Origin: an uncultured Dehalococcoidia bacterium | GTDB taxonomy: Bacteria > Chloroflexota > Dehalococcoidia > SZUA-161 > SpSt-899 | NCBI GenBank assembly: GCA_964548795.1 | Contig: CAZJSO010000002.1 | Location: forward strand, 1 to 40,772 | Direction of reading: 5' to 3' | Length of the DNA: 40,772 nucleotides | Shown: positions 1 through 40,772 of the stretch, piece after piece | How the letters are laid out: each line of letters starts with the position of its first letter | How positions within the stretch are numbered: the stretch's first letter is position 1 | Notes under the pieces: generated by a model | Databases searched by the model: none | Seen by the model: only the letters and a program-made list of their open reading frames with translations | What the model was told of the DNA's origin: nothing | Position numbers and translations under genes: made by a program

Positions 1-513
1 GTAAGGGGAGTCATTGTAGCCAGGGGTCCAGGTAGCTTCAGCGGGGTCAGGGTTGGGATCAGCCTGGCCAAAGGATTAGCTCTTGCCCTGAACATCCCTT
101 TGGTAGGGGTGAGCACGCTCGAAGCTATGGCCCTTGCCCTCGCCCGACTTGGTTTGCCTATCTGTCCTTTGCTTAAGTTTGGACGAGAGCTGGCAGTTGC
201 CATTTTTCAGCTCCAAGGGGGCAAGTTTGTGAAGCTGGCTGAGGAGCAGGTCGCTGACCCGGCGAGGTTAATTTCCTTAGCTTCCAAAGTGGAGGGGCCA
301 ATCGTGTTTTGTGGTGACATTGGGCCAGAAGTGTCCAATAAAATCCGACTGGAGATGGGCGGGAGGGCTTTGTTCTTGAGCTCCAGACTGCACAGGCCAG
401 GCTACCTGTGCGAGCTCGGTTGGCAAAGGCTGAAGGCCGGGGATTGGGATGACTTAGCCACCCTTCAGCCGCTGTATTTGAAGAAGCCCTCAATCACTTT
501 GAAGAGGAAATGA
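1..513 (+). CDS. tsaB: tRNA threonylcarbamoyladenosine biosynthesis protein TsaB (YeaZ family), 5' end outside the window
   Basis: Frame 1 is open from nt 1. The translation [44 protein letters not shown] carries the TsaB/YeaZ GPGSF(T/S)GxRxG...AKGLA core. The track ORF 100-513 is only the 3' part. Stop TGA at 511-513. Confidence 0.8.
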
Positions 514-519
514 CTGGTC

Positions 520-1074
520 ATGACTGGGGAGACGAAGCATGTTTGCTTGCTCACTGGAGGGCCAGGAAGTGGCAAGACCACTCTTATTAAAAAGGTGCTT
601 TCACGAGTGCGCCTGAATGCCGGTGGTTTCTACACTGAGGAGGTAAGGGTTCAGGGTGTACGGCAGGGATTCAAAATCATCACTCTGGATGGCAAAATTG
701 CCACTCTGGCCCATATAAATATTTCTAGTCCCTATCGGGTAAGCAAGTATGGGGTCGATTTAAAAGGGCTGGAAAGCCTGGCTGTTCCTGCCATCCGCCA
801 GGCAATCCGGGACCGCGAGCTGGTAGTCGTTGACGAAATTGGGAAAATGGAGCTTTTCTCCTCTCCCTTCCGAGAAGCGGTGATGGAGGCCATCCAGAGC
901 GGAAAGCCAGTCTTGGGTACCATCATGCTTAAACCACATCCTTGGGCCGACGGCATCAAGCACCATCCCGCAGTAGAAGTTCTCTTTGTAGATCAAGCCA
1001 GCCAGGATCGGGTCGCCCGGCAGGTGTTAGAGTTTCTACAATCTTGCTCGGACAAAAATTGCAGAGGGAGTTGA
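520..1074 (+). CDS. THEP1/NTPCR-type nucleoside-triphosphatase (P-loop NTPase)
   Basis: 184 aa with Walker A GGPGSGKTT near the N-terminus and Walker B VVVDEIGKME. Size and layout fit the THEP1 (DUF265) family. It starts 7 nt after the tsaB stop. Confidence 0.7.
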   Translation: MTGETKHVCLLTGGPGSGKTTLIKKVLSRVRLNAGGFYTEEVRVQGVRQGFKIITLDGKIATLAHINISSPYRVSKYGVDLKGLESLAVPAIRQAIRDRELVVVDEIGKMELFSSPFREAVMEAIQSGKPVLGTIMLKPHPWADGIKHHPAVEVLFVDQASQDRVARQVLEFLQSCSDKNCRGS

Positions 1075-1077
1075 GAG

Positions 1078-1524
1078 ATGGAGAGGACATTGGTGTTGAT
1101 CAAACCTGATGCTCTGCAGAGAGGGCTGGCGGGAGAGATTATCTCCCGTCTGGAACGACGAGGGCTCAAAATTGTAGGACTGAAGCTTATCCACATGGAT
1201 CAAGCCCTTGCCAGGAGGCACTATGCCATCCATGAGGGGAAACCCTTCTTCAGCAAGCTGGTGGATTATATCACCTCAGCGCCGCTCATCGCTGCTGTTT
1301 TTGAAGGGCCAGGAGCGATAGAAGTAGTTCGACGCGCCATGGGAGAAACAGACCCCTTAAGGGCAGCTCCGGGAACCATTAGAGGCGATCTCGCCTTAGA
1401 TATTGGATATAACCTAATTCACGGGTCTGACTCCCGGGAAACTGCTGCAAGGGAAATAACGCTCTTCTTCTCGCCTGGTGAGCTAATCACCTATGAGAGG
1501 ACGATAGATCGCTGGATTAAATAA
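1078..1524 (+). CDS. ndk: nucleoside diphosphate kinase
   Basis: 148 aa with [21 protein letters not shown] and the NLIHGSD active-site His motif. SD GAGGGAG lies upstream. Confidence 0.95.
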
Positions 1525-1552
1525 ACCCCACAAAGTCCTTGGATTTTATGGG

Positions 1553-1607
1553 CCCGAAATTTAAAAACTGAATTTACGGGTCCCCAAAAGTCTTACGACT
1601 TTTGGGG
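1553..1607. terminator. tandem hairpins between convergent ndk and rsfS (putative bidirectional terminator)
   Basis: Hairpin 1 is CCCGAAATT / AATTT(A)CGGG at 1553-1580. Hairpin 2 is a perfect 11-bp stem, CCCCAAAAGTC-ttac-GACTTTTGGGG, at 1582-1607. There is no strong U-tract, so termination is inferred from position and structure only. Confidence 0.5.
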
Positions 1608-1614
1608 GAGTTAC

Positions 1615-1959
1615 TTAGAGGATCTTGAGCACCGTCGAAGCTCGTTCCCAAACTTTCTCCAGATCGTAGAACCCTCGTTGCTGTGGGGCGAAGATATGAA
1701 CGATCACATTGCCGAGGTCAAGGAGCACCCAGCCTGAGTCGGTCTTACCCTCACGGCGATTGAACGCAAGGCCCTCCTCACTCACCACTTGGTCAATCTC
1801 ATCACAGATGGCCTGGATCTGCCGCTCGCTTTCGCCGCTGCAAAGGACAAAGTAATCCGCGAAGCTACACCTTCCCCTGAGGTCCAGTAAGAGGATATCG
1901 AAGGCTTGTTTATTTAGAGCTGCCTCTACTACTTTTTTGGCTAGCTCAACTGCTTCCAG
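1615..1959 (-). CDS. rsfS: ribosomal silencing factor RsfS (iojap family); absent from the ORF track because it has no canonical start codon
   Basis: The minus-strand frame is open from the TAA at 1977-1975 down to the TAA at 1617-1615. It reads (VRGEH)LEAVELAKKVVEAALNKQAFDILLLDLRGRCSFADYFVLCSGESERQIQAICDEIDQVVSEEGLAFNRREGKTDSGWVLLDLGNVIVHIFAPQQRGFYDLEKVWERA, a full-length RsfS pattern. SD AAGGGGTGA (1972-1964) sits 4 nt before an in-frame CTG at 1959-1957. The exact start is uncertain. Confidence 0.75.
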   Translation of the reverse strand: MEAVELAKKVVEAALNKQAFDILLLDLRGRCSFADYFVLCSGESERQIQAICDEIDQVVSEEGLAFNRREGKTDSGWVLLDLGNVIVHIFAPQQRGFYDLEKVWERASTVLKIL

Positions 1960-1987
1960 ATGCTCACCCCTTACTTATGGCTAAACT

Positions 1988-2016
1988 ATTATAGCAGCAA
2001 ATGTTGACGGTGGAAA
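1988..2016 (-). promoter_or_regulatory. putative sigma70-type promoter for rsfS
   Basis: The minus strand reads TTTCCA (2016-2011), a 17-nt spacer, then a perfect TATAAT (1993-1988), about 30 nt upstream of the rsfS SD. Confidence 0.35.
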
Positions 2017-2037
2017 TAGCTACTACCCGGATTTTCC

Positions 2038-2066
2038 TTTCCATACTCCGTAGGTTATACTATTAT
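2038..2066 (+). promoter_or_regulatory. putative promoter for iorAB
   Basis: TTTCCA (2038-2043), a 17-nt spacer, then TATTAT (2061-2066), followed by SD GGAAGGGGG (2089-2097) and the TTG start at 2102. Confidence 0.3.
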
Positions 2067-2101
2067 TTGAGATTTCACAGCGACTTCGGAAGGGGGTTAA
2101 T

Positions 2102-4018
2102 TTGGAACAACTATTATCCATAGCTTCTGATGCTCCCGGGAAAAGGCTTTTCCTGATGGGAAACGAAGCCATAGCCCGGGGGGCCATAGAGGGAGGAGTT
2201 CAAGTTGCAGCCGCTTACCCTGGCACTCCTTCAAGTGAGATAATGGAGACCCTGGCCAGCGTAGCCAAGGAATTGGGCCTATACGTCGAGTGGTCCACCA
2301 ATGAGAAGGTGGCTTTCGAAGTAGCTTTAGCGGCCTCGGTAAGCGGCGTCAGGGCTTTGGCTTCTATGAAGCATGTCGGGGTGAATGTAGCTCATGATGC
2401 TATAGTAACCGCCAGCCATATAGGTGCTAAGGGTGGCCTGGTTCTAGTCGAGGCCGAGGATCCCTGGATGTGGAGCTCGCAGAATGAGCAAGACAACCGC
2501 CACATCGCTGAGCAGGCTTACTTGCCGGTGCTAGAGCCCTCCTCAGTTCAGGAGGCCAAGGATATGATGGCTCAAGCCTTCCAGCTCTCGGAGGAATTCG
2601 CGCACCCTTTCATAGTGAGATCGGTGACCCGCATAGGCCATGCCAGAAGCGATGTGGTTCTGGGCCAAATAACAAAGGAGAGAAGAGGAGGCTCCTTTCG
2701 GAAGGATCCCTCCTGGCTAGTCTATACCCCAGCTGGTGCCAGGAGGAACAAGCCTTTGATGCTGCAAAGGTTTGAGGCAATAAAGAGAGCCTCGAATGGC
2801 TTCCCCTATAACCAACTGAGCCTGGCTAAGGGAGCTGAATTGGGCATAGTCGCCTGCGGTCTTTCCTATAGCTACACCCTGGAGGCTCTGGAGTGGCTTG
2901 GCCTGGAAGGAAAGGTCTCCCTGCTTAAGATTGGGACACCTTATCCTCTGCCAGAAGAGCTGGTTAAGGAGTTGCTAAACTCCGTCAAAGAAGCGTTAGT
3001 AGTGGAGGAACTCGACCCATTTGTTGAGCTGCACCTGAAAGCTCTGGCACATGAAGCTGGCCTCTCGACCAAGATTCACGGCAAGGACTTGCTGCCTCGA
3101 ATTGGTGAACTCTCCACCCGCAAGGTTACCGAGGCCATCGCTAAATTGACCCACTCAAAGCTTCCGCTAGATTTCTCCAAGCTAGACAAACTGAAGGAGG
3201 AAGTAGCTCCCCTGGTACCTTTAAGGCCTCCGGCCCTTTGCCCAGGCTGTCCTCATCGAGCCTCCTTCTATGCCATTACCACTGCTGCCCGGAGAGTAGC
3301 CAGGGATTACGGGGAGGGAGTGCAACCCATTTATCCTGGCGATATTGGCTGTTATACCCTGGGTTACACTCCGCCACTGGAAGCGGTGGATACCACCATC
3401 TGTATGGGGGGTAGCTTTGGAATGGCTAACGGCCTAGCCCATGTGGTAAAGGCTCCCATAGTGGCCCACCTGGGAGACTCCACCTTTTTCCATGCTGGCA
3501 TACCTCCGCTAATAAATGCGGTCTACAATAAAGCCAATATAACCATGGTGGTGCTGGACAATTCAGCCACCGCTATGACTGGATTTCAGCCACACCCGGG
3601 CACAGGCTATACAGCCGTGGGCGACAAGACCACGCAACTGCGACCGGAGGAGGTGGCTCGGGGGTGCGGGGTACAGTTTGTCGAGGTGGTTGACCCTCTG
3701 GAGGTTGAGAAAGCCATCGCCACGGTGGAAAGAGCGATCAGGTTCGAAGGACCCTCGCTGGTAGTATTCCGGAGGCTTTGTACTACGCTAGAGCTCAGAG
3801 AGAAGAGGGAAAAAGGGGAGAAGATAATCCCCTATCGAGTAGATGAGGAAAAGTGCCAGATCAAGTGCAATGCCTGCATTAAGCTCCTGGGTTGCCCGGC
3901 CCTAATAAGGGTAGGGGGTAAGACTACCATTGATGCTTCTCTCTGCACCGGGTGTGGACTATGCGCTCAAATTTGCCCATATAATGCCATTGTAATAGGA
4001 GAGCAGGACAATGGCTGA
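2102..4018 (+). CDS. iorA: indolepyruvate:ferredoxin oxidoreductase alpha subunit
   Basis: 638 aa. N-terminal LMGNEAIARGAIEGGVQVAAAYPGTPSSEI, a TPP-binding region (GDIGCYTLG, GDSTFFHAG) and a C-terminal 2x[4Fe-4S] motif (CNACIKLLGCP, CTGCGLCAQICP). TTG start with a good SD. Confidence 0.9.
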   Translation: MEQLLSIASDAPGKRLFLMGNEAIARGAIEGGVQVAAAYPGTPSSEIMETLASVAKELGLYVEWSTNEKVAFEVALAASVSGVRALASMKHVGVNVAHDAIVTASHIGAKGGLVLVEAEDPWMWSSQNEQDNRHIAEQAYLPVLEPSSVQEAKDMMAQAFQLSEEFAHPFIVRSVTRIGHARSDVVLGQITKERRGGSFRKDPSWLVYTPAGARRNKPLMLQRFEAIKRASNGFPYNQLSLAKGAELGIVACGLSYSYTLEALEWLGLEGKVSLLKIGTPYPLPEELVKELLNSVKEALVVEELDPFVELHLKALAHEAGLSTKIHGKDLLPRIGELSTRKVTEAIAKLTHSKLPLDFSKLDKLKEEVAPLVPLRPPALCPGCPHRASFYAITTAARRVARDYGEGVQPIYPGDIGCYTLGYTPPLEAVDTTICMGGSFGMANGLAHVVKAPIVAHLGDSTFFHAGIPPLINAVYNKANITMVVLDNSATAMTGFQPHPGTGYTAVGDKTTQLRPEEVARGCGVQFVEVVDPLEVEKAIATVERAIRFEGPSLVVFRRLCTTLELREKREKGEKIIPYRVDEEKCQIKCNACIKLLGCPALIRVGGKTTIDASLCTGCGLCAQICPYNAIVIGEQDNG

Positions 4019-4616
4019 GGAACTCAACATACTGATCACCGGAGTTGGCGGACAAGGTGTTATTCTGATGTCTGAACTGCTTGGCAAAGCAGCCGTGGAT
4101 GACGGCTTGAAGGTAAGGGGCTCTGAAATATTGGGGATGGCAGTAAGGGGTGGGGCTGTGGTGAGCATCATCCGGATCGGTCAAGGAGTATTTGGCCCTC
4201 TTATACCTGAGGGAAAGTGCGACGTGCTGGTGGGGATGGAATTTGCCGAAGCGCTGAGAAACATTGCCTACCTCTCTAAATCGAGCTTGGCGGTGATTAA
4301 CTCCCGGAAGATAATTCCTTACACCGTTTCTTTGGGATTAAGTCCCTACCCTAGCTATGAGCAGGCCCTGGGAAAACTCAGGCAGGCTGCGGGAGAAGTG
4401 GTTGTTATAGATGGTGACCGACTCGCTCGCCAGGCCGGTGGTTCCCTTTCAACCAACATAGTCATGCTTGGTGCTTTATTTGGCACCCAACGACTTCCTA
4501 TAAAAACCGACACCATGAGAGGAACCATTAAAAGGCGTTTTCCAAAACAGGCGAAGATTAATCTTAAGGCCTTTGAGCTGGGTTACCAAGCTTGCCAGTG
4601 GAAAGGGGCTACGTGA
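4011..4616 (+). CDS. iorB: indolepyruvate:ferredoxin oxidoreductase beta subunit
   Basis: 201 aa with LITGVGGQGVILMSELLG (the gamma-type OFOR domain). The ATG overlaps the iorA stop by 8 nt. Confidence 0.9.
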   Translation: MAEELNILITGVGGQGVILMSELLGKAAVDDGLKVRGSEILGMAVRGGAVVSIIRIGQGVFGPLIPEGKCDVLVGMEFAEALRNIAYLSKSSLAVINSRKIIPYTVSLGLSPYPSYEQALGKLRQAAGEVVVIDGDRLARQAGGSLSTNIVMLGALFGTQRLPIKTDTMRGTIKRRFPKQAKINLKAFELGYQACQWKGAT

Positions 4617-4630
4617 TGAGGCTGTGAAGT

Positions 4631-5563
4631 TTATGGCTGCTCTCCAAACTCGGTGAGGTGGCGCAGGAAATTGAAGTTAGAATCCACCTCCTTCTGTAGC
4701 TGAGCCAGTTCCTCCTCGTTCAGGTGCCTGAACTTCCGAATTAGTTTGGTATACTCCCTAATTGGCTGAGGCTTGGCTGGTAGGTGTGTGAAACGAAATT
4801 TACCTCTTTCAGCCTCCCAGAGAGGGAAGTAATTAGTCCTCACCGCCATTCGGCACACTTCGATTGTCATATCGGTAGGTATCCCCCAGCCAGTGGGACA
4901 AGGGCTAAATATATGAATGTAAGCCATCCCTTCGTTCTTCATTTCCTTTGCCTTGAGCAGTTTGTTTACATAATCGCCCACATAGCTTAGGGTAGCAGTG
5001 GCCACATAAGGAATTCCATGCATCGCCATAATCAAAGGCAGGTTTTTGGCTTGTGTTTCCTTTCCTCTTCTGGCTACCCCGACCGGGGTAGTGGTGGTGC
5101 TAGCTCCAAAGGGGGTAGTACTGCTTCTCTGAACTCCGGTGTTCATATAGCCTTCATTGTCATAGGTGATGTAGATGAATCTTTCATTCCGTTCGGCTGC
5201 CCCGGAAAGGGGTTGGAAGCCTACGTCGGCAGCGCATCCATCCCCAGTGAAGCACACCAGTGTAATATCATGGCCTGTTTTACGATAGTACCGAGTGATG
5301 CCCGTTGCCTTTGAAGCCACGCCGGTCATAACAGAACTACAGTAGGCCAGACGATGCCAGCTACCTATGTTTTGCCCGTATAGGACAGGAGCTGAACAGG
5401 AAGGGGTACCCACGATGACTATTTCTTTACCTAGCGTCTTTGTCAGAAGCCTAAGCGCAAGCTCGAGGGGGCAACCAGAGCAGAAAGCGACCCCTCCAGC
5501 GAACTGATCTTCATAGCGAAGTTGCTCAAAAACCCTTGGCAGCTTTTTTGCCTTCTTTACCAT
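4631..5563 (-). CDS. 2-oxoacid:ferredoxin oxidoreductase beta (TPP-binding) subunit
   Basis: 310 aa with CSGCP near the N-terminus, GDGCAADVGFQPL and YDNEGYMNTGVQRS, typical of PorB/VorB/KorB. Its SD lies within the end of the alpha gene. Confidence 0.85.
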   Translation of the reverse strand: MVKKAKKLPRVFEQLRYEDQFAGGVAFCSGCPLELALRLLTKTLGKEIVIVGTPSCSAPVLYGQNIGSWHRLAYCSSVMTGVASKATGITRYYRKTGHDITLVCFTGDGCAADVGFQPLSGAAERNERFIYITYDNEGYMNTGVQRSSTTPFGASTTTTPVGVARRGKETQAKNLPLIMAMHGIPYVATATLSYVGDYVNKLLKAKEMKNEGMAYIHIFSPCPTGWGIPTDMTIEVCRMAVRTNYFPLWEAERGKFRFTHLPAKPQPIREYTKLIRKFRHLNEEELAQLQKEVDSNFNFLRHLTEFGEQP

Positions 5564-5566
5564 ACT

Positions 5567-6787
5567 CTACTCCTCTTCCTCCAATATCACCCAGGTTACT
5601 GCCTGGAATGCTTTGCCCTGTGAAGTGGCATAGACCTGCTCTATCATCCGCTCGATATGTTTCTTCGTGATATCCATGTTGGCTAGCCCATCTATGAAGT
5701 CCATTAGGGGGACAGAACCAATCTCAGGTGAAAGAGCTCTTAGCTCCATGTACATTGGCCCACAATTCCAGCCGAAAGAGATGCTGCGATCAATGACGCC
5801 AATGGCCTTCTTTCCCTTGAGAACCTGAACCAGTCTTTCGCCAGGGAATGGTCGGAACATCCTTATCTTGACCAGCCCGACTTTTATTCCCTCTTCCCGC
5901 TTTTGGTCAACCACTACCCGTGTCGTCCCAGTGGTGCTTCCTGAAGTGACCAGGACTATTTCAGCATCGTCGGTGCGGTACTCTTCTATTTGACCCCCAT
6001 AGCTGCGGCCGAAGAATTCCCCAAATTGCTTATCTATGTCATCCAGTTTCCGTTTGGCTCTTTCCATGGCAGCACAGTGTTTGTACCGTAGCTCAGTGTA
6101 CTCAGCCCAAAGTCCGTGGGATCCACATCCCAGAGGCTTGCCCGGGACGATCTTGAGGCGCTCGGGTTGCTCCTCCAAAGGTTGCATAAACCGGTCTACT
6201 TCTTTCCGGGCGGGAATATTCACTGCCTCTGAGAGATAGGAAAGGTAAAAGCCATCGTAGTTGACCATCACTGGCAGAAGAACCTCAATATCCTCTGCTA
6301 GTCGAAAGGCCATTATTACTGTGTCGAGAATTTCTTGGCAGTCTTCTACTACCAGCTGGATCCATCCGGTATCCCTAGTGCATATCATATCCTGCTGGCC
6401 AGAGGATACAGCTAGAATGCCTGGGGGTTCCCGATTAGAGTTAGCCATCACTACCGGGGCTCTAAATCCAGCCGTCTCCAGCATGGCATCATACATGAAT
6501 ACCAATCCCCAAGAAGAAGTAGCGGTAAATGCACGTCCGCCAGCAAGCGAAGCCCCCAGCACCACATTCATGGATGAATTCTCACCCTCGACTTCCACCA
6601 TCTCAGCATCCAAAATACCGTCGGCTTGGAACCTGGACAGTTGCTCTCCGACTTCAGTCTGCGGAGTTACAGGGAAGGAGGTAACTACATCTGGTCGGCA
6701 AAGCATGGCCCCATAAGCAACAGCTGCGTTGCCGGTTATCACCTTCACTTGTCCTTCTTCCTCTATTGCTTTCAAAACGTCCTTCAT
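5567..6787 (-). CDS. 2-oxoacid:ferredoxin oxidoreductase alpha subunit
   Basis: 406 aa with ITGNAAVAYGAMLCRPDVVTSFPVTPQTEV, the PorA-type N-terminus. It overlaps the delta gene by 4 nt. Confidence 0.85.
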   Translation of the reverse strand: MKDVLKAIEEEGQVKVITGNAAVAYGAMLCRPDVVTSFPVTPQTEVGEQLSRFQADGILDAEMVEVEGENSSMNVVLGASLAGGRAFTATSSWGLVFMYDAMLETAGFRAPVVMANSNREPPGILAVSSGQQDMICTRDTGWIQLVVEDCQEILDTVIMAFRLAEDIEVLLPVMVNYDGFYLSYLSEAVNIPARKEVDRFMQPLEEQPERLKIVPGKPLGCGSHGLWAEYTELRYKHCAAMERAKRKLDDIDKQFGEFFGRSYGGQIEEYRTDDAEIVLVTSGSTTGTTRVVVDQKREEGIKVGLVKIRMFRPFPGERLVQVLKGKKAIGVIDRSISFGWNCGPMYMELRALSPEIGSVPLMDFIDGLANMDITKKHIERMIEQVYATSQGKAFQAVTWVILEEEE

Positions 6788-7071
6788 TTCAGGAACTCCT
6801 TCTCAGACACCATGGTGATGGCATCATGGGGGCATTCCCTGGCGCAAATTCCACATCCTTTACAAAATTCTAAATTGGCCTCAAAGTGGTCTCCTTTATC
6901 AATCATGCACTGTGTAGGACAGTAAAGTGCGCACAGGGCACAATAGGTGCACTTCTCGTTGTCCACGATAGGTCTCTCAGTTCGCCAACTTCCCGTGTCA
7001 AGGCATAAAAGTTTCTCCTCTGCATTTGACCAGCATCCTTCATACCTGGAAGAAAATTCTCTCTTCACCAT
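6784..7071 (-). CDS. 2-oxoacid:ferredoxin oxidoreductase delta subunit (2x[4Fe-4S] ferredoxin)
   Basis: 95 aa with CTYCALCALYCP and CKGCGICARECP. Confidence 0.85.
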   Translation of the reverse strand: MVKREFSSRYEGCWSNAEEKLLCLDTGSWRTERPIVDNEKCTYCALCALYCPTQCMIDKGDHFEANLEFCKGCGICARECPHDAITMVSEKEFLK

Positions 7072-7613
7072 TTAGTCACCTTCACTTCCTCAAACCCGCG
7101 TTCAGCACTGCGAATATTGCGTCTCAGGATTTCACCCGTAAAATAGTCCCCCAAGGCCGACCGCAGATACTCTAGCTCCACCCAGCCAGTCGTGGCAGCA
7201 AATGCTCCCAATATGCAGGTATTAGGGACATCCCTTCCTATCTCCTCTACCGCAATTGTCGTGGCATCCAGCACACCAGCCACCTTGATATTCTCGCTCG
7301 GTCTTTTTACTAGCGGTATAGGACTGTTCAGCAGGAGAATTCCCTCCGGATGCAGGCCATCAAATAGCGTGGGCAAGGTCATCAAGGTTGGGTCTATTAC
7401 CACTAGGCAATCGGGATTATAGATCTGGGTCTTCTCCCTGATCGGTTTATCATCGAAACGGGCGAAGGCAACGACAGGAGCCCCGCGACGCTCGAAGCCG
7501 TACATTGGGAAGCTAGCAACATATTTACCCTGGGCCATAAGGGCGGTGGCCAACATCCTGGCTGCCATAACAGCTCCCTGCCCACCTCGCCCATGAAACC
7601 TGATTTCCTTCAT
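7065..7613 (-). CDS. 2-oxoacid:ferredoxin oxidoreductase gamma subunit
   Basis: IRFHGRGGQGAVMAARMLA motif. I prefer the ATG at 7613 over the track TTG at 7616 because SD GGAGGT lies 4 nt upstream. That SD begins right after the TAA of the upstream NrfD-like gene. Confidence 0.85.
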   Translation of the reverse strand: MKEIRFHGRGGQGAVMAARMLATALMAQGKYVASFPMYGFERRGAPVVAFARFDDKPIREKTQIYNPDCLVVIDPTLMTLPTLFDGLHPEGILLLNSPIPLVKRPSENIKVAGVLDATTIAVEEIGRDVPNTCILGAFAATTGWVELEYLRSALGDYFTGEILRRNIRSAERGFEEVKVTKW

Positions 7614-7626
7614 CAAACCTCCAAAA

Positions 7627-8526
7627 TTAAGCTGATGGCACGGTGGAAATAGGAGTCAGTGGATGATAGAAGCCGTTGCGCAGTATCAAATAGCGGAAGG
7701 TAACATCTCCCAGAAGTTCGAAGAAGATGGAGAGCCACAGAAGGGCTATTGGAATGGCCTCCAGGCCAGAGAGATACCCGCTGACCACCACGCCAAGGGG
7801 GAAGCAGACTCCTAATAATGCTACCACACCCCAGAATAATGGCCACCACCTTCCCGTTACTATCTCCCTAACCGAGAGCTCCCCTCCCTTGGAGCTATAC
7901 CTGACGCTAGTCAAATAGGCTGCTACGACAAGAATAAAGGCTCCAAGTAACATCCTAATCAGCCCCTCTAGTTCAGGTCCTGTCTGGCTGAATATGCCTC
8001 CAGCCAACATCACACCTAAAGCTAACTCAGCACCTCCCCAAAAGCCCGCCACCACATAAAGCACTGGCAGTAAGGCTGTATTCCATAGGGGTATCCCATT
8101 AACGTAGCTCATGGCAAAGCCACCGTATATGGTAACCAAGAAAGCTACAATCTCGAGTATTACTAGCAGTGCCAGGGGGGAGCTGGCCCAATAGGCCAGG
8201 GCCAGGTGTATGGCCCCTAAGACGATGAAGAGGGCAATGAATATCATGCCCCGAGAGATCCAGGAGGTTTGCGGCCTAAGAAAAGCCCGGTAGAATCTCA
8301 GAGGTTGTCCCAAATACAAAAGGTGGAACCCGCCACCCAGAACGATGCAGATAAGCCAGCCGATAAACATGCCCCACAGGCTATTGAACAAGGCAGCCAC
8401 AAACAGCATTCCAGCACCTAGCTCGATGAAAAAGAAAGCTAACCATAGGAGAACCCCCCGACCCTCTATCCATTCTCTTTGTGGGGTGTACCGGGTCATA
8501 AATTCAAATGGCCTTGTCTGAATCAT
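7627..8526 (-). CDS. NrfD/PsrC-type integral membrane subunit of a molybdopterin oxidoreductase
   Basis: 299 aa, hydrophobic throughout with about 8 predicted helices. It sits immediately downstream of the FeS and catalytic subunits. Confidence 0.7.
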   Translation of the reverse strand: MIQTRPFEFMTRYTPQREWIEGRGVLLWLAFFFIELGAGMLFVAALFNSLWGMFIGWLICIVLGGGFHLLYLGQPLRFYRAFLRPQTSWISRGMIFIALFIVLGAIHLALAYWASSPLALLVILEIVAFLVTIYGGFAMSYVNGIPLWNTALLPVLYVVAGFWGGAELALGVMLAGGIFSQTGPELEGLIRMLLGAFILVVAAYLTSVRYSSKGGELSVREIVTGRWWPLFWGVVALLGVCFPLGVVVSGYLSGLEAIPIALLWLSIFFELLGDVTFRYLILRNGFYHPLTPISTVPSA

Positions 8527-8546
8527 GACTTCAGACCTCCTTCCAA

Positions 8547-9191
8547 TTACTCTAAGTAGTATATTGAGGGATCAGTCCCGTACTCAGGGTGCAGTTGTCT
8601 GCCCTTGCGCCCTCTTATTAGCATGGAGACTTCGCTTCCAGGGTCTTCCAGATCGCCAAAGTACATGGCTTTAGTAGGGCAGTTAATTACACAGGCAGGA
8701 GTGGCTTCCCGGTCCACACCTGGCTTTAGTCCTTTAGCCATCCCAGCGTCAATCCTCTCCATACAGAAGTTACACTTCTCCACCGTGCCTGGCGTGTGAG
8801 GGTACAGTTGCTTACCAATCTCTTCGAAGGGCGTTAATCCTTGATCAGGGAAGTATTCATGCTCATCCGAGTAGAATGTTCGAGAATTGTAGGGACAGGC
8901 CATCATGCAATACCGGCAGCCCATGCATTTGTCTGGATCAACCCAAACGATGCCATCCTCCCGCCTCTGAGTGGCCCCGGTGGGGCAGACGTCCACGCAT
9001 TTGGCCTCCTTGCAATGGTTGCATCGTACCGGCAGAATATGCTTGCTCACCAGGGGATACTTTCCTGTCTCCGAAATCAAGACCCTGCACCAGAATACCC
9101 CCGGAGGGAGGAAATGCTCTGCTTTGCAGGTCAAAACGCAGTTCCAGCAGCCGATGCATTTCTTTAGATCTATGACCATTCCCCATCTCAT
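8547..9191 (-). CDS. four-cluster [4Fe-4S] electron-transfer subunit (PsrB/DmsB/NrfC type)
   Basis: Four Cys groups: CIGCWNCVLTC, CNHCKEAKCVDVCP, CMGCRYCMMACP and CNFC...CVINCP. Start moved to the ATG at 9191 (MRWGMVIDL), which is preceded by AGGAGGTG overlapping the stop of the catalytic gene. The track start at 9266 would overlap that gene by 64 nt. Confidence 0.85.
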   Translation of the reverse strand: MRWGMVIDLKKCIGCWNCVLTCKAEHFLPPGVFWCRVLISETGKYPLVSKHILPVRCNHCKEAKCVDVCPTGATQRREDGIVWVDPDKCMGCRYCMMACPYNSRTFYSDEHEYFPDQGLTPFEEIGKQLYPHTPGTVEKCNFCMERIDAGMAKGLKPGVDREATPACVINCPTKAMYFGDLEDPGSEVSMLIRGRKGRQLHPEYGTDPSIYYLE

Positions 9192-9202
9192 AAAGGCACC
9201 TC

Positions 9203-11974
9203 CTACTTTTTCTCCACGGCCGATATTATTGGCTCTATCTCCGGCCGCCAGGAAGGTGTTTTCCAAGCTCCTTCATACTCAACTCGACGGTTAGTCTTGT
9301 AGACCTTAACCCTAGCTGCTGTCTCCTGGCTGAAGGATATGGGGCAAACATGCTTAAAATCTGACTCTAACAGAATATTGAAGTTAGTCCCTTTACCAAA
9401 GGCGACAGGTTGGCCTTTGGCCCAACTTCCGGAACAGGCCGCGATGGACACCGTTTTGGGATGCATGCCTTGCATCGTCTTTAAATAACCGGTTACCTTC
9501 CTTCCGTAAGGTGTCTCCAGACAAATGAGATCCCCATCTTTCAGGCCCTTTTCCGCTGCTGTATCGGCATTCATAGTAATGGTGTAGGTATAAGGCGAAA
9601 GCCGACTGGCCTCATCTAACCAGGGGGCTTCCATAGTGCCCGAGCCAGCATGAAGTATATCACGGTAGGAGAAGCAGTAGAGGTCGTATTCTGAGTCTCC
9701 TTCCTTGGCCACCTGCGGTTTAAAGTAACTCAGCAAGGGCGTCCATTGTTCCCACTCAAGTTCCAGCCCGATCTTCCTGGCGTTTTCCATCACGTGAGGC
9801 CGGAGTTCGGCTATATGTTCCTGATAGATGGGAACTCTGGCTTTAACAAATGGCCTCCAGTAGGCCTCCCTTACTCGCTTGGGCCAGTGTATGTAGCCAT
9901 GCTCCTTGAAATAATCCAGCCCGTGGTCTGGGCCGAAGTAATACTTCAGCACTCGATCGATTAGCTCAGGGTAGGTGATTTTTTCCTCTGGTTTTATTAG
10001 CTCCACGACCTTGCTCTTGTCTATCCCGAAAGCGGCTCTCATGCCTTTAATATCACCGCCGATGAGAGCCTCACCGCCGAAGCTCGAGAAGTAAACGTTA
10101 TAATAGTGGTTGAGCTGCTCCCTCATCCCCAGCCGATCCATCAATTCCCAAAGGATCTCGATAACCTGGCGGCGTTCATATTGTGGCTTGACCACCGGCT
10201 GGCGAAGGGGGAAATACCAACCCTCAAGCCCAATGGGCCAGGTGAAGAAGGGGGCATGCTGTTCGAAGAGCCCCCAGCTCTCCATGGAGTGGGTATCTGG
10301 AAGCACTATATCAGCAAAGCCTTCGTTGAATTCATTGAAGGTAGTATTAATGGAAACCGTAAAAGGAACCTTCTTAAAGAATTCGGTTACTACCTCTCGG
10401 TTCTGAGTTGTGCGGGCAAAGTTGGCCCCATAAATGAGGGCCACTTTTATTTCATAGGGACGTCCGGCTTTGTTCCAGTAATCCTCAAAATCGCTGGTTG
10501 CCGGGTGAGGGGAGAAGGAAGCTGTGGGGACGAGATCCTTAAAGCACACATCGGCCGGCACTTTAGACTCCTCCACGGGCCAGGCCTTATGCTCCATCCA
10601 GGTCCCTGTAGTAAGCATGCCATCGCGGGGGTCAGGGTAGGGCATAATGATAAATCGGCCTGTCCCGGGGTAGCCCAAACTCACTGGAGGCCAGCCAATA
10701 GTGCCTCCGGGAACATCCATGGCCCCTACTATGGCATTAAGCAGGCATACGGACATGTAAGCGTGCCCCCCATTGGTATGCCCCTGACCACCGCGGAACA
10801 TTATGGCTGATACCGGCCTGTAGGGTAATTTCTCTACATCCCCAGCCTCTCCACGCACTTCAATAGTGCTACCTACCCTGGCTTCCTGAGCAAATTCGGT
10901 GGCGAGGCGATGGATCGTCTTGGCTGGCACGGTACTCATTTCCGAGGCGAACTCCGGGGTATACTGCTTAACGTGTTCCTTTATGAGTTGAAAGGCAGGC
11001 TGGCATTTGATGCCTTGCACTTCATAATTCCCGAAGAGCGCTACATCGGTAGAGTCAATGATGCTAGGGTCATCCCAGACCTTGGCTTTGCCTTCCTTTT
11101 CATCCCACAGCATCGGCTTACCAGTCTCCTTATCCCTTACGTAGGTCAAATCAGAGCCAACTAAGTAGGAACCATTCGTCCTCGTCTTGAGAAAGTCGGC
11201 GTCGTATATCCCAAGCTCGTTCAAAATCACGTTGACCATGGCCAAGGCTATGGCCCCGTCCGTTCCAGGCAGCAGAGGAATCCACTCAGTAGCCTTACCA
11301 CCACCAAAGTTGCACATGGGGTCGAAGACTACAATTTTAGCCCCCCTGGCTCGGGCCTCGGCTGCCAGCCGAGCATTGAAGCCGAAGGAATGGCCGGAGC
11401 CTGCACCTTTGTTAGAGCCGAAGTAAATAACGTAATTGGTATATTTCCAATCGGGGACAATTGACCAGGAAGCATGGAAAAGGCCAGCCCCTAGGTGGGC
11501 TGCATTTCCACAGTGGAGTCCAGCTCCGCCAATATACCAGTTGGGGGTGCCGAAAAGGGATCCGAAAACGGCGAAACCTAAGGCCAAGTTGGAGGCCGTA
11601 CCTGGAGTGGGGGTGCCTCCGTGCAGAAGCTGGCGAGGGTCGTCCTTTATCTCCTTTAGCCTTTGGGTTATCTCGTCGAGGGCCTCATCCCAGGATATTC
11701 GCTTCCATTGGGGGTCCTCGAAAAGTCCCTTCTTCGGATTAGTCCGCCTCATGGGGTAGTTCACCCGATTAGGGTCGTAGAACTGCTGAATGAGAGCCGG
11801 AGCCTTGGCACATACGCCACCTCGAGGGCCAAAGTCTGTGTCAGGGTCTCCTTCTACCTTTACAATCACGCCGTTCACCCGATGAACCCTGATGGTGCAG
11901 GTGGCATAGCACCCTCCGCAAGTGGTCCTAACCCAGGTATCGTCCCATATTTCTGGTTGTTTAGCCTCTGGCAT
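9203..11974 (-). CDS. molybdopterin (bis-PGD) oxidoreductase catalytic subunit, DMSO-reductase superfamily, no signal peptide
   Basis: About 923 aa with an N-terminal CGGCYATC...C [4Fe-4S] motif and a candidate Mo-ligand region GLHCGNAAH. Start taken as the ATG at 11974, because the track GTG at 11983 is part of the SD GAAGGAGGTG. Only about 20 residues precede the first Cys, with no RR motif. Confidence 0.85.
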   Translation of the reverse strand: MPEAKQPEIWDDTWVRTTCGGCYATCTIRVHRVNGVIVKVEGDPDTDFGPRGGVCAKAPALIQQFYDPNRVNYPMRRTNPKKGLFEDPQWKRISWDEALDEITQRLKEIKDDPRQLLHGGTPTPGTASNLALGFAVFGSLFGTPNWYIGGAGLHCGNAAHLGAGLFHASWSIVPDWKYTNYVIYFGSNKGAGSGHSFGFNARLAAEARARGAKIVVFDPMCNFGGGKATEWIPLLPGTDGAIALAMVNVILNELGIYDADFLKTRTNGSYLVGSDLTYVRDKETGKPMLWDEKEGKAKVWDDPSIIDSTDVALFGNYEVQGIKCQPAFQLIKEHVKQYTPEFASEMSTVPAKTIHRLATEFAQEARVGSTIEVRGEAGDVEKLPYRPVSAIMFRGGQGHTNGGHAYMSVCLLNAIVGAMDVPGGTIGWPPVSLGYPGTGRFIIMPYPDPRDGMLTTGTWMEHKAWPVEESKVPADVCFKDLVPTASFSPHPATSDFEDYWNKAGRPYEIKVALIYGANFARTTQNREVVTEFFKKVPFTVSINTTFNEFNEGFADIVLPDTHSMESWGLFEQHAPFFTWPIGLEGWYFPLRQPVVKPQYERRQVIEILWELMDRLGMREQLNHYYNVYFSSFGGEALIGGDIKGMRAAFGIDKSKVVELIKPEEKITYPELIDRVLKYYFGPDHGLDYFKEHGYIHWPKRVREAYWRPFVKARVPIYQEHIAELRPHVMENARKIGLELEWEQWTPLLSYFKPQVAKEGDSEYDLYCFSYRDILHAGSGTMEAPWLDEASRLSPYTYTITMNADTAAEKGLKDGDLICLETPYGRKVTGYLKTMQGMHPKTVSIAACSGSWAKGQPVAFGKGTNFNILLESDFKHVCPISFSQETAARVKVYKTNRRVEYEGAWKTPSWRPEIEPIISAVEKK

Positions 11975-12108
11975 GACAAACACCTCCTTCGGGTAGTAAA
12001 AGGAAAGTTTGCTTGGGGAAGCTGGTGGAATTTAGAATTTGAGGAAGATTGTTTAACTCTAGTGAAAAATTGAAGTTATAATCACTCTCCACGATTCCGC
12101 CACTAGAA

Positions 12109-12138
12109 ACAATAGCACTTCGCTGGATATTTTGTCAA
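12109..12138 (-). promoter_or_regulatory. putative promoter for the molybdoenzyme/OFOR cluster
   Basis: The minus strand reads TTGACA (12138-12133), an 18-nt spacer ending in TGc, then TATTGT (12114-12109). This would give a 5' UTR of about 125 nt. Confidence 0.3.
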
Positions 12139-12229
12139 GCAATCGGAGTTGGTGGTTGTACCGTGCAGACACGGGCTTTGAAGCTCGCCCTGAGATCTAG
12201 CGAGACTGAGCGGAATAGCACTCTGACTG

Positions 12230-12259
12230 TTGGTTTTCCTCACCCTTTCGTGGTAAAAT
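12230..12259 (+). promoter_or_regulatory. putative extended -10 promoter for plsY
   Basis: TTGGTT (12230-12235), an 18-nt spacer, then TGgTAAAAT (12251-12259). A palindrome CCTAGTgctACTAGG follows at 12268-12282. Confidence 0.3.
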
Positions 12260-12296
12260 CCAAGAAGCCTAGTGCTACTAGGTATTGGGGGGCAGC

Positions 12297-12905
12297 ATGG
12301 TTGCGGCACTAAGCCTCGCATTGGCCTACTTGCTGGGTTCTACCCCCTTTGCTTACCTTATCGGCAAGCTGAAAGGCGTTGATGTTCGTCGAGTTGGTGA
12401 CCACAATGTGGGCACGGCCAATGTGTTCCGCCATGCTGGACTAACTGCTGGCGTAACCACCCTGGTAGCGGATATAGGCAAAGGGGCCCTGGCAATGGTG
12501 GTAACTAGAGCCTTGGGCGGGGAGTGGTTATTGGCATACTTGGCCGGAGGCACTGCAGTGGCAGGTCACAACTGGTCGGTGTTCTTGCGCTTTCGGGGAG
12601 GCCGGGGTATGGGGCCGATGATAGGTGTCCTCCTCATCCTCCTTCCCAGGGAAATGTCAATCGCCCTAGGGTTTACTGCTGTGCCGCTTTTTCTCACCCG
12701 TAACCTTATTTGGTGCGGGATGGCCCTTTTCATTCCCCTGCCCGTGCTTTGCTGGTTCTTCGGCGAACCGCTGTCCTTGTTGGTTTACTCCATGGCCCTA
12801 CCCTGTCTGCTGGGCTTGACCCACTGGCTGACCACACGCCATTTGCCACCAGAGGCCCGTAAGGAGGCAGAGACGCTATGGGTGGCCTCTGGGGATAAGT
12901 CGTGA
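12297..12905 (+). CDS. plsY: glycerol-3-phosphate acyltransferase PlsY
   Basis: AYLLGSTPFAYLIGKL, GDHNVGTANVFR and the multi-pass membrane pattern of PlsY. ATG at 12297 is preferred; the track TTG at 12285 is possible. Confidence 0.85.
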   Translation: MVAALSLALAYLLGSTPFAYLIGKLKGVDVRRVGDHNVGTANVFRHAGLTAGVTTLVADIGKGALAMVVTRALGGEWLLAYLAGGTAVAGHNWSVFLRFRGGRGMGPMIGVLLILLPREMSIALGFTAVPLFLTRNLIWCGMALFIPLPVLCWFFGEPLSLLVYSMALPCLLGLTHWLTTRHLPPEARKEAETLWVASGDKS

Positions 12906-12943
12906 GTGCCACGGCGCTGGCTAAACGTACCCCATTATCTGAA

Positions 12944-14146
12944 TCAGGGGTAGCTTACCGTAAGCACTTGGTCATCATAGGTAGTCAGCCTTTCAACGCC
13001 GGCCTTGGTAACCAGGTAGTCATCCTCTACCCCGACAGCTCCTACCCCGGGGAAGACCAGTTTGGGCTCGAAGGCAAAAACCATGCCCTCTTGGAATTCC
13101 TCATGAAAGTTGGGAGCCACCAGGGGATATTCATCGATCTCAAGACCGATTCCATGTCCCACAAAGGAGACCTGGTGTCCCTTGTAGCCCATAAAGTAGT
13201 CCTGGTATCCCCGTTGATGGGCCAGTTTTATCACTTCCCTGTAGAGTGCGGAGCAGCACCGGCCGGGCCTGACCCACCCTTCCATAAAGTCCTTGACCTC
13301 TTTGGCGAAGGAGTAAGCCTGTTGTAATTCCGGAGACAATTCTCCAACTACAAAAGTGCGAGTCATGTCCGTTACATATCCGTTAATTCCTATGCCGAAA
13401 TCAATGATGATGGGCTCATTTCTAGCGATGCGGTTAAAGCTGGCTCCCTGAGCAATAGCGGGTGTAGTTCCCTGGCCACCTAAAGGTGCCTCTAGGAAAG
13501 AGGGGATGACAGCGGTCTTACCGCAGAAGACGTGAGCGTAAAACATCTCCTGATTATAGCCGCGCATCCGCAGGCGACCTTGGTGCCCCAGCCGCCTGGC
13601 CAGATTCCCCAGGAGACCATCAACATCGAGCTCAGTCATTCCTGGCCGAATGCTTCTCTGAGCTTCCCGCATAACCTCATTTAAAATCTCGCAGGCCTTC
13701 CTGATTTGGGCGATTTCGTAGTCTGATTTAAGCATCCGTGCTTTTCTGATAAGCTCAGAGATGTCCACAAATTCCGCCTGTGGGAAATCCTGACGCAGGG
13801 CAAGGTAGGATCTGACTGGGAGGATGTCCATCTCCAGGCCTATCCGCCCTCGCACGGAGTAGTTGAATTTCGCCAAGGCTCGGCCCAGTTGGTGGTTATT
13901 TTTCAAGGGAAGTATCTGGTTGAGCGGGGATTCTCTAGAAGCTCGGCCGAAGTCCCTTTGCACTGCCAAGACAGGCTCACCTTGAGCGGGGATGAAGAGA
14001 AGGGAACGTTGGATAGTGCCAGCAAGGTAGAAGAGATCAGCATTCTGGGAGATCAAGGCACCTTTGATATTAGCCTTTTGCAGCAGAGTCTGAAACCGGG
14101 CAATTCGGGAGGCAATCTCTTCTGGAGGTGTGTGCTCATATTCCAT
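12944..14146 (-). CDS. M24-family Xaa-Pro aminopeptidase/dipeptidase
   Basis: 400 aa with a creatinase-like N-domain followed by a pita-bread domain carrying the metal ligand pattern (DFGIGINGYVTDMTRTF, HGIGLEIDE, FEPK, VEDD). Confidence 0.85.
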   Translation of the reverse strand: MEYEHTPPEEIASRIARFQTLLQKANIKGALISQNADLFYLAGTIQRSLLFIPAQGEPVLAVQRDFGRASRESPLNQILPLKNNHQLGRALAKFNYSVRGRIGLEMDILPVRSYLALRQDFPQAEFVDISELIRKARMLKSDYEIAQIRKACEILNEVMREAQRSIRPGMTELDVDGLLGNLARRLGHQGRLRMRGYNQEMFYAHVFCGKTAVIPSFLEAPLGGQGTTPAIAQGASFNRIARNEPIIIDFGIGINGYVTDMTRTFVVGELSPELQQAYSFAKEVKDFMEGWVRPGRCCSALYREVIKLAHQRGYQDYFMGYKGHQVSFVGHGIGLEIDEYPLVAPNFHEEFQEGMVFAFEPKLVFPGVGAVGVEDDYLVTKAGVERLTTYDDQVLTVSYP

Positions 14147-14181
14147 GCTTAGCTCACTTACGGTAGGCTGATGGCTGAAAT

Positions 14182-14994
14182 TTAGATTTGGTAAGGCTCA
14201 TGCAGTGAATCTTCCATTTCCCGAACCAGAGTGAGGCCCTCTTCCTCAGTGAGTTCTATGCCCTTCTCAACCCTCTCTAGGTATTCATCTATGTGAGGTC
14301 TTTGCCGCCTTATTTCAGCAATTCTTCTCTCCTGCTGTTCCGCCCTCTGCTGGCAAGCTGAAAGATTTAATTGCAGCTCCAGCACCTGACATACACTTTC
14401 CAGCATAATTTCCACCATGCGGCGGTCCTCAATATTGGCCAGGTAAAAGGGAACCTCCCCCCAGAAGCTGACTGCCGAAAGCCTGCGCCTCTTAGCCAAC
14501 CAGAGCAAGAAGCCACTCATTGAGGTGGAGCCGTGGTAGCTGATAAAATCGAGAGGGTATGGAGATAGCTCTTGCCTTAGTTCTGGCCGGTTGAACACCG
14601 TCAGCACCCGACGTTTTCCCAAGTGCCCTGTCCTAGAGACCAGACCCCCAATGGTGTAGATCCTTTTGACCTTTAGCTCTTCGGCGAGGTCAAGCAGCAG
14701 GCTCAAGAATTCATACTGCGCCTGTGATGGTTGCATACTACGAAAAAGGATAAGGTTGGCTTGCTCTGAGTAATATAATGTGGAGGTAGGAAATTCAATC
14801 ACGTCAGCTTCTATAGAAACTGCGTTAAGTGAGAAGTAACCCAAGGGATTAAAGCGACAGAATTCCTCTGCCCCGACTTCTTGGCTCACATAATCAATAA
14901 GCTCCCCTCCCAGTGCTCCGGCATCTGGTTCCCAGCCCACCAATAAGCATGGCCGACGGATTTTAGGCCGTTTAAGAAATCTGATTTTCTCCAT
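14182..14994 (-). CDS. PAC2-family (proteasome assembly chaperone-like) protein, paralogue 2
   Basis: 270 aa. The N-terminal PCLLVGWEPDAGALGGELIDYV and the central RIYTIGGL and GEVPFY segments parallel the upstream paralogue. Length falls in the PAC2 family range. Assigned by eye. Confidence 0.6.
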   Translation of the reverse strand: MEKIRFLKRPKIRRPCLLVGWEPDAGALGGELIDYVSQEVGAEEFCRFNPLGYFSLNAVSIEADVIEFPTSTLYYSEQANLILFRSMQPSQAQYEFLSLLLDLAEELKVKRIYTIGGLVSRTGHLGKRRVLTVFNRPELRQELSPYPLDFISYHGSTSMSGFLLWLAKRRRLSAVSFWGEVPFYLANIEDRRMVEIMLESVCQVLELQLNLSACQQRAEQQERRIAEIRRQRPHIDEYLERVEKGIELTEEEGLTLVREMEDSLHEPYQI

Positions 14995-14999
14995 AGTTT

Positions 15000-15890
15000 C
15001 TAACTCCGCTTCTCCTTTCCGCCTTTAAAGAATTCTTCGATTTCCTTCATGATCCGTTCTTTATCCTTTTCAGTTATTGGCCCAACTTGTGGCACAATGG
15101 ACTTCAGCTTATCAAGCTCTCTTCTCACCTCTGGAGGGAAGCTCTCATACAGTTTCTCAATTTCTCGATCGGCTTGCTCGGCATAAAATCCAATCTCCCC
15201 CATGTCAATGTGAAGGTCAAGTATATGGGTGAGGACACTAAGAATAGACCGAGAGGCCTTAGGATACTGTAGAGGAAAGTGAGCGATATAGACCGGAATT
15301 TCCCCTAGAAAGCAAGCCCCCTCCATATTTCTTTCTTTGGCCACCCCTATCAAAACGCCGTTAAGGCCGGTAATGTTCCCGCTACCCCGCCGTTCCTCCA
15401 GTTCGCTGAGTAGCACCACGTTATGCCTCTTCAGCTCCGACAAGAGGTAGCGGCTATTAGGCACAGCCCAGACTCTTGGTTCAAATGTATGGTGAATTGA
15501 GGCCACTGCGGCCGCAGCGGTGTAAACTCGGCTTACGCCGAATTGCTGAGCTACATCGAGGATGAGGTTGGTCAAGGCATAGATTTTACTCTCCTCATGT
15601 GGCTGAGCCCCTCCGAGGAAGAATATCAGGTCAGGTTCACCTCGGTAGTAGAAGAAGATATTCTCCGGGAATTCCATGTCCCGCATTAGGCCATCTTCAA
15701 TCAGCACTTTATGGGGAAAGAAAAAGGGCTCTGGATTTATCTCAGCAAATCTTCTGGCCCTAAGCTTAGTCCTGAGATAACTCACCGTAGAAATGCCAAT
15801 GTTGGCTATGCCTGGCCAGCCAGCGATGAGGATGGGACTTTTAAGCTGTGGCCGACTGTAGAACCTGATTTCTGATTTAGGATTTTTCAC
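15000..15890 (-). CDS. PAC2-family (proteasome assembly chaperone-like) protein, paralogue 1
   Basis: 296 aa with SPILIAGWPGIANIGISTVSYL, RVYTAAA, ITGLNGVL and GEIPVY, resembling archaeal PbaA/PbaB-type PAC2 proteins. The GTG start shares 1 nt with the VWA gene stop, and a strong SD GGGGGAG is present. Confidence 0.65.
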   Translation of the reverse strand: MKNPKSEIRFYSRPQLKSPILIAGWPGIANIGISTVSYLRTKLRARRFAEINPEPFFFPHKVLIEDGLMRDMEFPENIFFYYRGEPDLIFFLGGAQPHEESKIYALTNLILDVAQQFGVSRVYTAAAAVASIHHTFEPRVWAVPNSRYLLSELKRHNVVLLSELEERRGSGNITGLNGVLIGVAKERNMEGACFLGEIPVYIAHFPLQYPKASRSILSVLTHILDLHIDMGEIGFYAEQADREIEKLYESFPPEVRRELDKLKSIVPQVGPITEKDKERIMKEIEEFFKGGKEKRS

Positions 15891-17146
15891 TAAACTCCCC
15901 CTTTCCTCAACTTGAGGTAGTCCTCGACCACCACCTTGCCCAGCGTAATCGGGGAGGTAAAGAACACTCGCCCCAGATTTCTTCTGGCCAAACTTGAGGC
16001 CAGGCGTCTTAACCTGGGGGTTTCGTCCAGCATGATTATATTGAGTCCTATAGCCTGCTGACGGTAGAGCCAGGCTTCTTCCAGCAGGCCTAAAGCGGCC
16101 TGTTCAAAACCAACATAGGCACCGTCCTCCATGTTAGGCTCAGCATCTGTGATCAAGTAAGCCTGCCGAGCTCCCTTCTGCCCCGCTACTGCTTTGCGAA
16201 AGGCTCGCAAGGCAGAGCGAATATCAGTGGCTCCACCGGTCATTACCTCATTGATGATCGCCCAAGGGGATATACGCCTGACCTTTTCGGAAAAGCTGAA
16301 GATTAACACTTCATCCTTTGGCTCCCGGCGGACGAGTTCAGAAAGTGCCAGAGCTGTTTCTAGGGCCGCCTCAAGCTTGTAACCATTCCTCATGGAACCA
16401 CTCTCATCAATAATTATCCCGGAGCAGATATTTATTTGGTGAATTTCCTCATGTATCTCGAAATCCCCCAACTCAAACCTTAACCCGCCGCATCTCCGTA
16501 GGGCATTCAAGGCAGTTTTCTCCACGTCCACCAAGGAATAGTCGTCGCCAAATTCATAGCTCCTGGTGTAAAGGGAAAGCTCTGCTCCAAAGCCAGGCTT
16601 CTCCATAAGATGAGAGCCCACATCTTTACCAACTAAGTGACGAAGAATGCGCTCTAAAATGCCTGAAGCCAACTTCCGGGCACCCCTGGAAGTTATCTTA
16701 ATCTTTCTATCCTCAATCTCGATATAACCTTCCTGCCGCAATTCCTGCAGAGCTTTTTCAACATCACCTTCGCCGATGCCAGATGATTTCCATCTCAGGT
16801 TCCTTATTCTTTCCTGTAGCTCTCTTCTGATTTCGTCTTCAAGGAGGCGCTGGGCTAATTCCTCTACCGATCCACCCTTAAGCAAGCTATCCATGACCTC
16901 ATAGGAGAGCCTCTCCTCGTACTCCTGCAATAAGTTTTCATATTCTTGAAGTCTGTTTTTTTCTTCACGGTCTCTCTCCTCCTTGAATCTCCTCAGCCTC
17001 TGTCCAAGTGAGCTTTCCGGATGTTGATAGGACAGGCGGATAACATCCCTTAAAGGGCGGCCCCCAAGCTGAGCGAGCTCTTGGAGCAGTTCGCTCTCTG
17101 TCTTGAGCTGACATCGGTCACAATATTCCCTCGCTGGGTAGGTCAA
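15890..17146 (-). CDS. VWA-domain protein (intact MIDAS) with coiled-coil N-terminal half
   Basis: 418 aa. The C-terminal VWA domain has DESGSM (DxSxS) plus downstream T and D positions. The N-terminal half is rich in E/R/L heptads. The TTG start overlaps the AAA+ gene stop (TTGA) and is preceded by SD GGGGG. Confidence 0.8.
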   Translation of the reverse strand: MTYPAREYCDRCQLKTESELLQELAQLGGRPLRDVIRLSYQHPESSLGQRLRRFKEERDREEKNRLQEYENLLQEYEERLSYEVMDSLLKGGSVEELAQRLLEDEIRRELQERIRNLRWKSSGIGEGDVEKALQELRQEGYIEIEDRKIKITSRGARKLASGILERILRHLVGKDVGSHLMEKPGFGAELSLYTRSYEFGDDYSLVDVEKTALNALRRCGGLRFELGDFEIHEEIHQINICSGIIIDESGSMRNGYKLEAALETALALSELVRREPKDEVLIFSFSEKVRRISPWAIINEVMTGGATDIRSALRAFRKAVAGQKGARQAYLITDAEPNMEDGAYVGFEQAALGLLEEAWLYRQQAIGLNIIMLDETPRLRRLASSLARRNLGRVFFTSPITLGKVVVEDYLKLRKGGV

Positions 17147-18666
17147 ATTCTGCCCCCGAACTTGTCCGGTAAAAATATCCCGACCATTTTCGCCCGGTCC
17201 AAAGCCCTTTGGTGCAGGGCAAGGTTAGCTAGAATTTCCAGAGCAGAAAAGTTGGCTTCCTCAATGACTTCTGAGTTCCGCTCCAGACTTTCTAATTCTG
17301 ATGACCTGCATCTCATTTTATGGATAACCTGCGACAGCTCTTCACGCTTGGAGATAAGTTCTTCTGGCACCTTGCCAGTGGAAAGGTTAACCTCGGAGAG
17401 CAGGGAACTAAGCTCCTGGGCCAACTTCTGGTGATTATACTCGCCCAAGAATTGCCCCTCATCCTTAAGATCCTCGAACACATTCCACATAAAATCAGCC
17501 GTTAGTTCGTCGCCTAGCAGGAAAGTTTTTTGGGGGTTGTCCAAGTCAATGAGGTCAGCTCGAAGGCCTACCCTTCCTCGGAGTGCCAACTTGAGGCCAT
17601 GATAAGCCTGTCGCAAGTTAGCTACCTGCCGATTCTCCAGCTCCACGCTGGCGTAGGTATGGTCCAGAGCCCTGTTGCTAGCCCTTATGCTGGGTTTCTT
17701 CTCCACGTAGGGGCAGATACGACTATATCTTACCGATTTATTGAGCAGATCGACAATCCACCAAGGAACAATCGCCTTACGCTCAATTTCCTCAAGCTCA
17801 GGGTAAGAGGGCTCTTCTTCTAAATTCACCTCAGCATAAGGCTTCACCCGGAAAGTCTCCTTGAGCATTATTCGGCGCTCAACTTCCTCCTCAGGCAAAT
17901 CCATGTAGACCGGCTCAAGGCGGTCGAGGAGGGGACGAGGTATTTCGTTCACATGAGCGAACCCCCGGGGATTGCCCGTGGCAATGAGCACTAGGTCGAG
18001 AGGATGCTCCCAGTTATACTCCTCTAAGATAGCCTTCTTCTCCTCCAGAATTGGGTGGAAGAGGACCTGTACCTTGGTGCGGATGGCAGGAAGCTCATCC
18101 ACAAAGAGTATTCCTCTATTGGCCCGGAACACTCCGGTACCGGTAAAAACTCGAGGATCGGAGGGGCTTTTGCCTTTAGCAATTGCCTGGATATCCTTGA
18201 GGCCAAGTAACTTGGCCTCGTTAGTGTACTCATTTCCCTGAATACGGGAGAATCGCCTTGGGCCGGGAATGAAGTCGATTCCGAATTCTTTCACCGGGTC
18301 TTTAGCTTGACGGCAACGGGGACAAAGCAGTTCTCTAGGCCACTTGGGATCATCATGGTAGGGGCATCCCCGGATGAATGGAACACGCGGAAGCAACCTG
18401 GTAAGTGACCTGGCCAGCCTTGTTTTCCCAGTGCCCTCCTCCGAAATAAGATAGGGATGTGCTCCGGAGAGAAGAGCCCGTACGACATCAGCCTTAGTTT
18501 CCTGCCGGCCATCGATCTCTGGCAAGAGTTCCTCTCCCCGCCTTATTTTTCTCAAAAGAACCCCTCTGATCTGATGGGCTACAGGCAGGGGCTGGTAACC
18601 ATCCAGGTCAAAGCTAGACTTCTCTTTGAAAGTGGGGTAAGATTTTCTTAAGAGTTTTCCCAGCAT
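17143..18666 (-). CDS. AAA+ ATPase of the ChlI/BchI (Mg-chelatase-like) type with zinc-knuckle insert
   Basis: 507 aa with Walker A EEGTGKT, Walker B ILFVDEL, sensor ATGNP and PLLDRL. It has a CPYH...CPRC insert at the position where BchI/ChlI carry their Cys-rich insert, and a C-terminal extension of about 200 aa of unknown type. Confidence 0.8.
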   Translation of the reverse strand: MLGKLLRKSYPTFKEKSSFDLDGYQPLPVAHQIRGVLLRKIRRGEELLPEIDGRQETKADVVRALLSGAHPYLISEEGTGKTRLARSLTRLLPRVPFIRGCPYHDDPKWPRELLCPRCRQAKDPVKEFGIDFIPGPRRFSRIQGNEYTNEAKLLGLKDIQAIAKGKSPSDPRVFTGTGVFRANRGILFVDELPAIRTKVQVLFHPILEEKKAILEEYNWEHPLDLVLIATGNPRGFAHVNEIPRPLLDRLEPVYMDLPEEEVERRIMLKETFRVKPYAEVNLEEEPSYPELEEIERKAIVPWWIVDLLNKSVRYSRICPYVEKKPSIRASNRALDHTYASVELENRQVANLRQAYHGLKLALRGRVGLRADLIDLDNPQKTFLLGDELTADFMWNVFEDLKDEGQFLGEYNHQKLAQELSSLLSEVNLSTGKVPEELISKREELSQVIHKMRCRSSELESLERNSEVIEEANFSALEILANLALHQRALDRAKMVGIFLPDKFGGRI

Positions 18667-18684
18667 ATTTCACCAGGGGAGGCG

Positions 18685-19377
18685 ATGTCTGGACTTCCAA
18701 CCATAGTCGAGATTTTGAGGTATCTTCGCAGTAATGCCACACCCCACACCTACGAAGATATTATCAGCCAGACCTCGGGGAGTCAAGGCCGGGTTGAGCA
18801 GGCACTCACGAAACTGGTAACCAGTGGAATGGTGAGGGCTAAGGGGAAGCTCTACCAGTACATCCCTACTCCCGAAGCTGAAGAACTATGTCAGAAACTT
18901 TTCGATCTATATGAGCGAGTAGTGCAAAAATCTCGGCTGGAATTACTCCTCCGGGGAATTTTGTCCCAAAGCGCCCAGCGTTATTTCTTCAAGATGGACA
19001 CGCTCAGGGAGATGCTGGAGAGGGAGGGATTTGCCTCTCAGGAGGTAAGCCAATTGCTGAAAGAGGAAATCAGGAAAGGACACATTCGACACTTAAAGTT
19101 GGTCTTTGTGACCAAGCTCCCTTTCTCAGCTCCTATTTATGTGCCTTTGGCGTATATCTCACACTTCGGGCCAGTTCGTTCTCAGGAGTACGAGGCGCTA
19201 AAGGAATATTCACAGATCAAAGGGCTAGATTTCATCGAGGAGGATTATCTCCAAGCTGATTACCCTCCAGAGCTAGCTCAGCCAGGACAGGAATATCTCA
19301 AGAAAGAGGCAGGACGGATTCTGGAGAAATTGAGGGAAGAAGCCTTACTCCAGTGGTATAGCCTTAGAGGCTATTAA
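18685..19377 (+). CDS. hypothetical protein with N-terminal winged-helix DNA-binding-like domain
   Basis: 230 aa. The first ~65 aa (TIVEILRYLRSN...HTYEDIISQTSGSQGRVEQALTKLVTSGMVRAKGKLY) look like a MarR/ArsR-type wHTH; the rest is unassigned. It is divergent from the AAA+ gene with only 18 bp between the start codons. Confidence 0.5.
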   Translation: MSGLPTIVEILRYLRSNATPHTYEDIISQTSGSQGRVEQALTKLVTSGMVRAKGKLYQYIPTPEAEELCQKLFDLYERVVQKSRLELLLRGILSQSAQRYFFKMDTLREMLEREGFASQEVSQLLKEEIRKGHIRHLKLVFVTKLPFSAPIYVPLAYISHFGPVRSQEYEALKEYSQIKGLDFIEEDYLQADYPPELAQPGQEYLKKEAGRILEKLREEALLQWYSLRGY

Positions 19378-19513
19378 ATCCCTATTGCCGAGGGTAAATC
19401 ACCCCTCTGGAGATGGCGGGATGGGGTGGAGGAGGGCACTGAGCAAACAGCCGACCTTTGGAATCAAGAGGTACACTCTGTCACAGTATTGTCTGTAGCT
19501 CTCGCCGAACTTC

Positions 19514-19552
19514 TCTAGGAGCCCACTCTCCCGAAGGTTTCCCTAGATTTTT
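19514..19552 (+). terminator. weak hairpin plus T-run downstream of the winged-helix gene
   Basis: TCTAGG (19514-19519) pairs with CCTAGA (19542-19547), followed by TTTTT (19548-19552). The stem is short and the loop is large. Confidence 0.2.
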
Positions 19553-19758
19553 CAAAAGCCTGCCTGATCTTCGCAGAAGGAGGAAGGAAAAGGCGAGACC
19601 GGGGAATCCAGGACACCTGAGCCAGATTGGAAGACAGAGGGTGCCTAAATTAAATTAATGTCAAAATAGATCCCCAAACTGAGGGAGAGAATAAGCGCTC
19701 CCATCCAGAGTACGAACCGCTTCTTCATCTGCCCCAGCAGCTTTCACAGCCATCATTT

Positions 19759-21558
19759 TCATCCTGGGCCAAGATGCTCTTTGAAGAGCTGCGCTCCGCT
19801 TTGGAAGAGTTCTCTAAATTTCTCTGCCTGTTGACGGAGGTACTTTAAGGGTCCCAGCCCGGTTTCACCCAGATAGCGAAGTCGGTGATAGCGAGATTTC
19901 GCCAGGCGGCTGGGAGAAAAGACCTGAATTTGGGCTAACTCTTGGAGGAGGAGATTGCGCAATAGCCTACTTGCTTCAGCATGATTGGCATGTGCCCCTC
20001 CTTCTGGCTCCGGAACTATAAGGTCAATTATTCCGAACTCCTTGCACTCAGCGGCTGTCAGCCTCAGCTCAGGAGCAAGCTCCTGAGCCTTAGTTGCATC
20101 CCGATAGAAGATCGATGCAGCACGCTCTGGCGAGATCACTGTAAGATAGGCGTTCTCCAGCATCAAGACTCTGTCGGCCAGACTCAGGGCCAGGGCGCCT
20201 TCGCTCCCTCCTTGACCAATGATCACCGAAATAACAGGGGTGGGCAAATCGGAGAGGAAAGCCATAGTGGAAGCAATGGCCTGGCCAATCCCTTTTTCCT
20301 CGGCCTCTGGCCCTGGGTAAGCCCCTGGAGTATCGATAAAGTTTATAAGCGGCAGGTTGAACTTAGCGGCTAGCTTCATAGCTCGTTGTGCCTTGCGAAA
20401 ACCTTCAGGCCTTACTCTCCCTTCATTCCGATCCCGTTGTTGTCCAATTACTACCACCGCCTCTCCACCGATCTCAGCCAAGCCGCAGATTAACGCTGGG
20501 TCATCACCGGAGACGCGGTCCCCGTGCAGTTCAACAAAGTTAAAGGCAATCCGTGACATGTAATCCAGGAAGGTAGGACGTAGCTTGTGTCGGGCGAGCT
20601 GGACTGTCTGCCAAGGTTGCTCTTGGGCATGAAGAGGGGCGAAGTAGGGCTTGGCCTTCTTCCGCATCCCTAGGCGATAACGTGGAGTAAGAAGATCAAG
20701 AATGATGGAGAGCAGATGTCTCTGCTCGGTTCGCTCGGCCACCTGGTCAATTAGTCCATGTTCTAAATGTGCTTCGGCAGTATGACCTTTCTCTGGAAGC
20801 ACCCCACCCGCCTCTTCCTTCATCACCCTCAGAGGAGCAAAGCCCAGCAAAGCTTGGGGCTCAGCAATGATAATATCTCCCAGGCTGGCTAGGCTGACGT
20901 AAACTTCTCCTGTGGTGGGACTGCTCAGAATACAGATGAGGGATAATTTGTCCTCCTGGAATCTCCTAGCGGCTGCAGTCACTTTACCCATTTGGATCAA
21001 GGAAAGCACCCCTTCTTCTACCCGGCAGCCACTGGAGGAAATCACTACGACCAATGGCAGTCGGCGTCTTGAGGCAAACTCAAAGGCACGAGCGAGCTTT
21101 TCTCCTGCCACCACTCCCAGGCTACCGCCCATGAAGCCGAAATCGAGCACTGCCAGGACAACTGAGTTTCCCCCGATGGAACAACTGCCAGTTAAGACTG
21201 CCTCGGCTAGTCCACTCTTTCTCTGTGCTTCCAAGAGTCGCTCTTGATAGGGCAGGTTACTTTCTAACTGTAAGAATTCCGGAGTAGCCAACCTAGGATC
21301 CAGTTCTTGAAAGCTCTCCGGGTCGACCAGTAAGTTTACTCGCTTCCACGCTGGGAGATAGTGGTGGAAGTGGCAAACATCACAAACTCGGTAGATCCGA
21401 TATAGTTCAGCCTGGGATAAATCGGCCCCGCAATGTAGGCAGCGGGCTTCCTCTAGAGGTTCCTCAGGAGGGGGCTGCGAGGTGAATCTTTCCAGCCTCC
21501 GCTGCTTTAACCTCTGCCGCTCCAGGTAATAAGCCAGTAGCGAAATCAATTCCCTCAT
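19759..21558 (-). CDS. accDA: acetyl-CoA carboxylase carboxyltransferase, fused beta (AccD) and alpha (AccA) subunits
   Basis: 599 aa. The N-terminus has the AccD zinc ribbon CLHCGADL...CDVCHFHH and a CT-beta domain. The C-terminal half has AccA-type motifs (FIDTPGAYPG, GQGGSEGALA). The ATG overlaps the ftsK stop (ATGA). Confidence 0.85.
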   Translation of the reverse strand: MRELISLLAYYLERQRLKQRRLERFTSQPPPEEPLEEARCLHCGADLSQAELYRIYRVCDVCHFHHYLPAWKRVNLLVDPESFQELDPRLATPEFLQLESNLPYQERLLEAQRKSGLAEAVLTGSCSIGGNSVVLAVLDFGFMGGSLGVVAGEKLARAFEFASRRRLPLVVVISSSGCRVEEGVLSLIQMGKVTAAARRFQEDKLSLICILSSPTTGEVYVSLASLGDIIIAEPQALLGFAPLRVMKEEAGGVLPEKGHTAEAHLEHGLIDQVAERTEQRHLLSIILDLLTPRYRLGMRKKAKPYFAPLHAQEQPWQTVQLARHKLRPTFLDYMSRIAFNFVELHGDRVSGDDPALICGLAEIGGEAVVVIGQQRDRNEGRVRPEGFRKAQRAMKLAAKFNLPLINFIDTPGAYPGPEAEEKGIGQAIASTMAFLSDLPTPVISVIIGQGGSEGALALSLADRVLMLENAYLTVISPERAASIFYRDATKAQELAPELRLTAAECKEFGIIDLIVPEPEGGAHANHAEASRLLRNLLLQELAQIQVFSPSRLAKSRYHRLRYLGETGLGPLKYLRQQAEKFRELFQSGAQLFKEHLGPG

Positions 21559-23765
21559 TCTTCCTCATGTTCACTGGGTTCGCTTGAGATGAGTTCTTCC
21601 TCCTCCAGTTGCTCCATTAGTCTAGCTGCACGAGGATAACCTATATGTAACCGGCGCTGTAGCAAAGAGATGGAAAGGTGGGGATATTCCCTGGCTAATT
21701 CCTTAGCACGCTCGAGAAAAGGATCTAGCTCCAATTTTTCAACCGGGAGAGAGGCAAAGTCCTGCGCTATACGGTCGCGTTCCGCTGGCAGATGCTCCTC
21801 AGCCCACTTTCTCCAGAAGTTGGTGACTTTATCCATTTCCTCGTCAGAGATAAAGCACCCTCTGAGCCTTCTTGGCTTATGGGCATCTGGTGTGAGATAA
21901 AGCATATCCCCTTTCCCCAGCAGCTTCTCAGCACCTGGTGTGTCCAGAATGGTACGGGAGTCCACCACGGAAACCACTGCGAAGCTGATACGAGCTGGGA
22001 AGTTGGCCTTAATGAGCCCTGTTATTACATCCACTGAAGGCCGCTGAGTAGCCACTACCAGATGGATTCCGGTAGCACGAGAAAGCTGAGCCAGACGGCA
22101 GATGAGAGGCTCAACTACATCGGCAGCCGTCATCATAAGGTCTGCCAGTTCATCAATGAACACCACAATGTAGGGAAGCGGCTCAGCCGACTTGCTATTG
22201 TAGACATCAACATTGCGCACTCCTGCAGCGGCAAACCTGCGGTAACGGTGATCCATTTCCAGGGTGACTCGACGCAGAGCTTCAATCGCTTTATCGACAT
22301 CCACCACTACAGGGGTAAGGAGATGAGGTATTCCATTAAAAGTGACCATTTCTACTCGCTTGGGGTCAATAAGCACTAACCTAACTTCGCTAGGCATCGT
22401 GCGCATGAGGAAGGAAGTGATCATGCAATTGAGGCAGACGGTCTTGCCACTTCCTGTAGCTCCGGCGATGAGCAGGTGGGGCATCTTAGCTATATCACAC
22501 ACCACGGGCTCCCCCCCAGCAGCTTGACCCAGAGCCACTACTAATTTTGATCTGCCCCTGGCTTTTTGGAAAACCGAGCTATCAATAACGCTGCGCAGAG
22601 GAACTATGGCAGTGCTAATATTAGGGACCTCAATGCCCACCAAAGGCTTGCCAGGCACTGGTGCTTCAATCCGCACGCTGGGAACAGCCAGTGTCAAGGC
22701 CAAATCATTAGCTAGAGAAAGAAAGCGCTCCACCTTAACTCTAGTCCTCGAGATTTCCTCAAGCCGGTACACTGGGTTGCCGTCCTTGTCCTTTTTTATC
22801 TTGCCATCTGATTCCCTCTCCAACACTCGGCGGAATTTTCTCTCCCACCCTGGCTCAACCCCAAATTGGGTGACTGAAGGCCCAGGGTTCACCTGCACCA
22901 CCTTGGCCTCTACCCCATAGCTGGATAGAGCACTCTCAAGCAGTTTAGCCCTTTCACTCTCATCGGCTTGGGCAAAAGCAGCCTTGGGAGCTTTGTTAAG
23001 GAATTCAATGGGGGGTGAGCCTTGAGCAAGATCAGCTGCGAAGGTTTTTTCAGATATGGTCGCCGACAAGGTAGTCTCCGAGGTAGGAACTTTTCCACCC
23101 AGCCGGGGGGGTGCTTCTGGCCTCCTCTCGGCTGGGGCTGGTTTCTTCACTAGCAGACCGGCAAGGCCTGTGCCTAACATCCGAACTAGAGAGAAAATTC
23201 CTTGGGTGGTCTTCTTCAACGAAAACTCCAATAACTTCCAGAGTTGCTCGGTCAGCATTAGGGTAAGCTGCCAGAGGGATAGGAGAAACCTACTTATTAA
23301 TTTAAAGGAACCTCGAGGGGTAAGAATGATGAGGCCACCAAACCCCAGGCCCAGAAGGCGAGCCCAAGTATAAGAGCTGCCACTGATAGCTTTTCCTAAG
23401 GAACCACCAAGGGTGGCCTCACCAAGGTTTACAGCAGCTATGTAGGTCTGGGGATGGAATACTGAAAGTACCCCCCAGACGAAAGCTGTGAAGGACATGG
23501 CTCCTAACCAGTGATTCCACCTCCGTTGCAGGACCTGGAAGTGCCGGCCCCAGAACACCCAAAGCAACACCACAAACCACCCAGCTAGCAGAACGGCAGC
23601 GAAGCCGACCGTCTCCAGGATTGCTCGGACGATATTTGCCCAGAAAAGGAATGCTAGCACACCGGCTAGAGCAATCCCTAGCAATTTGAGGGCAGCCCAG
23701 GGAACACGATACCCTGCCCTACTTCCGCCAGATGAGGATATATTTGGCCTTTTCATCTTCGCCAA
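21555..23765 (-). CDS. ftsK: DNA translocase FtsK/SpoIIIE
   Basis: 736 aa with an N-terminal membrane domain, a linker, a motor domain with Walker A GATGSGKT and VVFIDELADL, and a C-terminal gamma wHTH (SISLLQRRLHIGYPRAARLM). Confidence 0.9.
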   Translation of the reverse strand: MAKMKRPNISSSGGSRAGYRVPWAALKLLGIALAGVLAFLFWANIVRAILETVGFAAVLLAGWFVVLLWVFWGRHFQVLQRRWNHWLGAMSFTAFVWGVLSVFHPQTYIAAVNLGEATLGGSLGKAISGSSYTWARLLGLGFGGLIILTPRGSFKLISRFLLSLWQLTLMLTEQLWKLLEFSLKKTTQGIFSLVRMLGTGLAGLLVKKPAPAERRPEAPPRLGGKVPTSETTLSATISEKTFAADLAQGSPPIEFLNKAPKAAFAQADESERAKLLESALSSYGVEAKVVQVNPGPSVTQFGVEPGWERKFRRVLERESDGKIKKDKDGNPVYRLEEISRTRVKVERFLSLANDLALTLAVPSVRIEAPVPGKPLVGIEVPNISTAIVPLRSVIDSSVFQKARGRSKLVVALGQAAGGEPVVCDIAKMPHLLIAGATGSGKTVCLNCMITSFLMRTMPSEVRLVLIDPKRVEMVTFNGIPHLLTPVVVDVDKAIEALRRVTLEMDHRYRRFAAAGVRNVDVYNSKSAEPLPYIVVFIDELADLMMTAADVVEPLICRLAQLSRATGIHLVVATQRPSVDVITGLIKANFPARISFAVVSVVDSRTILDTPGAEKLLGKGDMLYLTPDAHKPRRLRGCFISDEEMDKVTNFWRKWAEEHLPAERDRIAQDFASLPVEKLELDPFLERAKELAREYPHLSISLLQRRLHIGYPRAARLMEQLEEEELISSEPSEHEEE

Positions 23766-23787
23766 TTGGGATTGGGCAAGTCGGATA

Positions 23788-24375
23788 CTAAAACATGCTA
23801 AGCTGCTGAGGTTGCATTTGCAATTTTTCTGCCTCTGCCAAGAGGGAAGGCAGTCTGCGGATGTCGACTTCTATTGTCTCACGAAGATTCTGCCGATGAA
23901 GCGCTGCTGCAGGATGATACATTGCAAAATAAATTCGGTGATCTATTTTGCGGGCCGTGCCGTGAACCCTACTGATGCTCTGGCCAGGGAAGAACATAGC
24001 CATGGAGTAACGTCCTAAAGTAACGATTACCTTGGGATCAACGATCTCGATTTGCAGGTCAAGCCATTTGCGGCAAGCCTTCACTTCATTTGGTAAAGGA
24101 TCCCTATTCTCCGGAGGGCGACACTTAACCACATTACAGATGTAGACCTCATTTCGCCTAATCCCGATCGAGGCTAAGAGATCATCGAGAAAGTGCCCTG
24201 CAGGCCCAACAAATGGTCTTCCCTCTTGGTCTTCATAGAATCCAGGGGCCTCGCCGATAAACATGATCTGGGCGTCCTCTGGCCCTTCTCCCGGAACTAC
24301 CCTAGTACGGTGCTCAGCTAGTGGGCAGCTCCGGCAGCCTTCGATCTCCCGGTAAAGTTCAGTGAGTTTCGACAC
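23788..24375 (-). CDS. family 4 uracil-DNA glycosylase
   Basis: 195 aa with CRSCPL, GEGPEDAQIMFIGEAPG and GRPFVGPAG motifs. Confidence 0.85.
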   Translation of the reverse strand: MSKLTELYREIEGCRSCPLAEHRTRVVPGEGPEDAQIMFIGEAPGFYEDQEGRPFVGPAGHFLDDLLASIGIRRNEVYICNVVKCRPPENRDPLPNEVKACRKWLDLQIEIVDPKVIVTLGRYSMAMFFPGQSISRVHGTARKIDHRIYFAMYHPAAALHRQNLRETIEVDIRRLPSLLAEAEKLQMQPQQLSMF

Positions 24376-24772
24376 TTCCTTCCTCCTTGCTCACTATCAT
24401 TTTAAAACCAATTAGGAGCAACAGCAACCCAAAAGCTGCGGAGAGGAAACGGGCCGATAGAAGTCCAGCAATCCAAGCCCCAAGCAAGGCAAAAACCATG
24501 GAAATAGGGGCGATTCGTAGCACCAGTTGAGTCCTGACATTCCCCTGCCTTAATTGAGCTATAGCTCCTACTACTGCAGTGACCGGCATTACAGTAAGAG
24601 CCACCCCCTGAGCCAGGTGCTGTTCTACCCCAAGTATAAGAACCAGGCCCGGGATAATCAATGCCCCCCCGCCAACGCCCAGCATCCCAGCACAAATGCC
24701 GCTAAAAGCCCCAATTACTATAGCTATGGCAATGCTCATGGTAAAAACGAAAGCCCTGGCGGGCGCGTTCAA
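24359..24772 (-). CDS. TauE/SafE (DUF81) anion-exporter family, C-terminal-half-like 4-TM protein
   Basis: 137 aa with a GMLGVGGGALIIPGL repeat motif and 4 hydrophobic helices. TTG start 4 nt after the upstream half-gene stop, in a different frame, with no SD. Confidence 0.55.
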   Translation of the reverse strand: MNAPARAFVFTMSIAIAIVIGAFSGICAGMLGVGGGALIIPGLVLILGVEQHLAQGVALTVMPVTAVVGAIAQLRQGNVRTQLVLRIAPISMVFALLGAWIAGLLSARFLSAAFGLLLLLIGFKMIVSKEEGSVETH

Positions 24773-24776
24773 AGGC

Positions 24777-25118
24777 TTAAATGAAGGGTTTGGAAATCAT
24801 CCACAAGGCGGAGAAGATGAGAAAGGCCCCAAAACCTAGCCGTAAATTTCTTGAAGTGGCTCTAACCATCAATCTAGAGCCAAGAAAAACTCCACCAATG
24901 CTGCCAGCGGCTATCTCCGCCACCAGGATCCAATTTACATCGCCACGAGTGATGTAGAAGAACATCCCAGAGAGGGCAATGAAGATGATGATTGTTAGAG
25001 AAGTAGCGTGAGCTTGATGCTGCTCAGTTCGAAGAACCTTGGTAAGCAGGGGAACCAGAAAAACACCTCCACCAAGCCCCAAGAGCCCAGCTACAAAGCC
25101 GATTGCTGCCCCTCCCAC
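24777..25118 (-). CDS. TauE/SafE (DUF81) anion-exporter family, N-terminal-half-like 4-TM protein
   Basis: 113 aa with a GLLGLGGGVFLVPLL motif and 4 hydrophobic helices. GTG start. Confidence 0.6.
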   Translation of the reverse strand: MGGAAIGFVAGLLGLGGGVFLVPLLTKVLRTEQHQAHATSLTIIIFIALSGMFFYITRGDVNWILVAEIAAGSIGGVFLGSRLMVRATSRNLRLGFGAFLIFSALWMISKPFI

Positions 25119-25134
25119 TAAGGAGAACCAACCC

Positions 25135-25395
25135 TTATTCGTCCTCTATCCCCTGTTCCTTGAGGTAATCAACTAACTTCTGTACGGTGGTTAATTTCTC
25201 CGCTTCCTCGTCCGGTATCTCTAAGGGGCTGCCTTCCTGGCCAAACTCCTCCTCAATGGCCATTACTAGCTCTACCAGATCAAGGGAGTCTGCATTCAAG
25301 TCATCGGTGAAGGAAGCCCCTGGAGTTACTTCGCCTTCATCTACGCCGAGCTGCTCGGCGACTATCCTTCTCACGCGTTCAAAAACCGTGGCCAT
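25135..25395 (-). CDS. acpP: acyl carrier protein
   Basis: 86 aa with the [20 protein letters not shown] phosphopantetheine attachment site (DSL). Confidence 0.9.
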
Positions 25396-25441
25396 TTTTC
25401 CCTCCCTGCAGATTTTTCATGGTCTGAAATTCTTTGTTTGA

Positions 25442-25852
25442 TTAGCTTGCTAGTATAGCTTTGCTAACCGAACCTAGCACGCCGTTTACAAATCGAGAAG
25501 ATCCCTGGCCTCCAAAGGTTTTAGCCAGCTCCACCGCCTCATTTATGGCCACCTTAGGAGGCGCTTGACCATGGAACAGGAGCTCAAAGAGGGCCAATCG
25601 AAGAATATTCCGGTCAATTGGAGCAAGCTGAGCTACTGGAAAAGCAGGAGCGAAGCGCTGGATAAGGACATCTATTTCTTCTCCCCTCTTCAACACCCCA
25701 TTTAGCAGTTCCTGGGCAAATGAAAAAGCCTCTTTGGTAAGATTTTTCTCCTGAGCCAGCCGGGTTAAGACCTCATGCGGGTCATGACCCACAAAATCAG
25801 ACTCGTATAATGCTTGCAGAACAATGACTCTGGCTCTCCTTCGCCGGCTCAT
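25442..25852 (-). CDS. nusB: transcription antitermination factor NusB
   Basis: 136 aa with RRRARVIVLQALYE, NEAVELAK and FVNGVLG. Confidence 0.9.
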   Translation of the reverse strand: MSRRRRARVIVLQALYESDFVGHDPHEVLTRLAQEKNLTKEAFSFAQELLNGVLKRGEEIDVLIQRFAPAFPVAQLAPIDRNILRLALFELLFHGQAPPKVAINEAVELAKTFGGQGSSRFVNGVLGSVSKAILAS

Positions 25853-25918
25853 AATTACTTCCAGTAGTGACGTCTGCCGTTATTAAGTTTTTAAGGGTGA
25901 CTTTTGTCTACAACTATC

Positions 25919-27061
25919 CTAGCTCAAGAGATGTAGGTTTCCCAGTCGTACATTCTTTAGTCCCGCTTCATGAGCAGCGGCAAGGGCTTCTTCAGCTTGT
26001 TTCATAGAGGTAGTCGGCAGATCAGTTAAACAAAAACTAGGGTAGAAAGCAAGCAAGGCATACGGTATTTCTGGATTGAGGGAGGAGATGAAGCGGGCAA
26101 TATGGAAGATTTCCTCACGATCGATATACCCGGGTATCAAGAGGGTACTGGCCACCAGTAGCGGGGGTTCCAGCCTCTGAGGGACGTAACTGGCTGCCAG
26201 CCGGAAGTTTTCCAAGGTTCGCTGATTGCTCACTCCACAAAGGGCAAAATGTACCTTTTCATCCCAGGCCTTCAGGTCGAACTTCAGACAACCTCCAGAT
26301 TCCAGTGAAAGCTTAAGCATCTGCTTTAGGAGCGCTGGGTGCATGGAGCCGTTAGTTTCCCAGCAGATGCGCAGAATGCTATCTCCTCGCCTCTTCAGCG
26401 CTAATCGTGAGGTTAGGATAGCGTGAGGGAGCTGAGGGGTTGGGTCACCTCCAAAATAACAGATGCAGGAAGTGGAATCATCTACCTGGGATGCTAGTTG
26501 AGAAGCCATTATTTGTGGCTCATCAGTGGCAGTGGTTCGGTAATGCCAGTTCTGACAGAAAAGGCAGTCAAAGGAGCAGGCTTGATAGAAGACCGCCAGA
26601 TTTCTATAACCAAGTTCTGGTCCTCTTTGGTGAGCGAAGCTGGGGTAGCCAGCTCCAGTTCCCCCAGGACAGACCCAATCAGCTACGCAGTTGGTGGGGA
26701 GAGGGTCATGATACCAACTCAGGTTTCCCTTGGAAGCTGTGGGTCCAGCCAGCTGGCCATTCTCCACCCAGCGTGCTCCGCAGAAGCTTCTTTCTCCCTC
26801 AGAAATCTGACATTCATTGACACAAATTTGGCAGGTGAAGCCGGGGCCTCTTGGAGGAGTTGAGGGGAGCCCAAAGGCCTCCCGGGCTTTACGATGAGCC
26901 TCCTCCAGACGAGGTTTGACTTGCTCAAAATCTCGGCGGATGCAGTTAAGGCACGTGCCCAGAAATTGAGAGATGAGCGGTGACTCCTCCCCACAGAACT
27001 CACACTGGGCAATTCGCTCCTCTCGCTGTTGACCTATTGGACTGAGGCCCGGCAGTTTCAT
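25919..27061 (-). CDS. radical SAM enzyme (PflA / AmmeMemoRadiSam-like) with extra N-terminal Cys-rich region
   Basis: 380 aa with the CSFDCLFCQNW radical SAM CxxxCxxC motif, preceded by CQICVNEC...C and CEFCG...CLNC clusters. Confidence 0.7.
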   Translation of the reverse strand: MKLPGLSPIGQQREERIAQCEFCGEESPLISQFLGTCLNCIRRDFEQVKPRLEEAHRKAREAFGLPSTPPRGPGFTCQICVNECQISEGERSFCGARWVENGQLAGPTASKGNLSWYHDPLPTNCVADWVCPGGTGAGYPSFAHQRGPELGYRNLAVFYQACSFDCLFCQNWHYRTTATDEPQIMASQLASQVDDSTSCICYFGGDPTPQLPHAILTSRLALKRRGDSILRICWETNGSMHPALLKQMLKLSLESGGCLKFDLKAWDEKVHFALCGVSNQRTLENFRLAASYVPQRLEPPLLVASTLLIPGYIDREEIFHIARFISSLNPEIPYALLAFYPSFCLTDLPTTSMKQAEEALAAAHEAGLKNVRLGNLHLLS

Positions 27062-27086
27062 TTGAGATTTCAGATTTCTCTCAGGC

Positions 27087-28001
27087 TTACAGGTTGAGGT
27101 TAGAGATGGAATTGAGGTCGCTCAAATTGATCACTTGTACATCCTTGCTAATGCGCTTGATGAGACCAGACAGAACTTTCCCCGGGCCAATTTCAACGAA
27201 GGTAGAGACACCGTCTTCCACCATGTACTCTACACAGGATTGCCAGCGAACGGGGCTGCAAAGTTGTTGTACCAGCCTCTCCTTTAGCTCTTCGGGATCT
27301 TTTTCCGGCCGAGCAGTGACATTAACCACTATGGGTATTCTTGGCTCCCGGAACTCTAGCTCTGAGATCACCTCTCCAAGACCTTCAGCGGCTGGCCTCA
27401 TCAAGATAGAGTGGAAGGCCCCGCTAACTTCCAGTTTAACTACTCGCCTTGCTCCCCTAGCCCGACTCAGATCCATCGCCCAGGCCAAGTGTTGGTTGCT
27501 TCCGCTAATCACGATCTGCCCTGGAGAGTTGATGTTAGCTATTTGAGTGCCCGTCTCCTGGCAAATCTCCTCGAGAGTTATCTCATCCAAACCAATAATG
27601 GCCGCCATGCCACCAGGGTATTTCTCAGCTGCCTCCTGCATCAGGCGGGCTCGTTCCCAAACCAAGCGGAGCGCTGCGGTAAAATCAAGCGCTCCAGAAG
27701 CTGCTAGAGCTGTAAACTCACCCAAGCTATGTCCAGCGACAAAAGCAGGCCGAGCATCATCATTACCGAAAGCAGATCGAAGACAAGCCAGACTTACGGT
27801 CATTATTGCTGGCTGGGTGAAAACTGTCTGGCGTAGCTTCTCGTCAGGACCTTCAAAACACAGGCGGGAAAGAGGGAAATCAAGAAGCTCATCCGCCTGC
27901 TCAAAAACCTCCCGAGCTAACCTTGAACCCTTGAAGAGGTCAAAGCCCATACCTACCTTTTGTGAACCTTGCCCTGGGAAGACAAAGGCCATTTTATTCA
28001 T
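27087..28001 (-). CDS. fabD: malonyl-CoA:ACP transacylase
   Basis: 304 aa with FVFPGQGSQ, the GHSLGE active-site Ser and SGAFHS. Confidence 0.9.
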   Translation of the reverse strand: MNKMAFVFPGQGSQKVGMGFDLFKGSRLAREVFEQADELLDFPLSRLCFEGPDEKLRQTVFTQPAIMTVSLACLRSAFGNDDARPAFVAGHSLGEFTALAASGALDFTAALRLVWERARLMQEAAEKYPGGMAAIIGLDEITLEEICQETGTQIANINSPGQIVISGSNQHLAWAMDLSRARGARRVVKLEVSGAFHSILMRPAAEGLGEVISELEFREPRIPIVVNVTARPEKDPEELKERLVQQLCSPVRWQSCVEYMVEDGVSTFVEIGPGKVLSGLIKRISKDVQVINLSDLNSISNLNL

Positions 28002-28080
28002 GAGAGCCCTCCAATCTACCCCGTGGTGAGGGAACTATTCTCGGTCTCTGGAAAACACAGAAGTGGTATCTAGGCACTTA

Positions 28081-28266
28081 TCATTTCTCCTTCTTAACTG
28101 AGAGCACCTCTCTTCCTTGATAGGTGCCACAAAAAGGACAAGCCCGATGCGGCAATTTTTGCCGGTGGCACTGGGGGCAAAAACTTAAACTGGGGAGAGA
28201 AAGACCGAGATGACTTCTCCTCGCGCCGGTACGGCTTCTAGACGTTTTCCTCTTCGGTAAGGCCAT
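28081..28266 (-). CDS. rpmF: 50S ribosomal protein L32
   Basis: 61 aa with ALPKRKTSRSR and a CPQC...CPFCG zinc ribbon. Confidence 0.9.
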   Translation of the reverse strand: MALPKRKTSRSRTGARRSHLGLSLPSLSFCPQCHRQKLPHRACPFCGTYQGREVLSVKKEK

Positions 28267-28271
28267 AGCAG

Positions 28272-28778
28272 CTAAGTTTCCTTGCCAAGTAAGGCTTTCA
28301 AGGGAGCTAAAGTCATGTTGGTAGACTCCAAGTCACATTCGCAAGGCCCACAATTAAGATTCTTGCCACAATTTGGACATAGCCCAGCACAATCTGGCCG
28401 GCAGAGCGGCTTTATGGGCAGATTGAGTAGAACATGCTGACGGACAGCCTCATCCAAGTCAAGTATGTTGTTCTCCTTAATGACAAACCCTTCCCTCTCC
28501 CCGAGGGAAAGGGAGCCGAGAGTCATGGGAAAATCCTTTGCTGGGAAGTACTCCTCCTCGAGCTCGAAAGAAAGTGGGAGCTCAAATTCCTCCAAACAGC
28601 GACTACAAACAGCCTTAACCGAAGTTTGCAGCTTTCCAGTTACCAGAATGCCTCGGTCAGTGCGAACTAATTTGAGATCTCCCCGCAGAGGGAATCCCTC
28701 CCCAGTAATTTCATCGACTCGATAGCAGCGAATTTCACCAACTAAGCCTTTGAGTTGCTGGGCAACATTGATCCTCAT
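28272..28778 (-). CDS. yceD: YceD/DUF177 family protein (large-subunit accumulation protein)
   Basis: 168 aa with a C-terminal CRPDCAGLCPNCG...C motif, located directly upstream of rpmF as in the canonical yceD-rpmF pair. Confidence 0.8.
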   Translation of the reverse strand: MRINVAQQLKGLVGEIRCYRVDEITGEGFPLRGDLKLVRTDRGILVTGKLQTSVKAVCSRCLEEFELPLSFELEEEYFPAKDFPMTLGSLSLGEREGFVIKENNILDLDEAVRQHVLLNLPIKPLCRPDCAGLCPNCGKNLNCGPCECDLESTNMTLAPLKALLGKET

Positions 28779-28796
28779 TGTAACGGAACTTGTTTT

Positions 28797-28826
28797 ATTC
28801 TAAAGGCAAAACTTGCTGATTGTCAA
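28797..28826 (-). promoter_or_regulatory. near-consensus sigma70 promoter for yceD-rpmF
   Basis: The minus strand reads TTGACA (28826-28821), an 18-nt spacer, then TAGAAT (28802-28797). The yceD ATG lies only 18 nt downstream with no SD, implying a very short leader. Confidence 0.5.
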
Positions 28827-28854
28827 GCTTGCTTTCCGGCGTACGATACTCACC

Positions 28855-30042
28855 TCACCTGCGAGCATCCCTCAGTCTCGCGGTAAGCATTGGCACTACC
28901 TTGAACAGGTCACCTACTATGGCATATGTGGCTACTTCAAAGATGGGCGCATTTGGGTCTTCATTAATCGCAACGATGACCTCTGAGGTTTGCATGCCAG
29001 CAAGATGTTGCACGGCTCCGGAGATACCGCAGGCGATATAAAGTTTGGGACATACTGTCTTCCCGGTCTGACCGATCTGGTGCGAGTACGGGATCCAGCC
29101 ATCGTCTACCGGCGGCCGAGAGGAACCAAGCGCTGCACCTAGGACATCAGCTAACTCCTGTAGTATCTGGAAGTTCTCTGGCTTCCCTAGCCCGCGGCCG
29201 CCAGCGACGATGATGTCGGCATCTTCAAGTTTCACCTTGTCCGTAAGCTCTTCAACGAAAGAAAGCAATCTGGTTCTAGAGGTGATGGATTCCCTATCGA
29301 AATTCACCCGGATTACTTTCCCTTTTCGTTCCGCATTCGGCGTGCCTCGCTTGAAAACATGAGGACGCACGGTGCTCATTTGCGGTCTTCTTACTGGGCA
29401 GGTAATCGTTGCCATGATATTTCCGCCAAAGGTGGGGCGGGTTTGCAGCAGGAGGCCACTTTCCCTATCTATCTCTAGGCCGGTACAATCTGCTGTTAGT
29501 CCTGTTTCCAAAGCAGCTGCCACTCTGGGAATAAATGACCGTCCTAGTGAGGTGGCACCGGCCAGCAATATTTCAGGCTTATGCTCTCGAATCAACCTTA
29601 CTAACTGTCCGACATACACGTCTTCCTGATGATCTGCCAAGGCAGGGTCATCCAGCAGATACACCTTATCAGCCCCATATTCAATCAGTTGTTGTACCCC
29701 TTCGACCCGATGACCAAAACACACTGCACAAAGCTCGGTGTGTAAATCATCTGCCAGTTCCCGCCCCTTCGATACCAACTCATATGCCACGCTTTTTAAC
29801 CTGCCATCCCTCTGTTCGGCGAATACCCAGACGCCACGGAAGCTATCTTGGGGAGTCTCCAGCTCCTTAGGAGCCTCAATAATTATGGCGTCATAATCAC
29901 AGGCATCCTTACAGGCACCACAGAGAGTGCAGTTGTCGTTCACTTGCGCCTTATTATTTACTATCTGCAGTGCATCGAACGGGCAAGCTGGTATGCAGGA
30001 GCCACAGCCGACACATCTTCCGATATCGATTTGGATGGTCAT
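28855..30042 (-). CDS. etfA: electron transfer flavoprotein alpha subunit with N-terminal 2x[4Fe-4S] ferredoxin domain
   Basis: 395 aa. The first ~55 aa carry CVGCGSCIPACP and CTLCGACKDAC. The remainder is EtfA/FixB (PKLYIACGISGAVQHLAGM). Confidence 0.85.
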   Translation of the reverse strand: MTIQIDIGRCVGCGSCIPACPFDALQIVNNKAQVNDNCTLCGACKDACDYDAIIIEAPKELETPQDSFRGVWVFAEQRDGRLKSVAYELVSKGRELADDLHTELCAVCFGHRVEGVQQLIEYGADKVYLLDDPALADHQEDVYVGQLVRLIREHKPEILLAGATSLGRSFIPRVAAALETGLTADCTGLEIDRESGLLLQTRPTFGGNIMATITCPVRRPQMSTVRPHVFKRGTPNAERKGKVIRVNFDRESITSRTRLLSFVEELTDKVKLEDADIIVAGGRGLGKPENFQILQELADVLGAALGSSRPPVDDGWIPYSHQIGQTGKTVCPKLYIACGISGAVQHLAGMQTSEVIVAINEDPNAPIFEVATYAIVGDLFKVVPMLTARLRDARR

Positions 30043-30053
30043 AGCCTCTTACC

Positions 30054-30839
30054 TTAGATCACCTTATTCTCGCGCAGCTTTGTCACTAGTGCTTCTACTT
30101 GATCTTGCAAGCTTCCCTGAAGCACCTCTGCCTTACGAGTCCTCTGGGGGTAAAAGATGCGGATAACATGAGTTGGGGAACCAGATACACCGATTTTATT
30201 TGCGTCGATACCCAAATCTTGAGCTTTCCAGACAGGTATTCGGGCTGTCTTTGACCTCATGGTGCCCAGCAGGGAAGGCAAGCGTGGCACATTGATCTCC
30301 TTCACTACGCTGATTACGCAAGGGAGGGGACTCTCAACTATCTCGCGGCCCTCTTCTACCATTCGCTGCACCCTAATGCAGCCCCCAGAGATTCCCTCAA
30401 CCTGGCTGACATAGGCTACGAAAGGTATACCCAGCCTCTGTGCCAGCTCTGGCCCTACCTGCCCTGTATCGCCATCCATCGTTTGTCTACCACAGATTAT
30501 AAGGCTGTATTCATCAATCTTCGTAATGGTCTTAGCCAGCACGTAGGACGTGGCCAGGGTATCAGAACCAGCAAAGGTCCGATCGCTAATAAGGACAGCT
30601 TCATCAGCACCAACGGAGATGGCTTCCCTTAGAGCATCCTCTGCTTGGGGTGGACCCATGGTCACCACGGTAACCTTTCCTCCATATCTCTCCTTTAATC
30701 GCACGCCCTCTTCTATAGCATAGGTATCGAAAGGGTTAATTATGCTCTCTACCCCTTCCCTTATCAAGGTGTTAGTCAACTTGTTAATACGTACCTCAGT
30801 GGTGCCGGGGACCTGTTTAAGGCAGACGATGATTTTCAT
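30054..30839 (-). CDS. etfB: electron transfer flavoprotein beta subunit
   Basis: 261 aa with MKIIVCLKQVP and the EtfB/FixA pattern. It overlaps the acyl-CoA dehydrogenase stop by 4 nt. Confidence 0.85.
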   Translation of the reverse strand: MKIIVCLKQVPGTTEVRINKLTNTLIREGVESIINPFDTYAIEEGVRLKERYGGKVTVVTMGPPQAEDALREAISVGADEAVLISDRTFAGSDTLATSYVLAKTITKIDEYSLIICGRQTMDGDTGQVGPELAQRLGIPFVAYVSQVEGISGGCIRVQRMVEEGREIVESPLPCVISVVKEINVPRLPSLLGTMRSKTARIPVWKAQDLGIDANKIGVSGSPTHVIRIFYPQRTRKAEVLQGSLQDQVEALVTKLRENKVI

Positions 30840-31993
30840 GTCCTTTTCCCCTTACGCTTCAAGAGATGAGGAATGATGTCGTTACGCAGCACCTGATTGG
30901 TGCCCTCATATATCTGAATGATCTTCGCGTCCCGCATCATTTTCTCTACCGGATAATCACGCATGTAACCTGCGCCGCCGAATACCTGTACCGCGTCTGT
31001 GGTAACCCTCATGGCCACGTCGCTGGCGAATACCTTAGCCATGCCAGCCTCTTCAGTGTAATCTCTAGCACCACTATCTACCGTTCTAGCCACAGCGTAG
31101 ACTAACGCTCTGGCCGCCTCTATCTCTATAGCCATGTTAACCAGCATATGTTGAATGGCCTGAAATGAGGATATAGGTCGGCCAAATTGCACACGTTTTT
31201 GGGCATAAGCTATAGCTTCTTCCAGCGCTCCTTGAGCCAGTCCCACGGCCTGGGCGGCAACGCCAGGCCGTGACTCATCGAAGGTCTTTATGGCTACAAC
31301 AAAGCCCAGGCCCTCCCTGCCCAGTAAATTATCCCTGGGCACCCGGCAGTTGTGGAAAACTAGCTCCCTCGTGGAAGAAGCACGAATACCCATCTTTCTC
31401 TCTTTTCTGCCAAAGGTGAATCCGGGCGTATCTTTCTCCACCAATATAGCACTGGCCCCTCGGGCCCCTTTAGCTGGATTAGTCATGGCAATAACCGTGT
31501 AAAGTTGAGCTTCGCCGCCATTAGTGATAAACTGCTTGGTGCCATTTAGAATATAGCTACTTCCCTCTGAGGCTGCAGATGTCCTGATGGACGCAATATC
31601 ACTGCCTGCTGCTGACTCTGTGACCGCAAATGCTGCTAGCATCTTCCCGCTAGCTATCTGGGGAAGGTATTTTTGTTTCTGCTCTTCCTTGCCATACTTT
31701 ATCAGGGGAATGGAAGCCAAAGCGACAGCGGCGTAGCTAATGGATACTCCACAGCAACCCCGACTTAGCTCTTCAATGGCTAGGCACAGATCCAGGCACC
31801 CACCGCCCAAGCCCTCATATTGCTCTGGTATAAATATCCGAAACAGGTCAGCCTGGCTGAGCTCCTTGATTATGGCCCAAGGAAACTCCTCCTTCTCGTC
31901 CAGCTCAGCTCGTACTGGAATTATCCTCTCCTCGGTAATTCTGCGGGCTATGCTCCTTATCATCTCCTGCCGTTCGTTTAGGAAATATTGCAA
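30836..31993 (-). CDS. short/medium-chain acyl-CoA dehydrogenase (butyryl- or glutaryl-CoA dehydrogenase type)
   Basis: 385 aa with the ACAD pattern AFAVTESAAGSD and QVFGGAGY, and the IYEGTNQ catalytic Glu. Confidence 0.85.
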   Translation of the reverse strand: MQYFLNERQEMIRSIARRITEERIIPVRAELDEKEEFPWAIIKELSQADLFRIFIPEQYEGLGGGCLDLCLAIEELSRGCCGVSISYAAVALASIPLIKYGKEEQKQKYLPQIASGKMLAAFAVTESAAGSDIASIRTSAASEGSSYILNGTKQFITNGGEAQLYTVIAMTNPAKGARGASAILVEKDTPGFTFGRKERKMGIRASSTRELVFHNCRVPRDNLLGREGLGFVVAIKTFDESRPGVAAQAVGLAQGALEEAIAYAQKRVQFGRPISSFQAIQHMLVNMAIEIEAARALVYAVARTVDSGARDYTEEAGMAKVFASDVAMRVTTDAVQVFGGAGYMRDYPVEKMMRDAKIIQIYEGTNQVLRNDIIPHLLKRKGKRT

Positions 31994-32159
31994 GACGCAC
32001 CCCTTTCAGGTAATTAGGCTTTCAGGGTAACAAATCGAAACCCCGCCCCATGCACACGAATTATTTTATCGCTGTCTTCCAGATGTGGCAAGCTCTTTGA
32101 AGTCACCGAAAGGTTGCCACAGGAGAGCCCAGCGAAGTAAAATATTTGCGGAGGGCAAA

Positions 32160-32369
32160 ATGCCGATATACGAATATTTCTGTCCTAAGTGTGGAGAGGA
32201 ATTTGAGCTAATGCGTCCTCTTTCTGAGGCAGACAAACCAGCAGCTTGCCCCCGTTGTGGGACAGAGGGAGAGAGGCTAATTTCTGCCTTTGCCTCAAAA
32301 ATAGACTATTATATTAAACCGGCAAGAGGAGCTTTCAGGAAGAGGAAGCAAGCCAGTGGGAAGATTTAA
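32160..32369 (+). CDS. FmdB-family zinc-ribbon protein (CxxC_CxxC_SSSS type)
   Basis: 69 aa with MPIYEYFCPKCGEEFE...ACPRCG. Start moved to the ATG at 32160 behind SD GGAGGG. The track TTG extension at 32085 has no support. Confidence 0.7.
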   Translation: MPIYEYFCPKCGEEFELMRPLSEADKPAACPRCGTEGERLISAFASKIDYYIKPARGAFRKRKQASGKI

Positions 32370-32400
32370 GCAGCGTTTGCTTTTAAGAATCAAAAAGGCA

Positions 32401-32517
32401 TTGGGGCTGAATATCTTCCTCTGCGATACCTGTAAATGGAATTGGCGTAGTGCTTGCCACCGACCAGAGCGCCCCAATGCCACAGAGTGCCCTGATTACG
32501 AGAGACGAGGCAAATGA
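32401..32517 (+). CDS. candidate unannotated 38-aa four-cysteine mini-protein
   Basis: Reads (M)GLNIFLCDTCKWNWRSACHRPERPNATECPDYERRGK* with CxxC-x7-C-x10-C spacing. It is too short for the ORF track. Alternative in-frame starts are TTG at 32377 and GTG at 32356. The SD is weak. Confidence 0.3.
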   Translation: MGLNIFLCDTCKWNWRSACHRPERPNATECPDYERRGK

Positions 32518-32520
32518 GCT

Positions 32521-33852
32521 TCATCTCTCTATTATCATGGCCATGCCCTGCCCTCCACCAATGCAGAGAGTAGCTAATCCCCGGTGAGCGTCTCTTCTCT
32601 CCAGCTCATAAAGTAGGGTTACCAGCAGCCGGGCGCCGGTACAACCTATGGGGTGCCCCAGCGATATTCCTGAGCCATGGGGGTTGACATCCTCACATCC
32701 GGGGTCACAAAAATCGGGGTTCTCTCCGTAGCGAGGAATGCCTAGCTCTCTCATGCAGGCGATCGCTTGTGAAGCAAAAGCCTCGTTCAGCTCAATTACA
32801 TCCATATCCTTGATGGTATAGCCCGTTTTTTTAAATAATTTTCGGGTTGCTGGTATTGGCCCCAGGCCCATATATTTCGGGTCCACAGCGCCGGAAGCGT
32901 ACCCCTTGACAGTAGCTCTTATTCTCAGCCCATTTCTTTCAGCGAATTCACGGGATGTGATAAGTAAGGCAGCCGCGGCATCATTTATCCCAGAGGAATT
33001 ACCGGCAGTAACTGTGCCCCCCTTCAAGAAAGCTGGAGGAAGTTTGCTCATGCGTTCTACGCTGGTCTCCATTGGCCTTTCGTCTATATCGAATATCTTG
33101 GGAGGACCCTTCCTCTGGGGAATTTCCACGGGTACGATTTCCTCCCTAAAGGTTCCGTCCTTTATAGCTTTTAAAGCTCGGTGATGGCTCTCCGCTCCAA
33201 CTTCATCCTGTTCCCTTCTGGAAATGTTGTATTCCCGGGCGATATTTTCCGCTGTAACCCCCATATGGTAATCGTAGAATATTTCATAAAGTCCGTCATA
33301 GACCATCATGTCCGTAAGCTCTGCTTTTGAGCTTATGTCCATGCGATATCCCCATCGAGCCTTGGGTAAAGCGTAAGGGGTATGACTCATGCATTCCATC
33401 CCCCCAGCTACGATAGCATCCGCATCCCTGGCCTTTATTGCCTGGCAGGCTAAAGCCACTGCTTTCATGCCCGAAGCGCACACCTTGTTCACCGTGATAG
33501 CGTTCACTTCCTGGGGCACTCCGGCCCTTATGGCTGCCTGTCTGCCTGTATTCTGCCCCTGACCACCCTGAAGCACGTTTCCCATTATAACTTCATCTAT
33601 CTTTATTGGCTTAAGGCTCTCCTCCCAGTCCATGTATTTCGCCTCTACCTCACTTTTCTCGACGGCTTGCAGGATGGTGGGCCTGAACTCCTTCAGCTCA
33701 TCGGGGACGAAGGGCCGAAGGCCAGCCCTTCTCAATACCTCCCTGATCACTACTCGCCCGAGTTCTACTACCTCAACATCCCTCAGGGATCCGCCGAAGG
33801 CCCCTATTGCTGTCCTGACCCCCCCGATAATTACCGGATCTCTAGCATCCAT
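32521..33852 (-). CDS. acetyl-CoA C-acetyltransferase (thiolase II type)
   Basis: 443 aa with NKVCASGMKAV (nucleophile Cys), GNSSGINDAAAA, and NPHGSGISLGHPIGCTGARL (His and Cys). Confidence 0.9.
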   Translation of the reverse strand: MDARDPVIIGGVRTAIGAFGGSLRDVEVVELGRVVIREVLRRAGLRPFVPDELKEFRPTILQAVEKSEVEAKYMDWEESLKPIKIDEVIMGNVLQGGQGQNTGRQAAIRAGVPQEVNAITVNKVCASGMKAVALACQAIKARDADAIVAGGMECMSHTPYALPKARWGYRMDISSKAELTDMMVYDGLYEIFYDYHMGVTAENIAREYNISRREQDEVGAESHHRALKAIKDGTFREEIVPVEIPQRKGPPKIFDIDERPMETSVERMSKLPPAFLKGGTVTAGNSSGINDAAAALLITSREFAERNGLRIRATVKGYASGAVDPKYMGLGPIPATRKLFKKTGYTIKDMDVIELNEAFASQAIACMRELGIPRYGENPDFCDPGCEDVNPHGSGISLGHPIGCTGARLLVTLLYELERRDAHRGLATLCIGGGQGMAMIIER

Positions 33853-33881
33853 TGGCTCCCCCTTAATTTTTTGAGAATTGA

Positions 33882-34643
33882 CTATCTGCCTTTGTATTCC
33901 GGCTTCCTTTTCTCGGCAAAAGCTTTCAGCCCCTCCTTAGCATCTTCGGTGCTGAAAATACTCCCGAAGAGAAGTTTCTCCAGAGCCAAGCCATCTTCCA
34001 AGCTCATGTTGGAGCCGCGAACCATGGACTGTTTGGCCGCTTGCACAGCAAGAGGCCCGTTCTCACAGATCTTGGCCGCCCATTCTCTCGCTGTAGGCAT
34101 AAGCTCAGAAAGAGGGACCACTTTGTTCACTAATCCAATCCGGTAAGCCTCTTTCGCATCTATGATGGTGCCCATGAGGATAAGCTCTGCTGCCTTGGCC
34201 CAGGGAACGAAACGAGGCAATCTCTGAGTTGCCCCCCATCCGGGGATGATAGCCCACCTTACTTCTGGATTGCCAAAGGTGGCATTTTCTGCCGCGATTC
34301 GGAGGTCACAGGCGAGGACGAACTCCAGTCCCCCGCCCAAGGCCATGCCATTAACGGCAGCGATAAGTGGTTTCCAAATGCTCAATCCGCGAACGACGGA
34401 CGCTGGGAATTCATAGGACTTCTCCGCCACTGCTGGTATTAGCTTTCTTAGGTCGGCCCCGGCGGAGAAGGCTTTCTGGCCCGCGCCAGTAAGTATGCCT
34501 ACCCAGGCATCGGGGTCATCTCGGAACTTTACCAAGGCCTCACTCATTTCGGTGAAGGTCTCAGGGTCGAAGGCATTTAAAGCCTCCGGTCGGTTGATGG
34601 TCAAGACGACGATATGGTCGCTCTTCTCATAAAGGATTGGCAT
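33882..34643 (-). CDS. enoyl-CoA hydratase (crotonase family)
   Basis: 253 aa with FSAGADL and GGGLEFVLACDLRIA...FGNPEV, including both catalytic Glu positions. Confidence 0.85.
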   Translation of the reverse strand: MPILYEKSDHIVVLTINRPEALNAFDPETFTEMSEALVKFRDDPDAWVGILTGAGQKAFSAGADLRKLIPAVAEKSYEFPASVVRGLSIWKPLIAAVNGMALGGGLEFVLACDLRIAAENATFGNPEVRWAIIPGWGATQRLPRFVPWAKAAELILMGTIIDAKEAYRIGLVNKVVPLSELMPTAREWAAKICENGPLAVQAAKQSMVRGSNMSLEDGLALEKLLFGSIFSTEDAKEGLKAFAEKRKPEYKGR

Positions 34644-34668
34644 CTCTCCTCCTTTACTTTTTGTTTAT

Positions 34669-34697
34669 ATTTTTAACTCTTCTTGTTTATCCTGTAA
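34669..34697 (-). promoter_or_regulatory. possible internal promoter upstream of the crotonase gene
   Basis: The minus strand reads TTTACA (34697-34692), a 17-nt spacer, then TAAAAA (34674-34669), within the 95-nt AT-rich gap after the decarboxylase beta gene. Confidence 0.2.
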
Positions 34698-34738
34698 ACT
34701 CAAATCATCAAAGGCTGGGAATCCTGGGGGTAGTTTTG

Positions 34739-36121
34739 CTATCCCACAAAGCGAAGGAACGTCCCGGCGGCTACCATGGTACCAATAACGCCAGCGACAT
34801 TCGGCCCCATAGCATGCATGAGCAGGAAATTCCGGGGGTTAGCCTTCTGCCCCATTACCTGAACTACTCTAGCTGACATGGGCACAGCGGAGACGCCGGC
34901 AGCCCCGATCATGGGGTTTATCTTCTCCTTCGAAAGCAGGTTCATCAGCTTGGCAATGGCCACTCCAAAGGCAGTCGCTGCGGCAAAAGCTACCAGTCCT
35001 AGGGCAAATATCTCCACCGTCTGAGGGCGCAGGAAATTTTCGGCTGTCATTGACCCCCCGATGGCCATGCCAAGCAAGATGGTGAGGATGTCCATGAAAG
35101 CCTCTCCAGATGTTCGAGAGAGTCTTTCGGTTACCCCGCACTCACGCAGGAGATTTCCAAACATAAAGCAACCAATGAGTGGAGCTGCTTGAGGAACTAG
35201 CCAGATGATCACCACCGCGGCAATCAAGGGGAAAAGAATGCGCTCCCGGATGGGGACTTCTCGAAGCTGTGGCTTCATATAAATGGCCCTCTCCTTCTTG
35301 CTGGTGAGGGCCCGGATGACCGGTGGCTGGATAAGGGGCACCATGGCCATATAGGAATAAGCTGCTGGTGCAGTAGCTGCTAGAAGGTGAGGTGCAAGCT
35401 TGGCCGTTAGGTAGACTGTAGTTGGCCCGTCTGCCCCCCCAATTATTCCGATGCTGCAAGCTTCCTTTATGTCGAAGCCAAACAGCAGGGCCATGAAAAA
35501 GACGAAGTAAACACCGAACTGGGCTGCTGCTCCAAGGATAAGCGTTTTGGGATTGGCCAGCAAGGGTCCAAAATCGGTAAGTGCGCCTAGCCCTAGAAAG
35601 ATGAGGAGGGGAATGATCTCAGTTAGAATCCCGCCCTGGAACACCTGAGAGAAAAGCCCGGTTCCTTGCGCTCCCTTCTCCAGTATTGAGACGGCCTCGA
35701 GTACAGCCAGCCTATCATGAGCATGGACGAAATCTCCCTCTCTAACAAGAAGGTCATCTTGGGCTAACTTTCCTCCAGCAGGCGCTTTAACATCTACTAC
35801 CTCGCCGCTGGGCTCTTTTATTTGGAAGAGAAGCCGTCCCTTCTGGACCTTTAAGGCCTCTTTTTCCGCCGGGTGTACACTTACAGCTATGATCTTTCCC
35901 TCCGTTGGAGACTGAACGAGGAGCTGGGCATGGAAAAGCGGGGGGAAGAGATTTACCACAATCATGGCGAAGCCGATGGGAACAAGAAGCAAAGGCTCCC
36001 ACTTCTTCGCTATTCCCATGTAGACAAAGAAGCCACCTATTAGAAAAGCTATTATGTAACTTCCGGGGAAAGGCCCTCCAGAAAAGAAGGTGAGAAATCC
36101 TCCACCTATTACTGGACCCAT
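34739..36121 (-). CDS. Na+-translocating decarboxylase beta subunit (OadB/GcdB/MmdB family) with an ~80-aa insertion
   Basis: 460 aa with KKWEPLLLVPIGF, LGLGALTDFGPLLANPKTLILGAAAQFG, GIIGGADGPT and MGPNVAGVIG, hallmark segments of the family. An extra soluble segment spans about residues 65-145. Confidence 0.85.
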   Translation of the reverse strand: MGPVIGGGFLTFFSGGPFPGSYIIAFLIGGFFVYMGIAKKWEPLLLVPIGFAMIVVNLFPPLFHAQLLVQSPTEGKIIAVSVHPAEKEALKVQKGRLLFQIKEPSGEVVDVKAPAGGKLAQDDLLVREGDFVHAHDRLAVLEAVSILEKGAQGTGLFSQVFQGGILTEIIPLLIFLGLGALTDFGPLLANPKTLILGAAAQFGVYFVFFMALLFGFDIKEACSIGIIGGADGPTTVYLTAKLAPHLLAATAPAAYSYMAMVPLIQPPVIRALTSKKERAIYMKPQLREVPIRERILFPLIAAVVIIWLVPQAAPLIGCFMFGNLLRECGVTERLSRTSGEAFMDILTILLGMAIGGSMTAENFLRPQTVEIFALGLVAFAAATAFGVAIAKLMNLLSKEKINPMIGAAGVSAVPMSARVVQVMGQKANPRNFLLMHAMGPNVAGVIGTMVAAGTFLRFVG

Positions 36122-36149
36122 ATTGACCCCGCAAAGGCGCCAATCTTTC

Positions 36150-36293
36150 TCACTTTTCCCCTCTCCTGCCCATTCTTTGAATCGCTAGGCTGGCTCCCCA
36201 TACCACCAGGGCAAGAATTACCAATACCAAAAACACGATTCCGAATCCTGCCCCGGCGATCTTAATGGCCAGACCCCAGTCTATTCCCAGCAT
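36150..36293 (-). CDS. small single-TM subunit (OadG/GcdD/MmdD-like), absent from the ORF track
   Basis: 47 aa, MLGIDWGLAIKIAGAGFGIVFLVLVILALVVWGASLAIQRMGRRGEK*. It has one hydrophobic helix and a basic tail, and lies between the biotin carrier and beta subunit genes. Confidence 0.5.
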   Translation of the reverse strand: MLGIDWGLAIKIAGAGFGIVFLVLVILALVVWGASLAIQRMGRRGEK

Positions 36294-36316
36294 GTCACGA
36301 GCCGCGTTTTTCTGTT

Positions 36317-36538
36317 TTAATACTCAATGATAGCTATAGTGTCACCAACCTTGACTACCTGTCCAGGTGAGACCTGGACTTCATTTATCGTCCCTGAAAC
36401 GGGAGCCAAGATGGGATTCTCCATCTTCATTGACTCTATTTCACAAATTACATCCCCCTCCTCGACCTTATCACCGCTTTGCAGGTGAACCCGCAGAATT
36501 TTGCCTACAATGGGAGCTTCAACTATTTCCTTTGCCAT
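36317..36538 (-). CDS. biotin carboxyl carrier subunit
   Basis: 73 aa, MAKEIVEAPIVGKILRV...CEIESMKMENPILAPVSG, with the biotinyl-Lys in MKM. The ATG at 36538 is preceded by GGAGGAAGTG. The track start at 36700 overlaps the upstream gene and is rejected. Confidence 0.85.
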   Translation of the reverse strand: MAKEIVEAPIVGKILRVHLQSGDKVEEGDVICEIESMKMENPILAPVSGTINEVQVSPGQVVKVGDTIAIIEY

Positions 36539-36566
36539 TTTCACTTCCTCCTGTAATTCGGTGCAG

Positions 36567-38171
36567 TTATAAGTTGATGTTAGAGTATTTCCTCCAAACT
36601 TTCCAGGGGCATGTTCCCGGGGAGACGAACTTGTTCTCCAAGAGATCCAGGGCCCGATTAATGTATTTCCTCGTATCATGAGGCATGATAACATCGTCAA
36701 TATACCCCCGCTCGGCCCCTACGTAGGGGTTCTCATAGATCTCGCTATACTCTCGAATTCTCTTCGTCCTTACCTCTTCTGGGTTCTCCGCCTTCTTGAT
36801 TTCGTGAGCAAAGATAACACTGGCGGCTGTATTGGCTCCGACTATGGTAACACGAGCAGTGGGCCAGGCAAAGACGAAATCGGCCCCGATGCTCTTATCT
36901 AACATCCCATAATGAGCTCCAGCATAGGATTTCCTCACGATAATGGAGATCAGAGGAACAGTGGCATCGGACCACGCGTAAAGCATCTTAGCACCATGGC
37001 GTAAGATTCCAGCCCAATCCGCTTGGGAACCTATTACGTAACCAGGACAGTCCACAAAGGTCACTAGAGGAATATTGAAGAGGTCGCAGAATCTGATAAA
37101 GCGAGCTCCTTTGTCTGAAGAGTCAACATCTAGCATTCCCGCTGCCCATGTTGGCTGATTAGCCACTATCCCCACCGGACGTCCATTAAAACGAGCAAAT
37201 CCAGTGATAAGGTTCTTGGCATAGAGTCCTAAGGTTTCAAAGAAATAGCCATCGTCTGCCACTGCTTTTATCACCTTCTTCATATCAAAGGGCCTAAAAG
37301 GCTCATCGGGAACAAGGCTGTCCAGCTCCTCCTCAACACGCTCGGGAGGATCATCAGTTCCAATTCGCGGCGGCTTCTCACGGTTGCTCGAGGGGAAGAA
37401 AGCCAGTAGTTCCTTAGCTTTGTCTATGGCATCCTTGTCATCTTTGGCCACTACATGTGTCTGTCCGGACTTAACTGCATGTGCCCGCCAGCCGCTAAGC
37501 TCCTGGAGGCTGATCTCCTCACCTATTTGTGTCCTAACAAAAGCCGGGCCAGCGATGCCCATGAAGCCTGTCTCACGCGCTTGGATGAGGAAGTCCTGCA
37601 TTATGGGATGATAAGCTTGCCCTCCCAGGCAGGGTCCTAGCAGCAAGGCTATCTGTGGTATTACGCCTGAGGCCAGATCCTGCATCCGGAATAGCCAGCC
37701 GTAGGCCTCCAGAGTGTCCATACCCTCTTGTAGTCTAGCCCCACCGGAATCGTTTATGCCTATAATAGGCCAACCCTTCTCCATAGCAAATTGAATGGCG
37801 TATGTTTCCTTCTTGCCATGATATTCACCAAAAGTTCCAGCCATGGAGGAAAAATCCTCCGAGAAGGCCACCACCCATCGGCCATTCACTTTTCCAAAGG
37901 CAGTAACAACTCCTTCAGCCGGGACCCAGGCTTTATCCATTCCGAAGTGAACCGTGCGGTTTCTTATATGCATCCCTATCTCGGTGTAGTCACCCCCATC
38001 GAAGAGGTATTCCAGTCTTTCCCGAGCATTGAGTTGGCCTGCCTTTTGACGCCTTTCGAGGATCTTCGGGTCGCCCAGTTGCTTTATCTTCTCACGTCTT
38101 TCTTTAAGCTCCTGATATAGATCCTCCTTAGATTTGTACACTCCTCCGGGAAATTCATGCCATTCCGACAT
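36567..38171 (-). CDS. acyl-CoA carboxyltransferase (alpha subunit of glutaconyl-/methylmalonyl-CoA decarboxylase type)
   Basis: 534 aa with the two-domain carboxyl transferase pattern (LNARERLEYLFD, GGARLQEG, RKSYAGAHYGM). Substrate cannot be read from sequence; the neighbours favour glutaconyl-CoA. Confidence 0.8.
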   Translation of the reverse strand: MSEWHEFPGGVYKSKEDLYQELKERREKIKQLGDPKILERRQKAGQLNARERLEYLFDGGDYTEIGMHIRNRTVHFGMDKAWVPAEGVVTAFGKVNGRWVVAFSEDFSSMAGTFGEYHGKKETYAIQFAMEKGWPIIGINDSGGARLQEGMDTLEAYGWLFRMQDLASGVIPQIALLLGPCLGGQAYHPIMQDFLIQARETGFMGIAGPAFVRTQIGEEISLQELSGWRAHAVKSGQTHVVAKDDKDAIDKAKELLAFFPSSNREKPPRIGTDDPPERVEEELDSLVPDEPFRPFDMKKVIKAVADDGYFFETLGLYAKNLITGFARFNGRPVGIVANQPTWAAGMLDVDSSDKGARFIRFCDLFNIPLVTFVDCPGYVIGSQADWAGILRHGAKMLYAWSDATVPLISIIVRKSYAGAHYGMLDKSIGADFVFAWPTARVTIVGANTAASVIFAHEIKKAENPEEVRTKRIREYSEIYENPYVGAERGYIDDVIMPHDTRKYINRALDLLENKFVSPGTCPWKVWRKYSNINL

Positions 38172-39126
38172 TTGAACCCTCCTTTCCTGCTATGCTCTCA
38201 GCGTTCTTTATGTCCTTTTCGATCTGAGTCTTAAGCTGTTCTGGACTAGCGAAGTGAACCTCGTCACGCAACCGCTCTAGAAACTCAATGGTCAGCCTCT
38301 GCCCGTAAAGATTTCCTTGAAAGCCGAGGATATGAACTTCTACCCATCTCTCACCTCCTCCAAATGTAGGCCTGACTCCTATGTTAGTCACTGAGGGAAA
38401 CACCTTACCCCCAAGCCGGACCTGAGTAGCATAAACCCCATCAGGCGGAACAACTTGGAGCGAGTTGGGCAAAATGTTCGCTGTGGGGAAGCCCAATACT
38501 CTACCTCTATCTGCCCCGGGCAGCACTTCTCCCTTTAGAATGAATTTTCGACCCAGAAATTTGGCCACTTTCCCAAGCTCACCTCTGCTGAGTAGTTCGC
38601 GAATGAGGGTGCTTCGGACGATCACACCTTCAAGCTCGAACGGGGGCACCTGGAGAACTTTGAAGTCAAGTTCTTGGCCCAACATTTTGAGCGCTTCTGG
38701 ATTCCCTTCCCGGTTCCTGCCCAGAGCGAAGTCTGGCCCCACCACCAGTAAACGTAACCCCAAGTACTTCCTTAACAAGCTGATAAACTCATGCGCAGTG
38801 AACTGGGAGAGCTCCAGTGTGAAAGGGAGTACAACGATTAAGGAGATGCCTGAACCCCGAATGAGAGCCTTTCGCTGTTCGAGGTTGGTGAGGCAGAGCA
38901 ACCCCTTGCCTGGCGAAATTACTTCCTCAGGATGGCGGTCAAAGGTGACTACACCGGGCAGGAGCTTTTCCTGAGAGGCTTGTTCGACAAGCTTGTTTAG
39001 AAGATGCTGATGTCCTAAGTGAACTCCGTCAAACACGCCTACTGTAAGAGCGGTCTCTTGGCCTGGGGCAAACTTCTTCAGCTCACCTATTACATCCATG
39101 GCTTTAAATGGTTGGGCGAAGCTCAA
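38155..39126 (-). CDS. ribF: bifunctional riboflavin kinase / FMN adenylyltransferase
   Basis: 323 aa with VGVFDGVHLGHQ, GFPTANI and the C-terminal riboflavin kinase pattern (EVHILGF, LRDE..F). Confidence 0.9.
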   Translation of the reverse strand: MSFAQPFKAMDVIGELKKFAPGQETALTVGVFDGVHLGHQHLLNKLVEQASQEKLLPGVVTFDRHPEEVISPGKGLLCLTNLEQRKALIRGSGISLIVVLPFTLELSQFTAHEFISLLRKYLGLRLLVVGPDFALGRNREGNPEALKMLGQELDFKVLQVPPFELEGVIVRSTLIRELLSRGELGKVAKFLGRKFILKGEVLPGADRGRVLGFPTANILPNSLQVVPPDGVYATQVRLGGKVFPSVTNIGVRPTFGGGERWVEVHILGFQGNLYGQRLTIEFLERLRDEVHFASPEQLKTQIEKDIKNAESIAGKEGSNVGMA

Positions 39127-39536
39127 GCCTTTTGAAACTCGTAGGAGATTCGGCCAGAAGAAAGCCTTACGGGAACGGGTTTTAGCTCTAAGCCAGCTCG
39201 GAGTTCATCTTGGGTGATTCCTTTGCTTAAGCGCCCGAAAACGTTTAACCCTTTCTTAAACTCCACCAGACCTAGGGTATAGGGTAGGTCATCATCGAAG
39301 CCGGTAGGGGCGAACTGTAGGGTAGTATAGGTGATGAGTTTTCCTTTGCCTTTCACCTCTACCCATTCCATTTCGCTAGACAGACATTGGCTGCAATCCA
39401 TTTTAGGTGGCGAGAAGATCGTGCCACACTTCTTGCATCGGGTAACCATCAACTTTCCCTGCTCCAGGTAATCCACAAAATCAACAGCCTTAGTCTCGGA
39501 GACAAAGCCTACCTTCCCAAATTTCTCAAATCCCAC
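39123..39536 (-). CDS. DUF35 Zn-ribbon/OB-fold protein (thiolase partner)
   Basis: 137 aa with the CKKCGTIFSPPKMDCSQC rubredoxin-like ribbon followed by an OB-fold segment. It lies 2 nt downstream of the thiolase-like gene. Confidence 0.8.
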   Translation of the reverse strand: MGFEKFGKVGFVSETKAVDFVDYLEQGKLMVTRCKKCGTIFSPPKMDCSQCLSSEMEWVEVKGKGKLITYTTLQFAPTGFDDDLPYTLGLVEFKKGLNVFGRLSKGITQDELRAGLELKPVPVRLSSGRISYEFQKA

Positions 39537-39538
39537 CT

Positions 39539-40690
39539 TTACCTCCTGAGTATGGTCACGTTACCGTAGAGTCCCACACCACCGATGTTGTGGACTAGGC
39601 CAATTCTAGCCCCTGCCACCTGCACAGGCCCAGCCTCCCCACGAAGCTGTTTAACAATGGTTCTGAGTTGTGAACCGCCTGTAGCACCAATAGGGTGCCC
39701 TTTAGACAGAAGTCCGCCATCCACATTGACTGGTATCTTGCCCCCAATGTAGGTCTCCTTGTCCTGAATTAGCTTGCCACCTTCCCCTGGCTTACAAAAG
39801 CCTAGGTCGCCATAAGCCATGATTTCCGCAATGGTAAAACAATCATGAACTTCAGCTACATCTATATCCCCAGGGCCAACGCCGGCCATTTCATAGGCCT
39901 GGCGAGCTGCTTCCCGAGCACAGATGAAGCTGGTCATTGAATCGCGGCGTGCCATATTGACCGAACCTGATCCGGCTCCTATGCCAGCAATCCAAATAGG
40001 GGTGCTCTTGGCCTTCTTGGCTCTCTCCTTAGAAGCAACTATAAGGCAGGAAGCGCCATCGGCATTAGCACAGCAATCATACATCTTTAGCGGCGAAGCA
40101 ATTACCCTAGAGTTTAGGACGTCCTCTAAGCTCACCTCCTTGCGGTAAGCTGCTTTGGGGTTGAGGGCAGCATATTTGGCGTTCTTGACTCGCACCAGGG
40201 CAAGCTGCTCCTCAGTGAGCTCATACTGATCCATGTAGGCTCGGGCAAACATAGCATAATAAGCTGGCATCATGGTGCCGAAGGGAGATTCCCACATTAT
40301 GTCGGCCCCACGTCCCATCCGTTCCTGAACATCGGCAGAGCTTATTTCTGACATTTTCTGAAACCCAATGATTGCTATGACATCGTGAAGGCCAGACTCT
40401 ACAAAGGAATAAGCCACCTTCAAGGCCGTGCTGCTGGAGGAGCAAATGCTCTCACAGTAGAAAGTGGGCTTAGGAGTTAACCCCAGATACTCTGAAATCA
40501 CTCCAGCGGGGCTACGCTGTTTATCATATTCTGGAGCTGAAGCAATTATTGAGCCATCTAGCTCGCTGGGAGATATACCAGCATCATCTACAGCTTCTTT
40601 GAAGGCCTCAAAGCATAGCTCCTGAATAGAAATCCCACATCTACGTACGAAAGCAGTTTGCCCCACTCCTATGATAGCTACTTCGCTCAT
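39539..40690 (-). CDS. SCP-x/nonspecific lipid-transfer-type thiolase-like protein
   Basis: VAIIGVGQTAF, the CESICSSSSTAL nucleophile region, EVHDCF and KGHPIGATG. Start moved to the ATG at 40690 (MSEVAIIG), behind SD GGAGGT. Confidence 0.8.
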   Translation of the reverse strand: MSEVAIIGVGQTAFVRRCGISIQELCFEAFKEAVDDAGISPSELDGSIIASAPEYDKQRSPAGVISEYLGLTPKPTFYCESICSSSSTALKVAYSFVESGLHDVIAIIGFQKMSEISSADVQERMGRGADIMWESPFGTMMPAYYAMFARAYMDQYELTEEQLALVRVKNAKYAALNPKAAYRKEVSLEDVLNSRVIASPLKMYDCCANADGASCLIVASKERAKKAKSTPIWIAGIGAGSGSVNMARRDSMTSFICAREAARQAYEMAGVGPGDIDVAEVHDCFTIAEIMAYGDLGFCKPGEGGKLIQDKETYIGGKIPVNVDGGLLSKGHPIGATGGSQLRTIVKQLRGEAGPVQVAGARIGLVHNIGGVGLYGNVTILRR

Positions 40691-40738
40691 CTTACCTCCA
40701 AGGGACCCCTGTGGACTTGCTACCACACACCGCCAGGC

Positions 40739-40767
40739 AGTATAACACTTTTAATCTCCGTGTTCAA
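40739..40767 (-). promoter_or_regulatory. near-consensus extended -10 promoter heading the thiolase/decarboxylase operon
   Basis: The minus strand reads TTGAAC (40767-40762), a 17-nt spacer ending in TGt, then TATACT (40744-40739), about 45 nt upstream of the ATG at 40690. Confidence 0.5.
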
Positions 40768-40772
40768 GCTTG

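Follow-up and report, generated by a model that had tools for sequence, protein, structure and literature searches.

A conserved gene cluster for a PadBCD-like molybdoenzyme and a 2-oxoacid:ferredoxin oxidoreductase in an uncultured Dehalococcoidia bacterium, with a probable role in anaerobic alpha-oxidation

Described systems closest to the cluster

The classic PadEFGHI enzyme is a phenylglyoxylate:NAD+ oxidoreductase, and padJ encodes a phenylacetate-CoA ligase. In the characterised five-subunit enzyme, a PadH-like flavoprotein subunit hands electrons to NAD+. The pad clusters described in Thauera, Azoarcus, Aromatoleum and Sedimenticola place padEFGHI beside padBCD, which encodes the membrane-bound Mo-FeS phenylacetyl-CoA:acceptor oxidoreductase (PMC5109826; PMC4453571), and a single-cell genome from marine Dehalococcoidia was already reported to carry genes for both enzymes (PMC4959651). 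The sequence-only reading that preceded this analysis did not recognise such a pairing as a described system, a view that these publications contradict. Our reference organisms were Thauera aromatica, Azoarcus (Aromatoleum) evansii, Aromatoleum aromaticum EbN1 and Sedimenticola selenatireducens.

We compared these systems with a cluster in the window, by which we mean the entire 40,772-nucleotide stretch that was analysed. As in the pad cluster, a three-subunit membrane Mo-FeS enzyme directly adjoins a Por-type 2-oxoacid:ferredoxin oxidoreductase (OFOR) encoded in the same direction, and in both cases the Mo and FeS subunits appear to face the cytoplasm. The full B-C-D-E-F-G-H-I order and PaaK-type ligases occur among relatives of the window (the order in L025, L034 and L081). 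There are also differences. The pad OFOR has five subunits, including PadH and a PadI with a ferredoxin domain, whereas the window OFOR has four and lacks both features. The pad cluster carries the ligase gene padJ, while the window has none; the IorAB enzyme encoded alongside could make the CoA ester directly from a 2-oxoacid. Finally, the pad hosts are denitrifying proteobacteria, in contrast to an uncultured Dehalococcoidia bacterium. On the basis of architecture and synteny, the window cluster is a putative orthologue of pad.

Other NrfD-anchored molybdoenzymes offer a more distant comparison. The catalytic subunits of Psr, Phs, Arr and Ttr are exported by the Tat system and use inorganic compounds as substrates outside the cytoplasm, whereas SoeABC faces the cytoplasm, oxidises sulfite and delivers electrons into the membrane. 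The first group shares the plan of the window enzyme (a bis-MGD subunit with an FS0 cluster, a four-cluster protein and an NrfD-type anchor), and ArrAB (6cz7) and PsrABC/thiosulfate reductase (2vpw) are its best sequence matches among solved structures. However, the window Mo subunit lacks an export signal, exceeds theirs in length by about 100-150 residues, falls far short of the family cut-offs and lies in an organic-acid catabolic context. SoeABC, which we compare by description, is NrfD-anchored with its active site in the cytoplasm and has the electron direction proposed here, but nothing around the window cluster relates to sulfur oxidation, and its conserved partners comprise OFOR, CoA ligase and indolepyruvate:ferredoxin oxidoreductase (IOR) genes. 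The earlier label of "Psr/Soe-like" is apt for the three-subunit architecture and no further.

Layout, promoter and subunits

All seven minus-strand open reading frames at 4631-11974 were present at the coordinates first assigned to them, and an independent public gene call for the same contig gave the identical set (Table 1). Together with Pfam and NCBIfam matches, this bears out the original description of seven tightly packed, co-directional genes for a Mo enzyme and a four-subunit OFOR. They run in the order Mo subunit, 4x[4Fe-4S] subunit, NrfD-type anchor, and OFOR gamma, delta, alpha and beta, with successive spacings of an 11-nt gap, a 20-nt gap, 13 nt, a 7-nt overlap, a 4-nt overlap and a 3-nt gap. 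Five of these match the sequence-only reading; the third had been given as 10 nt, counted from a TTG at 7616 rather than the ATG at 7613. The ATG is the better start for OFOR gamma because GGAGG sits 4 nt upstream of it, the NCBIfam alignment of the TTG version begins at residue 2, and the protein has 182 aa in the public gene call.

Table 1. Features of the cluster and its surroundings (paired values are bit score/cut-off)
Feature	Position	Strand	Size	Evidence
IorA, indolepyruvate (arylpyruvate):ferredoxin oxidoreductase alpha	2102..4018	+		TIGR03336 IOR_alpha 786 bits (cut-off 651)
IorB	4011..4616	+		TIGR03334 IOR_beta 200.2 bits (cut-off 205.8); Pfam POR
OFOR beta (TPP and [4Fe-4S])	4631..5563	-	310 aa	Top NCBIfam match PadI, 311/700 bits
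OFOR alpha	5567..6787	-	406 aa	Pfam POR_N and PFOR_II; PorA_Arch 413/550, PadG 388/700
OFOR delta, 2x[4Fe-4S] ferredoxin-like	6784..7071	-	95 aa	TIGR02179 PorD_KorD 88 bits (cut-off 60); top match PadF 92/150
OFOR gamma, from ATG 7613	7065..7613	-	182 aa	TIGR02175 PorC_KorC 206 bits (cut-off 81); PadE 195/300
NrfD/PsrC-type membrane anchor, PadD-like	7627..8526	-	299 aa	Pfam NrfD 49 bits, DmsC 27 bits; hydropathy
Four-cluster [4Fe-4S] electron-transfer subunit, PadC-like	8547..9191	-	214 aa	Pfam/NCBIfam four-cluster ferredoxin; public call also 214 aa
Catalytic molybdopterin subunit, bis-MGD type, PadB-like	9203..11974	-	923 aa, 104 kDa	Pfam Molybdop_Fe4S4, Molybdopterin and Molydop_binding
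Promoter-like site	12109..12138	-		TTGACA, 18 nt, TGnTATTGT; 10 of 12 matches plus TG extension; consensus match

A search of the junction between the NrfD and OFOR gamma genes (7614-7626) found no terminator-like or promoter-like site, in keeping with what had been claimed for it, and across the region such sites were about as frequent as in shuffled sequence. On the minus strand, the best promoter-like site lies about 135 nt upstream of the Mo-subunit start and is the one strong promoter candidate for the seven genes; it is kept in a 91%-identical relative (L011) and in part in L025. The notion that the genes behave as one functional unit is supported by their tight spacing, by this sole good promoter-like site upstream of the first gene, and by an adjacency of Mo enzyme and OFOR that is conserved in many genomes and several phyla despite reordering.

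The neighboring iorAB genes are convergent with the cluster, the iorB stop lying 15 nt from that of OFOR beta. Convergent iorBA genes are also found in L011, and iorAB adjoins the cluster in a deltaproteobacterial locus (L073). IOR converts arylpyruvates to arylacetyl-CoA and accepts all three aromatic 2-oxoacids (PMC5109826); we propose that IorAB supplies arylacetyl-CoA to the cluster. The window contains no CoA ligase, thioesterase, aminotransferase or benzoyl-CoA reductase gene, no regulator gene adjoins the cluster, and no sulfur or arsenic genes were found near it.

The Mo subunit carries an N-terminal CxxCxxxC...C FS0 motif from residue 19. A search of its N-terminus found no twin-arginine signal, and a cytoplasmic orientation is therefore expected. 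In NCBIfam and among PDB sequences it matches PhsA, ArrA and type II DMSO-reductase-family enzymes best, yet all named NCBIfam families score far below cut-off (PhsA, the best, 180/694 bits; ArrA 170/1600; TtrA 88/1750), and the match to the best solved relative, ArrA 6cz7, covers mainly the N-terminal third. Conserved C155 aligns with a Cys-containing active-site stretch of ArrA and may be the Mo ligand. Over its full length, the subunit is 51% identical to that of a padBCDEFGHI-type cluster (P0054/L081). The FeS subunit has 16 Cys in four CxxCxxCxxxC-type sets, and its best-scoring NCBIfam models are DsrO (181/200, below cut-off) and ArrB. No signal peptide was found on it; the lack of export signals on both subunits is what one would expect of an enzyme whose substrate is a CoA thioester. 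Hydropathy predicts about 8 transmembrane helices for the anchor, which presumably holds the quinone site.

The OFOR is less easily assigned. Every NCBIfam Pad equivalog cut-off is missed (Table 1), as is likewise the case for the five-subunit relatives, and none is reached for pyruvate or 2-ketoisovalerate (PorA 413/550, PorB 306/405, PorC 195/270, PorD 85/120). Like the archaeal and Thermotoga PorABCD/VorABCD enzymes, the window OFOR has four subunits, and its gamma and delta subunits score above the subfamily cut-offs of TIGR02175 and TIGR02179; it differs in falling below their equivalog cut-offs. Since it scores about equally for archaeal pyruvate synthase (PorA_Arch) and PadG, the substrate is not fixed by sequence alone. 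We argue for an arylglyoxylate because linkage to the PadBCD-like enzyme is conserved. OFOR beta covers just positions 147-438 of the 443 in the PadI profile and lacks the N-terminal ferredoxin domain of PadI. With neither this domain nor a PadH flavoprotein, the likely acceptor is ferredoxin rather than NAD+.

Conservation of the cluster in relatives

Our survey reveals that the adjacency of Mo enzyme and OFOR is far beyond chance. The close clade comprised 35 genomes with a Mo subunit at least 64% identical, all Chloroflexota and mostly labelled Dehalococcoidales. Among the 30 that were evaluable, the OFOR was adjacent to and co-directional with the Mo gene in 29. The same was true of 12 of 21 evaluable distant loci, which span Chloroflexota, Thermodesulfobacteriota/Desulfobacteraceae, Desulfatiglandales and Clostridia, and of the separately fetched Pseudomonadota locus L081. 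The arrangement is therefore not unique to this genome, and its gene order takes three different forms. In 16 loci the cluster is accompanied by a PaaK-type gene (phenylacetate-CoA-ligase family), and in 17 by a MarR regulator gene. In the layout of 27 species-level Dehalococcoidales genomes, a divergent PaaK-like ligase gene and MarR are followed by porGDAB and then Mo-FeS-NrfD. These genomes share the seven structural genes and the four-subunit OFOR type of the window, with identities of 67-72% for Mo, 66-68% for FeS and 58-73% for OFOR subunits, but just 36-41% for the membrane subunit. They place the OFOR first, whereas the window, L011 and L025 place the Mo enzyme first, and they have the ligase and MarR where the window has IorAB.

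L025, with a Mo subunit 82% identical to that of the window, is the closest relative to have a different OFOR. Its Mo-FeS-NrfD genes precede those for gamma, delta and alpha, after which come a PadH-like gene (422 aa) and a PadI-like gene (440 aa), in the padBCDEFGHI order. PadH and PadI are the top full-length NCBIfam matches of the last two (340 and 405 bits). Its OFOR, by contrast, is just 54% identical to that of the window; within the cluster, one OFOR module has been exchanged for another. The padBCDEFGHI layout recurs in L034 (Thermodesulfobacteriota) and in L081, a metagenome-assembled genome (MAG) that also has a 4-hydroxybenzoyl-CoA-reductase-like trio and a TRAP transporter. Submitter names point the same way: "padB2" for a 66%-identical homologue (P0033), "related to phenylacetyl-CoA:acceptor oxidoreductase" for betaproteobacterial relatives, and, from IMG, "phenylglyoxylate dehydrogenase epsilon subunit" for neighboring PadH homologues. 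Members of the Mo-enzyme family without a nearby OFOR also exist (9 evaluable loci in the set, close-clade L028, and betaproteobacterial L080, "related to PadBCD"), and family membership is thus no proof of substrate. Single Dehalococcoidales MAGs carry several copies of the Mo subunit, up to three in tandem, and the family occurs in varied contexts with ABC or TRAP transporters and with distant three-gene OFORs (31-41% identical).

Proposed function and its alternatives

The cluster probably encodes two consecutive steps of anaerobic alpha-oxidation, converting arylacetyl-CoA to aroyl-CoA as in the Pad pathway of phenylalanine and phenylacetate degradation. Judging from the neighboring genes, IorAB would form phenylacetyl-CoA by oxidative decarboxylation of phenylpyruvate or of a different arylpyruvate that stems from an aromatic amino acid. 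The PadBCD-like enzyme, by homology of architecture and synteny, would then oxidize phenylacetyl-CoA to phenylglyoxylate, a four-electron oxidation of the alpha-methylene group with water as the oxygen donor. The electrons would travel along the four [4Fe-4S] clusters and reach the NrfD-type anchor, from which a membrane quinone would presumably take them up. Lastly, the OFOR (7613-4631) would convert phenylglyoxylate and CoA to benzoyl-CoA and CO2, reducing ferredoxin. Here, the substrates and both acceptors, quinone and ferredoxin, are what we infer.

A less likely but still appreciable alternative is that the chemistry is the same and the substrate is not. The Mo enzyme of such a Pad-like module, distinct from a strict phenylacetate pathway, would act on 4-hydroxyphenylacetyl-CoA, indoleacetyl-CoA or a non-aromatic acyl-CoA, and the OFOR on the matching 2-oxoacid. 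The breadth of IOR (PMC5109826), the multiple copies and varied contexts of the Mo-subunit family in Dehalococcoidales MAGs, and the missed Pad cut-offs all speak for this idea, and the reductase-like trio of L081 points to a hydroxylated substrate there. Yet the PaaK-type ligases and the PadH/PadI-type OFORs of the relatives are most similar to phenylacetate and phenylglyoxylate enzymes, and the window holds nothing that points to a non-aromatic substrate.

The sequence-only reading suggested that the OFOR is wired to the molybdoenzyme or quinone module. In such an electron-transfer unit, electrons at ferredoxin potential would flow through the FeS subunit to the quinone pool or to a substrate that is reduced at the Mo site; reductive carboxylation would call for the opposite flow. 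One can see its appeal in the operon-like packing, with a ribosome-binding site right after the membrane-subunit stop, in the ferredoxin-like [4Fe-4S] modules on the cytoplasmic side of both partners, and in an OFOR that has no NAD-linked subunit and needs some electron acceptor. Nevertheless, we consider it improbable. In relatives, the OFOR that is paired with the same Mo enzyme has five subunits and a PadH-type flavoprotein outlet of its own, and exchange of the OFOR between relatives as close as L025 and the window, along with a gene order that is not fixed, would be unexpected for a dedicated docking pair. Furthermore, the conserved PaaK-type ligase, MarR and IOR neighbors indicate organic-acid catabolism, and the published pad system accounts for the pairing without wiring. 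It is even harder to credit, and very improbable in our view, that a respiratory or sulfur complex of the Psr/Phs/Arr/Ttr/Soe kind has been co-transcribed by chance with an ordinary pyruvate:ferredoxin oxidoreductase. Such a reading draws on the best matches of the Mo subunit (PhsA, ArrA, type II DMSO-reductase family) and of the FeS subunit (DsrO, ArrB), and on good OFOR scores against archaeal Por models, but the Mo and FeS matches are far below cut-off, those to PDB entries mainly concern the N-terminal third of the Mo subunit, the Tat signal of the exported enzymes is lacking, and there are no sulfur or arsenic genes nearby. Fortuitous adjacency is excluded because the synteny is conserved.

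The swapped OFOR module and the varying gene order fit consecutive steps of a pathway rather than a fixed electron relay. The link between Mo enzyme and OFOR is most likely metabolic, from product to substrate, and not a wiring of ferredoxin to quinone. The cluster looks like a Dehalococcoidia version of the described anaerobic route from phenylalanine or phenylacetate to benzoyl-CoA, where the Mo enzyme produces the 2-oxoacid that the adjoining OFOR uses up.

Organization of the gene cluster

All seven minus-strand open reading frames claimed by the sequence-only reading are present, and each could be assigned with Pfam and NCBIfam models. The iron-sulfur (FeS) subunit contains 16 cysteines in four cluster motifs, corresponding to 4x[4Fe-4S], and the NrfD-type subunit has approximately eight hydrophobic helices. 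From the gene for the catalytic molybdopterin (Mo) subunit to that for the beta subunit of the 2-oxoacid:ferredoxin oxidoreductase (OFOR), the sequence gives successive spacings of 11 nt, 20 nt, 13 nt, -7, -4, and +3. Five of them agree with the values given earlier; the third had been given as 10 nt, with a TTG at 7616 taken as the start of OFOR gamma, and becomes 13 nt when translation begins at the ATG at 7613. We prefer the latter start because it fits better with the spacing from the GGAGG, the profile alignments, and the publicly available gene call for this contig (ENA k141_177550, 53 kb), in which the boundaries are identical except at the OFOR gamma start.

Genes of the molybdoenzyme-OFOR cluster, assigned with Pfam and NCBIfam
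Gene product	Position	Strand	Length
Mo subunit (Molybdop_Fe4S4, Molybdopterin, Molydop_binding)	9203-11974	minus	923 aa
Four-cluster ferredoxin (FeS subunit)	8547-9191	minus	214 aa
NrfD-type membrane protein	7627-8526	minus	299 aa
OFOR gamma	7065-7613	minus	182 aa
OFOR delta	6784-7071	minus	95 aa
OFOR alpha	5567-6787	minus	406 aa
OFOR beta	4631-5563	minus	310 aa

A scan of the junction between the NrfD and OFOR gamma genes revealed nothing resembling a terminator or a promoter. The best minus-strand promoter-like site (TTGACA-18-TATTGT with a TG extension) lies at 12138-12109, upstream of the Mo gene, and is kept in L011, a 91%-identical relative. The approximately 300 nt upstream of the Mo gene gave no Rfam match at gathering score to a riboswitch (e.g., the Moco riboswitch) or other RNA, and no tRNAs were found in the window. 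Other minus-strand genes of the window include two adjacent short open reading frames (24359-24772 and 24777-25118) that match the N-terminal half (profile positions 2-112) and the C-terminal half (133-237) of TauE/SafE, representing either a split or interrupted gene of this sulfite exporter family or two half-size genes. At 14182-18666 (minus), two PAC2-family genes in a row are followed by a gene with a VWA domain, to which public annotation of the same contig adds an Rv0959-type domain, and a gene for an AAA_5 (MoxR-like) ATPase. On the plus strand, a 230-aa open reading frame at 18685-19377 has no Pfam match at E <= 1e-5; it is also called publicly (230 aa), with no domain listed there.

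Probable correspondence with the Pad pathway

The pairing of a molybdoenzyme with an OFOR had not been recognized as a described system, yet the published pad cluster contains just such a pair of enzymes. In Thauera aromatica, Azoarcus evansii, Aromatoleum aromaticum EbN1, and Sedimenticola selenatireducens, padBCD encodes a membrane-bound Mo-Fe-S phenylacetyl-CoA:acceptor oxidoreductase that alpha-oxidizes phenylacetyl-CoA to phenylglyoxylate, padEFGHI encodes a phenylglyoxylate:NAD+ oxidoreductase, an OFOR of the Por type that yields benzoyl-CoA and has an additional flavoprotein subunit, and padJ encodes a phenylacetate-CoA ligase (PMC5109826, PMC4453571, PMC9765128). Genes for both Pad enzymes have been reported previously from a marine Dehalococcoidia single-cell genome (PMC4959651) and from Desulfotomaculum gibsoniae (PMC4148979). 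Judged from its sequence, the cluster is thus a predicted Dehalococcoidia member of a known Pad-type pathway, with a four-subunit, ferredoxin-type OFOR and an adjoining IOR.

Related loci display the correspondence gene by gene. L025 and the window share 82% identity in the Mo subunit; downstream of its Mo, FeS, and NrfD genes, L025 has genes for gamma, delta, and alpha, then one of 422 aa and a beta gene of 440 aa, these last two having NCBIfam PadH (340 bits) and PadI (405 bits) as their full-length top matches. This padBCDEFGHI-type layout recurs in L034 and in L081, a Pseudomonadota locus that also carries a TRAP transporter and a trio best matching 4-hydroxybenzoyl-CoA reductase (alpha subunit, 727 bits). 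A PadH-like gene lies between OFOR alpha and beta in these three loci and in L071; no PGAP-named proteobacterial PadH was found among the best 120 matches to the PadH of L081. Where the cluster has the main Dehalococcoidales layout, its neighbors include a PaaK-type ligase (16 loci) and a MarR regulator (17 loci). This ligase contains AMP-binding_C_2, and its best NCBIfam matches are the two phenylacetate-CoA ligase models, both under cut-off.

The molybdoenzyme has the subunit plan of PadBCD, with Mo, FeS, and membrane genes in B-C-D order and separated by gaps of 11 and 20 nt. Neither the N-terminus of the Mo subunit (MPEAKQPEIWDDTWVRTTCGGC), in which an FS0 cysteine motif starts at residue 19, nor that of the FeS subunit (MRWGMVIDLKKC) has an RR (twin-arginine) motif or a hydrophobic leader. 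Lacking export signals, both subunits are predicted to be cytoplasmic and attached to the membrane by the NrfD-type subunit, a location that PadBCD would also require given its CoA-thioester substrate. The best sequence matches of the Mo subunit are the Psr, Phs, Arr, and Ttr reductases, but these enzymes are exported, which sets the window's molybdoenzyme apart from them. Furthermore, its NCBIfam scores are far under the family cut-offs (PhsA, 180 of 694 bits; ArrA, 170 of 1600; TtrA, 88 of 1750). The missing Tat motif together with these scores argues against a respiratory molybdoenzyme of the Psr/Phs/Arr/Ttr type. Among solved structures, the best match is ArrA 6cz7 (E 1.7e-46), chiefly over the N-terminal third.

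NCBIfam apparently includes no model for PadB, PadC, or PadD, and the molybdoenzyme reached no equivalog cut-off. Its placement comes from other comparisons. The Mo subunit is 51% identical over its full length to that of L081, and a rough neighbor-joining tree of 82 Mo subunits places the window's clade as sister to the clade containing L081. In addition, a 66%-identical homolog was named "padB2" by its submitters, and betaproteobacterial relatives are named "related to phenylacetyl-CoA:acceptor oxidoreductase." An exhaustive search yielded 599 clusters at 50% identity (E <= 1e-30), of which only about six were full length and at least 46% identical; a look-up of cluster names after this representative search returned nothing informative. 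With a Rhodospirillales relative as query, only the betaproteobacterial paralog clade named "related to phenylacetyl-CoA:acceptor oxidoreductase" was returned. In a tblastn search of plasmids, the best match was 30% identical. No biochemically characterized PadB was recovered by any of these searches or by a homolog search with the window's protein. A betaproteobacterial paralog named as "related to" PadB is 45% identical to the Mo subunit and has no OFOR nearby, so the family extends beyond PadB proper. For example, the cluster of L080, a Betaproteobacteria MAG (GCA_001770655.1), contains no OFOR; its Mo, FeS, and NrfD genes precede genes for MarR, amidohydrolase_2, an AMP-binding ligase, and a peptidase_S15-family hydrolase. 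This clade probably represents a paralogous pathway. Taken together, architecture, topology, synteny, and annotators' names make the window's Mo subunit a putative ortholog of PadB. The enzyme's substrate (phenylacetyl-, 4-hydroxyphenylacetyl-, indoleacetyl-, or other acyl-CoA), its use of a quinone as acceptor, and what becomes of the aroyl-CoA are inferred.

The window's OFOR has the features of the four-subunit Por/Vor type: gamma, delta, alpha, and beta are separate proteins, with matches to Pfam POR, POR_N, PFOR_II, and TPP_enzyme_C, and two subfamily models are passed (TIGR02175, 206 bits against a cut-off of 81; TIGR02179, 88 bits against 60). PadEFGHI, in contrast, has a fifth subunit, the FAD/NAD-binding epsilon subunit PadH, for which there is no gene in the window's cluster since OFOR alpha and beta are 3 nt apart. 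Similarly, whereas PadI is approximately 440 aa long with an N-terminal ferredoxin domain, the window's OFOR beta aligns to PadI profile positions 147-438 of 443 only, so that this domain is missing. Without PadH and the beta ferredoxin domain, the likely acceptor of the window's OFOR is ferredoxin, not NAD+. PorA_Arch and PadG give the alpha subunit about the same score, and the OFOR reached no NCBIfam equivalog cut-off, those for Pad included (PadE, 195 of 300 bits; PadF, 92 of 150; PadG, 388 of 700; PadI, 311 of 700). The five-subunit relatives miss these cut-offs too, which makes the NCBIfam Pad models appear narrow.

A conserved link between two enzymes

The association of molybdoenzyme and OFOR is not unique to this genome. 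We scanned one genome per GTDB species with a Mo-subunit profile and mapped the window's nine proteins by tblastn onto the 79 loci recovered. The 35 genomes whose Mo subunit shares 64% identity or more with the window's make up the close clade, which is entirely Chloroflexota, mostly labeled Dehalococcoidales. Five of its genomes were cut by contig ends, leaving 30 that were evaluable, and in 29 of these the OFOR was adjacent and co-directional; it was absent in one (L028). Among distant loci (Mo subunit 43-52% identical), the OFOR was linked in 12 of the 21 that were evaluable and not linked in 9, with 23 not judgeable. Loci with the linkage come from Chloroflexota, Thermodesulfobacteriota and Desulfobacteraceae, Desulfatiglandales, and Clostridia, and the Pseudomonadota MAG L081, fetched outside the scan, has it as well. 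Gene order is less constant: porGDAB precedes Mo-FeS-NrfD in 27 close relatives, Mo-FeS-NrfD comes first in the window, L011, L025, L034, L065, L068, and L081, and the genes are shuffled in L069 and L073. Linkage that outlasts rearrangement across phyla points to a functional tie between the two enzymes, which bears out the proposal that the cluster is a functional unit. Within the main Dehalococcoidales clade (L002-L031, L079), NrfD is 36-41% identical to that of the window, and the Mo and FeS subunits are 67-72% and 66-68% identical, respectively; the membrane anchor diverges far faster than its Mo and FeS partners.

The form of that tie is a separate matter. The sequence-only reading suggested that 2-oxoacid oxidation, or reductive carboxylation, is wired to a membrane-bound molybdoenzyme or quinone module; in such a model, the OFOR and the Mo-FeS-NrfD complex would form an electron-transfer unit. 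Our results speak against such wiring, to which we assign little probability. While the function of the molybdoenzyme's partner is constant, the partner's electron outlet changes among relatives, with a PadH-containing OFOR in some and a four-subunit enzyme in others. The window and L011 have the four-subunit form, and L025 has a five-subunit PadEFGHI-type enzyme. Furthermore, the OFOR module was clearly exchanged between close relatives, as its subunits in L025 (14360-18974) are only 46-54% identical to those of the window (4631-7613) despite 82% identity between the Mo subunits; between the window and the main clade, the corresponding identities are 58-73% for the OFOR and 67-72% for the Mo subunits. 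An exchanged OFOR, a changing outlet, and an unfixed gene order are more consistent with two enzymes that share a metabolite than with a docking pair.

Proposed route and its implications

A third enzyme may supply the arylacetyl-CoA. An IorA/IorB pair is convergent on the cluster in the window, the same arrangement occurs in L011, and iorAB also adjoins the cluster in the deltaproteobacterial L073. IorA passes its NCBIfam equivalog model (786 bits; cut-off, 651), and IorB falls slightly short (200.2 bits; cut-off, 205.8) with a full-length alignment. IOR converts arylpyruvates directly to arylacetyl-CoA (PMC5109826). A padJ-type CoA ligase belongs to the pad cluster but is missing from the 40.8-kb window, which encodes no AMP-binding protein; with IOR making arylacetyl-CoA directly, a ligase would not be needed when an aromatic amino acid is the starting point. 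In the proposed route, IorAB would convert arylpyruvate to arylacetyl-CoA, the Mo-FeS-NrfD enzyme would oxidize arylacetyl-CoA to arylglyoxylate with electrons passing to the membrane, and the OFOR would convert arylglyoxylate to aroyl-CoA and CO2 with electrons passing to ferredoxin.

A minus-strand run of acyl-CoA catabolism genes occupies 28855-40726. It encodes EtfB and an EtfA that carries a 2x[4Fe-4S] domain at its N-terminus, along with a thiolase, an enoyl-CoA hydratase, an mmdA-like carboxyltransferase, a thiolase-domain protein, a Na+-translocating decarboxylase beta subunit that passes TIGR01109, and an acyl-CoA dehydrogenase. The best matches of this dehydrogenase, all under cut-off, are to acryloyl-CoA reductase and cyclohexane-1-carbonyl-CoA dehydrogenase. 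These genes could serve downstream acyl-CoA processing with a sodium pump. The 28.8-40.7 kb genes do not count as evidence for a benzoyl-CoA lower pathway: the acyl-CoA dehydrogenase and the carboxyltransferase reach no glutaryl-CoA- or glutaconyl-CoA-specific model, and no model specific to that pathway was reached by any gene in 28855-40726.

It is conceivable, if rather unlikely, that the PadB-like molybdoenzymes of Dehalococcoidales are diversified modules for anaerobic alpha-oxidation instead of a single phenylacetate enzyme. This idea draws on the multi-copy family, the different OFOR partners, and loci with no membrane-anchor gene. Single Dehalococcoidales MAGs carry several copies of the Mo subunit, as in CAZQRP01 (L047, L052, L063, L066) and CAZNSC01 (L001, L032, L039), with three in tandem in L066 (10001-17000), which leaves room for substrate diversification; many copies have an ABC or TRAP transporter as neighbor and lack a nearby OFOR. 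In L057, L060, and L071, an acyl-CoA dehydrogenase gene comes after the Mo and FeS genes, together with an ETF gene in L060, and no NrfD-type gene was detected at these loci, a hint that these variants are soluble and have some other outlet for electrons. Some Dehalococcoidia lack quinone synthesis. Were diversification to hold, the window's complex could act on an arylacetyl- or acyl-CoA not yet known to be degraded in this way, and its electrons might go to an acceptor other than the classical quinone.

Assignment to a Pad-type pathway replaces an apparently new redox machine with something concrete and testable, and adds no new category of system. Its value is chiefly for annotation and for the ecology of aromatic amino acid breakdown in uncultured Dehalococcoidia. 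Hundreds of MAG genes now labeled [quoted passage not shown] and "pyruvate synthase" stand to gain a better name, and the NCBIfam Pad models appear too narrow for nonproteobacterial clusters. The variant in the window, which is ferredoxin linked, without PadH, and directly adjoining an IOR, offers a compact gene set for probing where the four electrons of Mo-dependent hydroxylation and oxidation go in a strict anaerobe. More generally, uncultured Dehalococcoidia of sediment and groundwater appear able to shorten arylacetates derived from aromatic amino acids to aroyl-CoA without oxygen.

Follow-up and report, generated by a model that had tools for sequence, protein, structure and literature searches.

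The gene string examined here is best read as a lineage-specific side-by-side placing of three independently inherited units in one Dehalococcoidia lineage (probability about 0.7). The first unit would be an AAA+/VWA pair, often joined by a divergent tandem winged-helix (WH) gene and forming an uncharacterised ChlI/BchI-type AAA+/MIDAS machine. The second is a pair of PAC2-family genes, and the third an M24 peptidase gene. As the three units occur together in one lineage only, they would not constitute a dedicated five-part machine. The original prediction had joined them in one module, in which an AAA+/VWA motor handles a PAC2 heteromer that is linked to an exopeptidase, and this inference fails the conservation survey described below.

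Genes, junctions and encoded proteins

The window, that is, the whole stretch of 40.8 kb analysed here, covers positions 1 to 40,772 of contig CAZJSO010000002.1 (assembly GCA_964548795.1) from an uncultured Dehalococcoidia bacterium (SZUA-161; SpSt-899). All six open reading frames proposed earlier are present in it at exactly the predicted coordinates:

12944-14146, minus strand: M24 peptidase gene, 400 aa
14182-14994, minus strand: PAC2b gene, 270 aa
15000-15890, minus strand: PAC2a gene, 296 aa
15890-17146, minus strand: VWA gene, 418 aa; N-terminal CxxC, variable coiled coil, WH-like segment, conserved middle domain, C-terminal VWA domain
16394-16408, minus strand: MIDAS DxSxS motif of the VWA protein (DESGS, D247-S251); D247, S249 and S251 in 34/34 homologues
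17143-18666, minus strand: AAA+ gene, 507 aa, ChlI/BchI-type; helical N-terminal extension, Zn knuckle, ~130-aa helical C-terminal tail
18313-18366, minus strand: Zn knuckle of the AAA+ protein, C101-x2-H104...C115-x2-C118; C101, C115 and C118 in 43/43 homologues, H104 in 26/43
18421-18435, minus strand: Walker A P-loop of the AAA+ protein, GTGKT (G78-T82); G78, G80, K81 and T82 in 43/43 homologues, T79 in 42/43
18667-18684: divergent spacer, 18 nt between the AAA+ and WH start codons, read directly from the sequence
18685-19377, plus strand: tandem-WH gene, 230 aa; WH1 (residues 6-59), long helix (63-96), WH2 (102-143), C-terminal region

The tight packing noted earlier was confirmed at every junction by reading the sequence. 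The TGA stop of the AAA+ gene and the TTG start of the VWA gene share TTGA (17143-17146), the stop codon of VWA shares one nucleotide at 15890 with the GTG start of PAC2a (TAGTG), and gaps of 5 nt and 35 nt follow between PAC2a and PAC2b and between PAC2b and the M24 gene. Judged from this spacing alone, the minus-strand genes from 12944 to 18666 are probably transcribed as a single unit. Promoter- and terminator-like matches within the cluster are not commoner than in shuffled sequence, which is compatible with co-transcription, though short of proof. As the spacer between the AAA+ and WH genes is only 18 nt long, their promoters must lie inside neighbouring coding sequences; a minus-strand promoter-like match at 18786-18758 is not above chance. 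PADLOC returned no matches for the AAA+, VWA, PAC2 or M24 proteins. Pfam profiles upheld all the earlier domain calls, PAC2 assignments included, and the motif calls were likewise right, with the AAA+ and MIDAS residues kept in homologues.

The AAA+ protein is a ChlI/BchI-type ATPase. It matches AAA_5 (4.9e-11) and Mg_chelatase (5.3e-8) in Pfam, its best solved relative by sequence (phmmer) is ChlI 8osf (9e-11), and its AF2 model (pTM 0.82) has a fold closest to BchI/ChlI; Foldseek ranks BchI 1g8p and ChlI 8osf/8osg first, followed by MCM, RavA and MoxR. Its 484 homologues are 48-81% identical and come from bacteria and archaea. Across 43 sequences the Walker B DE, sensor-1 N232 and the PLLDRL arginine-finger region are invariant or nearly so. 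The VWA protein (Pfam VWA_2, 6.8e-11) is a stand-alone MIDAS protein, and its downstream MIDAS ligands are also kept among homologues (T307 in 34/34, D334 in 32/34). Its WH-like segment carries the motif GYIEIEDxKIKITSxGARKLA in the alignment, its middle domain corresponds to PF27098 (Rv0959_3rd) according to the precomputed Pfam annotation of homologues, and no solved relative was found for its N-terminal half. The pair belongs to no characterised system, and to this extent the earlier interpretation holds.

The gene described earlier as a divergent winged-helix gene is indeed both, but its product is really a tandem-WH protein. It has nothing above cut-off in Pfam, no PDB matches beyond generic WH ones (Sso10a, MarR, Pol III C34 and SelB, all with E>2e-3), an AF2 model with pLDDT 69, and a conserved C-terminal motif, EEDYLxGxYPxExAxPAxEYL, in the alignment.

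Both PAC2 proteins match PF09754 clearly (PAC2a 2.9e-35; PAC2b 2.1e-30), and they are 28% identical to each other (E 1e-30). PAC2a finds archaeal PbaB 3vr0 at 7.5e-23 by sequence and 3.8e-34 by profile, and PAC2b finds 3mnf (2e-11) and Rv2125 (4e-9) among solved structures. PAC2a has 728 homologues, and 83 of its columns are at least 95% conserved among 82 sequences, including WPGIxNxG, AAVAxxHH and GxITGLNG; only 31 columns of PAC2b reach this level. An HbYX C-terminus is seen in neither protein, nor in ~80 orthologues of each. Finally, the M24 protein combines Creatinase_N (1e-22) with Peptidase_M24 (5e-46) and aligns with the prolidases 3q6d and 1wy2 (~5e-30) at all five D/D/H/E/E metal ligands. 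Judged by its sequence, it is an ordinary intact prolidase, an M24B peptidase of Xaa-Pro dipeptidase/aminopeptidase-P type.

Conservation of the gene neighbourhood

The survey covered +/-10 kb around each match at about 130 related loci, with 45 loci centred on AAA+ (Dehalococcoidia, Deltaproteobacteria and archaea) and 87 on PAC2a. The AAA+ gene is present in 45/45 loci of the former set, and a VWA gene adjoins it, usually overlapping, in 35 of the 40 informative ones. The WH gene, regarded earlier as peripheral, turned out to be the commonest conserved partner of the pair, lying beside it in 21/42 non-redundant loci and in three orientations. From the AAA+ side, the conserved unit is thus AAA+-VWA, with the WH gene in about half of the loci, and all-against-all clustering of the AAA+ loci gave no further conserved neighbour. 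The unit appears to have spread among Dehalococcoidia, Deltaproteobacteria and several archaea, and the WH partner may serve as a local transcriptional regulator or adaptor.

From the PAC2 side, a tandem PAC2a-PAC2b pair stands in 81 of the 87 loci, and no universal neighbour was found among them. The pair also occurs in spore-forming Firmicutes, on contigs that carry GerA genes, and in one 1.75-Mb genome it is flanked by radical-SAM and acetyl-CoA-synthetase genes. It may be an ancient, self-contained PbaB-like heteropair that is widespread in anaerobic Chloroflexota and Firmicutes. The M24 gene is absent from all 132 comparison loci searched (L001-L132), with 0/23 informative loci on the AAA+ side and 0/39 on the PAC2 side; in the closest relative, a gene for Era GTPase comes next after PAC2b. 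The peptidase would seem a housekeeping prolidase that closes the string in this one genome.

The five-gene arrangement as such is not conserved in related genomes. A PAC2 gene lies within 5.3 kb of AAA+/VWA in 5/5 informative loci of two sister Dehalococcoidia subclades (from a neighbour-joining tree whose internal branches are short), and elsewhere in 1 of 18 informative loci, an archaeon, at 10.8 kb. Conversely, AAA+/VWA stands beside the PAC2 pair at 4/4 loci whose PAC2a is at least 64% identical and at 0/48 more distant PAC2a-PAC2b loci, Firmicutes contigs among them.

Within these subclades, the PAC2a/b heteromer could have been recruited as a client or cofactor of AAA+/VWA, giving a clade-restricted, proteasome-independent module for ATP-driven assembly or proteostasis in which a part for M24 is conceivable but not required. 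We regard this as rather improbable, although several observations speak for it. The translationally coupled VWA/PAC2a junction, with an overlap of 0 to 1 nt or direct abutment, is kept in several species-level lineages (the window, L005, L006, L049-51 and L052) and spans PAC2a identities down to 64%; in L052 the order is VWA-PAC2-PAC2-ABC-2. In L009, a single, very divergent PAC2b-like gene directly follows VWA after 48 nt despite ~26% identity. Moreover, local rearrangements have left the PAC2 pair no more than ~5 kb away from VWA. These three features could reflect selection for co-expression in the clade. Additionally, it is plausible that both units work on protein complexes, as ChlI/ChlD, MoxR/VWA and PbaA/B do. 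However, the adjacency arose once in the phylogeny, with no independent recruitments, and the partner is missing from all 48 distant PAC2 pairs and from 17 of the 18 other AAA+/VWA loci. In L007, L011 and L133, the operon is broken by unrelated genes, namely an ABC-2 transporter and opposite-strand genes between VWA and the PAC2 pair, and M24 is never conserved. Each unit is strongly conserved alone, and therefore neither depends on the other. Co-expression of the three independently inherited units, if any, would be a property of the lineage and defines no system.

Possible roles of the units

By analogy with ChlI-ChlD and MoxR-VWA, the AAA+ protein may form a ring on which the VWA protein docks, its intact MIDAS gripping an acidic side chain of the client, while ATP hydrolysis would remodel or mature the client protein. 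This client would not be encoded at a fixed position. One candidate class is W/Mo-pterin oxidoreductases such as aldehyde:ferredoxin oxidoreductase (AOR), for which the pair, with or without the WH protein, would act as maturase or activase; CoxD/CoxE form an analogous maturation pair for Mo-Cu CO dehydrogenase. AOR and its 4Fe-4S subunit are the only neighbour recurring across phyla, with 11 AOR genes in 7/43 triad loci (1.93 per 100 kb) against 1 in 81 PAC2-only loci (0.14 per 100 kb), although the controls were drawn from different genomes and these anaerobes carry AOR in several copies. AOR directly adjoins the WH gene in L007, L010, L011 and L133, genes for Mo-bisPGD enzymes are close to the triad in L014, L015, L021, L136 and the window (9203-11983), and in L009 FdhD comes next after the PAC2 gene. 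Nevertheless, this role is doubtful: about 75% of loci lack a gene of this kind within 10 kb, no link of the sort is seen in the archaeal loci, and the AOR contexts amount to about four independent ones. Four new contigs, checked prospectively, gave a mixed result, L136 being positive, L134 and L135 negative, and L133 not independent.

A class I tetrapyrrole chelatase (for Mg, Co or Ni) to which this pair contributes the I/D part, with the gene for H/CobN at some other place in the genome, is very unlikely. ChlI/BchI is the best match in sequence and structure, the MIDAS is intact as in ChlD/CobT, and Dehalococcoidia depend on corrinoids. Against this, the AAA+ protein scores 38 bits with the NCBIfam BchI-ChlI model (cut-off 467), the BchD-ChlD and cobaltochelatase models are equally far below their cut-offs, and the VWA protein has no N-terminal AAA+-like domain, the defining feature of ChlD/BchD. 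The WH partner and the Zn knuckle are no chelatase features either. Genes for a proteasome, HslV, CobN or ChlH are absent from the window, which agrees with the earlier claim that no proteasome or H/CobN-type subunit is encoded nearby, and also from the 45 related loci, and no CobN/ChlH-like protein was found among ORFs of at least 750 aa in any triad locus.

As HbYX tails are absent, the PAC2 pair would most likely serve some target other than the 20S proteasome, as a hetero-oligomeric scaffold or chaperone. A conventional 20S-proteasome assembly chaperone, with the proteasome encoded elsewhere in the genome, is hardly credible: PAC2 family membership is clear and PbaB is closest, but neither paralogue has the HbYX end, scores with the NCBIfam model TIGR00162 stay far under its cut-off, Firmicutes spore-formers and small Dehalococcoidia genomes commonly carry the pair, no proteasome gene occurs in the window or the annotated stretches of related loci examined, and Chloroflexi with PAC-like variants were noted earlier to be without a proteasome (Fuchs et al. 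2017, PMC5666114).

Comparison with known systems

PepQ (M24B) shares with the window peptidase the Creatinase_N plus M24 architecture and all five metal ligands, whereas the bit score of 122.7 is below the equivalog cut-off of 630. In the alignment with solved prolidases, an insertion of ~40 residues separates the two aligned blocks.

With ChlI/BchI and ChlD/BchD, and also CobS/CobT, the window pair has in common the ChlI motif order, a BchI-like fold, a partner with a C-terminal VWA domain and intact MIDAS, and translationally coupled genes. It differs in scores ~10-fold below equivalog cut-offs, in a Cys/His Zn knuckle placed in a loop whose ChlI counterpart has no Cys, and in the ~130-aa extra helical tail. 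The VWA protein has CxxC, a coiled coil, a WH segment and an Rv0959-type middle domain in place of the AAA+-like N-domain of ChlD/BchD. Furthermore, class I chelatases differ in that here no H/CobN subunit is nearby and an extra tandem-WH partner is present.

MoxR-type pairs (CoxD/CoxE, NorQ/NorD, CbbQ/CbbO and RavA/ViaA) follow the same two-gene logic of AAA+ and MIDAS-VWA. The window AAA+ falls in the same pre-sensor-II-insert clade, with RavA and MoxR among the top Foldseek structures, and a client-remodelling mechanism is likely for the window pair. However, it is nearer to ChlI than to MoxR (Pfam AAA_3 gives only E 0.055, below cut-off), and known MoxR-type pairs adjoin their client (CODH, NOR or Rubisco), whereas the window-type pair has no fixed neighbour.

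The PAC2 proteins belong to the same fold family as archaeal PbaA/PbaB and eukaryotic PAC2/Pba1-Pba2, the two paralogues here being encoded side by side, and PAC2a shares the PGIGxxG, GxIxGxxGxLLG and llGE motifs with PbaB. They differ in having no C-terminal HbYX, in the asymmetric conservation of PAC2a and PAC2b, and in HH133-134 and other clade-specific invariant residues of PAC2a that are absent from PbaB. The host phylum, moreover, is reported to be without a 20S proteasome (PMC5666114). Actinobacterial Rv2125, Rv2714 and 3mnf are bacterial PAC2-family proteins whose function, as in the window, is uncharacterised, and they share a PxYxxxxP(N/Y)PKA(T/S)-type motif with the window proteins. 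Actinobacteria, however, have a proteasome. The window proteins, in contrast to these relatives, represent a distinct, obligately paired a/b clade of Chloroflexota and Firmicutes.

The minus-strand run and its surroundings

An ORF scan of the window returned exactly the coordinates of the earlier gene models for the minus-strand run of AAA+ ATPase, VWA, two PAC2-domain paralogues (PAC2a and PAC2b), and M24 peptidase genes, as well as for the divergent winged-helix (WH) gene.

12944-14146, minus strand, M24 peptidase gene
14182-14994, minus strand, PAC2b gene
15000-15890, minus strand, PAC2a gene
15890-17146, minus strand, VWA gene
17143-18666, minus strand, AAA+ gene
18685-19377, plus strand, WH gene

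The proposed junctions can all be read on the sequence: start and stop overlap in TTGA and by 1 nt in TAGTG, followed by gaps of 5 and 35 nt. The divergent AAA+ and WH start codons lie 18 nt apart. The domains assigned to the five genes in the original prediction were likewise recovered by Pfam (AAA_5/Mg_chelatase, VWA_2, PAC2 twice, and Creatinase_N with Peptidase_M24), while the AAA+ and VWA motifs it cited are invariant or near-invariant across the family. What did not survive is its proposal that the five genes form one conserved assembly or proteostasis module, as M24 occurs in none of the related loci and PAC2 is linked in one lineage only. On the basis of neighbourhood surveys from both the AAA+ and the PAC2 sides, the "operon" splits into three units with separate histories. 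The run is therefore best read, with a probability of about 0.7, as three independent units placed next to each other in one lineage and probably transcribed together. Close packing and start/stop overlaps alone are thus insufficient to define a functional system, and the five-gene inference is corrected accordingly.

Homologues place the window in a Chloroflexota/Dehalococcoidia MAG. Promoter and terminator matches in the window equal the shuffled expectation or fall below it and are therefore uninformative, and tRNA and Rfam scans of the window gave zero matches. Its remaining ORFs of at least 150 aa are ordinary housekeeping and energy genes of an anaerobe, including PFOR/OFOR, a Mo-bisPGD oxidoreductase with FeS and NrfD subunits, PlsY, a fused ACC carboxyltransferase, FtsK, UDG, ETF, and beta-oxidation enzymes. 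Proteasome, HslV, CobN, and ChlH genes are absent from window ORFs of this size. The acetyl-CoA carboxylase carboxyltransferase (19759-21558) is a single fused beta-alpha polypeptide of 599 aa (Carboxyl_trans plus ACCA), and its gene is syntenic with the WH, AAA+, and VWA genes in the closest relatives (comparison loci L005, L006, L049-51).

The AAA+/VWA pair and its winged-helix partner

The AAA+ protein matches Pfam Mg_chelatase (5.3e-8) and, among PDB sequences, ChlI 8osf (9e-11). Across 43 sequences, Walker A, Walker B, sensor 1, and the arginine-finger region are invariant or near-invariant, as are three of the four Zn-knuckle ligands across the family. Its AF2 model (pLDDT 75.6, pTM 0.82) retrieves BchI 1g8p as the top Foldseek match together with ChlI 8osf/8osg, followed by MCM, RavA, and MoxR, which places the protein in the pre-sensor-II-insert clade. 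Every one of 34 VWA sequences has the MIDAS residues DxSxS and T, and 32 also have the final D. The N-terminal half of the VWA protein combines a CxxC and a variable coiled coil with a WH-like segment and a conserved middle domain, which precomputed Pfam annotation of homologues designates PF27098 "Rv0959_3rd". PDB sequences compared with the protein and its family profile gave zero matches for this half and one weak match to the MIDAS part (5a8j).

The AAA+-side survey covered 45 loci with an AAA+ homologue, obtained by genome scan and contig look-ups. Identities are 55-81% in Dehalococcoidia, 52-62% in Deltaproteobacteria/Desulfobacterales, and 48-60% in archaea, the last represented by tar-biofilm Halobacteriota, Ca. 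Alkanophaga, Methanobacteriota, and one "Aenigmatarchaeota" contig. When the proteins of the window were searched against six-frame ORFs of these loci, VWA adjoined AAA+ in 35 of the 40 informative loci, mostly overlapping the AAA+ stop. PAC2 was found in only six of the 45 loci and M24 in none of those searched. All-against-all clustering of the loci revealed no conserved neighbour of the pair beyond the WH protein; recurrent short-ORF clusters proved to be shadow frames within the AAA+ and VWA genes. Among the ORFs of at least 750 aa in the 45 loci, none encodes a large porphyrin-binding subunit of the CobN/ChlH type; all are unrelated proteins.

The WH gene is present in 21 of 42 non-redundant AAA+ loci, placed divergently upstream, co-directionally upstream, or downstream. 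Its AF2 model (pLDDT 69) shows two winged helices, WH1 and WH2, separated by a long helix, and a C-terminal part of alpha/beta-plus-helix type; a word-based search yielded just six homologues, hence the moderate confidence of this six-sequence model. Against the PDB, both the profile and the model display generic winged-helix similarity and nothing more specific. The protein would be either the local regulator or an adaptor. A Dehalococcoidales subgroup (L001, L003/L004, L016, L019, L135, L136) dispenses with this partner, and hmmsearch detected no cut-down version of it there. Its block consists of genes of ~94, ~480, and ~65 aa, all without a Pfam match, followed by AAA+, VWA, a gene of ~70-98 aa, and a class-V aminotransferase (cysteine-desulfurase-like). 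This block may equip the same motor with a different set of accessories.

Several AAA+ genes depart from the usual pairing. Three genomes each carry two diverged copies (L035/L036, L038/L041, L043/L044); the L043 copy adjoins a different VWA-PKD protein of 896 aa, and the L041 copy only a truncated WH gene (147 aa). In Ca. Alkanophaga, the only genus concerned, AAA+ lacks a VWA partner (L039, 9187-13114, and L040) and overlaps the stop codon of a gene for a PDCD5-like dsDNA-binding protein, itself located after ribosomal protein S19e, with a NOG1-type GTPase gene downstream. This context has a ribosome-biogenesis flavour, reminiscent by analogy of midasin (AAA_5 plus MIDAS). Contig JASEGN010000035.1 (L002, identical to L033), labelled Ca. 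Aenigmatarchaeota, has an AAA+ that groups in the tree with deltaproteobacterial L037 and a bacterial-type WH partner, and could reflect mis-binning or recent inter-domain transfer; among its neighbours are a lone Lon_C protease domain, DUF2103, and DnaJ.

By analogy with the established ChlI-ChlD and MoxR-VWA precedents, the AAA+ protein would be a ring ATPase and the VWA protein an adaptor gripping a client via its MIDAS, which the ATPase/VWA pair would then remodel or mature. One candidate client is the class of W/Mo enzymes, although a maturase role for the pair towards them appears unlikely. Aldehyde:ferredoxin oxidoreductase (AOR) with its 4Fe-4S subunit is the sole neighbour of the pair recurring across phyla and directly adjoins the WH gene in L007, L010, L011, and L133. 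Eleven AOR genes occur in 7 of 43 AAA+-side triad loci versus one in 81 PAC2-only loci, but these control loci come from other genomes, and the AOR contexts collapse into roughly four independent cases. Mo-bisPGD enzymes are encoded close to the pair in L014, L015, L021, L136, and the window (9203-11983), and FdhD follows the PAC2 gene in L009; nevertheless, four new contigs checked prospectively for the AOR/Mo-enzyme link gave a mixed outcome. The enrichment near the pair is only suggestive.

Taken together, W/Mo-pterin enzymes (AOR with 4Fe-4S subunit and Mo-bisPGD oxidoreductases) are ~14-fold denser around AAA+/VWA (L001, L007, L010, L011, L014, L034, L037, L133, L136, window 7627-11983) than in the PAC2-only control loci. 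This density could mark the client of the motor or a genome-composition artefact.

The PAC2 heteropair and the M24 peptidase

Both paralogues exceed the PF09754 (PAC2) cut-off of 25.8 bits by a wide margin (PAC2a 122.5, PAC2b 106.6; domain E-values 2.9e-35 and 2.1e-30), and their PDB matches are PbaB, PbaA, Rv2125, and 3mnf. They are 28% identical to each other. PAC2a has its closest relative in PbaB (profile E 3.8e-34), with which it shares the family motifs. It is also much more constrained than PAC2b, with 83 columns at least 95% conserved, among them GxITGLNG and clade-specific invariant residues such as HH133-134, versus 31. Such asymmetric conservation would be consistent with a division into an active or binding subunit and a scaffold subunit.

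Pba1/2 and archaeal PbaA/B dock into the alpha-ring pockets of the 20S proteasome through an HbYX C-terminus. This motif is absent from both paralogues (PAC2a ends in ...FFKGGKEKRS, PAC2b in ...EPYQI), and no penultimate Tyr occurs among the C-termini listed (82 PAC2a, 64 PAC2b). At the position where HbYX would be, the two share an acidic/aromatic motif, E-E/D-F-F/L-K/R-K. Chloroflexi with PAC variants are reported to have no proteasome (Fuchs et al., PMC5666114). The pair probably forms a hetero-oligomeric scaffold or chaperone for a target other than the 20S proteasome.

A total of 728 homologues are detectable for PAC2a, and the PAC2-side survey comprised 87 loci, 80 of them added by a metagenome scan with a PAC2a alignment. 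PAC2b adjoins PAC2a in 81 of the 87 (Dehalococcoidia-like genomes and spore-forming Firmicutes), making this a near-obligate tandem heteropair. The tandem lies between radical-SAM and acetyl-CoA synthetase genes in a 1.75-Mb genome and also occurs on Firmicutes contigs bearing GerA/GerAC spore-germination genes; neither setting has an AAA+ or VWA gene within 10 kb. AAA+/VWA genes are present in all four close loci (PAC2a identity of 64% or more, with 1.5 kb or more sequenced upstream) versus none of 48 others. M24 is absent near the pair in all 39 loci with downstream sequence, and no universal neighbour was found.

The PAC2-linked loci (the window, L005, L006, L007, L009, L011) fall in two sister subclades of the AAA+ tree. 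PAC2 is present in 5/5 informative members of these subclades versus 1/18 elsewhere, the exception being an archaeon with its PAC2 gene 10.8 kb off. Even inside its own clade the linkage is loose. In L007, L011, and L133, VWA is separated from the PAC2 pair by an ABC-2 transporter and opposite-strand genes (HAD hydrolase, riboflavin kinase, FAD-binding oxidases), in L052 the genes run VWA-PAC2a-PAC2b-ABC-2, and PAC2b is followed by Era in L005, the nearest relative whose sequence continues downstream. L009 retains a single PAC2b-like gene (~26% identity) followed by FdhD.

Set against this looseness, the conserved tight VWA/PAC2a junction and the L009 arrangement suggest a clade-restricted coupling, in which a PbaB-like PAC2a/PAC2b heteromer would have been drawn into the operon of a ChlI-type AAA+/MIDAS motor in one Dehalococcoidia lineage and would serve it as client, adaptor, or assembly platform. 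We regard such a capture as improbable. If true, a bacterium would here be using the PAC2 fold in an ATP-driven way that does not involve a proteasome, and the first functional entry point to bacterial PAC2 proteins and to the inter-domain AAA+/VWA family would be gained; no literature link between PAC2 and AAA+/VWA was found. Independent recruitment of PAC2 is rejected, as the linked loci lie in sister subclades, and the lone L009 gene is a decayed PAC2b-like gene.

The M24 protein combines Creatinase_N with a pita-bread M24 domain (Pfam). Aligned with 3q6d, its IIDFG, TDMTR, GHGIG, FEPK, and VEDD segments line up and supply the D, D, H, E, and E ligands, which predicts an intact prolidase-type enzyme (M24B) with all five metal ligands. 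Compared with solved prolidases, the product of 12944-14146 carries a ~40-residue insertion between two aligned blocks, around residues 188-224.

Significance and relation to known systems

Two of the three units are worth recording. The first is the ChlI-type AAA+/MIDAS pair, which is under strong constraint, frequently comes with a tandem-WH partner, has no known client, and is common to Dehalococcoidia, Deltaproteobacteria, and alkane-/methane-cycling archaea at 48-81% identity. The second is the near-obligate PAC2a/PAC2b heteropair without HbYX, widespread in anaerobes of phyla in which proteasomes are not known, which bears on the role of bacterial PAC2 proteins and the evolution of proteasome accessory factors. 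For the first, a lead is the possibly orthologous Rv0958, whose M. smegmatis orthologue co-purified with RNAP while DNA association was undetected; no functional study of an Rv0958/Rv0959-type pair was found in the literature.

Among class I tetrapyrrole chelatases, the I-subunit features (ChlI/BchI-type AAA+, Walker A/B, sensor 1, arginine finger) are present in the window AAA+, but the BchI-ChlI equivalog TIGR02030 is not reached (38.1 bits versus a cut-off of 467), nor are the BchD-ChlD equivalog TIGR02031 (34.8 versus 500) and TIGR02442 (42 versus 779). By the curated cut-offs, the protein is not a chelatase I subunit. Moreover, a chelatase D subunit joins an N-terminal AAA+-like domain through a linker to a C-terminal VWA, whereas the window VWA protein lacks an AAA+ domain. 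The MoxR family model (AAA_3) scores E 0.055 and 13.8 bits against a cut-off of 27, whereas AAA_5 does pass its cut-off; MoxR 2r44 and RavA are among the top Foldseek matches, ranked under BchI. An adjoining VWA protein with complete MIDAS is shared with MoxR-VWA pairs, but these encode their client enzyme alongside, unlike the window-type pair, which has no conserved client gene beside it. PADLOC, including its vWA-MoxR ternary systems, gave zero matches for AAA+, VWA, PAC2a, PAC2b, and M24, and merely weak WH/Csa3-type matches (E ~1e-3) for the WH protein. The PAC2 proteins do not reach NCBIfam TIGR00162/TIGR00161 (102.6 and 66.1 versus 200 bits; 41.3 and 26.4 versus 199), and M24 scores 122.7 versus 630 bits for the PepQ equivalog, an assignment at family level only. 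On present evidence, neither the AAA+/VWA pair nor the PAC2 pair qualifies as a system of a new kind; the bacterial PAC2 pair slightly sharpens a puzzle already known, and the M24 peptidase is ordinary.
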